From: Desulfosudaceae bacterium
GTDB lineage: Bacteria > Desulfobacterota > Desulfobacteria > Desulfobacterales > Desulfosudaceae
Assembly (NCBI GenBank): GCA_963674745.2
Contig: CAXXDV010000001.1
Span: 704,001 to 768,000, forward strand
Length of the DNA stretch: 64,000 bases
Reading direction: 5' to 3'
The notes under the pieces were generated by a model, which saw only the letters and a program-made list of their open reading frames with translations, did not search any database and was not told the DNA's origin. Positions 1-64,000 of the stretch are shown in pieces. Both the position numbers and the translations under genes were made by a program. Numbering within the stretch: the first letter of the stretch is position 1; every line of letters begins with the position of its first letter.

Positions 1-1131
1 TTTGACGGCCTCAATGCGGGTGGTGATATCGACAAGCCCCAGACCATCGGTTGCAGCGGGCGTCCCCTCGATACCATCGGGATCTTCAAGATGCCGGCCG
101 AGCATCTGGTAACCGCCGCACAAACCAACCACCACGCCGTTGGTATCGGATAGGTACCGCCGGAGGGCTTCCGTCCAACCGGCCTTTCGCAGACGAATCA
201 TGTCATAAACCACGCTTTTGCTGCCCGGGATAATAACAACCTGATAATCCGCCAACCGGTTCGGCGCGTCCAGCCAGGTAACGGTGACTTCCGGTTCTCC
301 GGCCAGGGCGTCGATATCGGTAAAATTGGAGACATGGGGCGGCCGGACGACGGCGATGTTGATTTTTCCGGGGACCGGGCCGGTCGCCTGTTCGCAGGCT
401 GCTTCAAGGGACATGCTGTCCTCCATGTCAACCGCAAAATCCCGGTAATACGGAACCAGCCCGAAAACCGGCTTACCGGTTTTCTGTTCGATCAGGGCGA
501 TACCGTCGTCAAACAGCCGCGGATCACCTCGGAACTTGTTGATGATAAACCCGGCCACCAGATCCTGCTCGGCCTGGTCGATAATATTCATGGTACCGAT
601 GATCTGGGCAAAAACCCCGCCCCGGTCAATATCCGCCACCATTACCACCGGCGCTTTTACAGCCAGGGCCAGGTCAAAATTGACGATATCGTTTTTTCTT
701 AAGTTCAGCTCGGCACACGAACCGGCCCCTTCCATGACAATGGCCTCGTAATCAGTGGTCAGGCGGGTGAAACTTTCAAGGACGATCCGCCGCAGGTAAT
801 CTTTGGTATCGTAATAATCACCGGCCGCCAGGCTCTGCCAGACCTTTCCCTGCACGACCACCTGGGCGCCCACATCGCTGCTGGGTTTTAACAGAACGGG
901 ATTCATGTCAGTCGTGGGCAGGCACCCGGCGGCTTCGGCCTGGGCCGCCTGGGCACGGCCGATTTCGCCCCCGTCCAGGGTCACAAAAGAATTGTTGGAC
1001 ATGTTCTGGGCCTTGAACGGGGTCACAACAACGCCCCTGTTCTTGAGTATCCGGCAGAAAGCCGTGGCCGTGACGCTTTTGCCCACATCCGAACCGGTCC
1101 CCAGGAACATGATTTTTGCCGACTGATTCAT
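1..1131 (-). CDS. cobQ: Cobyric acid synthase (3' end runs off the window; absent from the ORF track)
   Basis: Manual translation from ATG at 1131: MNQSAKIMFLGTGSDVGKS..PFKAQNMS..MNPVLLKP..EGAGSCAELNL..PHVSNFTD..GLCGGYQML. Start overlaps the TPR gene stop (ATGA). Confidence 0.95.
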   Translation of the reverse strand, partial: MNQSAKIMFLGTGSDVGKSVTATAFCRILKNRGVVVTPFKAQNMSNNSFVTLDGGEIGRAQAAQAEAAGCLPTTDMNPVLLKPSSDVGAQVVVQGKVWQSLAAGDYYDTKDYLRRIVLESFTRLTTDYEAIVMEGAGSCAELNLRKNDIVNFDLALAVKAPVVMVADIDRGGVFAQIIGTMNIIDQAEQDLVAGFIINKFRGDPRLFDDGIALIEQKTGKPVFGLVPYYRDFAVDMEDSMSLEAACEQATGPVPGKINIAVVRPPHVSNFTDIDALAGEPEVTVTWLDAPNRLADYQVVIIPGSKSVVYDMIRLRKAGWTEALRRYLSDTNGVVVGLCGGYQMLGRHLEDPDGIEGTPAATDGLGLVDITTRIEAVK

Positions 1132-2429
1132 TGCAGATGCTCCAGCGCTTTTTGCGCCTGTTCGGCATATCGTTCATACTCAGCCGCATGTTTAAAAGCA
1201 TCGACGGCCGCGTTAATTTTTCTCTGACGCCAGGCGATGTACCCCCGCATCAGCCAATGCCGGCCGGATTCGGGTGACAGGGCAGCTAGTTTTTGATATA
1301 CCGCGTCGGCTTCATCCAGCCGTTCGGCTTCGTAAAGCAGATACCCCTTCATGGTCAACAGGTCCTGGTCTTCCGGCGCTGTTTCCAGGCCGCGCTCAAT
1401 CCATTTTAAGGCCTGCTGATCGTCATAAAGACGCAGAAAGCCACGGGCGGTTTTTTTAAACAGCCCGGGATCGGGTGCCAGGTCCAGCTGGTTTTCATAA
1501 TAGCGTACCGCCTCGGCCGGTATGCCCGTCACCATATTGATGTCACCCAGCAGTTCCCGTTCTTCATCGGACAGGATCTGCAAATAACTATAAGCGGTCA
1601 ACGACGTCAGTGCCCGGCGGTAATCCTGACGCTCCAGCAGAAGCCAGGCATGAATTTTCCACCATTTTGATTCCAGGGGATCGTCCCGGGTATAAGCCTC
1701 CGCACCGGCCAGGGCATTGTCTTTCATGTCAAGCTGCAGATAAACGTAAATCAAGGTTTCCCGCCATTGTCGCTGTTGTTTGCCTTGAAGCTGATCGGCC
1801 AGAATTTTGACCTGCGGCAGTGCCAGATCCGGCTTTTCCATCACCAAATAAAGTCGGGCCAGGGACTGGCGCCACTCCAGCGTCAGGGATTGCGGATGGT
1901 TGTCCAGCAGGCGCTTAAACGTCGTCAGGGCCAGGGGATAGTCATTGGCCCGCATAAAGCAGACCGCCCCGTAATACAGGGCTTCCACGGACTGACCGCC
2001 GGACGCGTCATAGGCGGCAACAAATCCCCGGCCGGCTTCGGCCGGACGATTCAGTTCATACAGTCCCCGGGCCAGGTTGAACCGGGCTTCGGTAAAATCC
2101 GCCTTTTTATCGATGGCGGCCTGATAATGCCGCACGGCCGACGCCGAATCACCAAGGGCCATATAGCCGTTACCCAGCAGGAAGTCCACCAGGTAATGCG
2201 TGTACCCCCGGCTTTCGGCCTTGTCCGGTGAAACAGCGGAACGTTTGGCCTGAAAGGTTTCAAGCAGCTCTATGCTTTCTTTGATTTTTTCCGCCGCCAT
2301 CAATTGTTCGGCCTTGTTGATCACCAGTGCGGCCGCAGGGGGAATCCGTCCATGATCGGCCGCACAAACCGGGTAATCCAGCCAGCCGACCGGAACTAAC
2401 AGAACGATAAAAATGACGGCCCACTTCAT
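1128..2429 (-). CDS. Secreted tetratricopeptide-repeat protein (TonB-operon type)
   Basis: Signal peptide, repeated helical TPR patterns (FLLGNGY..A..Y, FNLARGLY); ATGA overlap with tonB. Confidence 0.85.
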   Translation of the reverse strand: MKWAVIFIVLLVPVGWLDYPVCAADHGRIPPAAALVINKAEQLMAAEKIKESIELLETFQAKRSAVSPDKAESRGYTHYLVDFLLGNGYMALGDSASAVRHYQAAIDKKADFTEARFNLARGLYELNRPAEAGRGFVAAYDASGGQSVEALYYGAVCFMRANDYPLALTTFKRLLDNHPQSLTLEWRQSLARLYLVMEKPDLALPQVKILADQLQGKQQRQWRETLIYVYLQLDMKDNALAGAEAYTRDDPLESKWWKIHAWLLLERQDYRRALTSLTAYSYLQILSDEERELLGDINMVTGIPAEAVRYYENQLDLAPDPGLFKKTARGFLRLYDDQQALKWIERGLETAPEDQDLLTMKGYLLYEAERLDEADAVYQKLAALSPESGRHWLMRGYIAWRQRKINAAVDAFKHAAEYERYAEQAQKALEHLQ

Positions 2430-3124
2430 GAATCACCTTCCAGTTCAAACCGGATGGTGGTAGCGACCCGGGTCTTGACAGGTTCCCCCATGACGGTACC
2501 CGGTTGAAACCGCCATCCGGAGACCGCCTTGCGGACGCTTTGTTCAAACACCCCCGGTGGTTGCGCATCAATGATCCGGATATCCGTGACCCGGCCCTGC
2601 TCATTGACCATAAATTCAATATCCACCCAGCCTTCGACAGAAGCCCGCTTGGCCTGAAGAGGATAAAACGGCGGCACGCGGGATACGGGTATCAGGGGTT
2701 TGTCCAGGTCATCGGCGTCAAACACATCGCCCAGGTTCATGGCAGCAAAGTCGACGGCCGCCAGCGGGATATCGGCCAGGGCGGACATATCCGTCGGCAC
2801 TGGAACTCTCTGTAAGTCCGGCTGAAATGTCCGTTCCAGGGAATCCGGGGTCAGGTCAAAGGTCTCCCGCACGGGCGCGGGAATTTCCGGCCTGGGTAAT
2901 ACCTCCTGCGGCGTGTCTGGCGTCTTTGTTAAAACGGTGTCGGGCGGCGTCAGTCGGACAAACTTGATGGCTTGAAGCGGCGGCGGATTCTTGGGCAGGC
3001 TAAGCCGCCCCAGGTTGACGACCGGCAGGACGCTCAACAGCATGAGATTGATCACCAGGGCCGCAACCGCGACGGCCGGCCACCGGCTTTTGCCTTCAAT
3101 TATCTGTGAATCGCGATACGTCAT
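2426..3124 (-). CDS. tonB: Energy transducer TonB
   Basis: N-terminal TM helix, Pro-rich linker, C-terminal YPLQAKRASVEGWVDIEFMVNEQGRV..WRFQPG domain. Confidence 0.92.
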   Translation of the reverse strand: MTYRDSQIIEGKSRWPAVAVAALVINLMLLSVLPVVNLGRLSLPKNPPPLQAIKFVRLTPPDTVLTKTPDTPQEVLPRPEIPAPVRETFDLTPDSLERTFQPDLQRVPVPTDMSALADIPLAAVDFAAMNLGDVFDADDLDKPLIPVSRVPPFYPLQAKRASVEGWVDIEFMVNEQGRVTDIRIIDAQPPGVFEQSVRKAVSGWRFQPGTVMGEPVKTRVATTIRFELEGDS

Positions 3125-3142
3125 TTCATCAGTTGTATTCTA

Positions 3143-3589
3143 TTAATTATAACTGGTCCGGGTGGCTTCATCGCTCATGGTCGGCGCGACAATCGGATCC
3201 CAGGCACTGTCCACCCAGGTGCCAAGTGATGTGTGCATGTCCAGATATTTGGTCGGTATAGGGTGCGTGCCGATAACGACCTTGACGGGATATCGTTTTT
3301 CAAGAAACGCTTTGAAGGTATTGATATAAGGGCAGGGCGGATACCCCACCACCAGTCCGGTCGCCAGATGAATAATGGTCGCCCCGTTTTTTACCATTTC
3401 GTCGCCTGCATACTCAATGTTGCCGCCGGGGCACCCGTCACAACTGGTATAGCCGACCAGTTCGACGGCCGTGTCCGTGTATATATCAAACGCCCCATCC
3501 CTGTTTTTCAGGGCCCTCAGGCACTTGCCGCCGGCACAACGGCGGTAGCGGTCACAGATGATAATACCGATCTTTACCGATGAATTCAT
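3143..3589 (-). CDS. CGGC-domain (putative Fe-S/metal-binding) protein
   Basis: KIGIIIC..CAGGKC, SCDGCPG, IHLATG..CP, VVIGTH; AAGGAG RBS before ATG 3589. Confidence 0.88.
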   Translation of the reverse strand: MNSSVKIGIIICDRYRRCAGGKCLRALKNRDGAFDIYTDTAVELVGYTSCDGCPGGNIEYAGDEMVKNGATIIHLATGLVVGYPPCPYINTFKAFLEKRYPVKVVIGTHPIPTKYLDMHTSLGTWVDSAWDPIVAPTMSDEATRTSYN

Positions 3590-3679
3590 TTTTATCTCCT
3601 TTCCGCTCTGACTACCAAATGATCCCGGCAGAGCGATCAATCGTTCAAGCATTATTGTATTTTCGCCATGGTCCTGGAA

Positions 3680-4840
3680 TTAAAAGCGTTTTTTTAATAC
3701 AGATCCATATCGGACGGCATCCACCGGGCATACATTCAGGCAGCGCCCGCAGCTGAAGCAGTCTTCCGGAAGTCGCCGGCCGGCGACCCGGCCTTTGGCG
3801 GCATTTAAAGGACAGGCCTTTATGCAACCGCCGCATTCCGTGCAGCGGTCCCTGTCAATCCAGACCCGATTAATGCTGATTGTTTCAAATAGCCAGGAAA
3901 TCAACCCAAAAGGACAGATAATCCGGCAAAAGGGACGGTACACAAACAGCGACCCCAGCATAACGACAATGACCGTTATCAGGATACTGATACTTTCAAA
4001 ATGAAAATCAAACAGGTTAAACGGATTGACAAAATGGTAAAGGACAAGCCCCTTGCGGCTGCCGACAAAACCAAACAGGAACAACAGCACCAGGATAAAC
4101 AGCATCACGCGGATGGTGTTGGTCAGGGCAAAGGGAAGTTTATGCTTTTTTGTTTTTCGCAGGAACGGCAAACTGTATACCAACTCCTGTAACGCCCCGA
4201 AAGGGCAGGCCCAGCCACAGATGACCTTGTTGCCGACGACGGCCAGCACGATAAAAAACAAAAAAGCCATGACTTTGGAGCCGGGATCGGGATACAGGCC
4301 GGCCATGGACTTGAACAGTTTTACCGCTCCCTCCATGGGATTAGGCGATTTCCCAAAATAAAAACCAGCCACCAGAACCGACACGATCAGCGTCATAATG
4401 TAAGGGAAACGGGGGTACCCGTATTTTCTCTGTTTAATGTCCGTCCCGGCCGGCCGCCCCAGGCGGGTTAAATAAACAACCCCCACCAGCACCAGTGCCA
4501 GATAAACATAGTATTTCGGGACAGCGTCCACATGGGACCGCAGGTGTTCAATGACATGTGCCAGTTCATCATCGGTTACTTGCAATTGCCTCAGGGGCTT
4601 GCTTTTGGAGACCTGCAGGGGAAGATGCAGCTCTTTGGCCAGGGATTTGCCGGTCACCCCCAGATGGGGCGCGATCTGCTTTATGGACATATCGATGTTG
4701 AAGCTGTCCATCGTATCTTGTTCAGGCGCCGCATGAATGAAAAAGCCACAAACAACAATGGTCAGGGCGACAACCAGTGTCAGCGCCAGAACAAGGCGTT
4801 GCCGGAAAGACAATAATAAAAACCACTGTTTTGTTTGCAT
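3680..4840 (-). CDS. Polytopic membrane 4Fe-4S protein (NapH/MauN-like)
   Basis: CGWACPFG and FCRIICPFG motifs, several TM helices, two CxxCxxCxxxCP ferredoxin motifs at the C-terminus. Confidence 0.88.
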   Translation of the reverse strand: MQTKQWFLLLSFRQRLVLALTLVVALTIVVCGFFIHAAPEQDTMDSFNIDMSIKQIAPHLGVTGKSLAKELHLPLQVSKSKPLRQLQVTDDELAHVIEHLRSHVDAVPKYYVYLALVLVGVVYLTRLGRPAGTDIKQRKYGYPRFPYIMTLIVSVLVAGFYFGKSPNPMEGAVKLFKSMAGLYPDPGSKVMAFLFFIVLAVVGNKVICGWACPFGALQELVYSLPFLRKTKKHKLPFALTNTIRVMLFILVLLFLFGFVGSRKGLVLYHFVNPFNLFDFHFESISILITVIVVMLGSLFVYRPFCRIICPFGLISWLFETISINRVWIDRDRCTECGGCIKACPLNAAKGRVAGRRLPEDCFSCGRCLNVCPVDAVRYGSVLKKRF

Positions 4841-4869
4841 GCCTGTTTTTCTTTCACACAACCAGAAGA

Positions 4870-5403
4870 TTATCCGGAAACGCCGGCGATGTTTCCTGCC
4901 CGGTATTGTTCGATCAGTTTCCTGTAAACATCTATCGAGGCCTGATTGAAGAGCAGTTCATCTTCGGTCAACGGCCGGATCAGCCGGGCAGGTGTACCGA
5001 TGATCATTGATCCCGGTGGAAAGGACTTGTTGTAAGGAACAAAACTGTTGGCACCGACAATGCTGTTCTTTCCGATTTGGGCGCGTGACATAATGGTGGC
5101 ATTCATGCCGATCATGACATCCGCTTCGATACGGCAGCTGCGGACGACCGCCCCGTGACCGATGGTGACCCGTTCGGCAATACTGACTGCCGCCCCGAGG
5201 TCGCTGTGAATCAGCACGTTGTCCTGTATATTGCAGTCCCGCCCGATATCGACCGGGCCTTCATCTCCCCGCAAAACCGCATTAAACCATACGCTGGCGC
5301 CTTCCGCGATACGAACATCGCCAAAAATTTGGGCTCCCTGGGCAATATAAACCGTTTCATGTATCTCAGGCCGGCAGACCTGATGACAATTTTGCGAGGT
5401 CAT
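4870..5403 (-). CDS. Gamma-class carbonic anhydrase family (YrdA-like) protein
   Basis: Hexapeptide repeats, VWFNAVLRGD, NIQDNVLIH, TIGHGAVV; AGGAG RBS. Confidence 0.9.
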   Translation of the reverse strand: MTSQNCHQVCRPEIHETVYIAQGAQIFGDVRIAEGASVWFNAVLRGDEGPVDIGRDCNIQDNVLIHSDLGAAVSIAERVTIGHGAVVRSCRIEADVMIGMNATIMSRAQIGKNSIVGANSFVPYNKSFPPGSMIIGTPARLIRPLTEDELLFNQASIDVYRKLIEQYRAGNIAGVSG

Positions 5404-5669
5404 GTCCCACTCCTTTTATTTTGGCATTACGGTTAACCAAACCGGTTTATGTTACGAATTCCTCGAAGAATTGGTTTATGCGGTTTTTGGATTGGCCCTT
5501 AGCGTTCATAAGGTTGAAAGAGCCTTGATTGGTTATACATCCAATTGTTTTTAAAATCAATCGCCGCCGGAATAATCACAAAAAACATCCGCTTATATCG
5601 GGCATTGCCAAAATTGATGTTTTCTGCGATGCTTTTTAAAACACCAAGCAAAGTAAAAAATTCGAAATT

Positions 5670-6527
5670 ATGACCAGCGACAGCGTCACCAACCTCAAGA
5701 AATGGTTAAAAACCTACGCCGACACTTTTATTCAACGGGCAACAGATCCCGCCCCCTACCTGTTAAAAAAGGCCCATACCTTCAGGGTCTGTCGTGAGAT
5801 TGTTGACCTTGGCCGGGACCTGGCGTTAAGCCCGAAGGACCTTTTGCTGGCGGAAGCCGCCGCCTGCCTGCACGATGTGGGTCGATTCCGCCAGATGGAA
5901 AAATACGGCACTTTTGTGGACGATCTTTCAGAAGATCACGCCCGCCTGGGGCTGCAGGTTATAAATGAAAAAAAACTGCTTGACGAATTCAGCGTCGAGC
6001 AATCGCATATTCTGCGGTCAGCCGTTGCCTTCCATAATGCCGCAAAAATACCGGACGGCCAGAATGATAAGGCCCTGCTTTTTATTAAATTGTTAAGAGA
6101 CGCCGACAAACTCGATATCTGGCGGGTGGTAACCGCCGATTACAAGTTAAGTGATGCCGCCACACCGGATTTTGTCCGACTCGGGCTCAAAGATGACGGC
6201 CTTTATTCACCGCAGGCCCTTCAGGCAATCAAAGAAAAGCGACTGATCAACAAGTCGGTCATAACCCGTTTGAACGACTTTAAATTGATGCAGATCAGCT
6301 GGGTGTTTGATATCAATTTCACGCCCGCCCTCCAAAAGGTCCGAGATCGGGGTTATATTCCGGCCATCATCGCGACCTTGCCGGCTTCTGATGAATTAAA
6401 CAGCATCCTGAACCAGGTAGAAGAATATATGATCCATATCGATCCGACGGTTTTGACCAAAGAAGAACCATCTCCCAATAAGGTAAAAGGGCAACCACAG
6501 GGGGTTGCCCCTACGGGCCGTGGATGA
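5670..6527 (+). CDS. HD-domain phosphohydrolase
   Basis: KKAHTFRV, LHDVGRF, EDHARLG, AFHN, RDADKLDI motifs. Confidence 0.9.
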   Translation: MTSDSVTNLKKWLKTYADTFIQRATDPAPYLLKKAHTFRVCREIVDLGRDLALSPKDLLLAEAAACLHDVGRFRQMEKYGTFVDDLSEDHARLGLQVINEKKLLDEFSVEQSHILRSAVAFHNAAKIPDGQNDKALLFIKLLRDADKLDIWRVVTADYKLSDAATPDFVRLGLKDDGLYSPQALQAIKEKRLINKSVITRLNDFKLMQISWVFDINFTPALQKVRDRGYIPAIIATLPASDELNSILNQVEEYMIHIDPTVLTKEEPSPNKVKGQPQGVAPTGRG

Positions 6528-6567
6528 CACCCGCAAATGTTGTGGGGGCGGCCCCCTGTGGCCGCCC
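6489..6567. repeat. GTAG-type REP hairpin pair (cluster 1)
   Basis: gggcaaccacagggggttgcccctac (6489-6514) and gtgggggcggccccctgtggccgccc (6542-6567). Confidence 0.85.
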
Positions 6568-6727
6568 GATAAAAACGCCCTGCACGATGTGCCCCCATGT
6601 AAATTCGCGATACGGAAAGCATTGATTTATCATGCTGAATATGTTATAAAATATAAACATTTTTTTTGCTGTTAAGATGTATTGATCAGGAAACGTGCCT
6701 TAACCTGGATTACCGAAAGGACGCCAC

Positions 6728-7021
6728 ATGGATGCGCTGACCGCTCTTTCCCTGGAATTTTTTACAAACACCGAAATTGTGATCCCGATCACACAGATTA
6801 TTCTTTTTCTTTCCATCAGCACAGTGGTCCTGCTTTTTGGCAGAGCCAAACTGGCCCTTATGACAAACTATCTTTTCGCGCTGTACTGGGGATACCTGTG
6901 CAACCTTGAGCTCTATACCGAGCTTTTCCAGGACGCGGAATACATTATTTATATTTATTTTGGATTCGGTATTGCCGTGGCCTTTCTGGCGGTCTACGGA
7001 TTTGTCTTTCAGCACGAATAA
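6728..7021 (+). CDS. Small membrane protein, unknown function
   Basis: 97 aa, about three hydrophobic segments, AAGGA RBS. Confidence 0.7.
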   Translation: MDALTALSLEFFTNTEIVIPITQIILFLSISTVVLLFGRAKLALMTNYLFALYWGYLCNLELYTELFQDAEYIIYIYFGFGIAVAFLAVYGFVFQHE

Positions 7022-7034
7022 ATAGCACATCGCC

Positions 7035-7499
7035 TCAGGTCGCGGGCGTGCTGCCGACCAGATTTTTCAACACATCCTCTTTGCCGAGGACCCCTACCAG
7101 CCTGGTGCCCGCCACCACCGGAATGGTGTGATAGTGTTTCTCCACCATCAGCGATGCGATTTCTTCAAGGGGGGTGTCCGGCTTGACGAATACGGGATCG
7201 GGTGTCATGGCATCAGCCACGGTTGTGGCGGCTATTTTCTGAATTTCTTTTTCCAGCGATTTGGTGGAGGTAAAAGAAAAAATACCATCAAGGAAAGTAA
7301 AGATCGACGGCAGGGGGAACCGTTTCTGCTGGGTAATCAGATCGCTCTGGCAGAGGATGCCCACCAGTTTATTCTCCTGATCGACCACTGGAACTCCATT
7401 AATATGGTTTTTCAGAAGTGTTCCTGCCGCCTGGGCAATATCGGTCTCCGGGGAAACCGTGATAACATCTTTTGTCATAATATCTCGGGCACTAATCAT
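7035..7499 (-). CDS. CBS-domain pair protein
   Basis: ARDIMTKDVITV..GVPVVD..LVGIL and VADAMT..TIPVV..LVGV; GGAGA RBS before ATG 7499. Confidence 0.92.
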   Translation of the reverse strand: MISARDIMTKDVITVSPETDIAQAAGTLLKNHINGVPVVDQENKLVGILCQSDLITQQKRFPLPSIFTFLDGIFSFTSTKSLEKEIQKIAATTVADAMTPDPVFVKPDTPLEEIASLMVEKHYHTIPVVAGTRLVGVLGKEDVLKNLVGSTPAT

Positions 7500-7805
7500 A
7501 TCTTCTCCATATGTTTTGACATTTTTATTTATTTTACCACACATCCCGGCAAACCAAAAGGCGGTAACCCGCAAGTTTTACAAAAAGACTAAAAATTATT
7601 GACTTTTCTTGTTTATCTGATTATATTTATTACAATAAATGTTTATCGATAAGCTTCTTTGTTTCCGGCCACTTCATTGCGCCCCGCACTGATAAGAATC
7701 ACACTGGATTAATTTGAATGCTATGAGAGTAGCTTACCGAAATGATATGATTTGATGCTTTTTCGATAACCAGGTAAAAAATTTTTATTACTCAAGAGCT
7801 GTATT

Positions 7806-8711
7806 ATGACGTACAAGCACAAAACATATGCACTGGCGACATTGATCATTCTCGCGATTGTTCTTCATCCAGGAATCCTTTTGGCCGAAAAACTGCCCGC
7901 AGACCAGGTCAACATTTCCACCCCTGTTTACACCCCGCCCAAATCCTTTGCGCCGCAGCTGGGTCTTTATTCATATTCGGTTTCATGGAACGGCATCCCT
8001 GCCGGCAGTGCCGAGCTTGAACTTGATCGCAATGACGAGAGCTATGAAATCCGGGCCCGTGCGCGAACAGCCAAAGGGATCGACCTGATTTATAAGCTTC
8101 GTTACAAATCCGAAACCGTTCTTGATGCCGATACGCTCAAGCCAAAGCACTCGTTTTCCGTTGTATCCGCAAATTCCAGAAAAAAGACAACCCAGGTCGA
8201 ATTTCTTCCCGACGGTGAAATTCTTTCCACCCGTAAAAACCATCGGGGCAGCGTCAAAACATTAAAATTCAACCCCGACAATTTCACCCTTGATCCTTTT
8301 TCCGCCGGGTTTCTGGCCTTGAGCCAGGAATGGAAAGTGGGAGAAAGCCGGCAGTTTGATCTGTTCAGCGGTAAAAGCCGTTACTTGATCGAATTTTCAG
8401 CAGTGGAACAGGTCAGTTTAACGGTAAACGGAGAACTGCGTTCAGCCATCGTGATCGTTCCCAAGGTAAAATCCCTGACTCAAACCGGTGACGATGCGGA
8501 TGAGAAAAAAATGCGGGAAACACGAATTTTTATTGCCGCAGATCCCTCCCGTGAAATCCTTAAAGTATCCAGCGACCTTCTGTTCGGTAGTGTGAATACG
8601 GAGATAGTGGCCTTTACGCCTGCAGGGACGTCACCGGCGTCTGACACAGACAAAGGCGAAGTTGCTACAGTTGTCCCCCCTTTTTTATATCCCTTTGACA
8701 CAGCCTTATAA
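7806..8711 (+). CDS. Secreted DUF3108-like protein
   Basis: Signal peptide; YSVSWNGIPAG, TLDPFSA and FDLFSGKSRY patterns of DUF3108-like beta-rich proteins. Confidence 0.7.
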   Translation: MTYKHKTYALATLIILAIVLHPGILLAEKLPADQVNISTPVYTPPKSFAPQLGLYSYSVSWNGIPAGSAELELDRNDESYEIRARARTAKGIDLIYKLRYKSETVLDADTLKPKHSFSVVSANSRKKTTQVEFLPDGEILSTRKNHRGSVKTLKFNPDNFTLDPFSAGFLALSQEWKVGESRQFDLFSGKSRYLIEFSAVEQVSLTVNGELRSAIVIVPKVKSLTQTGDDADEKKMRETRIFIAADPSREILKVSSDLLFGSVNTEIVAFTPAGTSPASDTDKGEVATVVPPFLYPFDTAL

Positions 8712-8775
8712 ATTTTCTATATTTCCAAGATTCATTCAATATTAACTGTCACTCCTATTCAGAGCAGAGAAAAAG

Positions 8776-9873
8776 TTGTCTGTTAAAACACAGCATAAGC
8801 GGCAGCGGTATATTCTTTATTCTCTCCTTTTGCTGATGGCTTTTTATATCGTCCTGTCCGATGCTGCGGCATCGGAAACGTCTTCACCGCCAGACGAAGG
8901 CAGCACACCATCCGACCAGGTGGCCACAGACACTTTTAATGCCTTGGGGGAATCCCTGGAGATGGGTAATGAGGTAAAAACCATTCGTCCGATCTGGCAG
9001 ATTTACGGAGAAAGGGCTGATATCTTTCATCAAATGGTATGCGAAAAGCTGACGACAACGGCCAACTGGCTCGATTCGTTTTTTCGGGATGAACGTTCTG
9101 AAGTCGAAGAAAACACCTCCAGCCTGAGGCTGAGGCTTTCTTCTTTTTTTGAAGAAGGTGAAAGCGTAAAGCCCGACGCCAGGATACGATTCAGGCTTGT
9201 CCTGCCTGAACTGGAAGACCGGTTTCATATCATGATTACCGGTGAACAGGATAAAAATGATGATATCCGTGACACACTTTTGGATAAAAACGCGGAAATC
9301 GATCAAGAAGCAGAAAGAAACGTCAACCTGTCTTTGCGTTATTTTATTCGTACGGCCAAGGACATGAATTTCAGCTTGAAGGTGGGCGCCCGCATCAATA
9401 ATTTTTCACCCGTCATATATGCCGGCCCGCGTTACAGAATTTCCAAAAACATCGGCGCCTGGCTGGTTCGGTTTACCCAGGAAGTTAAGTATTTCACGGA
9501 CGAAGGCTGGGAGTCTGATACCCGATTTGACTTTGAAAAAATCCTTAAAGAGGATTTGTTTTTCCGAACCAGAACCGAAGGCTATTGGTTCGAACAGGAA
9601 TACGGCTATTTTTATGAATTGAACTTTTCATTATATCAAGTGGTGGATGAAGACCGGGCCTTTCAATACGTCTGGAACAATTATTTTGAAACCCGGCCAT
9701 GCCACTGTCTGGACCAAACCCTTCTGGGAATAACCTATCGCCGCAGATTCTGGCGAAAATGGCTTTTCTTTGAAATCAGCCCTCAGCTTGCATTCAGAGA
9801 AGAAGATGATTACCGTCCGACCCCGGGCATTACCTTTGCCGTGGAAGCCTTGTTCGGCAACAGAGAATGGTAG
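8776..9873 (+). CDS. Probable outer-membrane beta-barrel protein, unknown function
   Basis: Signal peptide, WLDSFF motif, alternating aromatic beta strands, terminal strand ITFAVEALFG. Confidence 0.7.
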   Translation: MSVKTQHKRQRYILYSLLLLMAFYIVLSDAAASETSSPPDEGSTPSDQVATDTFNALGESLEMGNEVKTIRPIWQIYGERADIFHQMVCEKLTTTANWLDSFFRDERSEVEENTSSLRLRLSSFFEEGESVKPDARIRFRLVLPELEDRFHIMITGEQDKNDDIRDTLLDKNAEIDQEAERNVNLSLRYFIRTAKDMNFSLKVGARINNFSPVIYAGPRYRISKNIGAWLVRFTQEVKYFTDEGWESDTRFDFEKILKEDLFFRTRTEGYWFEQEYGYFYELNFSLYQVVDEDRAFQYVWNNYFETRPCHCLDQTLLGITYRRRFWRKWLFFEISPQLAFREEDDYRPTPGITFAVEALFGNREW

Positions 9874-9930
9874 AGGGGCACCCCCCTGTGGGTGCCCCTT
9901 CACCGGGCGGCCACGGGGGGCCGCCCCTAC
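9870..9930. repeat. GTAG-type REP hairpin pair (cluster 2)
   Basis: gtagaggggcacccccctgtgggtgcccc and gggcggccacggggggccgcccctac between convergent genes. Confidence 0.85.
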
Positions 9931-9961
9931 AATATTCGTGAAGCGTGGTTATGTCTTCGGG

Positions 9962-12274
9962 TTAAAGCGAGGGAAGCCCGTCCAGCATTTTGCCGTCCGA
10001 AGAACCGTTCAACTGAAACCCGACCACGTTCTTGTCGGACGTAAACGAAATGTAAGTGGCGTTACTGATATTCTGTGGCGTGAATATTGCCTCCGCCATG
10101 TTGACCACTTTTTCATGCCCACCGACATTGATGGTGCTGGTAGCTATCGCGGCGCCACTATCGTTATATGCCCTCAGGGTGACGGACGCCTGGCTGTTTT
10201 CGGTATTGACAAAGGCAATGCCGGTCCAGCCGCTTTTTTCGATCTTGGCAAAAACGCCCTGCTTCGCGCCGGTGCCGCTGCCTTCGGCGTAAGCCGCCAG
10301 CAGTTTGCCGTTGATTGTACCAAACAGTTCAAATCCGCTTAATGGCCGCGTGGCATCAATTTTAAACCAGGCGGTCTCGGCGTCAAGCCCCAGGTTCTTG
10401 ACCACACCGATATATTTTTCACCGCCTGCAATGGACAGGTTAAAAGGCGTCAGGGCCGTCCCGGTCTCACTATAGGGAGAAACCGTCAAGTCAGATGCCA
10501 TGGCCGATGGGTTATAAGCGACTATGCCTGTCCACCAGGTGTTCATGTCGGCCACATGGGGATAGTATATGGTCGAGACCGTGTCATCCGTCAGCAAAAG
10601 GCCGTCCAGCTGGGTGTCGTTACCAAACAGTTCCAAACCGATGACGCCGCTGGCGTTGCTGATCACACCCGACTTGATGGCGGTCTGCGGTTGTCCGCCG
10701 AACAGGCCGGCCACGGTAAAAATTTTGTGCTCGTTGGCATTGATGGTATAGTTGACACTCCGGCCATCATTGAAAGTAATGGTCATATTCTTCGTTGCCG
10801 AGGTGGTGTTAACCAGGCTGATCCCGGTCCAGAAGCTGGCGTTGGAGGCGATATGCGAAATATAGATATCCGACGCATTGACCTCGTCAACCGCGGGAAT
10901 GGCGGTCCGGTAGAGCCCGTTCTGAAAAAACTTTGTATAGCCCCGGACGACCCCTTCGGTATCTGAATAAAAAACGATATAGCCGATGTTGGCATGATTA
11001 GTAAATTCATTGGCAACGGTGATCTGCTTCCGTCCGTGGGCGGCAAGTGAAACGGTTTGGGTCTCAACCAGTTCACCGCTGTTGCTGAAGCCTGACAGCG
11101 TTCCACTGACCGTTTGACTGCCGGTGTTGATAAGAGCGATCTCTGTCTGCCAGGGAGTCCGGGTTGAAACATGCGGAAAATAAAGGGGATAACCATCTGA
11201 ACCGGCAGTCGATCTGGCGACACACACCGTAAGCTGGGGATCGTCATAATCACTGGTGATGACAAGCAGGTCTTTTCCGCAATCCATAATCCCGGCCAGA
11301 GAGGCATCACCTCCCTGTGTAATTATCCCGTTTGCGTTCATGGTCAAGGTGCCTGAACCCATGCCGGAATCCTGATCTGAATCACTCCAGTTGGTGGTGA
11401 AGTTTCCGACGGCATCGAAATTCAAGTCGGCCCGTTCCCAGCCTTCCCAGCCCGAGGCCGAAGAGTAAACTGAATGGGCTTTCCACTCGCCGGCAAGGTC
11501 GGAAGCACTGAACGCAGACCCGCATTGCTTAACCGCAATCATCAGTGAAGGGTCACCGGCGCCCTCGTATTCACCTGTCATGACAAACAGATTCTTGTCA
11601 GGGCTCATAATACCCTCAAAAGAGGGGACGCCTGTGAGCGTGATGATACCGCTGGAATCAATGGCCAGTGTTCCTGCAGTCGTGCCGGAATCCAGGTCCG
11701 AGTCTATCCAGTTGGCCGTAAAGTTTCCGGAATTATCGATGGCAAACGCTGTCCGGTCCCAGCCTTCCCAACCCGAGGCCGTAGAATGAATCAAATGCGC
11801 ATTCCAGTTGCCCGCAAGATCGGAAGCACTAAATGAAGTCCCGGTCTGTTTGACACCGACCATTAAAAAGGGATCATATCCAGGATTGGAATATTGGCCT
11901 GTCATGACAAACAGGTTTTTATCAGACCGCATTATACCTTCTACCGAGGAACCATAAGCCGGGATTGTTATTATCCCGTTGGCATCAATAGCCAGGGCGC
12001 CGGCATCCGTACCGGAATCCATGTCCGAGTCCACCCATGTAGCCGTAAAATTTCCGGAATTGTCCACCGTAAGACTCGTACGGTCCCAACCTTCCCAGCC
12101 CGAAGCTGAAGAATTCATCATGTGCGCTTTCCAGCTGCCCGAAAGATCGGCGGATGAAAAAGCATCGGCCGCAAAAGACAGGGTGCCGCTAAACAGCATA
12201 ATAACAGTTACCAGACAAGCACTCAGAACAGCCGTGTGCTTAAACCCGACCTTCAGTGTTTCTTCGTTTCGCAT
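9962..12274 (-). CDS. Secreted repeat protein (three ~110-aa N-terminal repeats plus a repeated C-terminal region)
   Basis: Signal peptide; three repeats with SASGWEGW..GNFT..W.DSD.DSG; C-terminal repeats of the LYFPHV..W.T.I...N type. Confidence 0.8.
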   Translation of the reverse strand: MRNEETLKVGFKHTAVLSACLVTVIMLFSGTLSFAADAFSSADLSGSWKAHMMNSSASGWEGWDRTSLTVDNSGNFTATWVDSDMDSGTDAGALAIDANGIITIPAYGSSVEGIMRSDKNLFVMTGQYSNPGYDPFLMVGVKQTGTSFSASDLAGNWNAHLIHSTASGWEGWDRTAFAIDNSGNFTANWIDSDLDSGTTAGTLAIDSSGIITLTGVPSFEGIMSPDKNLFVMTGEYEGAGDPSLMIAVKQCGSAFSASDLAGEWKAHSVYSSASGWEGWERADLNFDAVGNFTTNWSDSDQDSGMGSGTLTMNANGIITQGGDASLAGIMDCGKDLLVITSDYDDPQLTVCVARSTAGSDGYPLYFPHVSTRTPWQTEIALINTGSQTVSGTLSGFSNSGELVETQTVSLAAHGRKQITVANEFTNHANIGYIVFYSDTEGVVRGYTKFFQNGLYRTAIPAVDEVNASDIYISHIASNASFWTGISLVNTTSATKNMTITFNDGRSVNYTINANEHKIFTVAGLFGGQPQTAIKSGVISNASGVIGLELFGNDTQLDGLLLTDDTVSTIYYPHVADMNTWWTGIVAYNPSAMASDLTVSPYSETGTALTPFNLSIAGGEKYIGVVKNLGLDAETAWFKIDATRPLSGFELFGTINGKLLAAYAEGSGTGAKQGVFAKIEKSGWTGIAFVNTENSQASVTLRAYNDSGAAIATSTINVGGHEKVVNMAEAIFTPQNISNATYISFTSDKNVVGFQLNGSSDGKMLDGLPSL

Positions 12275-12586
12275 GGGGACTCCTTTAAAATTTTTGCTGT
12301 TTCCTGTTTCCCAGCATCAGCCAGCGCCAAAACATGACGCACAGGTTCTCGCTGACCGATTATATTTGTTTGCGTTATATCAACCTGCTGAAAGGGTCAA
12401 GTTTTTTTTGCCGTGCCGCCATTGTCACCGATCAAACAAAAAGTGATGAAATTTTGCCGGCCGCTATTCAAACACTTCAAAAACTGATATAATTTTAAAA
12501 TAATATTAATTACGAGATAAGCAGGGAGCCGGAAAAACCGGCGCTCAACAATTTGTATTGTATTAACCGGAAAACAGGGAGGAAGC

Positions 12587-12949
12587 ATGAGGCGGATCGT
12601 ATTAATTCTGGCAATCGCAACGGTATTATGTACCGGATGTTCTCAACGTATTCTGGACTTTACCATCATTTCGTCAAAAAATGTTGATTTATCTCGTGCC
12701 GACACCTGGGAACAAGCCTCATGGCGTGTTAAGGGAGTCGATACGGCCCACTGGATCATCTTCTTTCCGACCGGAATACCTGACGCAAAAGAAGCCATGG
12801 ATCGTGCCATCGAGTCCCAGCCGGGCGCGGTGGCCCTTGTCGACGGCGTCGTCTCATACAAAGGTTGGATGATCCCGCTGCTTTATGGACAGCAGAAGTA
12901 TATTGTTGAAGGTTCCCCCCTGATTGACCCCAAGCTGAAAAGGCCTTAA
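12587..12949 (+). CDS. Small lipoprotein
   Basis: Hydrophobic leader ending LCTGC (lipobox); strong GGAGG RBS; terminator downstream. Confidence 0.8.
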   Translation: MRRIVLILAIATVLCTGCSQRILDFTIISSKNVDLSRADTWEQASWRVKGVDTAHWIIFFPTGIPDAKEAMDRAIESQPGAVALVDGVVSYKGWMIPLLYGQQKYIVEGSPLIDPKLKRP

Positions 12950-12983
12950 CGCGAAATAACGACTAAAGACACTGCAATTGCAT

Positions 12984-13013
12984 AAAAGGCCGGGCGGTTT
13001 TGCCCGGCCTTTT
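12984..13013. terminator. Intrinsic terminator, probably bidirectional
   Basis: aaaaggccgggc-ggtttt-gcccggcctttt. Confidence 0.8.
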
Positions 13014-13131
13014 GTCGTTCCCGGCCAAAAACATTACCCCGCCGCAATTAAGGCCTGTGACGAGAGACCGGAAAAAGCGGAAAACGGTTTGCGCGCAGGG
13101 TTGGCTGTGGGTCAGGCCTTTTTCAGACCAT

Positions 13132-13170
13132 AAAAAAAGGGGTTAAGATTTTCTCTTAACCCCTTGTTTT
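13132..13170 (-). terminator. Intrinsic terminator after tRNA-fMet
   Basis: aaggggttaaga..tcttaacccctt stem with a T run on the minus strand. Confidence 0.8.
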
Positions 13171-13175
13171 ATTTT

Positions 13176-13252
<77 letters not shown>

Positions 13253-13272
13253 TCAAATTAGAGTAATTTTGT

Positions 13273-13300
13273 ATTATAGTTTGTTCCGCCGTTGTGTCAA
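13273..13300 (-). promoter_or_regulatory. Sigma70 promoter of tRNA-fMet
   Basis: TTGACA-16 nt-TATAAT on the minus strand, about 20 nt upstream of the tRNA. Confidence 0.85.
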
Positions 13301-13313
13301 GAGGTTTTTATCA

Positions 13314-13625
13314 TTAATAATCGGCAATCAGCGCTTTAATCCGTGCTTGATTCTCTTTTCCCTGTTTGTCCGTTGAAAAGCGGGCCATTACCTGCTTTTG
13401 TCGGGAGGATTGCCCGGAAATGATTTCAAGATCGGTTTTGGGCATCTGAAATGTTTTGGCCAGAAAAGAAACACACATCTTATTGGCCGCCCCGTCTACC
13501 GGCGGCGCTTTGAGTTTTACTTTAAGCGCGTCCCCATGACGCCCCACAATCTGATTTTTAGAGGATCTGGGCACGGCCAGCACTTTGAATTCCAGAGAAC
13601 CCGATGTTTCTTTAACGGGAATCAT
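13314..13625 (-). CDS. DUF167 (YggU) family protein
   Basis: VPRSSKNQI..LKVKLKAPPVDGAAN..IISGQSSRQK. Confidence 0.92.
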   Translation of the reverse strand: MIPVKETSGSLEFKVLAVPRSSKNQIVGRHGDALKVKLKAPPVDGAANKMCVSFLAKTFQMPKTDLEIISGQSSRQKQVMARFSTDKQGKENQARIKALIADY

Positions 13626-13644
13626 GCGGCCTCCGCACTGGTTC

Positions 13645-14253
13645 TTACAGATTCAGGGCCTCGACCAGTCGTTCTTTTAACTGTTCGTACGTGGTGGTAA
13701 CGGGAAATTGCGGGAATTCCGTGATCACATTTTCCGGGGGCCGAAACAGGATGCCACTGGCCGCTTCTTTGAGCATGCTGATATCGTTGTATGAGTCGCC
13801 CATGGCCGTAATCCGGTAATTCAGGCTTTTCAGGGCCTGGACGGTTTTCCTTTTGCCGTCCTGCTGACGAAGGGTATAATCGACGACATCCCCCTTATCG
13901 CCGATAACCAGGGTATTACAGAACAGGGTCGGCATCTTCAGTTTTTCCATCAAAGGGCCGGCAAACTGGGTGAAGGTATCAGACACAACAATCACCTGGA
14001 CTTCCCGACGCAACCAGTCCAGAAAATCCACCGCCCCTTCCAGAGGCTCAAGGGTGGCGATAACATCTGTAATATCTTTTAATTTCAGGTTGTTTTCAGC
14101 CAGGATACCCAGTCTTTTTTTCATCAGCACATCATAATCGGATATATCCCGGGTGGTCAGTTTAAGTTCCTCGATACCGGTTTTAAGGGCCACATTAATC
14201 CAGATCTCGGGCACAAACACACCTTCCAGGTCGCTACAGACAATATTCATCAT
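13645..14253 (-). CDS. thrH: Phosphoserine phosphatase / homoserine phosphotransferase
   Basis: DLEGVFVPEIW, TTRDISDYDVLM, GDSYND HAD motifs. Confidence 0.95.
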   Translation of the reverse strand: MMNIVCSDLEGVFVPEIWINVALKTGIEELKLTTRDISDYDVLMKKRLGILAENNLKLKDITDVIATLEPLEGAVDFLDWLRREVQVIVVSDTFTQFAGPLMEKLKMPTLFCNTLVIGDKGDVVDYTLRQQDGKRKTVQALKSLNYRITAMGDSYNDISMLKEAASGILFRPPENVITEFPQFPVTTTYEQLKERLVEALNL

Positions 14254-14263
14254 AAATCTTTTC

Positions 14264-15586
14264 CTATTCAGTTTCTCCATCGACATCGTCAATGCGGATC
14301 AGCATCGGTTTGTCGGTCACAATGTCCAGGGCCGCGATTTCCGTCAGTGCCTGCTTGACGTCAGCTTCATAAGCCAGATGCGAGATCATGACCAGCGGCA
14401 CTTGTCCGCCGTCGACAACCCGCCCTTTCTGCTGAACCGATTCGATGCTGATATTATGGTTTCCCAGGATACCGGCAATTTTCGAAAGCACACCCGGCCG
14501 GTCAGAAGCGGTAAAACGGAAATAATAACGGGTAAGCAGATTATCCATGGGCAGCACCGGCATCGGCTTGACGGCGCCGTCTTGATACGAAAGAGCCGGA
14601 ACACGCTGTTTCATGCCCCCGGCGATATTTCTGGCCAGGTCCACAATATCGGACAACACCGCGCTGGCGGTGGGCATCATACCGGCCCCATGGCCATAAA
14701 GAAGGATGTCACCCACGCAGTCACCGGAAACCGTCACCGCGTTCAGGGAACCGTTGACACTGGATAAAAGATTGTCTTCCGGGATCATGGTCGGATGGAT
14801 TCTGGCCTCCACACCGCCCTTGGTCCGTTTGCTGATGGCCAGCAGTTTGATCCGGTAACCAAAGGCTTCGGCAAACTCGATATCCAGAGGGGTGATGGAC
14901 CGGATGCCCTCAACGTAAATATCCTTTAAATTGATGGTCATGCCGAAACTGATGGCATTCAAAATGGCCAGCTTGTGCGCCGTATCCATGCCGTCAATAT
15001 CCAGGGTGGGATCGGCTTCGGCAAAGCCCTTGTCCTGAGCTTCTTTTAAAGCGACGTCAAAAGCACATCGCTCTTCGGTAATTTTGGTCAGAATATAGTT
15101 GCAGGTGCCGTTTAGAATCCCCCGGATGGAGTCAATCCGGTTGGCGACCAGAGACTCCCGGATGGTCTTGATAATGGGCATGCATCCGCCCACGCTTGCT
15201 TCATAGGCGATATCCACGTTTTTTTCCGCCGCCTGTGAAAAAATTTCACCGCCGTGGTTTGACAGCAACGCTTTATTGGCGGTGACAATGTGTTTGCCGT
15301 TCTCAATGGCACGCAACATCAGGTCTTTGGCAATGGTTTCGCCGCCGATCAACTCGACAATAATATCAATTTCCGGATCGCTGATAACCGCCCCGGCATC
15401 TGCCGTCATCACACCCGGTTCCAGGGCCAGACCCCGGTCCCGCTCGGTATCGATATCAGCGATGTTTTTTAATTTTAATATCAAACCGCTCCTGGCAGCA
15501 ATCAGGGACTGCTTGTCCAGCAGCGTTTTAGCCACGCCGGTGCCAACCGTGCCGCAACCGAGCAGACCAATTGAGATTGTTTTCAT
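14264..15586 (-). CDS. hom: Homoserine dehydrogenase with ACT domain
   Basis: GCGTVGTG, VTANKA, GILNGTCNYIL, GAGMMPTASAV, C-terminal DRPGVL. Confidence 0.96.
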   Translation of the reverse strand: MKTISIGLLGCGTVGTGVAKTLLDKQSLIAARSGLILKLKNIADIDTERDRGLALEPGVMTADAGAVISDPEIDIIVELIGGETIAKDLMLRAIENGKHIVTANKALLSNHGGEIFSQAAEKNVDIAYEASVGGCMPIIKTIRESLVANRIDSIRGILNGTCNYILTKITEERCAFDVALKEAQDKGFAEADPTLDIDGMDTAHKLAILNAISFGMTINLKDIYVEGIRSITPLDIEFAEAFGYRIKLLAISKRTKGGVEARIHPTMIPEDNLLSSVNGSLNAVTVSGDCVGDILLYGHGAGMMPTASAVLSDIVDLARNIAGGMKQRVPALSYQDGAVKPMPVLPMDNLLTRYYFRFTASDRPGVLSKIAGILGNHNISIESVQQKGRVVDGGQVPLVMISHLAYEADVKQALTEIAALDIVTDKPMLIRIDDVDGETE

Positions 15587-15649
15587 TAAACACCTTTTTA
15601 CTGTTAGTATTACCGCTTTTTAATCAATCTATCGGCAGAAAAGGCCTCC

Positions 15650-15720
15650 GGAATTCGAAGGGAGTCGAGAAATTGAATGCCCTTTCCCTCGACCCCTTGA
15701 ATCCTTGAACCCTGGAATCC
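15650..15720. repeat. Degenerate 8-bp tandem repeat with a partial inverted copy
   Basis: cctcgacc-ccttgaat-ccttgaac-cctggaat (15687-15718); ggaattcgaagggagtcgag upstream can pair with it. Confidence 0.6.
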
Positions 15721-16890
15721 TTATATTATCTTTTTAATGCCCCGGACCGCCTGATTGATACGCATTTCGTTTTCAATCAGCGCGAAGCGGACATAGTCGT
15801 CACCGTATTCGCCGAACCCCAGCCCGGGTGAAACCGCAACCTGGGATTCATGGATCAGCATTTTGGAAAATTCCACCGAGCCCATTTCCCTAAATTTTTC
15901 CGGGATTCTGGCCCAGACAAACATGGTGGCCTTCGGCTTTTCGATGGACCAGCCCACCCGGTTCAACCCGTTTACCAGGGTGTCCCGGCGGGACCGGTAG
16001 GTTTCGCAGATGTCCTGAACGCATTCCTGGGGACCGTTCAAGGCGATAATGGACGCGATCTGAATGGGCTGGAACATGCCGTAATCCAGGTAGCTTTTGA
16101 TCCGCCGCAGAGCCGCCACGATATGCCGGTTGCCGACACAAAAACCGACCCGCCAGCCGGGCATGCTGTAGCTTTTTGACAGAGAGAAAAACTCTACTCC
16201 CACATCCTTGGCCCCTTCCACCTGTAGAAAACTCGGGGCCTGGTAACCGTCAAACACGAGGTCGGCATAGGCGAAATCATGGATGACCATGACATCATAT
16301 TTTCTCGCATAGGCCACGATTTCCTTGAAAAAATCCAGTTCCACAATTTCGGTGGTCGGGTTATGCGGATAGCAAAGCACCAGGACCTTGGGCTTGGGCC
16401 AGCTCTGCCGGGTAGCGTCGGTAAGGTTCTTGAGAAAATCTTCCCCCGGCCCCACCGGAATGCCGCGAACACTGCCGCCGGCGATGATGGTAGCGTAGGG
16501 ATGAATGGGATAAGTCGGGCTGGGGGTAAACACCAGATCACCGGGACGGATCGTCACCAGGATGAGATGAGAGAAACCCTCTTTCACCCCCATGGTGGCA
16601 ATCGCTTCTTCCTCATAATCAATACCTACGTCGTAGCGGCGCTGGTACCAGTCGGCGATGGCCATACGGAGTTTACGGATCCCCATGGAAGCCGAATAGC
16701 GGTGATTATGGCCTTTTTCGGCCGCTTCCACCAGCTTGGCAACCACGTGATCCGGTGTCGACAAATCGGGGTTTCCCATACCCAGATCGATAATATCCTT
16801 ACCCGCCCGCCGTTCCTCCATCTTGATCTGGTTGACCGTGGCAAACACATAGGGCGGCAGGCGATCAAGCCTTCCAAATTTAGTATTCAT
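15721..16890 (-). CDS. alaC: Class I/II PLP aminotransferase (AlaC/YfdZ-like)
   Basis: [35 protein letters not shown]; lies upstream of hom. Confidence 0.8.
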
Positions 16891-17051
16891 TCTTTCTTCC
16901 TTTTCAAACAAAGATAAACACACCATAATTACTACAGGTCAACGGCCGCTGTCAAAAAATATTTTGACTTTTCACAGGCATAACGTTAATATTGTTGGTC
17001 TTTGGCTACAAATAATTCTACGCATGCAAGATATATGATAAGGACGCGGAT

Positions 17052-18092
17052 ATGACTTCAATAACATATAAAGACGCCGGTGTTGACATTGACAAAGGCA
17101 ACGCCTTTGTCGAACAGATCAAAAAAATCGCCAAAAAAACGCATCGGCGCGGGGTGATTGACGATATCGGTGGATTTGGCGGTTTGTTCTCGCTGGACAC
17201 CTCCGGCATGAAAAATCCGGTACTGGTCAGTTCCACCGATGGTGTCGGCACCAAGCTGAAAATTGCCTTCATGACCGGCAAGCATGATACGGTCGGTATC
17301 GATCTGGTGGCCATGTGTGTCAACGACGTCGCTGTGCAAGGGGCCGAACCCCTCTTTTTTCTGGACTACCTGGCCACAGGCAAGCTGGACATCAAAATCG
17401 CCACCGACGTGGTCAAAGGCATCGGGGACGGCTGTCAGCAGGCAGGGTGCGCGCTGATTGGCGGCGAAACAGCAGAGATGCCTGATTTTTATAAGAAAAA
17501 TGAATACGACCTGGCCGGCTTCACGGTCGGCATCGTCAACAACAGCCAGATTATTGACGGCTCGGACATACGGGTAGGCGACAAGGTTATCGGTATCGCC
17601 TCCAGCGGCCTTCACAGCAACGGCTATTCGATGGTGCGAAAAATATGCTTTGATATCCTGAAACTTAAACTCGAGGGCCATATTGAAGAATTCGGCCGCG
17701 CCCTGGGCGAAGAGCTGCTGGAACCGACCCGTATATATTCCGAATTGATCAAACGACTGATAAAAATGTTTACCATTCGCGGCCTGGCCCATATCACCGG
17801 CGGCGGCCTGGCGGAAAACCTGGCCCGTATCCTGCCCCAGACCTGCACCGCCGAAATCGCCGCGGGTTCATGGGACGTGCCGCCCGTATTCCGTTTTCTG
17901 CAACAAGGCGGCAATGTTTCCGACGATGAAATGCAACGAACCTTTAACAACGGCATCGGACTGGTGATCGTCGTATCTAAAAAGCAGTGTCAGGAAGTCC
18001 TGCAGAGCATTGAAGCCATGGGAGAAAAGGCGTTTCTGATCGGCGAAATAAAGTCCCGCAAGGAAAAGGCAACCCATGTTTACTTCAAGTAA
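17052..18092 (+). CDS. purM: Phosphoribosylformylglycinamidine cyclo-ligase
   Basis: TYKDAGVD, STDGVGTK, GGETAEMP, SSGLHSNGYS, HITGGG. Confidence 0.97.
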   Translation: MTSITYKDAGVDIDKGNAFVEQIKKIAKKTHRRGVIDDIGGFGGLFSLDTSGMKNPVLVSSTDGVGTKLKIAFMTGKHDTVGIDLVAMCVNDVAVQGAEPLFFLDYLATGKLDIKIATDVVKGIGDGCQQAGCALIGGETAEMPDFYKKNEYDLAGFTVGIVNNSQIIDGSDIRVGDKVIGIASSGLHSNGYSMVRKICFDILKLKLEGHIEEFGRALGEELLEPTRIYSELIKRLIKMFTIRGLAHITGGGLAENLARILPQTCTAEIAAGSWDVPPVFRFLQQGGNVSDDEMQRTFNNGIGLVIVVSKKQCQEVLQSIEAMGEKAFLIGEIKSRKEKATHVYFK

Positions 18093-18204
18093 TCCGGATA
18101 AAGATTCCCCTCCGGGATTTTTCAATCGCCTCCGAAAGGGTTTCATTCGTTGGATGGCGCGCATTGAAGAGGCGCAAAAAAAAACCCCTGCCTGTAAAAG
18201 CTGA
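18076..18204 (+). CDS. Unannotated 42-aa ORF ending C-K-S-TGA (possible selenoprotein extending to 18243)
   Basis: MFTSSNPDKDSPPGFFNRLRKGFIRWMARIEEAQKKTPACKS*; overlaps the purM end; AGGAAAAGG upstream; hairpin after the TGA. Confidence 0.5.
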   Translation: MFTSSNPDKDSPPGFFNRLRKGFIRWMARIEEAQKKTPACKS

Positions 18205-18325
18205 GGTGTTGCAAGGCGTCCGCCGGTACGGCGGAATCGATAACGGATTTGCGACACCCTGGTCTTGAACTTATTCCTTTGCCACCTGGAATCATATTTG
18301 ACAGAATCATTAGCGGAAGCATTAA

Positions 18326-19324
18326 ATGTATGTTCTGGGTATAGAAAGCTCGTGTGATGAAACAGCCGCAGCGGTTGTCCTAGACGGCCACACCATCCGC
18401 TCCTCGATCGTATCGTCACAGGTGAAGACACACCAGCCCTACGGCGGTGTTGTTCCCGAACTGGCATCGCGAAAACATATTGAAAACATCACCCCGGTTG
18501 TCCGGCAGGCCATAGCCGAAGCAGACCTGACCAACGACCGGATCGACGCCGTGGCCGCCACTCAGGGACCCGGCCTGGTCGGTGCTCTGCTGGTGGGCTT
18601 CTCCTTTGCCAAGGCCTTTGCCTACGCCCTGAACCGACCGCTGGTCGGCGTCAATCACCTGGACGGCCACCTGGCCTCGGTCCTTTTGACCGACAATCCA
18701 CCGGCCTTCCCGTTTGTAGCGCTGCTGGCTTCCGGCGGCCATACGGCCATCTATCATGTCAGGTCCAGGACCGAGGCCGATCTCATGGGGCAGACCCGGG
18801 ATGACGCGGCCGGTGAGGCATTTGACAAAGTCGCCAAAGTCATGGGCCTGGGCTATCCCGGCGGCGGAATCGTCGAACGGTGCGCCGCCCGTGGGGATCC
18901 ATCTGCTATCCGGTTCACACGGCCGTATCTTGATAAAAACGAATTTGATTTCAGCTTCAGCGGCATCAAAACAGCCGTCAGCCGCCAGGTTCAGTTAGCC
19001 GAAGACAATCTGGAAGCAATGATACCGGACATTGCAGCGGGTTTTCAGGAGGCGGTGGCCGATGTGCTGTGCCATAAACTGATTTACGCGGCCAAGGTCA
19101 AGAACACCCGTCATATCGCCCTGGTCGGGGGCGTGGCCGCCAATACCCACCTGCGTCGAAGAATGGCGGAGCAGGCCGAAGAAAACGGTCTGTCACTTCA
19201 CGTTCCACCGATTTCTCTCTGCGGCGACAACGCCGCCATGATTGCGGCTGCCGGATTTTACCGGCTTCAGGAGAGCAGACCGGTCGGTCTTGATGACGAT
19301 GTTTATTCAAGGATACGAGCGTAA
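18326..19324 (+). CDS. tsaD: tRNA N6-adenosine threonylcarbamoyltransferase
   Basis: LGIESSCDET, GGVVPELASRKH, HLDGH, DDAAGEAFDK, DNAAMIA. Confidence 0.97.
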   Translation: MYVLGIESSCDETAAAVVLDGHTIRSSIVSSQVKTHQPYGGVVPELASRKHIENITPVVRQAIAEADLTNDRIDAVAATQGPGLVGALLVGFSFAKAFAYALNRPLVGVNHLDGHLASVLLTDNPPAFPFVALLASGGHTAIYHVRSRTEADLMGQTRDDAAGEAFDKVAKVMGLGYPGGGIVERCAARGDPSAIRFTRPYLDKNEFDFSFSGIKTAVSRQVQLAEDNLEAMIPDIAAGFQEAVADVLCHKLIYAAKVKNTRHIALVGGVAANTHLRRRMAEQAEENGLSLHVPPISLCGDNAAMIAAAGFYRLQESRPVGLDDDVYSRIRA

Positions 19325-19359
19325 GCAGACGCCTTTTCGAATTTCTCCGGCAATAATAT

Positions 19360-19475
19360 GTAGCGGAAGGCTGCAAGGCAATCCGCTACGCACGTAGGGG
19401 CAACCCCCTGTGGTTGCCCTTTACCGGGCAGGCACGGGGGCCTGCCCCTACAATATGCATGAGCATCCGCCCTAC
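19360..19475. repeat. GTAG-type REP cluster 3, with a second REP type
   Basis: gtagcgga..tccgctac (19360-19389), gtaggggcaaccccctgtggttgccc (19394-19419), gggcaggcacgggggcctgcccctac (19426-19451), catccgccctac. Confidence 0.85.
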
Positions 19476-19552
19476 AGCATTCGCGATTACCCCACACCAC
19501 TCAAAAAAAGGCCGGCATTGTCTTTCTAAAAAGGGCTACCGCCGGATACACT

Positions 19553-22500
19553 TCAATGACATAGCGTCTGTAAGAAGCATCCGCCGCCCCCGCCTCCTCC
19601 GCCATTAGCACCGGTATCGTCACCGCCGCCGTCACCATCATTGCTGATAAACAGGGCCGGGCCGGAAGGATCTTCAATAACGCCGTTCGCAATGCCGTCC
19701 GCGTCCCCGATCCCGCCGTCCTGCAGGGTCAACGTTACCGACATGCGGTCCCCGCTGATGACGGCATGAGCCGTATAATCATACCAGCCGTTGACGGAAT
19801 CATGTTTATACCAGATCGCTCCTTCAGGAATCGGTTGGGAACAATAAATTGTCAATTCAACGGTGTCGCCGATGAAAGCCGTCAACACCCGGAACGACAC
19901 CAGTCCCAGCGGAAAGGCGTCCGGCCGGTTGGTGGTGTCGGGCACTGTCGCGTCGTCGACCCATTCCAGGTATTCCAGCATGATTTCATCCGGAAGAACG
20001 ACCCCGAAGTACAGCCCTGAACCGTTGGAGACCACGGCGATGTTGTTCTGATCCCCATCCGGTATGCCGTTACCGTCCAGGTCAAGATCATCCGGCAGCT
20101 CCTCACCGGGTGTCCAGATAACTGTAAATTCGGCGCTAACCGCGATGTCGGCCATGACATTGATATCCCGCCGGGTCGCGGTGGTAACGCCGTCACTCCA
20201 CCTCAGAAACCGATAGCCTTCATCCGGACTGGCCGTGACCGGTGATCCGTCCGCACCCTGACGGATTGTCTGGTAACTGTCACCGATGATGGCGCCATGA
20301 TCGCCGGCCGTGTAATCCAGCGTAAAGGTGTTGACAGCCTCTTCAAAAACAGCCGTCACCAGGATATTTGAGGTCACATCGGTGTCCAGGCGCGGGTTCT
20401 CAACAGATCCATCGTCCCATTGGACGAAGTCATAACCGGGGTCAGGTACGGCCAGAACTTCCGAACCGTCGCCGCCATGGCTGACCCGTTGGGGACTGAT
20501 ACCGCTGATACGACCATTGGCACCGGCCGCGTATTCGAGGACGTAAATGTTTCTGGCAAAAACGGCTGTTGCGGCCAGATCGGCGGTGACATTCAGGTCG
20601 GTCCGGTAGGCACCGGCCACGCCGTCACTCCAGCGCACAAAATGATAACCGCTGCGGGGCATCGCCCTGACAGCCGCGCCGTCCGTTCCGTAATCGACCG
20701 TCTGGGGATTCGGGCCCACAACACTCCCGCCACTGCCGGCGGTATAGGTCAGGGTATAAGTGTTAATGGGCGCCACAGCGGTCACGCTGATATCGGCCGC
20801 GGGCATGGTCAGGGTGGTATCGGCCTGATTGGTATCCGCCACCCAGGCGGTCTGACCGGTCCAATGCGAAAACGTATGGCCGACGGGAACCGTGGCTGAG
20901 ATGGCGACATTTACCCCGGGCAGGTAGTTCCCACCGCCGGTGCCGTCGTTTACCGTCAGTGTAAACGTCGCGGCTCCCTGGGTCTTATATTCGGCCGTCA
21001 CCGCCGCGGCCGACGAGGGCATGACCAGGGTGGTGTCCGGCAGGTTGATGTTGGCAAGGGTGGCCGTGTCCCCGGTCCACTGGTCGAACACCATGCCGGC
21101 CGGGGATGGATCCGCTGCCAGCAGAACCGTTTCACCGGGCAGATAATCCCCGCTGCCGCTGCCGGATGTAACCGTCAACGGATAGGTGACGGCGCCCTGG
21201 GCCTTGAAGGTGGCGGTTACGGTTGTCACCGCACCGGGCATGAACAAGGTGGTGTCCGGCAGGTTAACGTTGACGATGGTGGCGGTGTCCCCGGTCCATT
21301 GGTCGAACACCATGCCGGGCGAGGGGGCATCCGCCGCCAGCGTCACCGTATCACCGGGCAGATAATCCCCGCTGCCGCTGCCGTCAACGACGGTAAGCGA
21401 ATAGGCTGTGGTGCCCGGATCCTTGTAAGTGGCCGTTACGATCACATTCCCGTCGGGTATGGTGACGGTCGTGTTGGGCTGATAGATATTGGCCACCGTC
21501 CCGGTATCGCCGGTCCACTGGTCGAACACCAGGCCGGCCGCGGGCGGATCGGCGGCAATGGTGACCACATCTTCAAACGGGTATGTTCCGTCGCCCACGC
21601 CGCTGTTGACCGTCAGGATATAATTGTTGATCGTCCACTGGGCGTAAAGGGTCACGTCGCCGGCACCCATGGCAAAGGTGTCACCGCCGGTGTAGCCGGT
21701 TCCGCTGCCGTTGGCGGCCGTGTTCCAACCGCTGAACGTATGGCCGGTTTTGACCAGGGAGCCGGTATTGCCCAGCACGGTTACTGTATTGGTAATATTG
21801 TAGGTATTCCCGTCCACCGGGACGCTGCCGCCGCTATTGGTGTTGCCGTTGTAAGTCACGCTGTAGGGAATGGCCGTCCACTGGGCGTAGAGCGTCACGT
21901 TACTGCTGCCCATGGCAAAGGTGTCACCGCTGGTGTAGCCGGTACCGCTGCCGTTGGCGGCCGTGTTCCAGCCGGCGAAGGTGTAGCCGGTCTTGACCAG
22001 GGAGCCGGTGTTGCCCAGGACGGTTACCGTATTGGTGATATTGTAGGTATTGCCGTCCACGGGAACGCTGCCGCCGGTATTGGTGTTGCCGTTGTAAGTC
22101 ACGGTATAATCGATGGCCGTCCACCGGGCGTAGAGCGTAACATTGCCGGTAATGCCGAAGGTATCGCCCCCGGTATAACTGGTGCCGCTGCCGTTACTGA
22201 CCGTGTTCCAGCCGGCAAAGGTATAGCCCGTACGCACCAGACTGCCGGTGTTACCCAGCACCGTGGCCGTGTCGCCATAGGTATAAACCGTCCCGTCCAC
22301 GGGCACCGCACCGCCGGTATTGGTGTTGCCGTTGTAAGTCACGCTGTAGGGAATGGCCGTCCACTGGGCATAGAGCGTCACATTGCTGCTGCCCATGGCA
22401 AAGGTGTCGCCGCCGTTGTAACTGGTACCGCTGCCGTTGGCCGCCGTGTTCCAGCCGTTAAAGGTATAGCCGGTTTTGACCAGGGAACCGGTATTGCCCA

Positions 22501-25477
22501 GCACCGTCACCGTATCCGTGATGTGATAGGTGTTGCCGTCCGTCGGCGCCGCCCCGCCGGTGTTGGTGTTGCCGTTATAGGTAACCGCGTAATTGACGGC
22601 CGACCACTGGGCGTAAAGCGTGACATTGCTGAGACCGATGGCAAAGGTATCGCCGCCGGTATAGCTGGTGCCGCTGCCATCGGCGGCCGTATTCCAGCCG
22701 GTAAAAGTATAACCGGTGCGCACCAGACTGCCGGTATTGCCCAGAACCGTGGCCGTGTCGGTATAGTGATAGCTCGTGCCATCTGTAGGCACCGCGCCGC
22801 CGGTGTTGCTGTTGCCGTTGTAAGTGACGGAATACGTGATCTCCGTCCATTGGGCATAGAGCGTCACATTGCTGCTGCCCATGGCAAAGGTGTCGCCGCC
22901 GTTGTAACTGGTGCCGCTGCCGTTGGCAGCCGTGTTCCAGCCGGAGAAAGTATAACTGGTCTTTACCAGGGAGCCGGTGTTGCCCAGGACGGTCACCGTA
23001 TTGGTAATGTTATAGGTGTTGCCGTCGGTCGGCACCGCTCCGCCGGTGTTGGTGTTACCGTCGTAGGTGACCGTGTAATCGATGGCTGTCCATTGGGCGT
23101 AAAGCGTCACATTGCTGAGACCGATGGCAAAGGTGTCGCCGCCGGTATAGCTGGTGCCGCTGCCGTCGGCGGCCGTGTTCCAGCCGGCAAAGGTATAACC
23201 GGTGCGCACCAGGCTGCCGGTGTTGCCCAGGACGGTCACCGTATCCCCGTCGGCATAGCTGCTGCCGTCCGTGGGAACCGCTCCGCCGGTATTGCCGTTT
23301 CCGTCGTAGGCCACCTTGTAACCGCCCAGGGTAATGTTATCAAAGTTGAGCTGGTTAACGCTGCCGCCGGTCACGGTGATATCAAAACGAAGCTCGGTGA
23401 CATCGACAAAAGCGGAAAAATCCAGCCCCAGGAGGGCCAACGAGTAGGCCAGGCCGTTGTACATGGTAAAGCTGGAAATGGATTGACTGGTCGTTCCCCC
23501 GGCATTCAAATCGGCCGTAATCGTGATCGATACCACCCGATCGGCGCCGTAGGGACTGAACTCCATGTCCCCCAGGTCAAACATCGACAGGTTGGTGCCG
23601 TCCGGCTTGATGACGATCCCGGTTTCCGTTGCATTGGATGAGCTGTAATACATGCTGGTGATGTCATTGGTGAAGGTATCCGATACCAGAAACCGGTTGC
23701 CCTGGGGTTTGAAGCCGCCGCTGGCCGCGCCCAGGGCGCTAAAATCGTATTTGGGAAGCCCGGCCGGATCGGTGGTGTGGTTGATGATATTGGTGCCGGT
23801 AGCGGTCAGGTAGTTTTCCCCGCCTCCGGAACCGTCAAACTCATAAACGGCTGTTCGGTATTCGGTGCCGGCCGACAGGCCGGCAATACGCGTATGGTTT
23901 TCAGTCCCGATATAGACGCATTTCCAGCCGCCGCCGATGTCCGCGGCCGTGCCAAAATTCGCATCAGCGGTGTACTCGGTGCCGTCCGTCACCGTGGGGG
24001 TGCCGGTATTGCCCGCTTTGATAAACATGATCCGGCTGGTGCCGTTTCCGTTTACCCAGTAAACATCCATGGTCGTCGTGCTGGTGCTGGCCACCTTCAG
24101 GCCGGACGCCTGCGTGGTTGGTTCGGTGCCAAGCACGTACTCATCCGGATCGGAAATGGTGATGTTGCCGAAGTTTATATTTAAGACCTGGTCGGTGGTG
24201 ATATCGAAACGAAGTTCAGTGACGTCATTAAAAGCTGAAAAATCCATGCCCATGAAGGACAGGGAATACGGTATGCCCAGGTACATGGTAAAATTGTTGA
24301 CGGTCTGGCTGGTTGTACCACCGGCTTTCAGGTCCGCCGTAACCGTAACGGTAACCGTGCGGTCGGCATCATAGGGGATGAGTTCCAGGTCGACCAGGTC
24401 AAATGAAAAAAGGGTTGTGGCATTGGGTTTGATCACCATCCCTGTAACGGAGGCGCCGGAATCGTTATAATACATACTGGTACCGTCATTGGTGAACGTC
24501 TCACTGACCAGGTAGCGGCCGCCCTGGGGCTTGAATCCGCCGCTGGCCGCGCCCAGGCTGCTGAAGTCTTTCTTGTCTAGACCGGCCGGACTGGTGGAGT
24601 GGTTGATGATGTTGGTGCCGATTGACGTCAGATAGGCTTCGCCGCCGCCGGTGCCGTCAAATTCATAGACTACCATCCGGTATTCCGTATTGGCGGCCAG
24701 GCCGGTAATGGACAGCAAGTGACCGGTGTCCCGATACACGCATTTCCAGCCGCCGCCAATGTCCGTGGCTGCCGAAAAATCCGCGTTGGCCGTATACACG
24801 ATGCCGTCAGTAACCGTGGGGGCGCCGGTATTGGCCTGCTTGGCAAATACGATGCGTTTGGTGCCGTTTCCGTTCTGCCAGTATATGTTAATGACCGTGG
24901 TGGCGTTGCTGGCCGCCTTGAGGTTCGAGGCCTGCACGGTCGGAGTTGTGCCGGACGCGACCGGCGCCTGCTCGTCGGTAATCGTGATATTGTCGAAGTT
25001 AATGTTATATACCAGGGAGCTCACCACGGTCAGGTCAATTCTGAGTTCGGTAACGTCATTAAAGGCGCTGAAGTTCATGCCCATGGCCGTCAGGGAGGTC
25101 GCTGCCGTTAAACCATAATTTGAGACCGACTGGCTGGTGGTGCCGCCGGCCTTCAGATCCGCGTGAACGGCAATTGACACCGTATAGGTGCCGCCATAGG
25201 GGCTGATGGTCATGTTGCCCAGGTCAAAGGAAGACAGGTTGGTGCCATCCGGCTTGATAACCATGTCGGTGACGGTCGAATTGACGCTGTCATTGTAATA
25301 CATGCTGGTGCCGTCATTGGTAAACGTTTCCGTCACCAGAAACCGGTTGCCCTGGGGTTTGAAACCGCCGCTGGCCGCACCGAGATTGGAAAAATCATAC
25401 ACGGCGGCAGAAGCGGGCAGGGCCAGGGTAATAAGTAAAAACAGCACTGGGACAAACCGACAAACGGACTTTTTCAT
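19553..25477 (-). CDS. 1974-aa surface/adhesin-like protein with InlB B-type repeats and a C-terminal anchor region
   Basis: Signal peptide; seven YxVTYxGN..GWNT..GSGT..TLYAQW repeats; further repeat blocks; WYK..GWYDY..LTLQDGGIGDADG..IEDP (choice-of-anchor U-like); GGGGGGCFL tail. Confidence 0.88.
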   Translation of the reverse strand: MKKSVCRFVPVLFLLITLALPASAAVYDFSNLGAASGGFKPQGNRFLVTETFTNDGTSMYYNDSVNSTVTDMVIKPDGTNLSSFDLGNMTISPYGGTYTVSIAVHADLKAGGTTSQSVSNYGLTAATSLTAMGMNFSAFNDVTELRIDLTVVSSLVYNINFDNITITDEQAPVASGTTPTVQASNLKAASNATTVINIYWQNGNGTKRIVFAKQANTGAPTVTDGIVYTANADFSAATDIGGGWKCVYRDTGHLLSITGLAANTEYRMVVYEFDGTGGGEAYLTSIGTNIINHSTSPAGLDKKDFSSLGAASGGFKPQGGRYLVSETFTNDGTSMYYNDSGASVTGMVIKPNATTLFSFDLVDLELIPYDADRTVTVTVTADLKAGGTTSQTVNNFTMYLGIPYSLSFMGMDFSAFNDVTELRFDITTDQVLNINFGNITISDPDEYVLGTEPTTQASGLKVASTSTTTMDVYWVNGNGTSRIMFIKAGNTGTPTVTDGTEYTADANFGTAADIGGGWKCVYIGTENHTRIAGLSAGTEYRTAVYEFDGSGGGENYLTATGTNIINHTTDPAGLPKYDFSALGAASGGFKPQGNRFLVSDTFTNDITSMYYSSSNATETGIVIKPDGTNLSMFDLGDMEFSPYGADRVVSITITADLNAGGTTSQSISSFTMYNGLAYSLALLGLDFSAFVDVTELRFDITVTGGSVNQLNFDNITLGGYKVAYDGNGNTGGAVPTDGSSYADGDTVTVLGNTGSLVRTGYTFAGWNTAADGSGTSYTGGDTFAIGLSNVTLYAQWTAIDYTVTYDGNTNTGGAVPTDGNTYNITNTVTVLGNTGSLVKTSYTFSGWNTAANGSGTSYNGGDTFAMGSSNVTLYAQWTEITYSVTYNGNSNTGGAVPTDGTSYHYTDTATVLGNTGSLVRTGYTFTGWNTAADGSGTSYTGGDTFAIGLSNVTLYAQWSAVNYAVTYNGNTNTGGAAPTDGNTYHITDTVTVLGNTGSLVKTGYTFNGWNTAANGSGTSYNGGDTFAMGSSNVTLYAQWTAIPYSVTYNGNTNTGGAVPVDGTVYTYGDTATVLGNTGSLVRTGYTFAGWNTVSNGSGTSYTGGDTFGITGNVTLYARWTAIDYTVTYNGNTNTGGSVPVDGNTYNITNTVTVLGNTGSLVKTGYTFAGWNTAANGSGTGYTSGDTFAMGSSNVTLYAQWTAIPYSVTYNGNTNSGGSVPVDGNTYNITNTVTVLGNTGSLVKTGHTFSGWNTAANGSGTGYTGGDTFAMGAGDVTLYAQWTINNYILTVNSGVGDGTYPFEDVVTIAADPPAAGLVFDQWTGDTGTVANIYQPNTTVTIPDGNVIVTATYKDPGTTAYSLTVVDGSGSGDYLPGDTVTLAADAPSPGMVFDQWTGDTATIVNVNLPDTTLFMPGAVTTVTATFKAQGAVTYPLTVTSGSGSGDYLPGETVLLAADPSPAGMVFDQWTGDTATLANINLPDTTLVMPSSAAAVTAEYKTQGAATFTLTVNDGTGGGNYLPGVNVAISATVPVGHTFSHWTGQTAWVADTNQADTTLTMPAADISVTAVAPINTYTLTYTAGSGGSVVGPNPQTVDYGTDGAAVRAMPRSGYHFVRWSDGVAGAYRTDLNVTADLAATAVFARNIYVLEYAAGANGRISGISPQRVSHGGDGSEVLAVPDPGYDFVQWDDGSVENPRLDTDVTSNILVTAVFEEAVNTFTLDYTAGDHGAIIGDSYQTIRQGADGSPVTASPDEGYRFLRWSDGVTTATRRDINVMADIAVSAEFTVIWTPGEELPDDLDLDGNGIPDGDQNNIAVVSNGSGLYFGVVLPDEIMLEYLEWVDDATVPDTTNRPDAFPLGLVSFRVLTAFIGDTVELTIYCSQPIPEGAIWYKHDSVNGWYDYTAHAVISGDRMSVTLTLQDGGIGDADGIANGVIEDPSGPALFISNDGDGGGDDTGANGGGGGGGGCFLQTLCH

Positions 25478-25718
25478 TTCAAAAGTTCCTTATTCGATTT
25501 TAATTTTTCTGGTTCAAACGCAGAACGCGATCCGTGAAACACTTCGAAAAACCCGATATGCTTCAAAACATCATATTAATTTAAGATATTATATAATAAA
25601 CCCCGGTTTTTTGACAGTAATATTTTATCTTCCATCATAAAAGGTGGCGCCCGGGTTCGAGGTTTGAGGGACCGGTTTCAGAAAAGGGGGGGCGGCGGTA
25701 AAACCTTAAAATGCTTAC

Positions 25719-26726
25719 TTAAAGGCACTTTCGTTTCAACTGTAATACGCGTGAGACCGAACGCAGGGAGGCCTCACGGGCCGACTCGTCTGAGCAGATC
25801 TTTTCCAGAAGCGTGTCAAAGGCGGCCTGCCGGGCCGGCCCCCGATGACAGACCATGGCCAGGTCGATATCCGCTTCAATTACACGCCTGATCACGGTTT
25901 TTATATCATAATGCCGGACAATGGCCCCCATATCCAGGTCATCGGTCATGACCACGCCGTCAAATCCCATTTTATCACGAAGCAGGGTTTTGACAATTTT
26001 GACAGACATACCGGCCGGCCAGTCCCTGTCCCAGCCGGTATAGAGGATATGGGACAGCATGACGGCGGAAACATCACTGTCAATGGCCGCCTGAAAAGGG
26101 ACCAGGTCGGTGGCGGCCATTTCGTCCGGACCTGTTTCCAAAGAGGGCCGGTCAATATGAGAATCGGCAGTGGTGCGGCCCAGGCCGGGGAAATGTTTGG
26201 CCACTGCCATAATGCCGCCGGCCTGCAGACTGTCGATCACCCGGCACCCGAGACGGGCCACGTTTTGGGGGTTACCCGGAAACGACCGGTCTTTCATGAT
26301 ACTGTTTTCACATAATGAAGCAACATCCATGACCGGCGCGAAGTTCATGTTGACACCGATGTGCCCCAGTTCAACGGCGGATATCCGCCCAAACCGATCC
26401 GCCGCATCATAATCGTTAATATGCGCATTCCCCGGAAACAGGGTAAACGGTTCCCGTAACCGGGCCACGGTTCCACCCTCCTGGTCAATGGCGATCAACA
26501 GCGGCGGCAGGCCGCAGTCAGCCGCGCAGGATTGCGCAGCGGCGCACATCTCCCTTATATCTTCCGGGCCTTCCAGGTTTCCGGAAAACAATATAATGCC
26601 GGCGACATTCAGTTGTTCGATCAGAAACCTTAAATCGTCATTAAAGCCGGGGCCGTCAAAACCGGCGATCAGGCGCTGACCGGCCAGCATTTTGTCCGGA
26701 AAAGAGGACGGATTCATAAGATGCAC
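25719..26726 (-). CDS. nagZ: Beta-N-acetylhexosaminidase (GH3)
   Basis: IDQEGGTVARL, KHFPGLG..DSH, MTDDLDMGA. Confidence 0.92.
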   Translation of the reverse strand: MHLMNPSSFPDKMLAGQRLIAGFDGPGFNDDLRFLIEQLNVAGIILFSGNLEGPEDIREMCAAAQSCAADCGLPPLLIAIDQEGGTVARLREPFTLFPGNAHINDYDAADRFGRISAVELGHIGVNMNFAPVMDVASLCENSIMKDRSFPGNPQNVARLGCRVIDSLQAGGIMAVAKHFPGLGRTTADSHIDRPSLETGPDEMAATDLVPFQAAIDSDVSAVMLSHILYTGWDRDWPAGMSVKIVKTLLRDKMGFDGVVMTDDLDMGAIVRHYDIKTVIRRVIEADIDLAMVCHRGPARQAAFDTLLEKICSDESAREASLRSVSRVLQLKRKCL

Positions 26727-26732
26727 CTTTCT

Positions 26733-27530
26733 TCACCCTGTGGTTTTACGAAACCGGGACACCTGCCGGGAAATCGCGATCAGCTCATTTTTTTCATCCC
26801 ATACCCGGGCGTCTTCCTCGACCACCCCGTGACTGAGAAAAAGTGATCGAAACACACATTTCAGCCATGCGGATTGGGGGTTATTGCGGACATTGATGGA
26901 CATTTCAATGGTCGGCACCCAGGCCACCGCCCCCTGGCTGGCCAGGATCGGCGGCGGAAAGGCATCGGCCGCCAGAAGTGCCGACAAGGCGTCAAACGGC
27001 CGATCATCACGAAACCTTATCCACCCCCTGTGCTCCGATTCTTCCGACAGCTTGCCGGTCGTCATCCAGCCGGCACAGGCCGGGTCCAGTCTGACCTCCA
27101 GATGATCGAACATGGTATAACCGGGAAGGCTCGGCATTTCGATACATTGCTCAAGCCCGGGAAGCTCGGGCGCGGCGGCTTCATACCGCTTCTCACCGGT
27201 ATCGTTACCTTCATCCGTCATGGTACAGAAAGCCCGGATTCTGGGAGTTCCCTCCTGAAGCAAGGTGGCCTGCCAGCGGTCAAAATAACGGGAGCCGCCC
27301 AGATATTCCAGCCCGATCTCCGCCGGACCCGGCCTACAGCGGGCAATAAAATTGGCGGTCACGATCAGGGGCCACTGTTTACCGGCGCTTTTTTGCACGG
27401 CGTTGGCCAGCATGGCCATAAGATAACCGCCATCGGGATTTTTATCCACGGACCAGTTTTCGGAAACCGTCGCCTGAAACGTTTCCGGCGTCTGCAAAAT
27501 CACTTCGATATCCCTGTCAAATTGATACAT
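26733..27530 (-). CDS. Double hot-dog thioesterase family protein
   Basis: NPDGGYLMA, ADAFPP, WVPTIEMS, VEEDARVWD..SRQ. Confidence 0.88.
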   Translation of the reverse strand: MYQFDRDIEVILQTPETFQATVSENWSVDKNPDGGYLMAMLANAVQKSAGKQWPLIVTANFIARCRPGPAEIGLEYLGGSRYFDRWQATLLQEGTPRIRAFCTMTDEGNDTGEKRYEAAAPELPGLEQCIEMPSLPGYTMFDHLEVRLDPACAGWMTTGKLSEESEHRGWIRFRDDRPFDALSALLAADAFPPPILASQGAVAWVPTIEMSINVRNNPQSAWLKCVFRSLFLSHGVVEEDARVWDEKNELIAISRQVSRFRKTTG

Positions 27531-27689
27531 TGCCACTCCTTCCCGTCTAAAATAACCAGAGGCCCCAAGACATGGGTTTTACATTAAATATCATGCCGGC
27601 GGTAAGCATGCAACCGCAACCCCGGCTCCTTTATGTAAGTTACCGGACGGGAACTCACGAAGGGACAGCCGCGGGAATTGTTTTTCTTT

Positions 27690-27768
27690 GGGCGGCCACG
27701 GGGGGCCGCCCCTACGGATCGTGGAGCGCGTTCATGGATATTGTAGGGGCAGGCCCCTGTGCCTGCCC
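27690..27768. repeat. GTAG-type REP pair (cluster 4)
   Basis: gggcggccacggggggccgcccctac (27690-27715) and gtaggggcaggcccctgtgcctgccc (27743-27768). Confidence 0.85.
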
Positions 27769-27942
27769 GTTTACCGCGCGATCACAGGGGGGCGGAGACG
27801 GTAGGTCGGTAAGGTAATCACAAAATTTCCGGCATGACTTCAAAAATGGGGTTGCGGTGCTGGCTTTTTTGTGACAAGACGATTTTAATTAGGCATACTA
27901 AATGTTTTTTAATATAAATCAAATAAACTAAATGAGGCTGTT

Positions 27943-29346
27943 ATGGGCGGGGTTTTTGGTTGTGCCACGAAAAATGACTGCGTGTTGGACCTGTTTTACG
28001 GGATAGACTACCTGTCTCATCTGGGAACCCGAAGGGCCGGAATGGCCGTATGGAACACGTCCGGGATTAAACGAAAAATACACAGCCTGGAAAGTTCATA
28101 TTTCAGGACCAAATTTGAATCGGATCTGCCGGAACTGACAGGCGGCACCGGCATCGGCGTCATCAGCGATCATGAAGACCAACCCATCCTCATGCGTTCC
28201 CACCTGGGCACCTTCGGACTGGTAACAGTTTCAAAAATCAATAATATTGAAGAACTGGCGGAAAAGGCCTTGAGCAAGAAACAGCATTTTTCCGAACTTA
28301 GCCCCATCGGCATTAATCCCACGGAACTGGTGGCCATGCTGATCTGCGAACAGGATTCGTTTGAAGCCGGAATCGCCTATGCCCAAAGCCTGATCAAAGG
28401 ATCCTGTACCCTGCTGCTGCTGGCCGACAATTCGATATACGCCGCCCGGGACAAGTTGGGTCGGACCCCGATTATTATCGGTAAAAAAGACGGGGCTTTT
28501 GCGGTATCCACCGAGACCTGTGCTTTTCCCAACCTGGGATATATGGTGGAAAAAGACATCGGCCCGGGTGAAATCGTCCGTATTACGGGCGACGGGTATG
28601 AACAGCTTAAGCCGCCGGGCGATAAAATGCAGATCTGCTCATTTTTATGGGTTTACTATGGATATCCGGCTTCCGCCTACGAAGGCATAAATGTGGAATG
28701 CGTCCGTTACAAGTGCGGCAATGCCCTGGCCAGAAACGACGACGTGGAGATTGATTTTGTGGCCGGCATTCCGGATTCGGGCATCGGTCACGCGGTGGGA
28801 TATGCCAATGAAAAGCGTGTCCGCTATAAACGGCCCTATGTCAAATACACCCCGACCTGGCCGAGAAGCTTCATGCCCCAGAACCAGGAGGTCCGTAACC
28901 TGGTGGCCAGGATGAAACTGATCCCCATCGCCGACCTGATCAAAGGCCAACGGATCCTGTTCTGTGAGGACTCCATTGTCCGGGGAACCCAGTTACAGGA
29001 CAACGTGGAGCTGTTGTTCAATACCGGCGCCAAAGAGGTGCACATGCGACCGGCCTGCCCTGTCCTGATTTATCCCTGCGAATTTCTAAATTTTTCCCAG
29101 TCCCGGTCCACCCTCGACCTGGCTGGCAGAAAAGCCATTTTAGAAATAGAAGGCCGGGAGGATGCCAACCTGGAACGTTATGCCACGGCCGGCACGGATG
29201 AAAATAAAGCCATGATCGAAGGCATTCGAAAACGGCTGAAGCTGACCACGCTGAAGTTTCAAACCATGAACGATCTGGTCGGCGCCATCGGCCTGCCCAA
29301 GGATAAGTTGTGTACGCATTGCTGGGACGGCTCCAGCTACTTCTGA
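27943..29346 (+). CDS. purF: Amidophosphoribosyltransferase variant lacking the N-terminal Cys
   Basis: RDKLGRTP, GIPDSG, PRPP motif EDSIVRGT, LCTHCWDG; starts MGGVFG. Confidence 0.88.
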   Translation: MGGVFGCATKNDCVLDLFYGIDYLSHLGTRRAGMAVWNTSGIKRKIHSLESSYFRTKFESDLPELTGGTGIGVISDHEDQPILMRSHLGTFGLVTVSKINNIEELAEKALSKKQHFSELSPIGINPTELVAMLICEQDSFEAGIAYAQSLIKGSCTLLLLADNSIYAARDKLGRTPIIIGKKDGAFAVSTETCAFPNLGYMVEKDIGPGEIVRITGDGYEQLKPPGDKMQICSFLWVYYGYPASAYEGINVECVRYKCGNALARNDDVEIDFVAGIPDSGIGHAVGYANEKRVRYKRPYVKYTPTWPRSFMPQNQEVRNLVARMKLIPIADLIKGQRILFCEDSIVRGTQLQDNVELLFNTGAKEVHMRPACPVLIYPCEFLNFSQSRSTLDLAGRKAILEIEGREDANLERYATAGTDENKAMIEGIRKRLKLTTLKFQTMNDLVGAIGLPKDKLCTHCWDGSSYF

Positions 29347-29529
29347 TGACTTCGTCAGACGCCGAATATCTGCGTTGCACTTCATCCCTCGGGATTTCAC
29401 GGACTAACAGGTGATTAGGTGTTTATGTGATTAAGTGGTTAAAAGGACGGGGTTTGAGATTGGGGTTCAGCCCGCTACGCGGGGGAATGTTCGAGGTTTG
29501 AGCTTAAAAAGGCACAATCGTGTACTCGT

Positions 29530-29588
29530 GTAGGGGCAACCCCCTGTGGTTGCCCTTTTGTCGTGCGGCCACAGGAGGCCGCCCCGAC
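29530..29588. repeat. GTAG-type REP pair (cluster 5; second copy degenerate)
   Basis: gtaggggcaaccccctgtggttgccc and gcggccacaggaggccgccccgac. Confidence 0.8.
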
Positions 29589-29707
29589 AACAGTCGACAG
29601 CGATCTGCAACACAGAAGCAAAAAAACCATAAAATATTCGGCCTAAAAAATATCGTTTGAGTCATCAGAATCGTTCAGAATCGGGTAAATCAAGCATTCT
29701 CGCCTGT

Positions 29708-32700
29708 TTATGCGGAAGGGGTCTCGGCCCGGGCGACAATGGCTTCGGCCACCTTTTCGGCCGAGCGGCCGAAAAGGTCTTTGATATCAACCAGCTCCAG
29801 AAACTCATCCTGCCAGACCACGTTGTTTTCCTGGACGATATTTTTGATGCGCTCGCCTTTTCCACCCAGGGCTTTTTTCTTGACCGACAGGGTCGCGTCC
29901 GGCTTGAAAGCAATGTTCAACAGCAGGATAAAGCGGATCATGCCGCCGGCAGCAGCCGATGAGGAAAGGATGGGAATCACGATAATCGAGCGGTCGTCCT
30001 TGCGGCCCTTGCCGATGTAGACATTCCCTTCCCGGACAATAATTTTCTTGCTGCCCTTGAGCCGGTTGTCGTTTTCCACCCGGGAGGGGATCGGTGCCAG
30101 CACACCGTCTTTTTTCAAAATCGTAATGGTCGTTTCTTCGGTGGGTTCTCCCAGCAGGCTCAACCGGTCCACTTCATATAAAATGGCTCCTTTGATATCG
30201 GCCACGACTCCTTGAAGATTTTTTAAAACCACGACATTAGTGTTGATCAGCTGCGACAGGCTTATCCCGTACCTGGTCAGGGCGTCGAACAGAACCCCTT
30301 CCATGGTCTGGGTAATACGGCTGGTACCGACCGTCACCGTCTTGGCCTGATGCTTGATGGCGTCAATGGGGCGGGCCATCTGGTTAATGGAATCGTTGAT
30401 AAATTCAAACAGGGTATTGAGCATATTCGGTGCCGTTCCAGTCCGGCCGAAATCCAGTTCAAAATCGGCCAGGGGCAGGCGTCCGGCCAAGTATTTTAAC
30501 AGCAGGGCGATGTCGGACGAAAACGCGATGCGCGACGGGGCTTTACGGTCTTCCCGGCAGGAACGAAATTTATGATAAAAACGGATGACCCGCTCCCGGA
30601 AACCTTTTTCCAGGACCATTTCAAAGGCATCAAGGCCCTTTTCCCGGTAAGTTTCGATGCCCTGGCGCATCTCCTCCCGAAAATCGTGAAGCATCCTGGA
30701 CCCGTCATTTATGGCCAGGGCGGCGTAATACCCCCACAAATGCCCGGCAAATGTATTGACGATGGGGCCGAAATGTTCGGCCGTCTGCGGAACGTAAATA
30801 ATCCCGGCCGCGTAAGGGGAAAAGCGGTCCTCGCCTTCGTCCGTGATAATCACGGGAACGGCTTTATGTGCCCGGAATATGGCTGTATCCTTGATAATAT
30901 CATCCAGAACCCCGGATCGGGATCCGGCCGCGCAAACGATAATAAGCGGTTCAGCGGAAAGATCAATGTGCTTCTTGTCTTCCACAAAATCCGAGGATAT
31001 GGTCTTGTAACACAGTTCGCTCAGTTTGATCCGGATTTCATCCGCCGAAGCCTTGTTGGGGCCGCTGCCCACAACCGCCCAGTAGGGCCTGGTTGCAGCC
31101 AGCCGCCTGGCAATGGCTTTAATTTCGTCCTTGCCGGCGAAAATTTTCCGCAACGTCAACGGCAGCCTGGCCAGCTGCCGGATTTCATCAGAGATAAAAT
31201 TTCTGTTCCGGACCCCCTTGAGCCCGACGATATAAAGCCCCAGCATGGCCGCGGCCACCACCTGGGAATAAAAGGCCTTGGTAGAAGCCACCGACATTTC
31301 AATATCGCGTCCGGTACTGGTATAAAAAACACCGTCAACCTTAAAGGTAATATCCGAATCCCGCCGGTTGACGATGGCCACGGTATGGGCCCCCAGTTTT
31401 CTGACCATATCCAGGGCGCGGTTGGTGTCCGTGGTCGTGCCGGACTGGCTGACGGCGATAACCAGCGTATCGCTCATTGACCGGGGCCGGTCCGCTTCGG
31501 CCAGGTTGAAACCGCTCAACTCCGATGATTTCAAGGCCCGCACGGTGATGGTCGGATCCGACAGGTAATAGTTCAATATATCGGCACCGGCAAGAGCGGC
31601 CACCCCCGCCGTTCCCTGGCCGATAAAAAAGATGCGGCGCACAGTGTCATTTTTCAATGCGGCGGCCAGGGTGTCGGGAACAACGTCGGCCGACAGCCGG
31701 ACTTCGAAACGGGCCCTGTCATCGGCCGCTACCTGCCAGCGGTTACGGAGCGTTTTTTCAATGGAAAGCGGCGCTTCTGAAATTTCTTTTAAAAAATAAT
31801 GGGTATGCCCCTGCCGATCAACATCCCTGGAAGTGATCGCTGTCTGCAGGATGTCTTTTTCGGAGAACGTCACCGGACGGCCGTCATACCGCATGACCGA
31901 TATACCATCAAGCCCCCCCGCGGCCTGATCCAGCACCACAATCTGCCCGGCCGAGTCCTCGTCTGCGGCTGCCGCGCCATCGGCATTCATTTTAATAAAC
32001 CGGGACGTCTCTTCCACCACCCCGTAAAGCTCTGACGCCACAATATAATGGTTGTCCGCCAGCCCGATAAACAATGCCTGGCCGCTGCCCTTTTGCGCGA
32101 AAAACATTTTTCCCGGCGCCAGGTCGGTCTGCATGGATATGGCATGGGCACCGGAAAAGTCGTTGACGGCCATTCGAAACGCTTCGGTTATGTCATGACC
32201 CTGCCGGACGTAACGGGCGATGCGGACAGGAATCATCTTGGTATCGGTGGTAATCTCCGGGGCGATGGTCTCGCCTGCGGCTTCGTGTTCCGCCTGGAGC
32301 TGCTGATAATTATCAATATCGCCGTTAAGGCAGGCATGAATAATATAATCTTTTGATTCCGGAAGGCCGGTGATATTGTCCAGGGGGTGGCAGTTGGCTT
32401 CCGTAATTGTTCCCACAGAGGCCCAGCGCGTATGGGCAGACAACGTGTACTCCTGCCAATCGCCTGCCAGCATGCAATGAAACACCCCGTCATCGGTTAC
32501 AGCCTGTCTTAAAAAACGGACATTGTCTCCCAGGCTGCCGATTTCGGCGGCATACTTGTAAACAAAAGCCACGCACACGATATGGGTGTTATCGTTTTTA
32601 GAAACCCTTATCGAGGCATTGGTCAGAAGGGTTTTATCGCATCGTTCCGCGAACGCCTGCGCCCTTCCGGTTTTTTCCAGGTCGGCGGAAAAACGGGCGA

Positions 32701-33289
32701 AGGATTCCATGGTCAGGGAAAAAAGAATCGATACCCCGGCAGAGTCACGCCCCCGGACCTCCAACCTGTCCAGGCTGTTAAAAATGGCGTTGATCTTTTT
32801 CAGCAGGGCAATGGCATCAGCAGCCGCGATACCGGTCGGCGCCAGGTCCCGCGTTTTGGCCACATTGCCGCAGACCTCATGCTTCAGACACCACCAGATA
32901 TCACGCAAGCGTTCCAGACGGGCCTCGGTCATTTCGCCGGTTTTCAGGTCAAGAGAGGCCTTTTCATACTGACCGACGGCTTCTGTTTCAGCCTGAAGGA
33001 CCGCCTCGAGCCTGTCAGCCGCTGCTTTTACCTGTTGATAGTCCGATGGATTACTGAACAGATAATAAAAAAAAGGGTCCGTCTTCAGCCGGCAGGCCAT
33101 ATTCCACAGCTGCTCGACGGTTTCATGCCCCCCGAGGTAATCATCACCGGCAAAGCATTCGCCCTGCTGACAATGATGCCAAGTGTTTTCAGCAACATTT
33201 CCTGTCAACCGGTCCAGGTCGGCCAACTGGATCTCGGCCTGTTGACGGTCTTTAAATTTAACCGGGATAATTGAAGAAATACCGCACAT
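29708..33289 (-). CDS. glmS: Enlarged GlmS-like glutamine amidotransferase / double-SIS protein
   Basis: MCGI, RLEVRGRDSAG, HTRWAS, NGDIDNY, SQSGTT, VASTKAF, HQAKTVTVG; 1193 aa. Confidence 0.78.
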   Translation of the reverse strand: MCGISSIIPVKFKDRQQAEIQLADLDRLTGNVAENTWHHCQQGECFAGDDYLGGHETVEQLWNMACRLKTDPFFYYLFSNPSDYQQVKAAADRLEAVLQAETEAVGQYEKASLDLKTGEMTEARLERLRDIWWCLKHEVCGNVAKTRDLAPTGIAAADAIALLKKINAIFNSLDRLEVRGRDSAGVSILFSLTMESFARFSADLEKTGRAQAFAERCDKTLLTNASIRVSKNDNTHIVCVAFVYKYAAEIGSLGDNVRFLRQAVTDDGVFHCMLAGDWQEYTLSAHTRWASVGTITEANCHPLDNITGLPESKDYIIHACLNGDIDNYQQLQAEHEAAGETIAPEITTDTKMIPVRIARYVRQGHDITEAFRMAVNDFSGAHAISMQTDLAPGKMFFAQKGSGQALFIGLADNHYIVASELYGVVEETSRFIKMNADGAAAADEDSAGQIVVLDQAAGGLDGISVMRYDGRPVTFSEKDILQTAITSRDVDRQGHTHYFLKEISEAPLSIEKTLRNRWQVAADDRARFEVRLSADVVPDTLAAALKNDTVRRIFFIGQGTAGVAALAGADILNYYLSDPTITVRALKSSELSGFNLAEADRPRSMSDTLVIAVSQSGTTTDTNRALDMVRKLGAHTVAIVNRRDSDITFKVDGVFYTSTGRDIEMSVASTKAFYSQVVAAAMLGLYIVGLKGVRNRNFISDEIRQLARLPLTLRKIFAGKDEIKAIARRLAATRPYWAVVGSGPNKASADEIRIKLSELCYKTISSDFVEDKKHIDLSAEPLIIVCAAGSRSGVLDDIIKDTAIFRAHKAVPVIITDEGEDRFSPYAAGIIYVPQTAEHFGPIVNTFAGHLWGYYAALAINDGSRMLHDFREEMRQGIETYREKGLDAFEMVLEKGFRERVIRFYHKFRSCREDRKAPSRIAFSSDIALLLKYLAGRLPLADFELDFGRTGTAPNMLNTLFEFINDSINQMARPIDAIKHQAKTVTVGTSRITQTMEGVLFDALTRYGISLSQLINTNVVVLKNLQGVVADIKGAILYEVDRLSLLGEPTEETTITILKKDGVLAPIPSRVENDNRLKGSKKIIVREGNVYIGKGRKDDRSIIVIPILSSSAAAGGMIRFILLLNIAFKPDATLSVKKKALGGKGERIKNIVQENNVVWQDEFLELVDIKDLFGRSAEKVAEAIVARAETPSA

Positions 33290-33336
33290 GCCCCACCTCG
33301 AACGATTTTTAAGACATTGGACTTTTTACTCTGCCA

Positions 33337-35262
33337 TCATTTGATGCGGGTGCCGGGAAGGATATCCCCGTCCAATGTAACCACAGCCGCCTGGTCTTCA
33401 TTGATGGCGGCCAGGACCATACCATGGGATTCCACGCCCATCAACTTGGCCGGCTTCAGGTTGGCCACGATCACCACCTGTTTGCCGACCAGGGTTTCTG
33501 GCGCGTATTTTTCCGCCAGACCGGCCACAACCGTCCGTTTTTCGCCGATATCCACTGACAGCTTCAACAGTTTCTTTGCCTTGGGAATCTTTTCCGCGGC
33601 AAGCACCGTACCCACCCGGAGGTCAACTTTTGAGAACTGGTCAATCCCGATCTCCGGCTCAATCTTTGGCCTGGCCTTATCAGGCTTCTTTTCGGCCGGC
33701 GATGTCGAAACTGTTTTCTTATCCACCCGGGGGAACAGGGAAACCGGTTTTAACACACGGGTACCCGGCACGGTCGCCCCCCAGGTTTTCAACGCCTCCA
33801 GCGTAAAGACCGCCGTCTGGCCGTCAGAAGTCAAACCGAGTTGTTTCGCCATGGTCTGCGCGGTGCCGGGCATGACCGGGGAGACAAGACCGGCGATGAT
33901 CCGCAACCCCTCCAGAAGGGTGTACATCACCGCATCCAGGGCTTTTTTACTGTCCACGTCTTTGGCCAGTTCCCAGGGTGCCGTATAATCAACAAAGCGG
34001 TTCATGGCGCTGATAAACTCCCATACGGCCGCCAGGGCCCGGGAAAAAGCAAAACCCGCCATATGGTTTTCATATTCGGCGACCGTTTTTTCAGCCAGCG
34101 CTTTTAAGTTCAACTCCGTTTCCGGCAAAACGGCAGGATCAAAGACCGGAACCAATCCGCCGCAATACTTGTTCACCATGGCCAGCACCCGGGAGAAAAG
34201 GTTGCCGATATCATTGGCCAGATCAGCATTGATCCGGTCAACCAGGGCATCTTCAGAGAAACTGGCATCAAGGCCGAAGGTCATCTCCCGGCATAAAAAA
34301 TACCGGAACGCGTCAAGACCGTAAATATCCTTCATTTCCAACGGGCTGACCACATTACCCAAACTTTTGGACATTTTACTCTGATCAATCTTCCAGAAAC
34401 CGTGAACATTGAGATGCTGATAAATCGGAATACCTGCGGCTTTAAGCATGATCGGCCAGTAAATGCCATGGGGTTTTATAATATCCTTGGCCGTCAGGTG
34501 CTGGGATACCGGCCAGAACTTCTTGAAATTTTCGCCATCCGGAAAACCAAGAGCGGAAATATAGTTGGTCAGAGCGTCAAACCAGACATAGGTCACATAA
34601 TTTTCATCAAACGGCAGGGTAATCCCCCAGTCAAGCCTGGACTTGGGGCGGGAAATGCATAAATCCTCGAGTGGCTCTTTTAAAAAAGAAAGGATTTCAT
34701 TGCGGTAGGCCTCCGGCCGGATAGACGCCGGATTGGCCTTTATGTGGTCAATCAGCCATTGCTGATATTTGCTCATCTTAAAAAAATAATTGGCTTCCTT
34801 GAGAACCTCCGGAGCTGTTTCATGGTCCGGACATTTACCGTCAACCAGTTCCCGTTCACCATAAAACCGCTCGCAGCCGAAACAGTAAAGCCCCTCATAT
34901 TCACTGAAATAGATGTCACCGGCGTCGTAAATGCGCGTCAACAGGTTGCTGACCACCTGTTTGTGCTCCTCGTCGGTGGTTCGGATAAATTGGGAGTACT
35001 GAATATTCAACTCCGGCCACAGCCCTCTGAACAGCGCGCTTATTTTGTCGGCATAGGCTTTTGGAGAAATGTTTTCAGCTGCCGCCGCTTTCATGATTTT
35101 GTCGCCATGCTCATCCGTGCCGGTCAGCAGGAAGGTCTCTTTCCGGCACATGGCATTAAACCGACAGGCCACATCCGCTGTTATGGTCGTATAGGCATGC
35201 CCCAGGTGAGGCCTGGCGTTAACATAATAAATCGGCGTCGTCAGATAGTAAGGTTCCGCCAT
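33337..35262 (-). CDS. metG: Methionine--tRNA ligase with C-terminal tRNA-binding domain
   Basis: TTPIYYVN..HLGH, TGTDEHG, KMSKS, DLRVG..NLKPAKLMGVESHGM. Confidence 0.97.
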   Translation of the reverse strand: MAEPYYLTTPIYYVNARPHLGHAYTTITADVACRFNAMCRKETFLLTGTDEHGDKIMKAAAAENISPKAYADKISALFRGLWPELNIQYSQFIRTTDEEHKQVVSNLLTRIYDAGDIYFSEYEGLYCFGCERFYGERELVDGKCPDHETAPEVLKEANYFFKMSKYQQWLIDHIKANPASIRPEAYRNEILSFLKEPLEDLCISRPKSRLDWGITLPFDENYVTYVWFDALTNYISALGFPDGENFKKFWPVSQHLTAKDIIKPHGIYWPIMLKAAGIPIYQHLNVHGFWKIDQSKMSKSLGNVVSPLEMKDIYGLDAFRYFLCREMTFGLDASFSEDALVDRINADLANDIGNLFSRVLAMVNKYCGGLVPVFDPAVLPETELNLKALAEKTVAEYENHMAGFAFSRALAAVWEFISAMNRFVDYTAPWELAKDVDSKKALDAVMYTLLEGLRIIAGLVSPVMPGTAQTMAKQLGLTSDGQTAVFTLEALKTWGATVPGTRVLKPVSLFPRVDKKTVSTSPAEKKPDKARPKIEPEIGIDQFSKVDLRVGTVLAAEKIPKAKKLLKLSVDIGEKRTVVAGLAEKYAPETLVGKQVVIVANLKPAKLMGVESHGMVLAAINEDQAAVVTLDGDILPGTRIK

Positions 35263-36082
35263 AATCTGTTTCCTCTGTTTCATCATCATCGCTCCGGATC
35301 TGATTCAGAGCGACATCCGTCACGGTTCCGTCTTCTTTTTCGATGGTCACCCGTTTGGCGATCACGTTATGGCCGATGACCTTGCCTTCGGCCCGACCGG
35401 TTTTAATGCGCTCACCAATAGCGGGGATCTCTTTTTTCAAGGTCCGGTAGGATTCCTCTTCAAATGCCAGGCAGCACATCAATCGGCCACAAACGCCTGA
35501 AATTTTTGTCGGATTCAGGGAAAGCCCCTGGTTTTTGGCCATGCGGATGGAAATGGGATCAAATTTCCGCATAAACGCCGCGCAGCAGATTTCCCGCCCG
35601 CACCGTCCGATACCACCGGTCATTTTGGCCTGGTTGCGGATCCCCACCTGCCGCATTTCGATTTTAATACGAAACTGTTTCACCAGTCGCTTGACCAGTT
35701 CCCTGAAATCGACCCGTCCGTCAGCCGTATAGAGAAAGGTCAATTTTCTGGCATCAAAAGAGCAGTCAACCGAAAAAAGATTCATCTCCAGGCCCAGATC
35801 CAGAATCTGTGACCGGCAGAAATCCAGACCCTGCTGTTCCAGGGACCGGTTTTCTTCAAGCTGAGAAAAATCCTTGTCAACCGCTTTACGATGGACCTTT
35901 TTAAGGGGTGTTTTGATCCGCTCCGGGTTGACCTGCGACGGTCCGCTGGAAACCACACCCATGCCGTATCCCTGCTCGGTTTCCACAATCACGTAGTCAC
36001 CGATTTCCAGCACGAAGGCACCACAGTCAAAAATATAGGGTTTGCCGTCCGGCTTGAATTTTATCTCAACCGTTTTCCGCAT
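35219..36082 (-). CDS. PSP1 / RicT (YaaT) family protein
   Basis: RVDFRELVK, GGIGRCGREICC, MAKNQGLSLNPTKISGVCGRLMCCL; holB-PSP1-metG order. Confidence 0.93.
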   Translation of the reverse strand: MRKTVEIKFKPDGKPYIFDCGAFVLEIGDYVIVETEQGYGMGVVSSGPSQVNPERIKTPLKKVHRKAVDKDFSQLEENRSLEQQGLDFCRSQILDLGLEMNLFSVDCSFDARKLTFLYTADGRVDFRELVKRLVKQFRIKIEMRQVGIRNQAKMTGGIGRCGREICCAAFMRKFDPISIRMAKNQGLSLNPTKISGVCGRLMCCLAFEEESYRTLKKEIPAIGERIKTGRAEGKVIGHNVIAKRVTIEKEDGTVTDVALNQIRSDDDETEETDYGGTLLSDDADLLC

Positions 36083-36114
36083 GCTTTATTAAACAACTCC
36101 ACAAATTCTGTTGA

Positions 36115-37161
36115 TCAGGCGGTCTTGTCTGCCAGTCGCAGGGCCATCACTTCCAGCATCAGGCGCTGGTTGCCATGTTGCCGTATCGCCTGAGCCGCAT
36201 CTGTAACGGCATCCATTTTAAAAAAAAGGGCGGCCGGGCTGTTGTGCCGTGCAAGATCAGCAATGGCCTCCCGCAGGTCCGTACTGGTAATTTTTTCCGG
36301 GCAGCAGAGACTGACCGCAGCGTCCCGCAAAAACCGCCGGATCATTTCCAGTGACGGCAGTAAATTCTTCCTGTCCCCGGCCAGTTTTTGCGCAAACGTC
36401 AGTATCACCGGCAGCGGGCTTGACGGCAGGCGGCTCATTTCCATAACCAGCCATTTCCGTCTCAGCACCATATCCCTTAACCGTTCCGGTCGCTCCGCCA
36501 GCGCCAGGGCTTCTGCCATGCTGCCCTCGGATATAACGGCCGCCAATCCAGCCGACGACGGCTCCAACCCGCAGTTGTGAACGAGACAGTGCTCAATCTT
36601 TTCAGTGGAAACGGGGTTGAACCGGACATGCTGACAACGGGAAACAACCGTCGGCAGGAGATCCGCCGTCTGACCCGCGGTAAGAAAAAAATATGTCTGC
36701 GGGGGCGGTTCCTCCAAAGCTTTTAAAAGGGCGTTCGAGGCTTCCACGTTCATCGCCTGGGCGTCGGAAATAACAACCACACGAGCCCTCGCATCATGTG
36801 GTTTAAATGTCAATCTTTGAGAAAGCTCACGAACCTGAGCTATTTTGATGACATCACCCTCCGGCTCAACGATAATCACGTCCGGATGACTGCCAGCCAT
36901 AATCTTGACACAGCTGTTACACTGGCCGCAAGGCGTCATCATCTCGTGAGATCCGGCACTCGCATCTCTGCCAGTTGCTATGGTAACCGGCTGCAACACC
37001 TGACAGTTCTGCACCATGGCAAAAAGAACCGCTGCCGTCCGTTTGCCGATACCGTCAATGCCGGTGAAGAGAAAAGCGTGGGGGATATTTCCTTTTGCCA
37101 GAATGCCGGATAAAATCCTCAGAGGCCTCTTTTGATCAACAAGGCCCTCAAATCGCGGCAC
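36115..37161 (-). CDS. holB: DNA polymerase III delta' subunit
   Basis: HAFLFTG..GIGK, PCGQCNSC..HPD, NALLKALEEP, PTVVSRC. Confidence 0.95.
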   Translation of the reverse strand: MPRFEGLVDQKRPLRILSGILAKGNIPHAFLFTGIDGIGKRTAAVLFAMVQNCQVLQPVTIATGRDASAGSHEMMTPCGQCNSCVKIMAGSHPDVIIVEPEGDVIKIAQVRELSQRLTFKPHDARARVVVISDAQAMNVEASNALLKALEEPPPQTYFFLTAGQTADLLPTVVSRCQHVRFNPVSTEKIEHCLVHNCGLEPSSAGLAAVISEGSMAEALALAERPERLRDMVLRRKWLVMEMSRLPSSPLPVILTFAQKLAGDRKNLLPSLEMIRRFLRDAAVSLCCPEKITSTDLREAIADLARHNSPAALFFKMDAVTDAAQAIRQHGNQRLMLEVMALRLADKTA

Positions 37162-37165
37162 AAAG

Positions 37166-37441
37166 CTAATAGTTAACCCTGTCTTTCAGCTCTTTTCCGC
37201 ACTTAAAGAACGGAAGTTTTTTAGGGGATATGGTCACCCGTTCACCGGTCTTCGGATTCCTGCCGGTATAACTTTTATACTCTTTGACAAAAAAGCTGCA
37301 CAACCCGCGAATTTCGATCCGTTCACCTTCAGCCAGGTTGTTTGCCATGGAATCAAAGAAGATTTTCACGACCTTGGCGGATTCAGCTTTAGAAATGCCC
37401 GCTTTGTCTTTCAGAGCGGTGATAAGCTCTAACTTGTTCAT
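37166..37441 (-). CDS. ihfB: IHF beta / HU family DNA-binding protein
   Basis: MNKLELI..GERIEIRG..GRNPKTGE..PFFKCGKELK. Confidence 0.85.
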   Translation of the reverse strand: MNKLELITALKDKAGISKAESAKVVKIFFDSMANNLAEGERIEIRGLCSFFVKEYKSYTGRNPKTGERVTISPKKLPFFKCGKELKDRVNY

Positions 37442-37554
37442 CCATCCTCCCTTATTTTTAAGTAAAGTCCAAATTATTTACTGAAATATCATGTCTGGCA
37501 ACGGGTCATCAAATAATGACGTTAAACCATACAATATCATAAGAAGTCAAGAGA

Positions 37555-38079
37555 TTATAAGATTTTTACGGAAAGTGGCTCCACATCCTCGACGGCGACA
37601 TTAATTGAAGCCGCCTGCCCCATCGCTTCAATGTTAACAACCACGCGGTCCGATCCATGATACTGAACGAATATACCGACGACGCCGGCAAAAGGGCCCG
37701 CGACCACCCGGACAGCGTCGCCGTGCTTTAAAAAATTTACCGCTTCGACATATTCATTGGCCTGAACAATGATTCTTAGGGAGTCAATAACTTCGGGTGC
37801 CACGGGAATGGGGACATCGCGGTTGCCGATCAGCTTGACGACACCGACGGTTTTTAGCACCTCCAGTTTTTCAGCCGGTGTGACGGCGGTTTTCACAAAA
37901 AGGTAACCGGGGAAAAGGGGCTGCTGCAGATACAGACGCCGATCCGTTCTCCGGCTCCGCCTCCTGATGGTCGGCAAAAAAACGTTTTTATTTTTTTTGG
38001 CCAGGCCCTGATAAACAACATTTTCAAACTTGCTTCTGGTATGAAGCACATACCAGGCCTGTTCTTGGTCCAACGACAT
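37555..38079 (-). CDS. NusG paralogue (UpxY/RfaH/LoaP-type antiterminator)
   Basis: WYVLHTRS, PLFPGYLFV, KOW motif GDAVRVVAGPFAG. Confidence 0.88.
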   Translation of the reverse strand: MSLDQEQAWYVLHTRSKFENVVYQGLAKKNKNVFLPTIRRRSRRTDRRLYLQQPLFPGYLFVKTAVTPAEKLEVLKTVGVVKLIGNRDVPIPVAPEVIDSLRIIVQANEYVEAVNFLKHGDAVRVVAGPFAGVVGIFVQYHGSDRVVVNIEAMGQAASINVAVEDVEPLSVKIL

Positions 38080-38103
38080 TGTGTTTCCCAGAATATCAAT
38101 TAA

Positions 38104-40389
38104 TTACATCATGTTATCATTTGACGTGTTACTGCTTTCCATATCACTGAACCCGCTCAACCTGATCATAAAAGACAATGTATCATCATCCGGTTCATCC
38201 GTGAAGCGAACATCAAATGACCAGCAATCGGCAGTATAAAGGCAACCGACACTGGTTTCAATGTCCAAATGATTAAAAAGATTATGCTCGCTGTCTGCGT
38301 ACAGTTTCAAATGACGGCCCAGGGTCAGCGCCCCTCTGGCGTAAATGGATTCCGCCGTATCCCGATCATATCGATAGGCGACATACAGGGCGTCACCCCG
38401 ATGATCAAACAGGTTCATGGTGATGTCGAATTCGGACCAGCCGTGCTCATACTTGTCCCAGCCGGCATCCAGGTCAAACCTGAAATTATTGACGGGTGTA
38501 AAATCCAATTCAACCCTGAGGGGATAAAAAGGGCGCCGACTGGTCTGGTCTCTCCAGTCGGTCGGGTCATCCGCCCGGGCCTCTTTGATATCATAGCTTT
38601 GTTCGATGTTGAATCTGCCCACCTCCCGATAGCGGTACCCCGGGGTGTCATCACCACCAACCGCCGTCGATGCGCTTTTTACAGTAAAGACATTCTCAAA
38701 AGAAAAGGTGATCAGGTTCCCGTCGGAAATCACGTCAAGGTCGTCATCAAATACCGGAAAAGGATCGTCCTGTTCCGGAGAAATCACATACTCATATACG
38801 ACCCGGGGCAGGATCGTGTGCCTCAGCCTTGAGCCGGCCTCCCGATCCAGGGCAAACACCCGGCTCAACTCGGATGACAGGTCCAGTTTCATGTCGTACA
38901 CCGTCCGGGTAACGCCCCTTTCCATATCGGGATTTGACGGATCCCGCTCATCCATCCACCAGGCGGTTTCCCGGATGCCGGCCGAGGGTTCGACGGCCAG
39001 AAGGTCGCCCCAGTAGAGGGGCAAATAAACTCTGGGATGAACATCCGTGCGATGGCCTTTTAAGCCATCCTGCCGAAAGCAGAAGGTATACTCGCTTTCC
39101 AGGTCATAATTCAGCGGAATACCGGGCACCGTTTGCCTGACAGCGTTAAACAGAATCACCGGCAGACGCTGCACGGTTGTGTCCGTTTCCTCCCAGCGTC
39201 TCTTGATAACGTCGTCTTCCCATCGCAACGCGGCATTCAGGCTGTATTGCGCCCAGGGCCGGTGCAGACTCAAATTGTTGGTGCGGATGGTCTCCTCTTG
39301 CGCATCAAGGTCCCGGCCAAAAACGCTCTCAAAATAGGCGTCGGTTTTATCAAACCCCATGTAGCCGTTTTCAAACTCGACCAGATAATCCTGATCACTG
39401 ACGACATCAAGATCCATCCGGGCCGTCAATCCGCCGAAAAGCGCCTGTTCCTGCTTCATTCGAAACCAGTAACGCCCCGCGTTGGTCCGCAACCACCGGT
39501 CATCGTTGTAACCGTAATCGTAATCCGCGTCGAGGCCCTGATCGTTTTTTCGGCTGTCGTTCAGCCCGTCCGCCATCACCGCGATTTTAGAGTTTTCGGA
39601 AAAAGCCTGGCGGTACTCTGCTCCCAGTCTCAGGCCCCGCCGGCTCATGGCATGAGCGTATACTGTCATATCGCTGCTGTCATTGATGGCCCAGAAAAAC
39701 GGCTGGTTGAACTCCATCCCTTTTTCTTTTGAGTAATCCAGCTCCGGAACCAGCAGACCGGTCTGGCGACTGATTTTTACCGGGAAAAACAGGTAGGGCA
39801 CATACAATAAGGGTAATTTTTTCACCCAGAAGGCCGCATGCCGGACCGAGCCATATCCGTCCACGGTTATGGAAAGATCCCGGCCGGTCATATGCCAGTC
39901 GGGGTCTTCCGGGTCGCAGGTGGTCAGGCGGAATTTGTCGGCCTGGTAAGTATCCGGACCGATCTTTTCAATACGGTCTCCGGCCACAAAAAAATGATGC
40001 CGACCGACAAACAGCTGCCCGCTGTAGATCGTGCCCGTCCCGGCCGCAAGGTTCATTTCCATCCTGTCTCCGGAAAGGGTGTCCTGACCGGTTGTCATCA
40101 CCACGTTACCGACGGCGAGAATATCCTGGCTGTTACCGTCGAACCGGATGGTATCGGCCCGCACCCGCTTTTCCCCCCTGGTCACAACGACTTCGCCTTC
40201 GGCAATGTATTTATTGTTTTCCAGCGACCGGATGGTATCGGCCTCGATCTGCCAGGGCGACTGGGAATCGCCAAAGCCGAAAACCGGCGGCTCCTGGGCG
40301 AAACAACAGCACACGACCGACAGGCAGCAGAAAAAAAGGCTGCAAACCGCGATCTTAATATGAAAAACGTTACGCTTTGTCTTTAACAA
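38104..40389 (-). CDS. lptD: LPS assembly protein LptD
   Basis: IEAD..AEGEVVV OstA-like domain, TTCD..W, RQTGLLVP, PFFWAI, SDQDYL, terminal CW strand. Confidence 0.9.
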   Translation of the reverse strand: MLKTKRNVFHIKIAVCSLFFCCLSVVCCCFAQEPPVFGFGDSQSPWQIEADTIRSLENNKYIAEGEVVVTRGEKRVRADTIRFDGNSQDILAVGNVVMTTGQDTLSGDRMEMNLAAGTGTIYSGQLFVGRHHFFVAGDRIEKIGPDTYQADKFRLTTCDPEDPDWHMTGRDLSITVDGYGSVRHAAFWVKKLPLLYVPYLFFPVKISRQTGLLVPELDYSKEKGMEFNQPFFWAINDSSDMTVYAHAMSRRGLRLGAEYRQAFSENSKIAVMADGLNDSRKNDQGLDADYDYGYNDDRWLRTNAGRYWFRMKQEQALFGGLTARMDLDVVSDQDYLVEFENGYMGFDKTDAYFESVFGRDLDAQEETIRTNNLSLHRPWAQYSLNAALRWEDDVIKRRWEETDTTVQRLPVILFNAVRQTVPGIPLNYDLESEYTFCFRQDGLKGHRTDVHPRVYLPLYWGDLLAVEPSAGIRETAWWMDERDPSNPDMERGVTRTVYDMKLDLSSELSRVFALDREAGSRLRHTILPRVVYEYVISPEQDDPFPVFDDDLDVISDGNLITFSFENVFTVKSASTAVGGDDTPGYRYREVGRFNIEQSYDIKEARADDPTDWRDQTSRRPFYPLRVELDFTPVNNFRFDLDAGWDKYEHGWSEFDITMNLFDHRGDALYVAYRYDRDTAESIYARGALTLGRHLKLYADSEHNLFNHLDIETSVGCLYTADCWSFDVRFTDEPDDDTLSFMIRLSGFSDMESSNTSNDNMM

Positions 40390-40549
40390 CGGCCGCCCCG
40401 GATTTATCCGCTTTTACCTGTGTGTTGATGGCCTCATAAATCATCTGGAATGATTCAGGAAAATTGGCCGGAGAGATTCTGCCGATTTCAATAAACTTGA
40501 CCACCACTTCCTTGGCGGTGCGTAACACCTGATCTTCCCTTGCCCCCAT
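40370..40549 (-). CDS. Small hypothetical protein (59 aa)
   Basis: AGGAG RBS; LRTAKEVVVKFIEIGRISP; overlaps the lptD start. Confidence 0.75.
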   Translation of the reverse strand: MGAREDQVLRTAKEVVVKFIEIGRISPANFPESFQMIYEAINTQVKADKSGAAVVKDKA

Positions 40550-40729
40550 AAAACATCTCCTTTTTTTATCGCCACTGATTGATACGAAGAATCCCGTGTT
40601 TACAATTACTAAATCATGGCTCAATGTTCAACAAATATCAAGCCGGCTGAACCGGCGGCTGTTTTAAAAAAATTATTGCCCATTCGGAAAACCCCCTATA
40701 TTTTTCGGGCAAAAACGCCCAGCATGAGG

Positions 40730-40758
40730 TTGACATTGATTTTATTAATTGATATCCT
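40730..40758 (+). promoter_or_regulatory. Candidate sigma70 promoter for the PilZ gene
   Basis: TTGACA-17 nt-TATCCT. Confidence 0.5.
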
Positions 40759-40830
40759 GATTAATCCGCAGATAGGGAACTGGTGGATGGCTTAGGCGCC
40801 TTTACGTCTTTTTCGTAATGGGTGGGGGTT

Positions 40831-41325
40831 ATGTCAGAAGAAGAAAATATACCCAGAGTATATATGACCGCGGCGAACAAGGCGGGCTTTACCTGTCCCA
40901 AGTGCAGTAAAGTCCGGGTCATGGATGTCTCCCAGTTCAAAAATGTCAACAAACCGGTCATCAAGGTTAAATGCAAGTGCCCCTGCGGCCATAAGTACAG
41001 CGTCCTTCTGGAAAGAAGGAGAGAGATCCGCAAGGAGGTCAACCTGCCCGGCAAATACAACACCATGGAACGGGAGTATGGGCTTAAAGGTTCTCTTGTC
41101 GTCCAAGACCTGTCCCGGTCCGGATTAAGGTTTCAGTTGAAAATGCCGCAGGAATTTAAGGTGGGCGAAACCCTTATGCTGGAATTCACCTTGAACGATC
41201 GTGAAAGTTCCCTGATCAAACGCAAAGTAATCGTCAGAAGCCAGCACGGGGCTTCCGTGGGCACCAGTTTTGAATCAAAAGAGCATTTTGACAAGCTGGG
41301 GCCGTACCTCCTTTATTCCCTCTAA
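40831..41325 (+). CDS. Zinc-ribbon plus PilZ domain protein
   Basis: CPKC..CKCPCG, then RxxxR (RREIR) and DxSxxG (DLSRSG). Confidence 0.85.
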   Translation: MSEEENIPRVYMTAANKAGFTCPKCSKVRVMDVSQFKNVNKPVIKVKCKCPCGHKYSVLLERRREIRKEVNLPGKYNTMEREYGLKGSLVVQDLSRSGLRFQLKMPQEFKVGETLMLEFTLNDRESSLIKRKVIVRSQHGASVGTSFESKEHFDKLGPYLLYSL

Positions 41326-42620
41326 CCCAGCCTGACGCGTATGGCGTTGGCATGCGCCCCCAGCCCCTCGGTTTCGGCCAGTTTGATGGCATCACCGGCT
41401 TCGGCCTTCAAGGCGGCCGCATCGTAATACACCACGCTGGTTCTTTTCAGAAAATGCGTGGTTGAAAGGGCCGAGGAAAACCGCGCGCACCCGCCCGTGG
41501 GCAGGGTATGATTCGGCCCGGCCACATAATCACCGATGGGTTCGGGTGTATTACGGCCCAGGAACACGGCCCCGGCATTTCGAATTTTTCCCAGCATGGC
41601 AAAAGGATCGGCCACCTGCAGTTCCAGGTGCTCGGGCGCGTAACGGTTGGCGATGTCGATAGCGGTATCAATGGTATCAACCACAAAAATCCCGCCGTAT
41701 CCGGCCAGGGATTGTTCGGCTGTCTTTCGCCGGCTTAATTCCGCCAGCTGGGCTTTTATTTCGCGGGCTGTCTGCCGGGCAATTTCCCTGTCCACAGTGA
41801 TGAGTACCGACGCGGCCAAAGGGTCGTGTTCGGCCTGGGACAGCAGATCCGCCGCCAGATAACGGGGTTCGGCGGTCTTATCGGCGACGATCAATATCTC
41901 GCTGGGACCGGCAATGATGTCGATGCCGACCAGGCCCGAAACAATGCGCTTGGCCAGGGTCACGTATTTATTGCCGGGGCCCGCGATCATATCGACCCTG
42001 GGAATGGTGTCCGTTCCGTAGGCCAGGGCTGCCACTGCCCAGGCGCTGCCGACTTTGTAGACTTCGTCTACACCGGCTTTGTCGGCAGCCACCAGCAGAT
42101 GCGGGTCGACCGACCCGTCTTTTTTCGGTGGCGTCACCATGATGATCCGGGGGACCCCGGCCTGTTTTGCCGGCGCCGCGCCCATCAGCACGGTCGACAC
42201 CAACGGTGTTTCCCCGCCCTTTGCGCCGGGAACATAGATGCCGGCTGAATCAACCGGTGTAATCTGCTGCCCCACCACCACACCCGGCCGGTCTGCGCTG
42301 AACCAGGACTTTTCCTGCTGCGCCTGGTGAAACGATTCGATCTGCCTGACAGCCCGGTTCAAGGCGCGCATGAAGGCTCTGTCCACCTTTTTCCCGGCGG
42401 CTTTGATCTCCTGCGGTGTCACCCGGAACTGCCCGGCCGTCAATTTGGGGGCGTCGAACTGCTGCGAGTATTTCTCCACCGCCTTATCACCGTTTTTGCG
42501 GACATCTCTGAGGATTGTCTCCACCCGCTGATAATCCTTTCTGCTGAAGTCCGCCCCCCTGTTCATGATCCGGCGCATTCTAGCCTGCGCCGTTTTCGTC
42601 TCGTAATCATATACTCTCAT
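41322..42620 (-). CDS. hisD: Histidinol dehydrogenase
   Basis: GIYVPG, GPGNKYV, AGPSE, DLLSQAEHD, APEHLE, GDYVAGPNHTLPT. Confidence 0.97.
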   Translation of the reverse strand: MRVYDYETKTAQARMRRIMNRGADFSRKDYQRVETILRDVRKNGDKAVEKYSQQFDAPKLTAGQFRVTPQEIKAAGKKVDRAFMRALNRAVRQIESFHQAQQEKSWFSADRPGVVVGQQITPVDSAGIYVPGAKGGETPLVSTVLMGAAPAKQAGVPRIIMVTPPKKDGSVDPHLLVAADKAGVDEVYKVGSAWAVAALAYGTDTIPRVDMIAGPGNKYVTLAKRIVSGLVGIDIIAGPSEILIVADKTAEPRYLAADLLSQAEHDPLAASVLITVDREIARQTAREIKAQLAELSRRKTAEQSLAGYGGIFVVDTIDTAIDIANRYAPEHLELQVADPFAMLGKIRNAGAVFLGRNTPEPIGDYVAGPNHTLPTGGCARFSSALSTTHFLKRTSVVYYDAAALKAEAGDAIKLAETEGLGAHANAIRVRLG

Positions 42621-42738
42621 GGATATCTCCTTATATTATCGCCAATTCATTTTCCTCATTGACATGCAGCAATAAATTTGTTTTATTACTTTTTTTTAAT
42701 AATATCAAACTACAAAAAGGCCAATAAGGGAGTTTTTC

Positions 42739-43824
42739 ATGTCAAAGAGAATTTATAACTTCAATGCGGGCCCGGCGGCCCTGCCACTTGCCGTCCTGGA
42801 GGAAATCCAGGCTTCTTTCCTTGATTTTCAGGGAACCGGCATGTCGATTACCGAAATAAGCCATCGTTCAAAACCGTTTGACGATATTGTCAATGACGCC
42901 ATTGCCAGAACGAAAAAACTGCTGGGCGTTGATGATAACTATGAAGTCCTGTTCATCCAGGGCGGTGCCAGCATGCAGTTTGCGATGATCCCCATGAACC
43001 TTCTGCCCGACGACAAATCCGCCGACTATGTCAACACCGGCACCTGGTCTACCAAGGCCATCAAGGAAGTTGAAATTCTGGGCAAGAAGTGTCGTGTTCC
43101 GGCCTCGTCGGAGGACAAGAACTTCTCTTATATTCCTAAAAATATTGAATTTGACAAAAATGCCGCTTATATCCACCTGACATCCAACAACACCATCAAA
43201 GGCACCCAGTGGGCTGAATTTCCCGACACACTGGGTGTGCCCATCGTTTGTGACATGTCATCCGATATCATGAGCCGTCCCCTTGACATGAACAAATTCG
43301 GCCTGATTTACGCCGGTGCCCAGAAAAACATAGGCCCGGCCGGGGTCTGCATGGTGGTTATCCGAAAAGATATGCTGGACGCGGCCGCCGACAACCTGCC
43401 GTCCATGCTCAAGTACAAAACCTATGCCGATAAAAAATCGCTTTATAACACGCCGCCCTGCTTTACCATTTACACCATCCAGCTGGTTTTAAAATGGCTT
43501 GACGAAACCATTGGTGGACTTGAAAAAATGGATGCCATCAACCGTGAAAAAGCGGCGCTGTTGTATGATCTGTTTGATGCCGGTGATTTTTACCGGGGCA
43601 CTGCGGAAAAAGACAGCCGCTCTTTGATGAACGTCACCTTCCGTCTGCCGTCAGAAGACCTGGAGAAAAAATTCGTGGCCGACGCGGCGGCAAACGACCT
43701 TGGCGGACTCAAGGGCCATCGTTCCGTGGGCGGCTGCAGGGCCTCCATCTACAACGCCACATCAATCGACGCCATCAACGCCCTGATCAGCTTTATGAAG
43801 GACTTTGAACAGAAAAACGGTTAA
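42739..43824 (+). CDS. serC: Phosphoserine aminotransferase
   Basis: NFNAGPAALP, EISHRS, YAGAQKNIGPAG, GHRSVGGCRASIYN. Confidence 0.97.
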   Translation: MSKRIYNFNAGPAALPLAVLEEIQASFLDFQGTGMSITEISHRSKPFDDIVNDAIARTKKLLGVDDNYEVLFIQGGASMQFAMIPMNLLPDDKSADYVNTGTWSTKAIKEVEILGKKCRVPASSEDKNFSYIPKNIEFDKNAAYIHLTSNNTIKGTQWAEFPDTLGVPIVCDMSSDIMSRPLDMNKFGLIYAGAQKNIGPAGVCMVVIRKDMLDAAADNLPSMLKYKTYADKKSLYNTPPCFTIYTIQLVLKWLDETIGGLEKMDAINREKAALLYDLFDAGDFYRGTAEKDSRSLMNVTFRLPSEDLEKKFVADAAANDLGGLKGHRSVGGCRASIYNATSIDAINALISFMKDFEQKNG

Positions 43825-43856
43825 TCCGGTCAACCCGACAAGCATGAGGCAACAGG

Positions 43857-44921
43857 ATGAACCTTAAAGCTGCGGTTCTAAAACAAGATCTGGCGCTGGA
43901 TATAGACGCTGTCAGCACCAGTATCGCGTCCACACAACGTGAAAACGGCGACATTCCCTGGTCCATCGGAGACAAGACCGATCCCTGGGACCTGGTGGAA
44001 GCCGCCATGGGACTTTCCATCGGCGGCCTTTTTGAACGGGCGGAAGCCGCTTTTCGCTGGTTGCAGGAAAAACAGCTTACCGATGGCAGCTTTCACGCCT
44101 CCTATCGGAACGATCAGCCGGATGACCGGACTTTTGACACCAACATGAGTTCATATATCGCGGTCGGCGTCTTTCACTATTACCTGATTACCAACAATGT
44201 CAGCTTTGTTGAATCCATGTGGCCGACGATCCGGGCGGGCATTGACTTTGCTTTGAGTCTTCAGACAAAACGCGGTGACGTGTACTGGGCCAAGAACCCG
44301 AAGGGAAAAGTCGACCCCATGGCCCTGCTGACCGGTTCCAGTTCCATTTACTTCAGCTTGAAATGCGGCCTGGCCATGGCGCATTTACTGAACAAGGACA
44401 TGCCGCACTGGCGATCATCCCTGACCCGCCTGGGTAACGCCATCAAAGAGCAGCCTCACCTTTTTAACGTGGCCAAGTCACGATTTTCCATGGACTGGTT
44501 TTACCCGGTCCTGTCGGGCGCCCTCACCGGCGTTCATGCGCAAAACCGCATTGACAAGCATTGGAAAAAATTTGTCGTCAAAGGGCTGGGGGTTAAATGC
44601 GTGGCTGACGAGCCCTGGGTCACCATCGCGGAATCCTGTGAACTTGTATTGGCCCTGGCCGCCATGGGTAATGAGGATACCGCCAAGGTGATATTTTCCT
44701 GGATTCAGGACAAATGTTTTGACGATGGTTCTTACTGGTGCGGGTTCACTTATCCGGATATGGTTGTCTGGCCGGAAGAAAAGATTACCTGGACCAACGG
44801 CGTGGTGCTTATGGCCACGGACGCATTGTACAACCTGACCCCGGCCAGTCGTATTTTCAATCATGACTTCTGGAAAACCGAGTATCCGTTTATTTTTGAA
44901 GCCAAGGCCAAAACTGAATAA
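43857..44921 (+). CDS. Prenyltransferase/squalene-cyclase-like (alpha/alpha) barrel protein
   Basis: Q..DG repeats (WLQEKQLTDGSF), DPWDLVEAAMGL, FSMDWFYPVL, EPWVTIAE. Confidence 0.75.
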   Translation: MNLKAAVLKQDLALDIDAVSTSIASTQRENGDIPWSIGDKTDPWDLVEAAMGLSIGGLFERAEAAFRWLQEKQLTDGSFHASYRNDQPDDRTFDTNMSSYIAVGVFHYYLITNNVSFVESMWPTIRAGIDFALSLQTKRGDVYWAKNPKGKVDPMALLTGSSSIYFSLKCGLAMAHLLNKDMPHWRSSLTRLGNAIKEQPHLFNVAKSRFSMDWFYPVLSGALTGVHAQNRIDKHWKKFVVKGLGVKCVADEPWVTIAESCELVLALAAMGNEDTAKVIFSWIQDKCFDDGSYWCGFTYPDMVVWPEEKITWTNGVVLMATDALYNLTPASRIFNHDFWKTEYPFIFEAKAKTE

Positions 44922-44931
44922 ATAAAACCTT

Positions 44932-45651
44932 TTGCGAAGAGATTTACGCCCATATTATTTAAAAGACCTCTATGTAAAACTTCAGAATTTTTACGTAAAT
45001 CATTTTTTGCGCCCTCAGTTTGAGACACTTGGCACAAACTTCACCTTTATGCAGCCCTGGTGTGTTGAGGTGTTCGGCCCCCTTGTCCATCTGGGCAACC
45101 ATGTTACCGTCATGGCGGCAACCGACAACAAGGTCAGATTTTCCGTATGGTCGGATAAAGAGGATGCGGAAGGCATATTTGTCGGTGATGCCGTTCTTAT
45201 CAGCCCGGGTGTCCGCATCAGCGCCTCCAAAAAGATTACTATCGGGGAAGGCAGCATGCTGGCTGCCGGTGCCTACCTGACCGATTCAGACTGGCATGAC
45301 ATCTACAACCGGGTCAATTTCGGCGGCTCGGCGCCGATCACGCTGGGTAAGAATGTATGGGTCTGTGACTACGCCATGATCGGCAAAGGGGTTTCCATCG
45401 GAGACAATAGCGTTATTGCTGCCCGATCGGTCGTGATTGACGACGTGCCGGCAAACGTCATTGTCGCCGGCAACCCGGCCAGAGTGGTAAAAGAACTGGA
45501 CCCGGAAAAAGACATTTACAACCGTGCGGACTGGTTCCGGGACCGCAAGGATTTATACACCGGTTTTGCCGCCATGGACCGGCAGATGATGCAGGGCAAT
45601 ACGTTGTGGGGGTGGATACGCCACCGTCTCGCCCCCCGCCGCGGCGAATAG
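44932..45651 (+). CDS. Left-handed beta-helix acyltransferase
   Basis: Hexapeptide repeats, TDSDWH, IVAGNPARVVK; TTG start. Confidence 0.88.
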   Translation: MRRDLRPYYLKDLYVKLQNFYVNHFLRPQFETLGTNFTFMQPWCVEVFGPLVHLGNHVTVMAATDNKVRFSVWSDKEDAEGIFVGDAVLISPGVRISASKKITIGEGSMLAAGAYLTDSDWHDIYNRVNFGGSAPITLGKNVWVCDYAMIGKGVSIGDNSVIAARSVVIDDVPANVIVAGNPARVVKELDPEKDIYNRADWFRDRKDLYTGFAAMDRQMMQGNTLWGWIRHRLAPRRGE

Positions 45652-45667
45652 CAGGGCTTTCAGATTT

Positions 45668-45726
45668 GTAGGGGCAGGCCCCTGTGCCTGCCCTGATCAA
45701 GGGCAACCACAGGGGGTTGCCCCTAC
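45668..45726. repeat. GTAG-type REP pair (cluster 6)
   Basis: gtaggggcaggcccctgtgcctgccc and gggcaaccacagggggttgcccctac. Confidence 0.88.
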
Positions 45727-45958
45727 AGGGATATGACCAACCGAAGGTGTTTCCCGTACCGTCGCCTCCTCCTTGCCGCCTTGAAATCATCTTTAATCTG
45801 AAATCCCTGCCCCAATAAAGTCCTCGTGTGGGCTTGACAAAATGGATTAACGACTTCACATCGCCACGGCAAATGTCCTCGAGGGGTGGCCCCGGCAACT
45901 TGTTGCCGGGGTGCGAAGCACAAGAGAATTATAATTGGCCTACTTAAATGATATGACC

Positions 45959-46484
45959 TCAAAATTTAATATATTTGCGCCATTTGTAGATTCCAGCGGA
46001 TCTCCACTGTCCAAGGGATATAAAATTTTGCTCACTTTCATCCGACATCCTCGATAATAGCATATAAGCTGTTTCTTCCTCATCAGCCCCCATTCCCAAA
46101 AACCAGATTTTAAATCTGAACAAATTCCCTTTTATATCAAACATTCTTATTTCTATTTCATTATGGTGATAATACCGCCCACCAGAAAAAGGCTGTAAAT
46201 CACGCATTGCATCTTTAAAAAGAACTTTACTCTTGTGCGAATTTATAAGCTCATTCAAAAAAAATCCCCCCCCCACTACCAACTTCTATTCGATTAATCT
46301 CTGCAACAGATATATTTGATAACCGTTCCAAAAGTTCAGATTTTTGATGGCCTCGTACAAGCTCTTTAATGAAAGGAGTTGATATGTGTATAAAAATTAT
46401 TATTAAAACAATAAAGTATATATACTTCCAAAATTTCTTTTGGGTTTTTTGTTCTGGCATATGACTCAAAGTCTGATCCATCAT
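45959..46484 (-). pseudogene. AT-rich membrane-anchored protein gene split at a G9-A-T8 tract
   Basis: ORFs 46251-46484 and 45959-46282 overlap across the homopolymers at 46257-46274; removing one base gives one 174-aa ORF. Confidence 0.65.
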
Positions 46485-46534
46485 TAATTAATGCCACGGA
46501 CGAGCTTCTGCTTTCACGTGGCACCCATTAAAGA

Positions 46535-46726
46535 TTATTTTTCCGAATTATTCTCACCATCTCGAGATGCCAGGGCAAAAACTAACATCATCAACATACC
46601 GACAAAGCCTGCCCAGAGCACCCACTTTTGATCATTCAATAAACCAAAACCAACCATTCCTTGAAAAAGGCAAAAAAGTATTATGTAGATCAATAGCTTT
46701 AAGGTCAACGCCCCCTCCCCACTCAT
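46535..46726 (-). CDS. Small two-TM hypothetical protein
   Basis: 63 aa, two hydrophobic segments, AT-rich. Confidence 0.55.
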   Translation of the reverse strand: MSGEGALTLKLLIYIILFCLFQGMVGFGLLNDQKWVLWAGFVGMLMMLVFALASRDGENNSEK

Positions 46727-46804
46727 ACACCCGAATTATCATAACCTGGTGGATTTGTAAAAAGAACCTGCCTGAACGACGATACAAATCGGTTGGTTTG
46801 ATTT

Positions 46805-47000
46805 GATCCCGGAGGGATCGGGTCGTATAGCCGGTGGTTTCAACCACCGGTGAGAATGGATATGATATTCTGAGTCCTGAAGGGACGACGTTAATCCCCG
46901 GGCAATATTTACAACGCCCCTTCAGGGCTTGGATAATAATGAAGGCCCTTGCCCCGGTGGTTGAAACCACCGGCTATACGACGTTTCCCTTTCAGGGCTT
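46805..47000. mobile_element. Non-autonomous palindromic element (REPIN/PATE-like) with 29-bp perfect inverted repeats
   Basis: gtcgtatagccggtggtttcaaccaccgg (46822-46850) and its exact reverse complement (46954-46982), plus small internal hairpins. Confidence 0.7.
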
Positions 47001-47039
47001 TTCTAATGATGCCCCGGCTCTGGGTTAGGGTAACAAGAA

Positions 47040-47312
47040 AAAGCCGCCCTTTTACACCCCGGCCCCGCCCGTTGCAGCGCAGCCGAGTGAAAACGGTTTT
47101 TTCGGAAGAAGCGGACAGGCTGTTTGAGCGGCGGCCTGCCGGTGCAGAACAAAAAAAGAGGCAATATGACAGTATCTGAAATAGGATGTCAAAAGTGATG
47201 CTGAAGCGAGTTCCTGTACGCGCCGAAAAAATCGTTTGCACGAGGGAAGCCGAAGGCCAAGCTGCCGGGCGATGTTTCTTTTGGTTCTTTTCTTTGCGCC
47301 AAAGAAAAGAAC
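47040..47312. repeat. Structured intergenic element with long-range pairing and a terminal hairpin
   Basis: aaacggttttttcgg can pair with ccgaaaaaatcgttt; acagg with cctgt; gttcttttctttg-cgc-caaagaaaagaac. Confidence 0.6.
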
Positions 47313-47363
47313 GCAATAACCTCAAAGAACAGAAGAATAAAAAACAAGAAACATAAAATAAAT

Positions 47364-47395
47364 AAAAAAGGCGCCGGGAAAATCCCGACGCCTTT
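47364..47395 (-). terminator. Intrinsic terminator of the dsr operon
   Basis: Minus strand aaaggcgtcggga-tt-ttcccggcgcctttttt. Confidence 0.85.
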
Positions 47396-47416
47396 GAAAT
47401 AATTGTTTTATGCTTT

Positions 47417-48583
<1,167 letters not shown>

Positions 48584-48601
48584 GACCACCTCATATGTAT
48601 A

Positions 48602-49465
48602 CTAAATAATGTAATAAACAGACGGTTCAGTACCCAGTCCCGGCTGCCGCCGAATGGCATAATTTTCGCGCAGCGCTTTTCTGACATTGGAATCCGGATC
48701 ATCCAGGTCACCGAACAGGATAGCGCCGTTGGATGCTTCCACACAGGCCGGCATCTTGCCCTTGGCCAGACGCTCCGCGCAGAAGTTGCATTTTTCCACA
48801 ACACCTTTCATGCGGGTCGGGAATTCCACATTGATTTCATCCAGTCCTTCACGGGGATCGCGGAAGTTAAAACTTCTGGAACCGTAAGGGCAGGCCGCCA
48901 TGCAGAACCGGCATCCGATACAGCGGTGAAAGTCCATCAGCACGATCCCGTCTTCCCGCTGGAACGTGGCCTTGGTCGGGCAGGCCTGGACACAGGGCGG
49001 GTTGGCGCAATGATTGCACAGGGTCAAAAAAGGAAGATGGGCCAGTCGTTCGGCCAGATAGGGGTTCTCCTTGGCCAGGAACACATTTTCATACTCTTCT
49101 TCCCAGATCCACTTGATCTCATGCCGTTTCTTATCGGAAGAAAAGATCTTGGGCACCGCCTTGTCGAGTATTTCAAAAGGGAGTTTCGGTGTCTTGAGAT
49201 CTTCTTCGAATTCAGGCACGTTATGGATTCGATGACAGGCTTCAATGATCGGCTCCAGGTCTGAAGCGCTCTTAAATTGCCTGGTATCAATGACCATGCC
49301 CCAGTGTTCGGCGGTCAAAGCTTCGGGATTCTTAACCGTTCTCGCACTCCCGCCGGATGCTTCATGACCTGCTGACGACGCCAGTGACGTTACGACGGGC
49401 ACGGTGGCAAGACCGGCGGTGGTGATGCCGGCCAGTTTGAGAAATTTTCTCCGGCTGTTATCCAT
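48602..49465 (-). CDS. dsrO: DsrO (Tat-exported Fe-S subunit)
   Basis: SRRKFLK Tat signal; CNHCANPPCVQACP, CIGCRFCMAACPY, KCNFC. Confidence 0.95.
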   Translation of the reverse strand: MDNSRRKFLKLAGITTAGLATVPVVTSLASSAGHEASGGSARTVKNPEALTAEHWGMVIDTRQFKSASDLEPIIEACHRIHNVPEFEEDLKTPKLPFEILDKAVPKIFSSDKKRHEIKWIWEEEYENVFLAKENPYLAERLAHLPFLTLCNHCANPPCVQACPTKATFQREDGIVLMDFHRCIGCRFCMAACPYGSRSFNFRDPREGLDEINVEFPTRMKGVVEKCNFCAERLAKGKMPACVEASNGAILFGDLDDPDSNVRKALRENYAIRRQPGLGTEPSVYYII

Positions 49466-49853
49466 CAATATTCTCCTTCGTGTTATGACAGTCCCAGCAA
49501 TAGGGCCTTACGGACGTATAATTATGACAGGCATCACAGAATTCGGACTTATTGGAATGACAATCAAGACAGGTGTTGGTCAGACTCATGTCATATTCCT
49601 CACCCTTGTTGTTGATATAAGTCCTCTTGGCATTCCGTACGACATCTTCCCGCCATTCGTCAAGAAGCTGCATATGCTCTTTTTTCATAAAATCTTTTGA
49701 CTCTACGCAGTGTTTCGCCTCTTTGGCTTTATCGCTCAGCTTCGGCTCGGGTGCTTTGTCGGAACTTCCGGCAAACAGATTCCACCAGAGCGGCGTCAAC
49801 GCGATTATGAGGACAACGACCAACCCGGTTATAATCAGCCCTTTATTCTTCAT
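49458..49853 (-). CDS. dsrJ: DsrJ trihaem cytochrome c
   Basis: CLDCH, CDACH, CWDCH; CV..M..HMQLL. Confidence 0.95.
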   Translation of the reverse strand: MKNKGLIITGLVVVLIIALTPLWWNLFAGSSDKAPEPKLSDKAKEAKHCVESKDFMKKEHMQLLDEWREDVVRNAKRTYINNKGEEYDMSLTNTCLDCHSNKSEFCDACHNYTSVRPYCWDCHNTKENIDG

Positions 49854-51495
49854 CTACTTCCTCCTCTGCTCCCAGGGGTTCGCCGCGCAGGTTCATTTCT
49901 CTTGGCCCTTCTTCTCCCGGAAAGACAAGGGCATTGGCAACCAGCTCATGCAAGCCGATCACGTCCACCTCCGGAACCCAGTATTCCATCAGCGCGGGGA
50001 ATACCGCCCGATCAATCGCACAGATGCAGCCCAGCATATTTACGCCATGTTTTTCATGTACATATTTGACCGCGTTGGCTCTGGGCAGGCCGCCGGACAT
50101 GCGCAGTTCCATATCTTCACCGGCGTTGAGTCCGGCACCACTGCCGCAGCAGAAAGTCTGTTCCCGAATGGTGTTCGGCGGCATCTCGTAAAAATGGTTA
50201 CAAACATTATTGATGACATATCTTGGTTCATCCAGCAGCCCCATCCCCCGGGCCGGGTTGCAGGAATCATGGAAGGTCAGCTTGACGTAATCATTCCTTG
50301 AAGGATCAAGCTTTAACTTGTCATGCTTGATCAGATCGGCGGTAAATTCCGCGATATGAACCATTTTAGTGGCATTGGCATTCTCAAAATGGGTGCCTGT
50401 AATGGGTGACACCGGTTCTTCCAGAAAGTCGGCCGGTCCGTTCATGGTCGCCATGTACTGATGAATGACCCGCCACATGTGACCGCACTCACCGCCCAGA
50501 ATCCATTTAACACCCAGCCGTTTGGCTTCGGCATACATCTTGGCATTCAACCGTTTCATGGTTTCATGGGAGGTAAAAAATCCGAAATTGCCGCCCTCAG
50601 AAGCGTAGGTGCTCCAGGTCACATCAAGACCGTAGACCTTCTTCAGATAATCAAACAGCATCATGTAGCCCATGCAGGTATAGGTTCCCGGATCGGCGAA
50701 CACATCACCCGATGGGGTAATAAAAAGGATGTCGGCCCCTTTTTTGTTCAACTGCGGCGGATCGATTTTTATGCCCGTGAACTCTTCAATATCCTCGACA
50801 AAAAAGTCCAGCATATCTTTGAAGGCATGGGGCTGAATACCGAGATGGTTGCCTGTCCGGTAGCAGTTGGCTACCGGGGTAGCGATCCAGTCAATATTAA
50901 GACCGATCAGGTTCAGCAGTTCCCGGCCCATAATGGTAATTTCAGCGGTATCAATCCCGTACGGGCAGAATACCGAACAGCGGCGGCATTCCGTGCATTG
51001 AAAAAAGTAGTACCACCACTCCTTGAGCACATCCAGGGTCAGTTCCCGCGCGCCGGAGATATGCTTGCCGAACAGTTTATGCATAACCTTGCCGGCCATG
51101 GTAAAATCGTTGCGATAAACCGACCGTAACAGCTCGGCTCTTAATACCGGCATGTTTTTGGGATCGCCGGTTCCAAGAAAAAAGTGGCATTTATCGGCGC
51201 AGGCCCCGCAGCGCACGCAAATATCCATGAAGACCTTGAAGGTCCGGAACCGTTCCAGCCGCTCTTTAAAGCCTTCATGAAGAATCTGCTGCCAGTTTTC
51301 AGGAAGCTTCCAGTCATCCTCCAACGGATTCCAGCTTCTGGGGTACGGCAGCCCTACATATTCAACGCTTTTCGGATTTGACGCGTAGCAGTACATGCCT
51401 TCCTTGATGACAACCGGCGTATCCATCCACCCCGTCCGGGGCGTTCGGTGATCCGTCCTTGCCAGCAGTTCATCCGGTTTAATATCATTTCCCAT
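49843..51495 (-). CDS. dsrK: DsrK (HdrD-like Fe-S subunit)
   Basis: CVRCGACADKC, CTECRRCSVFCP, GECGH, HDSC, CCGSG. Confidence 0.96.
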   Translation of the reverse strand: MGNDIKPDELLARTDHRTPRTGWMDTPVVIKEGMYCYASNPKSVEYVGLPYPRSWNPLEDDWKLPENWQQILHEGFKERLERFRTFKVFMDICVRCGACADKCHFFLGTGDPKNMPVLRAELLRSVYRNDFTMAGKVMHKLFGKHISGARELTLDVLKEWWYYFFQCTECRRCSVFCPYGIDTAEITIMGRELLNLIGLNIDWIATPVANCYRTGNHLGIQPHAFKDMLDFFVEDIEEFTGIKIDPPQLNKKGADILFITPSGDVFADPGTYTCMGYMMLFDYLKKVYGLDVTWSTYASEGGNFGFFTSHETMKRLNAKMYAEAKRLGVKWILGGECGHMWRVIHQYMATMNGPADFLEEPVSPITGTHFENANATKMVHIAEFTADLIKHDKLKLDPSRNDYVKLTFHDSCNPARGMGLLDEPRYVINNVCNHFYEMPPNTIREQTFCCGSGAGLNAGEDMELRMSGGLPRANAVKYVHEKHGVNMLGCICAIDRAVFPALMEYWVPEVDVIGLHELVANALVFPGEEGPREMNLRGEPLGAEEEVDEE

Positions 51496-51498
51496 CGA

Positions 51499-52524
51499 TT
51501 ACTCCTTTTCCAGTGGTAGACCAACATCTTTCATCTTTTCCCTGAACTCATCCTCATACTCATCATAGGTATGGGTATGCACGTCGTAGTTCCAGGGATT
51601 AATATGTCTTATCGCGCGGGTGGTATTGGCCATATTGCGCGTCGGTGACAGGAATATGCCGCCAGCGTGCATCAGTTTGCTGTAAGGGAAATAGGCCACC
51701 AGCGTGCTGACCAGGATTAGATGGACATAAAAAAGCGCGCCCACGCCTTCCGGTGTGTTGGGGCTCAATGTTACCAGGCCCATGGCAAAGGCTTTAATGG
51801 ACAGAATATCCACTTTGGCAAAATACCGCATCAGGATACCCGTAGCAGCAATACCGATAATCAGAAACAGCGGAAAATAATCCGAAGCAAGCGATACATA
51901 TTTTACCTGCCCCAGAAAGACTCTTCTGCCCAGAAGCACCAGCAGAGCAGCCAGCAGCACCAGACCGGACATATACACCCCGGGCAGGCCGATGACAAAA
52001 TACGGCGAGAAGAATTCCAAACGGAAGAATGAATCGGCATTCTCCAGAAGCTGGATAACCCAGGGAACCGGTTCAAAGAAAAACCGCATATGCCGCAAAA
52101 GCACCACGGCAAACGCGTAATGAAACGCCAGCGCCGTTACCCAGAGAACGATCTCCCACCGATAGGAGAGCCGGTAATCATCTTTGAACTTGGCCTTGGT
52201 GTTCCGAAACAGTGAACGAAACAAAAAGACCTCAAAGAACATACGGATCAAAACACCGAGGGTCGTGTTCGGATTATCAATCTTATTCTGCTTGATCCAG
52301 GGAAGGCTTTTCTGCTGACCGCAGGTGGTGGGGATGCGGAAAGGGACGGCGGAGTTTGCCCAGCTCAGCACTTTTCGGACTACCCCGACAACAAACAGCA
52401 GGATCGCCAGATATGGAATGATTACGCCGAAAAAGGCTGTCATCCCCAGGGCATCAACCCCTATCCAGGTCAGCAGGATGAGAATCACAACTGTCGCAAA
52501 AGAAAACAGATAACTTACATTCAT
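51499..52524 (-). CDS. dsrM: DsrM (NarI-like cytochrome b)
   Basis: PFRIPTTCGQQKSL, FH..RH, PYSKLMHAGG, RHINPWN. Confidence 0.95.
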   Translation of the reverse strand: MNVSYLFSFATVVILILLTWIGVDALGMTAFFGVIIPYLAILLFVVGVVRKVLSWANSAVPFRIPTTCGQQKSLPWIKQNKIDNPNTTLGVLIRMFFEVFLFRSLFRNTKAKFKDDYRLSYRWEIVLWVTALAFHYAFAVVLLRHMRFFFEPVPWVIQLLENADSFFRLEFFSPYFVIGLPGVYMSGLVLLAALLVLLGRRVFLGQVKYVSLASDYFPLFLIIGIAATGILMRYFAKVDILSIKAFAMGLVTLSPNTPEGVGALFYVHLILVSTLVAYFPYSKLMHAGGIFLSPTRNMANTTRAIRHINPWNYDVHTHTYDEYEDEFREKMKDVGLPLEKE

Positions 52525-52591
52525 CAACTGCACCTCTCTATAAAAATTTCATCAACTCATTACGGCCGCAGCCGGTAACTTTTTCAATAGG

Positions 52592-53104
52592 TCAGGCATC
52601 CGTTTCCGGGCCGACCATCAGCCCCGCTCTTTCAAACGCCTTGAACGTCCTGTTCCTGACCTCATAGGCCTGGATTTTAAAAATCTTTTCGCGGCACTCC
52701 ACGTACTTATTAAAACCGATCAAGGCCAGCTCATCAATTTTCTGATCAACCTGCCTGATTTTCTCGGCATTATCCGCCTTTTTACCGACGACATCCCTGA
52801 TAATTTGTTTTAAAAGGAAAATAAACGAAACGGCCTGGGCAGGCGTAAAATCCTGCACCGCCCGTACCCGAATGGCGGGATCCAGGCTTTCCGCCAGATC
52901 ATCATTAGATGCCTGGCCGGCCAGCCCTTCAACAACTTTGGTCAGACTTTCCGAAAGCATACCGGACACGGGATTGGCGAAACGATTTTTTTCCTTTAAA
53001 AAAAAGGATGCCGCTTCTGCCTGATAGGACTTCAGCGCGGCCTCGAGCCATTTTTTGGCAATTGCCTCTTCATGCCCGGATATCAGTGTTTCAATTTGTG
53101 TCAT
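52592..53104 (-). CDS. dsrT: DsrT (RsbRD N-terminal-like)
   Basis: RFANPV, IRVRAVQDFTPAQAV, Y..CREKI; directly upstream of dsrM. Confidence 0.85.
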   Translation of the reverse strand: MTQIETLISGHEEAIAKKWLEAALKSYQAEAASFFLKEKNRFANPVSGMLSESLTKVVEGLAGQASNDDLAESLDPAIRVRAVQDFTPAQAVSFIFLLKQIIRDVVGKKADNAEKIRQVDQKIDELALIGFNKYVECREKIFKIQAYEVRNRTFKAFERAGLMVGPETDA

Positions 53105-53389
53105 GACTGTTTTTACAACCTGGCCGAATCTCAGCGGCTTTCGAAATTCACCGCTCGACCCGCCCGTTTTAAGGACAATGTTGGAACCGAAAAAAGACGG
53201 CACTCATCCTTTATGAATAAAAAGTTTTATATAACCAAGCATCTTGGCCCTGTCAAGTAAAAAGGAAGCCTTTGCATCCTTATCATTTTTCAAATTATTG
53301 CAGGCTGGTTAAGAAGCCACCGGGATCGTCCGAATTATTGGCTTGACATGAAGTGTCGGAAGGTGATATCCATTTTTTATTTTTCAGAC

Positions 53390-53466
53390 CGGGGCGTGGC
53401 GCAGTCTGGTAGCGCACTTGCATGGGGTGCAAGGAGTCGCAGGTTCAAATCCTGCCGCCCCGACCA
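53390..53466 (+). tRNA. tRNA-Pro (GGG)
   Basis: CGGGGCG acceptor, cttgc-atggggt-gcaag anticodon arm, GGTTCAAATCC, 3' CCA; 77 nt. Confidence 0.96.
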
Positions 53467-53475
53467 CACACTTCT

Positions 53476-54018
53476 TCATAACAGTTGTTTCCCACAGAGG
53501 TGCTTCAGCTTCGACAAAGCATCAGGATCATCAATAGAAACAATTGCTTCCGGCCCTAAAAGCCATTTCCGACAGACCGGTTCGACCAGCGATTTTCGGA
53601 CAATCCAGAAGTGTCCGGCCCTCGTGAGGGTCAGCAACGGAGCCAGTTGCCCGGCCCACCCCGATCCGGCCAGTTCCAGCTGGCCGATCTCATCCACTAC
53701 GATCCAGTCCGCCGAACAGCAGCGGCTTATTGACAGGGCTTCTTTTCCGGCCGCCAGCCCCTGATCGAAAAAGGTAAACCCCGTAGCCGCGTCGTTGGCA
53801 GGGGCAGGGTTGCGCCGGGCCAGTGGCGTGACGCGATCGTTGCCCAGGTCGACCAGATCAAACCCCGATCGCTGATTGCTCTGCCAGTGTCCGCGGGCGA
53901 TGATGCCGGCCACTTTACCCCCCTGTTGTTTCATCCAGTCGATTAGCGCTTCGGCCAGGGTGGTTTTTCCGGACTGGGTATCGCCGGTGATAATGATCAC
54001 CCGCGGTCGCTCATTCAT
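53476..54018 (-). CDS. P-loop NTPase (NTPase_1 / DUF2478-like)
   Basis: GDTQSGKT, GFDLVDL, IVVDEIGQLE; start overlaps the ABC ATPase end. Confidence 0.85.
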   Translation of the reverse strand: MNERPRVIIITGDTQSGKTTLAEALIDWMKQQGGKVAGIIARGHWQSNQRSGFDLVDLGNDRVTPLARRNPAPANDAATGFTFFDQGLAAGKEALSISRCCSADWIVVDEIGQLELAGSGWAGQLAPLLTLTRAGHFWIVRKSLVEPVCRKWLLGPEAIVSIDDPDALSKLKHLCGKQLL

Positions 54019-54799
54019 CAAAAATCGCTTTCGGCAGAAACACCTGCCTGTTGCCGGAAATGTTGACGGCCATGGTTTCGGCTTCATACAACCGGTCCAT
54101 GTTGATTTTTGTCATGACTTCGGCTGTCGGGCCGGACACGATGACCCGGCCGTCCTGAAGCATGATGACCTGATCGGCGAAAAGCATGGCCAGGTTGGGG
54201 TCGTGCATGGCAGCCACCACGCTGATGCCCCGGGTCCGGCAAATGGTCTTAATGGTTGTCAGCAACCGGTACTGATTGTGAAAATCCAGGTGGTTGGTGG
54301 GCTCATCCAGCAGCAGCACATCGTTGGTCTGGACCAGCGCCCCGGCCAGCAGGGCCATCTGCCGCTCCCCACCGGAAATCCGGTTAAAATTGCAGCCGGC
54401 CAAATGCCCGGCATTGAGCATGTCCAGCGCCGATTCCGCCATGGCATAGTCTTCCGCTTTGGGACTGGCGGTCATACCCAGGTAGGGCGCCCGGCCCATG
54501 ACCACCACTTCCAGGACGGTAAACGGAAAGATATCGACATGTTCCTGGGGTACCAGGCTGACGTTCCTGGCCACCGCCTGACGTGGCAGGGTACTCAAAT
54601 CAATGCCGTTGACCGTCACACTCCCTGCGCAGGGCATCAAAATGGTATTCAGACAATGCAGAAGCGTTGTTTTGCCCGAGCCGTTGCGGCCCAGCAGGGC
54701 ACAGAATACGCCCGCTTCAATATCAAACGAGATATCAGTCAAAATGGGACGGCCGTTGTACTTAAACCCGATTGACCGGCAGGACAGTTTTACATCCAT
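54011..54799 (-). CDS. Type II ABC importer ATPase (FecE/BtuD-like)
   Basis: GRNGSGKT, ISGGERQ, LLDEPTNHLD, MHDPNLA. Confidence 0.93.
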   Translation of the reverse strand: MDVKLSCRSIGFKYNGRPILTDISFDIEAGVFCALLGRNGSGKTTLLHCLNTILMPCAGSVTVNGIDLSTLPRQAVARNVSLVPQEHVDIFPFTVLEVVVMGRAPYLGMTASPKAEDYAMAESALDMLNAGHLAGCNFNRISGGERQMALLAGALVQTNDVLLLDEPTNHLDFHNQYRLLTTIKTICRTRGISVVAAMHDPNLAMLFADQVIMLQDGRVIVSGPTAEVMTKINMDRLYEAETMAVNISGNRQVFLPKAIFDE

Positions 54800-55842
54800 C
54801 CGCTCCCCCTGTTCCTGAAAAGCAGATAGGCGAAAATCGGGGCCCCGGCCAGGGCGGTGATAATGCCCACGGGGATTTCACTGGTCGTCAGGCTGCGGGC
54901 CGCGTCATCGGCCGCCAGCAGCAGAATACTGCCCAGCAGGGCCGTGACGGGCAACATGTGCTTGTGATCGGGCCCGACCAGGGTGCGGGCGATATGGGGC
55001 ACCACCAGGCCGATCCAGGCGATCTGCCCGCAGACCGACACGGTGATGGCCACGATCAGGGAGCTGGCGGAAATCAACACAAACCGGAACAGGCGGGGTT
55101 CAACCCCGTGTGCCCTGGCCTGGAGATCGCCCAACGAAAGAATGTTCAAACGAAACCGCATCAGCAGAAATAACACCAGGATCCCAAGACAAAAGGGTGC
55201 GGTAATGATGACATCGGTCCAGGTCACCCGGGTCAGGCTGCCCATGATCCAGAAAACGATTGTGGGCAGTTCTTCAAGCGGGTCGGAAAAATATTTAACC
55301 ACCATCAGCAGTGCATTAAAGAACGAGAGCACCACCATACCGGCCAGCACCAGCACGATGACCGGTTTAACGGCTACCAGGCGGGCGATGCCCAGGGCGG
55401 TATAAACCGCCAGCAGCCCAAAGGCAAAAGACAGCAGATGGACCAGCGCAAAGGAATGGCCGGGCATTACCAGTCCAAGGGCGGCGCCGAAGGTACAACC
55501 GGCCGCCACACCCAGGATATCCGGCGATACCAGGGGGTTTCTGAAAAGCCCCTGGTAAACGGCACCGGACAGGGACAGGCTCATGCCGACCATGATCGCC
55601 ATCAGGCACCGGGGAACCCGCAACCACCAGATCACCATGGCATCGGCCGTCAGGGGTTCCGTCGAAAAATTACCGGACAGGAGGCGGGATAAAAACGTCG
55701 CCAGTTCACTACCGGCCACGTTGAATCGGCCCATTGAAAGGGAGGCGACAAAGAGGAGCACCAGCACCAGAAACAGGATGATGATCAGTTTTCCGGGACC
55801 GCCCAAGGGGCTGTTACCGGAAGATCGGGATTCAAAAGTCAT
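54790..55842 (-). CDS. Type II ABC importer permease (FecCD/BtuC-like)
   Basis: LRVPR, QGLFRNPLVSPDILG, FWIMGS, IGLVVPHIAR, EIPVGI. Confidence 0.93.
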   Translation of the reverse strand: MTFESRSSGNSPLGGPGKLIIILFLVLVLLFVASLSMGRFNVAGSELATFLSRLLSGNFSTEPLTADAMVIWWLRVPRCLMAIMVGMSLSLSGAVYQGLFRNPLVSPDILGVAAGCTFGAALGLVMPGHSFALVHLLSFAFGLLAVYTALGIARLVAVKPVIVLVLAGMVVLSFFNALLMVVKYFSDPLEELPTIVFWIMGSLTRVTWTDVIITAPFCLGILVLFLLMRFRLNILSLGDLQARAHGVEPRLFRFVLISASSLIVAITVSVCGQIAWIGLVVPHIARTLVGPDHKHMLPVTALLGSILLLAADDAARSLTTSEIPVGIITALAGAPIFAYLLFRNRGSGWM

Positions 55843-56897
55843 TGTCTGCCCAATATGTTATCTGCCAGTTCACCGCCCATGTCGCTCAGGGACTGACCGA
55901 ACAGGTCCCGGTGAAATTGATTGATCATTTTCATGGTCTGGCCCTGATCAAAATGATCGGGATAGGCCTTTGCCGCCAGCCAGAGGGTGGCCAGAACAGA
56001 CAGCGGGGAGGGGAAATCCCAGGGCGACAGGGTGGACGGGAAACGATAAACAGCCTTATCGGCCACTGCCGGGACACCTTGAAAAACAGGGCTGCCCAGA
56101 CGCCGGGTCACGCTGCTGTCCAGACTCTGGGAGAGCACCATCACATCCGGGTTCCAGCGGATGAATTGTTCCGGCGACACTTCCTGAAAATAGCCGGAAA
56201 GGTCATGGGAAACGTTGACCAGACCGGCCGTGGCCAGGATTTCGTCCTGGAGCATATTACCGCTGGTGGTGCTGAACAAACCGCGCGGCGAAGCGTAGTA
56301 AACGCGTTTCTTTTTTTCAATCACCGGCCCGGCCAGTTTTTCTTTCACCAGGGCAAGAACGTCATCCATCCTGGATGCTGCCGGAATCAGGCTTTCATCA
56401 TCTCCCACCGCACGGGTAATGAGTTCCAGGGCCTGCTTGATACTGTCAAATGTTTCCGGGACAATAATGATCGCCGGGATGCCCAGATGCTGCAGGCGGT
56501 CGGCCAGCGCACGCCCGTCTTTCTGGGCGTAAAGAATCACCAGGTCCGGCTTGACCGATAAGATGGTCTCCAGGTTCAAGCCGGCTGATTTCTTGCCGAC
56601 GGCGGGGACACCGGCCACACCGGGATATACTGCCTGATGAAGCCGGTCTTTTCGGGAATCGGTATCAATACCGACCAGTTTTTTCTGCAACCCAAGGCAG
56701 AAGACACACAGGGTTGCAGGCTTATATGTGGTCACCAGGCGATTGACCGGCCCGTTTATGGTAACAGGACGTCCGGCCATATCGGTTATCACGCGACCGC
56801 GGGTTTTGTCCTGAGCCATGGCCGGGAGCGACAGAAACGTAATCAGCAATAGCAACCCGCTGATCCTGACGGCTTTAGTAAATCGTGTGCTTATCAT
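55839..56897 (-). CDS. Class III periplasmic binding protein (BtuF/MolA-like fold)
   Basis: Signal peptide, ITDMAGRPVTI, NLETILSVKPDLV, VSPEQFIRWNPDV, WDFPSP..WLAAKAYPDHF. Confidence 0.9.
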   Translation of the reverse strand: MISTRFTKAVRISGLLLLITFLSLPAMAQDKTRGRVITDMAGRPVTINGPVNRLVTTYKPATLCVFCLGLQKKLVGIDTDSRKDRLHQAVYPGVAGVPAVGKKSAGLNLETILSVKPDLVILYAQKDGRALADRLQHLGIPAIIIVPETFDSIKQALELITRAVGDDESLIPAASRMDDVLALVKEKLAGPVIEKKKRVYYASPRGLFSTTSGNMLQDEILATAGLVNVSHDLSGYFQEVSPEQFIRWNPDVMVLSQSLDSSVTRRLGSPVFQGVPAVADKAVYRFPSTLSPWDFPSPLSVLATLWLAAKAYPDHFDQGQTMKMINQFHRDLFGQSLSDMGGELADNILGRQ

Positions 56898-57006
56898 TTC
56901 GCCATCCTCATGTCATGATTTGGGTCCGAATATACCATCAATCGGCGCTAACGCCAAGAGAGAGGGAAAATCCGCCGCGCCTAAATTGAAAATAAAACCG
57001 GTATTG

Positions 57007-57885
57007 TTATTTTCTGGTCGTCACAACCGAGACGATCAGGTAAGCCAGAAATGTGAGAATCATGAACGCGTAAACACCGAAAAAAAGCTCATGAAGCGGA
57101 TTTTCAACAACGGTGATGACGGCGCCGACAGCGGGAACACCCGTGTCCGGCAGCGACTTTTCAGGGATTAGAAAAAAACGGTTAAGGGTAACACGAAAAG
57201 CGCCCCGTCGATAGGGCTTTAATAAACAGGCGCGCCCGCCTTGAATTGTTGCGCCTTCCCTGGAAACGGAAAAATCGATATAATTATCCTTCAGCCTGAC
57301 GCGGTCCCGGGTCAACAATTGGCGGCGTTGTTGACGGTCTTTATGCTGCAGAACAGAAGCAAAGGAACAGCTTGCCGATTTCAGTTCAATGGTGGTGCCA
57401 TCCGGTAAACCGTTGCTCTGCCCGGGCAGCAGTTCCATGTTGGATGACTTAAACCCGATGGCCATGTGCGCCCCATGCCCGATCATCACCAGCCCGATAA
57501 GCACATGCAGGGTAAAGAGCAGCAGCGGTCTTGCCCCGCTGTTCAAGCGGATTTTCAGGGCCGGTTGCATGAAGCAGCAACAGGCGAGGTTGATAAACAG
57601 CAATCCGGACAACCCCATCAGCACGATCAGCCAGCCGCTGATCAGCGGGTGCGAGGCGGCGCTGTTTCCCAGCCAGGACAGGATCAGTTCATCGTTCATG
57701 CCCTTGATAATGCTGTCCGCAACCGGATGCCGGGTCAGCAGGATCCCCATGCCCAGCCACAGGGCCAGGGCGGCCATGAGCACAAAGCAAAATGACAGTG
57801 ACGACAGGTGCTCAACCAGCCCCCGGAAAACGGATGCCCGGCTTTCGGTAAGGGTTATTTCGCCAGCGCCGTTTTTGATTACCAT
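57007..57885 (-). CDS. ResB/CcsB-like membrane protein (short, divergent)
   Basis: TM1, TM2 with LFINLACC, TM3 with LHVLIG, beta-rich soluble region, ENP before the last TM; starts in the ccsA-like stop region. Confidence 0.68.
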   Translation of the reverse strand: MVIKNGAGEITLTESRASVFRGLVEHLSSLSFCFVLMAALALWLGMGILLTRHPVADSIIKGMNDELILSWLGNSAASHPLISGWLIVLMGLSGLLFINLACCCFMQPALKIRLNSGARPLLLFTLHVLIGLVMIGHGAHMAIGFKSSNMELLPGQSNGLPDGTTIELKSASCSFASVLQHKDRQQRRQLLTRDRVRLKDNYIDFSVSREGATIQGGRACLLKPYRRGAFRVTLNRFFLIPEKSLPDTGVPAVGAVITVVENPLHELFFGVYAFMILTFLAYLIVSVVTTRK

Positions 57886-58604
57886 ATGAACAACCCCGTG
57901 ACGGCCGCCGCCGTTCCCAGGTGAAGGCCAAACCGCCATGGCGTCCGACGGGCCAGGGATACCGGGAGGTGAAAGTTGAGCATGAAAAGAAAAAAGACCA
58001 TGGCGGACTCAAAGAAGTTGTCGCTCCAGTGCCAGGAGTCCCCCCAACCCAGCAGGCACCAGACGGATCCGGACAGCTCACTGCATAAAAAAGTAATGGC
58101 ACCGGCCATGAACAACTGCCGGTCGAAATCCTGCCGACCGCTGCTGAGTGCGGCCGTCAACCCCAGGGTCGCGGTCAGCATGACACCGGCTGAAAGCTGT
58201 TTAAAGAAAAAAAACCCCTGGGCCAGGGGGCTGACATACATAAAATAATCATGATTCAGTTGCAGCCTGGCCAGGCCCCCCAGGGCGCAGAGCAGGGTCA
58301 GCGCCAGCCCGAACAGAACAAGAACCGCCCGGTCATCCCGGTAGCGGGGCCTTGCCACCAGCAGACCGGCCAGTGTCCAGCCCAGCACCGAGATCGATTC
58401 ATATCCGCCGACAAGGGGAAGCCGATGAAGGGAAAAAGCAAACACCCCGATATGAATGGACAGCAGAATAAAACCGGTCGCAGCGGGGAAAACGGCCGGG
58501 CGCATCCTGTTTCCCGGTCCGGCCAAAACGGCGGTGAGCAAAAAGCACACCGCCGCGGCAAGGAACATCATTGTGGCACCCGGGATAATAGTAATTCCTG
58601 TCAT
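57879..58604 (-). CDS. CcsA/ResC-like WWD-domain membrane protein (divergent)
   Basis: RLPLVGGYESI, SGSVWCLLGWGDSWHWS, then ESAMV..NFH. Confidence 0.78.
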   Translation of the reverse strand: MTGITIIPGATMMFLAAAVCFLLTAVLAGPGNRMRPAVFPAATGFILLSIHIGVFAFSLHRLPLVGGYESISVLGWTLAGLLVARPRYRDDRAVLVLFGLALTLLCALGGLARLQLNHDYFMYVSPLAQGFFFFKQLSAGVMLTATLGLTAALSSGRQDFDRQLFMAGAITFLCSELSGSVWCLLGWGDSWHWSDNFFESAMVFFLFMLNFHLPVSLARRTPWRFGLHLGTAAAVTGLFIW

Positions 58605-58616
58605 ATTATCCTGCTA

Positions 58617-60698
58617 TTAGAACCTGGCGCTGGCCCCCACCCGATACATCCGTCCCCGGCCGGGGAAGCCGATTTCCTGTTCATAGTCTTCATCAAAGAC
58701 ATTATCCACTTCCACAAAACAGGTGACAAGGTCTTTAAATGTTCTGGAAATCCGGGTATTCGTAATCAGATAATCATCGGTGGTGGTGGCTTCAAGGTCC
58801 GGATCACCGGTGGTCGGCAGGGTGTCGTACATACTGTTAACGTAAATGGCCTGCAAATCAACATTTACCAGGCAGACGGGAATAACGAACCCGCAGCCGA
58901 CGCCCAGCTTGTGTTCCGGCACGTTGGCCACCCGGCCGGTGGCCCGGTTGTCACTCCGGTTATCAGCGTCATTGAAGGTATAATTGAGGTTGAAGCGGAG
59001 GGTCTCGGACGGCACCACGGCCAGGTTCATTTCCACACCTGCCATGGCGATATCTTCGGTATTGGTGAAAAGTTCTTCCCCGGTGTAATCGTCTTCATAA
59101 TAATCCCGGGAAATCCAGTCGGAAATATCATGGTAAAAAGCAGCCACATCAACCGTTGTGCAGGTCCCGAAGGCTTTTCTGACCCCCAGCGTATAGTTGA
59201 TGGTGGACTCTGAGTCAAGTTCCGGATTGCCACCACTGGAAGAGTAAAGCTGAAACAGGGTCGGGAACCGGGTCTTCCGGGCGATGGATCCATAGAGGGT
59301 GGCGTCCTTGATCAGGCAGTCAAAGCCGATCATGGGGTTGAACTCATCTTTTGTGCCGGGCGTATCGAGCGCGGCCTGGCCAAGCAGAAAGTCATCATCG
59401 TCAAAGACATAATCTTCGGCTTCATCCACCTTGAACCAGTCGTAGCTGACGCCGGCATAAACGGTCAGGATGTCGGTGGGACGGAACTCATGCTCGGTGC
59501 CGACAGAGCCGGTGTAGGAGGCGTAGTCATTGTAGGGCATCCAGGAATCATCCCGGGATTCATGATCGTCTTTTTTGTAGTGCAGGCTGATATGCCCCTT
59601 ATGGTAGTCTGCAGACGAGTAGTCGGTAAACAAAGAAGCGCCCAGGATATTGTCTTTGTAGGTGCTTTTGGCAATGGCGGTTTCCATATCCGGACCGTCA
59701 TAGGAAACATACTCATCCTCGTGATCGTGATAAAATAATTTTCCCCGCAGGGCCAAACCGTCACTGAAGGTATGGCGGCCGCTCAAATCTATGCCCATGT
59801 CATTATAATTTTCAAACCGCGCAAACGTCGAAAAGGCGGGGTTGTCATTTTCCCGGGTGAAAATCCGGTATTCGTTGGTGGCCAGAGGGTGACCTTTTTC
59901 CGTTTGCAGGGTATGAAAACTGATAAAATATTCGGATTGCTCGGTGGGGGTCAGGCCGAACCGGGCCCAGAACTTGTCTTCTTCATAATCCGAGTTCTCC
60001 CGGCGGCCGCCGTCTTCATGGATGCCGTCCAGGTCGGGCATAAATTTTCTGGCGCGAACCGCTGTTTCCGGATCAAAATGATCTGAAAGCGTCCAGCCGT
60101 CGCTTTCCTGACGATTATAACTCAGCCAGTAGTTGAATTTGCCGACCTGATTGCCGTGGGACAGGGAAAGATTATATGTCCTGTCTTCACCCCACTCGCC
60201 CTTGACATGAAAGGTGGGGTCTTCGGTTCCCTGCTGGGTGATAATATTCACTACTGCGATCTGGGCATTGGCGCCGTAAAGGACCGAAGGCGCGTTCTTG
60301 GTAACTTCGATCCTGGAAATAATATCAACCGGGATCTGATCCAGATTCAGTTTACCGTAATAGGTCTCATAAAAAGGAATACCGTCGATCAGAAACAGTG
60401 TCTTTTCCTGGGAAAAGCCATGCACGGAAACCTCGGCTTCGTTTTTTCGCCCCCGGGTCATGGTGATGCCCGGCGCGAACTTCAGGGCTTCGGCCACGGT
60501 CTTGCTGTTATTGGTTTTTATATCTTCTGCGGTAATCACATGGGTGATGGCGATGTCTGAAACGGCGGTCTTCTCACCGGTCACGACAATTTCGCCCAGC
60601 GTATAACCCTTTGTTTCAGAAGTCGATTCAGCAGCCAGGGCAGCGGCTGCCAGAGTCAGACAAACGACCAGGACCATTCCCTGAAGGACATGTTTCAT
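58617..60698 (-). CDS. TonB-dependent receptor
   Basis: Signal peptide, TonB box EIVVTGE, plug (LIDGIP..RIEVTK..SVLYG..VVNIIT), NPEL, VDNVFD..GRMYRVGASARF; GGGGGAG RBS. Confidence 0.95.
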   Translation of the reverse strand: MKHVLQGMVLVVCLTLAAAALAAESTSETKGYTLGEIVVTGEKTAVSDIAITHVITAEDIKTNNSKTVAEALKFAPGITMTRGRKNEAEVSVHGFSQEKTLFLIDGIPFYETYYGKLNLDQIPVDIISRIEVTKNAPSVLYGANAQIAVVNIITQQGTEDPTFHVKGEWGEDRTYNLSLSHGNQVGKFNYWLSYNRQESDGWTLSDHFDPETAVRARKFMPDLDGIHEDGGRRENSDYEEDKFWARFGLTPTEQSEYFISFHTLQTEKGHPLATNEYRIFTRENDNPAFSTFARFENYNDMGIDLSGRHTFSDGLALRGKLFYHDHEDEYVSYDGPDMETAIAKSTYKDNILGASLFTDYSSADYHKGHISLHYKKDDHESRDDSWMPYNDYASYTGSVGTEHEFRPTDILTVYAGVSYDWFKVDEAEDYVFDDDDFLLGQAALDTPGTKDEFNPMIGFDCLIKDATLYGSIARKTRFPTLFQLYSSSGGNPELDSESTINYTLGVRKAFGTCTTVDVAAFYHDISDWISRDYYEDDYTGEELFTNTEDIAMAGVEMNLAVVPSETLRFNLNYTFNDADNRSDNRATGRVANVPEHKLGVGCGFVIPVCLVNVDLQAIYVNSMYDTLPTTGDPDLEATTTDDYLITNTRISRTFKDLVTCFVEVDNVFDEDYEQEIGFPGRGRMYRVGASARF

Positions 60699-60716
60699 TT
60701 ACTCCCCCTTATATTA

Positions 60717-60845
60717 AATTGATATTGTTATTCAAATTTTGAAAATTAGGATTTATCGTTATTAAATGTCAATACAATTTTTATATTTTTAATCAAATGG
60801 GTTTAAAATAACAGAAAATAACCTATATTAACCATATTTTAATAT
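60717..60845. promoter_or_regulatory. Divergent regulatory region: -35 TTGACA, Fur-like palindrome and 10-bp-phased AATAAC repeats
   Basis: TTGATATTgTTATTCAA at 60719-60735; TTGACA (minus) at 60767-60772; AATAAC at 60807 and 60817, ATTAAC at 60827. Confidence 0.5.
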
Positions 60846-60977
60846 AAAGGGGCCAGGGATTCGAGGGGTCAAGGGGTCACATGACGGATGCAGGACTTGT
60901 CTTTCAGCCCGGTTTGCGCTAATAAAACTTAATATCCATGCTGAAAATCGGATACCCCCATCCTGAAAGGGTCACTC

Positions 60978-61922
60978 ATGAAAAAACTGTTATCAACACG
61001 GGAAGTTGCAGAGTACCTGGGCGTCAATGAAAAAATGGTCTATTCTCTGGTTTCGGCAAAAGGCCTGCCCGCCTCAAAGGTCACCGGCAAATGGGTTTTC
61101 CCTTTGCACCTGGTGGATGAATGGATGGAAGCCAACACGCTGAACTATCCCAGCCGTGCCCTTGACAAGGCCTCGGGGCATCCCCGGGTGATTGTCCTGG
61201 CCGGCAGCAACGACATTCTGCTTGAAAAAACCATCGGCCTTTTCAACCGCTCCTTTCAGGACCACCTGGCGGTTTTTGCCAACCTGGGCAGCATGGGCGG
61301 ATTGCGGGCGCTTCGCAGGGACCTGTGCCATATCGCTTCATCACATCTGCTCCAGGAAAACGAAGCGGACTATAATTTTGAATTTGCCAACCGGGAATTC
61401 AACCAGGTGCCGGTCATGGTCAACTTCTGCCGCCGTGAGCAGGGATTTCTGCTGCGATCAGGCAACCCGAAAAAGGTTCAGTCCATTGCAGACATAAAAA
61501 AACCGGGGATTCGGCTGATCAACCGTTCGGTCGAAACGGGTACCCGCCACCTGTTCGACCGGGAAGCGAAAAAGGCGGGGATCGACCCGGAAACCATCGA
61601 GGGCTATCAAAACGAAGCCAACAGCCATATGGAGGTCGGCCTGGAGATAAAATCCGGACGGGCCGATATCGGCCTGGGTATCCGAACGGTAGCCGGCCTT
61701 CTGGGATTGGATTTTATCCCGCTGCGCTGGGAACGGTATGATCTGATGATCGCCAAAGACCGGTTTTTTGATAAACCCGTCCAGTATTTTCTGGGCATCA
61801 TGCAGGAAGCGGAATTCAGGGAAATAGCAAGCTCGCTGGAAGGATACGACGTCTCTACGGCCGGCAAAATCATCTATCCGCAGGAACCCGTGGCATTGGA
61901 TTCGAATTCCCGAAAAAAATGA
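60978..61922 (+). CDS. Excisionase-like HTH plus molybdate/tungstate-binding (PBP-like) regulator, TaoR-like
   Basis: LSTREVAEYLGVNEKMVY..LPASKVTGKWVF; AGSND, GSMGGL, SHLL, RREQG, INR..TGTR, ERYDL. Confidence 0.88.
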   Translation: MKKLLSTREVAEYLGVNEKMVYSLVSAKGLPASKVTGKWVFPLHLVDEWMEANTLNYPSRALDKASGHPRVIVLAGSNDILLEKTIGLFNRSFQDHLAVFANLGSMGGLRALRRDLCHIASSHLLQENEADYNFEFANREFNQVPVMVNFCRREQGFLLRSGNPKKVQSIADIKKPGIRLINRSVETGTRHLFDREAKKAGIDPETIEGYQNEANSHMEVGLEIKSGRADIGLGIRTVAGLLGLDFIPLRWERYDLMIAKDRFFDKPVQYFLGIMQEAEFREIASSLEGYDVSTAGKIIYPQEPVALDSNSRKK

Positions 61923-61988
61923 CAACAAAAAATAATTGGCCCGAATCAAACGGGCTGTCGTGGGCACCACAACCGGCCGGACACATTA

Positions 61989-62243
61989 TCAGTCTGAAAA
62001 AAACGCCCACTTCATAAAAAAATAAAAAACGGCAAAGAGTATGGCGCTGACCACATAGGCAATCCAGTCAACCGGTTTTTTCGCTTTTCCGTCTTTCATG
62101 ATTTTACCCACGCGCCGTCCGCACTGGGTGCATTTTTTTACGTCCAGCGGCAACCGCTCAAGACAATCCGGACACTGCTTATAAGGCCTTGGCAGTTCGG
62201 GCTCTTTTCTTTCTTCTCCCATGACGACTCTCTTTTTACCCAT
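61989..62243 (-). CDS. Small zinc-ribbon protein with C-terminal TM helix
   Basis: CPDC..CTQCG, then a hydrophobic tail. Confidence 0.75.
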   Translation of the reverse strand: MGKKRVVMGEERKEPELPRPYKQCPDCLERLPLDVKKCTQCGRRVGKIMKDGKAKKPVDWIAYVVSAILFAVFYFFMKWAFFSD

Positions 62244-62251
62244 ATTGCCTG

Positions 62252-64000
62252 TTAATTTAAAACACGCTCGTTTTGCGTTATTTCACTTTCCGCTTTCATA
62301 CCTGACAGCCAGGCGGTTAAGGCGTCCTGCTTTTTCAACTGCATTAACTGGTTCATAACATCTTCTTTTACCTCGGAGAAAGCGTCCCCTTCCGGCGGCC
62401 GGCGGTCTTCCAGATAAAGCACATAGTACCCTTTTGACCCATTGATCACTTTATCAGCCAGCCGGTTTTCGGTATTCAGCAAAAAAGCTTCCCGGGAAAG
62501 CCCGGATTCAGTACCGAGATCCGGGACAGGTGCCTGGCGCTTGAAATAATCGGTTGCGATCAGTTCGGCCGATGTTCCTTCGACAGCAGCGTCAATGACC
62601 GAACCTTCCTTAAGTTTTTCCAGGAGATCTTCAGCCGCCTTTTGGGCCGCCTCCTCACGCAGCTCTTCGCTCAAATCCGCCAGCACGGTTTCCCGCACTG
62701 TTTCGAGCCCGGGTACCTCCGGCGCTTTTCGCTGATCTACCTGAAACAGGTAATAATTGTCAGCAATCTGAACCACATCACTGATGTCTCCCTCCACCAG
62801 ATCAAAGGCCTGGCGGACCAGCTCCCCGCCCTGCGGGATTTCTTTTACCGCTTCTGTCCGTGCTAACAACGGCGTCGTTTCCGCCTTCAACTCGAATTTT
62901 TCGGCCGCCTGCTTGACGCTGTCATTGTCTATGGCTGCGTCAAACACACTCATGGCTTGTTCGTAGGCCATGTCCCGGGCCTTTTTCAGCGCCATTGTGT
63001 TTCTGATATCAGCAGCGACGTCGGTCAAAGGTGTCACCGAGGCATCATTGACCTTATCCACCTTGATCACATGCCAACCGAATACCGTTTTGACCGGACG
63101 GCTGATCTCACCGGGCTCCATGGAAAACGCTTTTTCAGCGAATGGCGCCACCAGTTCCCCTTTTTTAAATTTTCCCAGGGCGCCGCCTTTAGACGCACTG
63201 CCCGCGTCCTGGGAATATGCTTTGGCGCACTCGGCAAAATCCCGACCATCGGTGGTGACCATATCATATATCTTCATGGCTTCCGCTTCTTTATCCGAAA
63301 CCGTGGATTCCGGTGCATCTTCCGGCACCTTGATCAGAATATGACTGGCTTCCACCGTTTCTTCAGTACGATAATCATCCTGATGATCTTCATAGTACTG
63401 TGCGACCAGATCCTCATCCACGGATACCCCGGCGGTGTAATCTTCGGGATTAAAGCGGATATAGGTTATCTGCGTTTTTTCCGCGGTTTTATATTTTTCC
63501 TTCTGCTCATCAAAATAGGTTTGGAGTGCCTCGTCCGAAGGATCGACATCCTTGAAATCACCCGGCGAAAAAACCGCTACCTTTATCTTGACCTCGGCAT
63601 TCTCCCATTCATACCAGCGGCGGGCCTCATCTTCAGACACCTTGACGCTGTCATCGATCAACTGTCTCACCTTCTGCGTCAACAAATCCCTTCTCTGCAG
63701 CTGCTCAAAAGATTCCGGGGTCAGGTGGTTTCGCTGCAATATGGAATTATATATCTTGGGCTTGAACTCGCCGTTTATCTGAAAAAATTTCATGTTTCTG
63801 ATCGTGGCCGACAACTCCTCATCAGACACCTGGAACCCGAGTTCGGCCGCTTTCTGCAGCAGCAGCGTTTCCGTAATCAGTTGATCCATGGCCCGTTCTT
63901 TTAATCTCAGCATGTTCAGAATTTCATCATTCAGCTGGTTGCCGAATTGCTGTCTGGCGGAGTCTAAAAGGACAAAGTATCTGTCCTGAAACTGGGTATA
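62252..64000 (-). CDS. ppiD: PpiD-like parvulin peptidyl-prolyl isomerase (5' end beyond the window)
   Basis: SurA-N-like region (A..LGFQVSDEEL), ASHILI, YSQDAGSASKGGALG, PVKTVFGWHVIKV. Confidence 0.85.
   Translation of the reverse strand, partial: YTQFQDRYFVLLDSARQQFGNQLNDEILNMLRLKERAMDQLITETLLLQKAAELGFQVSDEELSATIRNMKFFQINGEFKPKIYNSILQRNHLTPESFEQLQRRDLLTQKVRQLIDDSVKVSEDEARRWYEWENAEVKIKVAVFSPGDFKDVDPSDEALQTYFDEQKEKYKTAEKTQITYIRFNPEDYTAGVSVDEDLVAQYYEDHQDDYRTEETVEASHILIKVPEDAPESTVSDKEAEAMKIYDMVTTDGRDFAECAKAYSQDAGSASKGGALGKFKKGELVAPFAEKAFSMEPGEISRPVKTVFGWHVIKVDKVNDASVTPLTDVAADIRNTMALKKARDMAYEQAMSVFDAAIDNDSVKQAAEKFELKAETTPLLARTEAVKEIPQGGELVRQAFDLVEGDISDVVQIADNYYLFQVDQRKAPEVPGLETVRETVLADLSEELREEAAQKAAEDLLEKLKEGSVIDAAVEGTSAELIATDYFKRQAPVPDLGTESGLSREAFLLNTENRLADKVINGSKGYYVLYLEDRRPPEGDAFSEVKEDVMNQLMQLKKQDALTAWLSGMKAESEITQNERVLN

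Follow-up and report, generated by a model that had tools for sequence, protein, structure and literature searches.

Why would a TonB-dependent uptake operon of a Desulfosudaceae bacterium carry two membrane proteins that resemble the components of a cytochrome c synthetase? The question is raised by a minus-strand unit of seven tightly spaced genes within the 64,000-nucleotide stretch of DNA analyzed here (hereafter, the window). In gene order, these encode a TonB-dependent outer-membrane receptor (58617-60698; 693 aa, with a signal peptide and plug and barrel domains), a CcsA-like membrane protein (57879-58604; 241 aa), a ResB/CcsB-like membrane protein (57007-57885; 292 aa from M19), a MolA-like periplasmic binding protein of cluster A (55839-56897), the permease (54790-55842) and ABC ATPase (54011-54799) of a type II importer, and a P-loop NTPase of the NTPase_1/THEP1-like type (53476-54087). 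The unit is divergent from a plus-strand gene (60978-61922) for a TaoR/TunR-type regulator. ORF coordinates and Pfam matches confirm the original prediction of seven co-oriented genes opposite an HTH-PBP regulator. The combination of receptor, importer and CcsBA-like pair was not found described in print.

A 12-nt gap separates the receptor and CcsA-like genes, and the latter overlaps the ResB-like gene by 7 nt; after a gap of 109 nt, the binding protein and permease genes overlap by 4 nt, the permease and ATPase genes by 10 nt, and the ATPase and NTPase genes by 8 nt (77 nt if the longest NTPase ORF is used). Judging from relatives of 172-176 aa, the true start of the NTPase is likely the second methionine, at 54018. 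The longest ORF of the ResB-like gene spans 57007-57939 (310 aa), and M19 is the start in relatives and in the database copy. The earlier observation that the unit encodes no CxxCH cytochrome was borne out, with neither CxxCH nor CxxCK present in any of the eight proteins (operon and regulator), and no CcdA or ResA-type thiol-reduction gene was noted within the operon with Pfam and NCBIfam.

Receptor, importer and regulator

The receptor matches the Plug (3.7e-22) and TonB_dep_Rec_b-barrel (2.3e-27) families and scores under every NCBIfam cut-off, among them those for BtuB (136.9 vs 599.7) and haemin receptors (115.6 vs 316.85); its best NCBIfam match is a siderophore-receptor subfamily (9e-44; 150.1 vs a cut-off of 223.5). 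Its loop reads RFPT-LFQLYSSSGG-NPEL and, as noticed at the outset, contains no His between RFPT and NPEL.

Among characterized systems, the permease and binding protein are most similar, by overall match score, to those of MolBC-A (HI1470/HI1471/HI1472), the type II molybdate/tungstate ABC importer of Haemophilus influenzae, described in the available text of PMC4031551 as a molybdate importer. The binding protein (Peripla_BP_2, 1.8e-19) has MolA (HI_1472; 7.9e-22) as its best characterized match, ahead of BtuF (1.7e-8) and the haem-binding protein 2r7a (2.1e-7); 4hn9 (3.8e-34), named 'iron complex transport system substrate-binding protein', and 4ovk (9.3e-28) score higher, with no ligand named in the match table. 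The permease (FecCD, 1.7e-79) is closest to MolB (HI1471; 2.1e-63, 217.8 bits), followed by FhuB (1e-49, 172.8 bits), HmuU (3.5e-48, 167.8 bits) and BtuC (5.7e-37, 130.9 bits), and the ATPase (ABC_tran, 1.3e-27) matches FhuC (1.5e-38) and HI1470 (1.3e-36). Unlike MolBC-A, the window importer is coupled to a TonB receptor, a CcsBA-like pair, an NTPase and a TaoR-type regulator. The BtuB-BtuFCD and Hmu/Phu systems share its layout of receptor, cluster A binding protein, FecCD permease and ATPase, but are more distant from it than MolB and MolA. The NTPase matches NTPase_1 (1.8e-16), MobB (7e-5) and DUF2478 (1.4e-4) weakly in the latter two cases, and the human THEP1-type NTPase 2i3b (3.7e-4).

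The regulator combines PBP_like (2.4e-66) and HTH_17 (5.6e-13) domains. TunR, a tungstate-responsive regulator, is grouped with TaoR. TaoR has the same HTH_17 and PBP-like architecture and, in the available text of PMC11980592, regulates a tungsten enzyme; the likeness of the window regulator to TaoR and TunR is one of domain architecture, not of sequence comparison. The same genome encodes a paralogue of the regulator upstream of modABC; modA is preceded by an unassigned 488-aa gene, from which the paralogue diverges. In a minus-strand stretch ahead of the receptor gene (60742-60823), a TTGACA box precedes a conserved AATAACGATAAATCCTA stretch (60742-60772), and TGTTATTTT occurs as a direct repeat (60805-60823); these are the only long exact matches between the window and locus L003 intergenic regions, and the stretch may, judging from its sequence, serve as a promoter/operator. 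No such exact match was found to the modA upstream region of the same genome, nor was an operator shared with that region.

A divergent CcsBA-like pair

The likeness of the two membrane proteins to CcsA and ResB, seen by eye, holds, though only through deeper profiles and fold searches. On their own, the two proteins match no Pfam family at E<=0.01; the window CcsA-like protein has no match to PF01578, and its sole NCBIfam match is CcsB (E 0.0018, 18 bits vs a cut-off of 187.6). A search of 1.84 billion representatives with an HMM of the nine closest CcsA-like relatives recovered 130 clusters (E<=1e-3), and a 92-sequence family profile made from these matches aligned with the genome's own CcsA (hhalign 98%, E 1.7e-13, 232 columns) and with residues 639-886 of Helicobacter hepaticus CcsBA (7s9y; E 6.2e-13). 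The AlphaFold model of the CcsA-like protein is poor (pLDDT 52). For the ResB-like protein (pLDDT 74), the top structural match is CcsBA (7s9y; Foldseek E 6.5e-5; VIA Z 10.5, rmsd 3.5 over 216 residues in the CcsB part, chain 3-337), and a 32-sequence profile aligned with the genome's own ResB (hhalign 91%, E 1.1e-6). Thus, both proteins belong to the CcsBA/ResBC haem-handling superfamily.

The pair is distinct from the genome's canonical ResB (PF05140, 9.9e-82) and CcsA, which sit together on contig 3; the PF01578 model hits two genes elsewhere in the genome, one adjoining ResB and one adjoining hemA. At 292 and 241 aa, the window proteins are about one third shorter than the canonical pair (at least 393 aa, and 279 aa). 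The two-part architecture is the same as in CcsBA (7s9y/7s9z), with a transmembrane His and a periplasmic beta domain in the ResB-like protein and a Trp-rich loop followed by a transmembrane His in the CcsA-like protein. His127 of the ResB-like protein corresponds to TM-His1, is invariant and aligns with the conserved ResB His; His212 of the CcsA-like protein corresponds to TM-His2, is 99% conserved and aligns with the His after the WWD domain of CcsBA. In contrast, the position of P-His1, which precedes the WWD in CcsBA, is occupied by Phe131 (Phe in 98% of the CcsA-like family), and P-His2 is absent from this family, with no His after the last helix and no further His reaching 30% conservation. 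The WWD motif itself, WGxYWxWDPKE in CcsBA, is remodelled to WGDxWxWSxxF, the loop of the window protein being GWGDSWHWSDNFFES. An additional His137, at least 90% conserved, lies in the ResB-like helix, some seven residues ahead of the periplasmic domain. According to the available text of PMC6299221, CcsBA conserves all four His and needs them for its function. Because both periplasmic ligands are missing, the pair does not consist of standard cytochrome c synthetases.

The two proteins are predicted to form a CcsBA-like heterodimer. Modelled with haem, the complex reached an ipSAE of 0.89 (0.89-0.90 in three runs; best control 0.00), with a partner pLDDT of 89 and at least 97% of contacts agreeing between runs; 116 of 157 solved complexes attain the ipSAE mark, as do 2 of 215 mismatched pairs. 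As a comparable complex has already been solved, this score shows likeness, not binding. The predicted interface places loop 118-125 of the CcsA-like protein against the ResB-like periplasmic domain. From the retained ligands, we infer that the pair binds haem.

Speaking against a redox role, the retained WWD loop and whole CcsBA architecture suit a protein pair that moves or delivers haem no less than one that holds a static haem for redox work.

Genomic neighbourhoods of the pair

The check proposed with the original prediction, whether the linkage recurs across genomes, was run. A scan of the phylum yielded 33 loci, which together with the window come from 32 genomes in 12 families. Altogether 51 loci with the divergent CcsA-like gene were compiled, including the window and two pairs of near-duplicates, and these are spread over 12 or more families within the phylum. 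A ResB-like partner is present in 41 of these 51 loci, in varied gene orders; a TonB receptor is encoded in 32, type II ABC importer genes in 12, and an NTPase follows the ABC ATPase in 8. Receptor orthologues were found in most receptor-bearing related loci (phmmer E 1e-292 to 1e-58), those of L077 and L079 being more distant (about 1e-18 to 1e-24). Since the linkage is widespread and the canonical ResB/CcsA pair lies elsewhere in the genome, the ccs-like genes are neither unlinked to importers in other genomes nor the cytochrome c maturation genes of this one.

Mo/W markers (ModABC, WtpABC, DUF364 or TaoR-type regulators) accompany the pair in 13 of the 51 loci. Four of these encode a TaoR-type regulator; L003, L009 and L013 share the HTH_17 and PBP_like architecture of the window regulator beside the pair. 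WtpABC is encoded in L006 (WtpA, 435.6 bits vs a cut-off of 355), DUF364 proteins in L057, L063 and L066, and a ModB-like permease in L073. In L055, L059, L061 and L062, the ModA/B genes (modA 291 vs 253, modB 355 vs 262, modC 314 vs 285) lie just downstream of ModE-like HTH_1 proteins or a NifB-like gene; a modABC operon is reported, in the available text of the sources, to be cofit with nifH (bioRxiv 10.1101/2024.03.05.583561, PMC2954201). It weighs against a Mo/W cargo that markers occur in no more than these 13 loci and that the loci are partly kin: four belong to a single family, L057 and L066 share a genus, and L009 is a near-duplicate of L013, so that about seven lineages are represented.

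Together with the likeness to MolB and MolA, and with no cobalamin or Moco riboswitch detected (no hit passed the gathering score in the window or in L003-L009, and none had E<=1 within 60600-61050), these neighbours suggest that the cargo is probably Mo or W. The original prediction held that the cargo could not be decided from sequence; genomic context narrows it towards Mo/W, and the tetrapyrrole reading that it listed keeps some support from periplasmic tetrapyrrole-methylase-like domains and one CobN locus.

Function of the pair

In 21 of the 51 loci, a Sec-exported CxxCH protein with sulfite-oxidase-like domains directly adjoins the pair, an arrangement that usually marks a dedicated haem lyase and that counts against the reading favoured below. 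The original prediction was correct on the identity of the pair and its linkage to an importer, but had set aside a haem-lyase role, which these loci revive. The pair would then be dedicated to a periplasmic partner of the uptake system, either delivering haem to it in the manner of System II or acting as its holocytochrome c synthetase. In relatives, that partner would be the CxxCH protein with two sulfite-oxidase-like domains; in the window, it would have been lost or be an unrecognized protein. ResB-like His137, or Tyr123 in the CcsA-like loop, which is conserved in part, would replace the missing periplasmic His. The CxxCH motif is kept in 9 of 10 aligned secreted proteins, which have Sec-type signal peptides, and an 8-CxxCH protein lies near the pair in L071. 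Dedicated CcsBA paralogues next to special cytochromes are known, such as NrfI and CcsA1. The full CcsBA architecture (TM-His pair, WWD-like loop and ResB periplasmic domain), the conserved His137 close to the periplasmic domain and the predicted contact of loop 118-125 with that domain are in line with such a role. However, the two periplasmic His reported as needed in CcsBA (available text of PMC6299221) are absent family-wide, and all proteins of the window operon lack CxxCH. The CxxCH protein is absent from the window genome. Its profile finds G279 and G221 but nothing in four genomes with the window-type cluster, G000 (99.96% complete), G206, G123 and G301 (completeness of the four, 99.96, 99, 96 and 89%), so that the pair also occurs where such a partner is missing. 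In four loci (L055, L059, L061 and L062), ModABC accompanies the pair and a CxxCH protein is lacking; moreover, the CxxCH motif is ordinary and could be served by the genome's canonical ResB/CcsA. We consider this explanation unlikely, although it is the strongest of the alternatives.

Quite unlikely, in our assessment, is a tetrapyrrole cargo (haem, a corrinoid or another metalloporphyrinoid) that the pair would handle at the inner membrane, holding it on its WWD-like loop or even conducting it inwards via the TM-His site; the association with nearby Mo/W genes would then be regulatory or coincidental. The CcsBA superfamily handles haem (PMC6299221, available text), and type II ABC importers carry haem and B12 too. 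In 10 or more loci (7 from the 51-locus count, plus L017, L052 and L054), periplasmic TP_methylase-like domains with GxGxGD- and GDP-like motifs adjoin the pair, as fusions with the CxxCH protein or in its vicinity; in L077, the importer is followed by a CobN/Mg-chelatase (1304 bits) and by a gene of the radical SAM type; and in 9 loci without an ABC importer, an APC-family permease is the only candidate inner-membrane route. Against a tetrapyrrole stand the lack of a cobalamin riboswitch in the regions searched, the receptor scores far under the BtuB and haemin cut-offs, with window proteins below every equivalog cut-off, and the RFPT..NPEL loop, which has no His in the FRAP/NPNL-like region. 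The permease scores 50 to 87 bits higher against MolB than against HmuU or BtuC, and the binding protein is nearer to MolA than to BtuF or haem binders. This explanation also leaves the ModABC, WtpABC, DUF364 and TaoR-type neighbours unaccounted for.

The unit might instead import iron or another metal chelate with reductive release, the pair acting as a membrane reductase of a ferric siderophore-like ligand, a role with parallels among inner-membrane siderophore reductases; the siderophore-receptor match, the iron-complex name of 4hn9 and the second rank of FhuB among the permease matches speak for it. These matches fall far below family cut-offs, as the receptor score illustrates, no Fur-type or siderophore biosynthesis genes were found in the 51 loci with the gene queries used, and the regulator and neighbours point to Mo/W, which makes this option highly doubtful. 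That the genes are functionless relics of a duplicated ccs operon, as scores below all Pfam and NCBIfam thresholds and the loss of two of the four His ligands might suggest, is scarcely credible and was already disfavoured, given the intact frames, the near-invariant residues across 92 and 32 diverse sequences, the co-occurrence of the two genes in 41 of the 51 loci, across 12 or more families and despite changing gene order, and the confidently predicted heterodimer.

As the TM-His site and the remodelled WWD are kept and the periplasmic His are lost, we favour reading the pair as a haem-b redox or handling module rather than a cytochrome c maturation machine. CcmF of System I, a member of the same superfamily (6zmq; 2.3e-6 by profile, Z 8.5 by fold), holds a stable b haem via two TM His and has a reductase role. 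It provides a precedent for TM-His-bound haem in redox work rather than export. CcmF differs in retaining the two periplasmic His and in acting on apocytochromes together with CcmH and CcmE; the window pair is without such partners.

In the favoured reading, the dedicated receptor would admit a Mo or W species to the periplasm, where the heterodimer, derived from the CcsB-CcsA (ResB-ResC) haem exporter and cytochrome c synthetase and built into the unit, would act at the periplasmic face on the incoming metal species or its carrier, for instance turning a sulfidic, reduced or chelated form into an oxyanion that the binding protein accepts. The MolA/MolBC-type importer would then move this species across the inner membrane, and the small NTPase would take it up or pass it on in the cytoplasm; the redox role of the pair, the chemical form of the cargo and the role of the NTPase are the conjectural parts of this scheme. 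The TaoR/TunR-type regulator, with its HTH_17 and oxyanion-binding-protein-like domains, would govern the divergent promoter. Tentatively, and with somewhat less than even confidence, we propose that the unit serves a sulfate reducer as a TonB-dependent acquisition system that responds to molybdate/tungstate and would have a CcsBA-derived haem-b station built into it.

The operon and its CcsBA-like pair

The original prediction of a seven-gene uptake operon facing a divergent regulator was borne out at its coordinates by ORF calling and by Pfam and NCBIfam searches. Seven close-packed ORFs on the minus strand (53476-60698) encode a TonB-dependent receptor with plug and barrel domains (58617-60698); a CcsA-like (241 aa) and a ResB-like (292 aa) membrane protein, together denoted the pair; a cluster A binding protein (Peripla_BP_2); a FecCD permease; an ABC ATPase; and a P-loop protein of the NTPase_1 family. 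The divergently transcribed regulator (60978-61922) combines HTH_17 and PBP_like domains. Pfam domains are clear in five of the seven operon ORFs and in the regulator, and genes 2 and 3, which encode the pair, have no Pfam family at E <= 0.01. A motif search of the operon proteins detected neither CxxCH nor CxxCK.

The host genome (5.5 Mb, 99.96% complete) encodes DsrM (523 bits) and DsrK (731 bits; NCBIfam), members of the DsrMKJOP complex, just downstream of the operon and on the same strand (49843-52533), which identifies the host as a dissimilatory reducer of sulfate or sulfite. These two genes are followed by one for an RsbRD_N-domain protein (52592-53203), the whole stretch covering 49843-53203. 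A tRNA-Pro(GGG) gene (53390-53466) abuts the 3' end of the operon, and the operon (53500-58500) has a higher G+C content, 0.55-0.59, than its flanks (0.47-0.51). Given the tRNA neighbour and the raised G+C, the operon could have been horizontally acquired beside the tRNA gene.

Neither PF01578 (Cytochrom_C_asm) nor any other Pfam family matched the CcsA-like protein, and its sole NCBIfam match was to CcsB (E 0.0018, 18 bits versus a cut-off of 187.6). A word-indexed search of 5.8 billion proteins returned only 8 relatives for each protein of the pair. An HMM built from the 9 closest CcsA-like sequences matched 130 clusters at E <= 1e-3, 104 of them at E <= 1e-10, among 1.84 billion cluster representatives. 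From these, a family profile of 92 aligned sequences (A3) was assembled, comprising the window protein, five of its closest relatives and 86 near-full-length cluster representatives. This profile aligned by hhalign with the canonical CcsA of the same genome (probability 98%, E 1.7e-13, 232 columns) and with the CcsA part of Helicobacter hepaticus CcsBA (7s9y, residues 639-886; E 6.2e-13). Two hhalign comparisons with the 9-sequence profile had reached only 19.5% and 7.5%. Decisive homology to CcsA thus came only from the 92-sequence profile, single-sequence and shallow-profile comparisons being indecisive. At E <= 0.01, PF01578 matched 28 members of this 92-sequence family but not the window protein. 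As judged by profile comparison, the CcsA-like protein is a member of the CcsBA superfamily that lies outside the curated PF01578 family. Its AlphaFold model is poor (pLDDT 52, pTM 0.42).

The ResB-like protein was modelled with AlphaFold from an alignment of 8 sequences (pLDDT 74, pTM 0.60), and the best match of the model was CcsBA both in Foldseek (E 6.5e-5) and in VIA (Z 10.5, 216 residues superposed with an rmsd of 3.5 A, chain positions 3-337, the CcsB part); the next VIA match of comparable length was CcmF (Z 8.5). The 32-sequence ResB-like profile (A5) aligned with the genome's own ResB (91%, E 1.1e-6). The pair is truly CcsA- and ResB-like, though distant. The two proteins are predicted to form a complex with an ipSAE of 0.89 (0.89-0.90 across runs; partner pLDDT 89; contacts agreeing in at least 97%), compared with 0.00 for the best of three controls; of 157 solved complexes, 116 reach the ipSAE mark used, as do 2 of 215 mismatched pairs. 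As CcsBA has already been solved, this prediction indicates likeness and is not proof of binding. Look-alikes in the ESM Atlas are annotated as 'cytochrome c assembly' and 'Oxidored_molyb' and come mostly from Thermodesulfobacteriota.

According to PMC6299221, CcsBA has four conserved histidines, all of them needed: TM-His1 and TM-His2, in the membrane, bind haem during its export, and P-His1 and P-His2, in the periplasm on either side of the WWD domain, bind it in the synthetase site. Residue numbers for these histidines did not turn up in PMC10663686. In the CcsA-like protein, His212 (99% conserved) lines up with the 7s9y histidine at index 858, which comes directly behind the WWD domain. 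We take that CcsBA residue to be TM-His2, in line with the topology given in PMC6299221; the positions 761, 858 and 897 assigned to the CcsBA histidines agree with the alignment indices. The conserved transmembrane histidine of the ResB/CcsB fold (TM-His1) corresponds to His127 in the ResB-like protein: all 32 aligned sequences have it, and it matches the histidine of the genome's own ResB. Both flanking periplasmic ligands are absent from the CcsA-like family: 98% of members have Phe in place of P-His1, ahead of the WWD domain, the chain stops short of where P-His2 would lie, and any further histidine stays below 30% conservation in the family alignment. The Trp-rich loop reads WGDxWxWSxxF, as opposed to WGxYWxWDPKE in the canonical WWD domain, with W182, G188, W191 and W193 near-invariant. 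The ResB-like family has a histidine of its own, His137, ten residues past His127 and at least 90% conserved. With His212 and His127 kept and the periplasmic histidines lost, the transmembrane haem site of the pair looks intact and the external site appears rebuilt without histidine.

A profile search of the genome with PF01578 matched two other genes. One adjoins ResB (PF05140, 9.9e-82), forming a canonical ResB-CcsA pair. The other, also canonical (277 aa; contig 1, about 1.775 Mb, L002), lies without an adjacent ResB between genes for glutamyl-tRNA reductase (hemA) and a sirohaem-synthase-like protein, an arrangement like that of HemX. Since CcmC and CcmF of System I should match PF01578 too, and only these two genes do, cytochrome c maturation in this cell appears to depend on System II. 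The presence of a canonical ResB-CcsA pair elsewhere, and of an operon without a CxxCH protein, suggests that the pair is not the general maturation system for the cell's CxxCH apocytochromes.

Recurrence of the pair beside uptake genes

Loci with a CcsA-like gene were collected from a species-representative pattern scan (7 loci), a metagenome scan (10 loci) and the best 38 places found when 401 genomes of the phylum were scanned with a profile. Five of the 38 proved to be canonical CcsA (L080, L082, L083, L086 and L087) and were dropped, leaving 51 loci including the window, with two near-duplicates (L005/L010 and L009/L013). ORFs were classified by local HMMs and phmmer, and representative ORFs were checked against Pfam and NCBIfam. 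At E <= 1e-20 the profile matched 247 of the 401 genomes; these matches also include canonical CcsA and are not a measure of prevalence. The 33 loci retained from that scan belong to 31 genomes, so that, counting the best places only and the window's own genome, at least 32 of the 401 genomes, in 12 families, carry the pair's CcsA-like gene.

A ResB-like gene lies near the CcsA-like gene in 41 of the 51 loci, a TonB receptor in 32, a secreted CxxCH protein in 21, type II ABC genes in 12, an APC-family permease in 9 and the NTPase in 8. Six of the ten loci lacking a ResB-like gene stop at or just past the CcsA-like gene (L008, L011, L015, L016, L018 and L019). The receptors are mostly of one family (phmmer E 1e-292 to 1e-58 against the window receptor), those of L077 and L079 being more distant. 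Gene order varies: receptor-pair-importer in the window and L003/L004, importer-NTPase-pair in L050/L051, and pair-receptor-importer in L057/L066. This variation argues for selection on co-occurrence rather than inheritance of a single block.

Several loci have peculiarities of their own. ORFs of 535-587 aa in L060 (8621-10228), L069 (8916-10679) and L070 (6918-8576) match the ResB-like query and also overlap a CcsA-like profile match; they looked fused, but HMM testing of the collected loci detected no single ORF carrying both halves. L084 (3498-9487) has its receptor, permease and CxxCH protein each broken into two or three ORFs, through frameshifts or poor assembly. The CcsA-like gene of L076 contains an in-frame TAG, and CxxCH is missing from the sulfite-oxidase-like protein next to it. 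In L006 (2468-7164), from a metagenome-assembled genome, a defence island adjoins the uptake cluster: a BrxB-like gene and a TOTE conflict-system protein (AEP-TOTE 2.4e-97, plus helicase and PLD domains) lie upstream of the receptor.

Molybdenum and tungsten markers

Six lines of evidence point to molybdenum or tungsten as the cargo. The regulator has the architecture of TaoR, an HTH_17 DNA-binding domain joined to a PBP-like sensor domain; TaoR is described in the consulted part of PMC11980592 as the regulator of a tungsten enzyme. Regulators of this architecture adjoin the pair in 4 of the 51 loci, and a structure database search found no solved relative of the window regulator at E <= 0.01. 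A paralogue of the regulator in the same genome lies upstream of a bona fide modABC operon (modA 191 bits versus a cut-off of 62.5, modB 226 versus 183, modC 372 versus 285). It is divergent from a gene for a 488-aa protein (L100, 5893-7359, contig 3) that sits between it and modABC, precedes modA and has no NCBIfam match at E <= 1e-10.

Transporters of known type occur beside the pair itself. In four loci (L055, L059, L061 and L062), ModABC genes scoring above curated cut-offs directly follow the pair, with ModE-like HTH_1 proteins or a NifB-like gene upstream, and in L006 the pair, receptor and CxxCH protein are followed by WtpABC (WtpA 435.6 bits versus 355). DUF364 genes occur after the NTPase in L057 and L066, and close to the pair in L063; this family is reported to be conserved beside molybdate and tungstate transporters, and its modABC operon in Methanococcus to be cofit with nifH.

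The window importer itself is closest to MolBC-A, a type II molybdate/tungstate importer, in its cluster A binding protein, FecCD permease and ATPase. The closest solved relative of the permease is MolB (HI1471; 217.8 bits), 45 bits ahead of the next, FhuB scoring 172.8, HmuU 167.8 and BtuC 130.9. MolA is the third match of the binding protein and the best characterised one (7.9e-22, versus 1.7e-8 for BtuF and 2.1e-7 for a haem binder), and the ATPase matches HI1470 (MolC) at 1.3e-36. Overall, at least one molybdenum or tungsten marker occurs in 13 of the 51 loci, in about seven independent lineages. Each genome contains a handful of genes of this kind (profile searches of the host found three strong PBP_like matches and one ModA-like gene), so by rough reasoning, rather than a formal test, 13 of 51 is far above chance.

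Scores for other cargoes fell below their NCBIfam cut-offs. Unlike BtuB-BtuFCD, the window system has neither an equivalog-level match (BtuB 136.9 versus 599.7 bits, BtuF 54.7 versus 234, BtuC 210.4 versus 461) nor a cobalamin riboswitch. Rfam searches of the window and L003-L009 gave nothing but two tRNAs at the gathering score, and the region 60600-61050 gave nothing at E <= 1; no cobalamin or Moco riboswitch was found in any of these, which is the sixth line of evidence for molybdenum or tungsten. The receptor scored 115.6 bits against the TonB-hemin family, versus a cut-off of 316.85. Haem receptors of the HmuR/PhuR type have a conserved histidine between their FRAP and NPNL boxes; the corresponding stretch of the window receptor, RFPT-LFQLYSSSGG-NPEL, has no histidine. 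The receptor also has partial matches to the CU, PUIUD, PCPU and FCYXU motif families (E 7e-24 to 2.4e-19), all far below the cut-offs. In the upstream regions, long exact matches were limited to a conserved stretch between the window and L003; the other loci have only short AT-rich words in common with it, and no 9-mer is common to the regions upstream of the operon and of modA in this genome.

Possible roles of the pair

The secreted protein found beside the pair in 21 loci (about 340 aa, Sec-exported) contains two Oxidored_molyb-like domains of the sulfite-oxidase fold and has CxxCH in 9 of 10 aligned sequences. The molybdenum-binding Cys of SorA aligns with Val or Leu in this protein, and its signal peptides are not of the twin-arginine type; it is therefore probably a c-type cytochrome lacking Moco. 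In L017, L052-L054, L072, L081 and L085 a secreted TP_methylase-like domain either forms part of this protein or comes after it, and in L059 a TP_methylase-like protein comes after ModABC and the pair. An APC-family permease (AA_permease_2, about 1e-54) accompanies the variant with CxxCH and TP_methylase-like domains in L017, L052, L053, L072, L074, L081 and L085, where it may provide the inner-membrane route; the same loci often encode exbB-exbD-tonB and a DUF6802 protein.

These neighbours bear on whether the pair is a dedicated haem lyase. Haem delivery to a partner fits the CxxCH neighbours and also L071, where a 744-aa protein with eight CxxCH motifs (6284-8518) is encoded about 1 kb from a divergent CcsA-like/ResB-like pair, with no TonB receptor nearby. 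However, no homologue of the secreted CxxCH protein was found in the window's own genome (G000) with a single-sequence query or with a 10-sequence profile; the profile, which does find G279 and G221, detected nothing in G000, G206, G123 and G301, all of which carry a window-type cluster, and this speaks against lyase activity as the sole role. We regard the lyase reading as unlikely overall. A tetrapyrrole cargo is somewhat less likely still. The TP_methylase-like domains fit a tetrapyrrole-like ligand, as does the divergent locus L077 (14449-19223), where two receptors, the pair and a type II importer are followed by a radical SAM gene and a 1269-aa CobN/Mg-chelatase (1304 bits); its CobN recalls the CobN-like genes of haem uptake operons, and L077 may represent a branch with tetrapyrrole cargo. 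That the system imports iron chelates with reductive release appears improbable, and that the pair is a relic hardly credible.

The scheme that we favour, and hold tentatively at somewhat less than even confidence as a whole, is uptake regulated by molybdenum or tungsten, in which the cargo would pass from the receptor to the MolBC-A-like importer and on to the NTPase. In this scheme His127 and His212 of the CcsBA-derived pair would bind a b haem between them, and the pair would act on the metal species entering the cell, or on its carrier, at the periplasmic face. The chemistry is conjectural: de-sulfidation or oxidation of thio- or reduced molybdenum or tungsten, or release from a chelator. 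As the periplasmic histidines are lost and loci exist that contain only the pair plus ModABC, a standard synthetase function is unlikely. CcmF is a precedent within the superfamily for redox work with a haem bound by transmembrane histidines.

Taken furthest, this reading makes the pair a haem module of CcsBA descent repurposed as a fixed part of TonB-dependent molybdenum or tungsten acquisition, a possibility that we consider doubtful. The transmembrane haem, with or without the secreted Moco-less CxxCH protein, would be used to convert sulfidic, reduced or chelated metal imported by the receptor into the oxyanion accepted by MolA-, ModA- or WtpA-type binding proteins.

All parts of the system come from known superfamilies, although Pfam has no model for either the CcsA-like or the ResB-like family. 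The literature covered, which includes few subscription journals, contained no link of a CcsBA-type pair to TonB receptors or to molybdenum or tungsten transport. Nothing relevant was found there on TunR and tungstate, nor on TonB with tungstate or molybdate (the consulted part of one paper mentions only T6SS-ModA/IcmP), and on thiomolybdate uptake only reviews were found.

If the repurposing is real, the system would be the first TonB-dependent route for molybdenum or tungsten and would embody the first function of the CcsBA superfamily beyond cytochrome c biogenesis; we see a substantial chance of both. Sulfate reducers require molybdenum or tungsten for formate dehydrogenases and aldehyde oxidoreductases, and live where sulfide sequesters both metals and free molybdate poisons sulfate activation. 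We know of no route by which these metals cross their outer membrane. The receptor family, the MolBC-type importer, the conserved NTPase and the two Pfam-less membrane families are candidates for it, and repurposing would explain how sulfate reducers supply themselves with molybdenum or tungsten in sulfide-rich water. With its transmembrane haem site kept and the external histidines absent, the pair is also a natural experiment on a haem-handling superfamily and can tell which parts of CcsBA serve which step.
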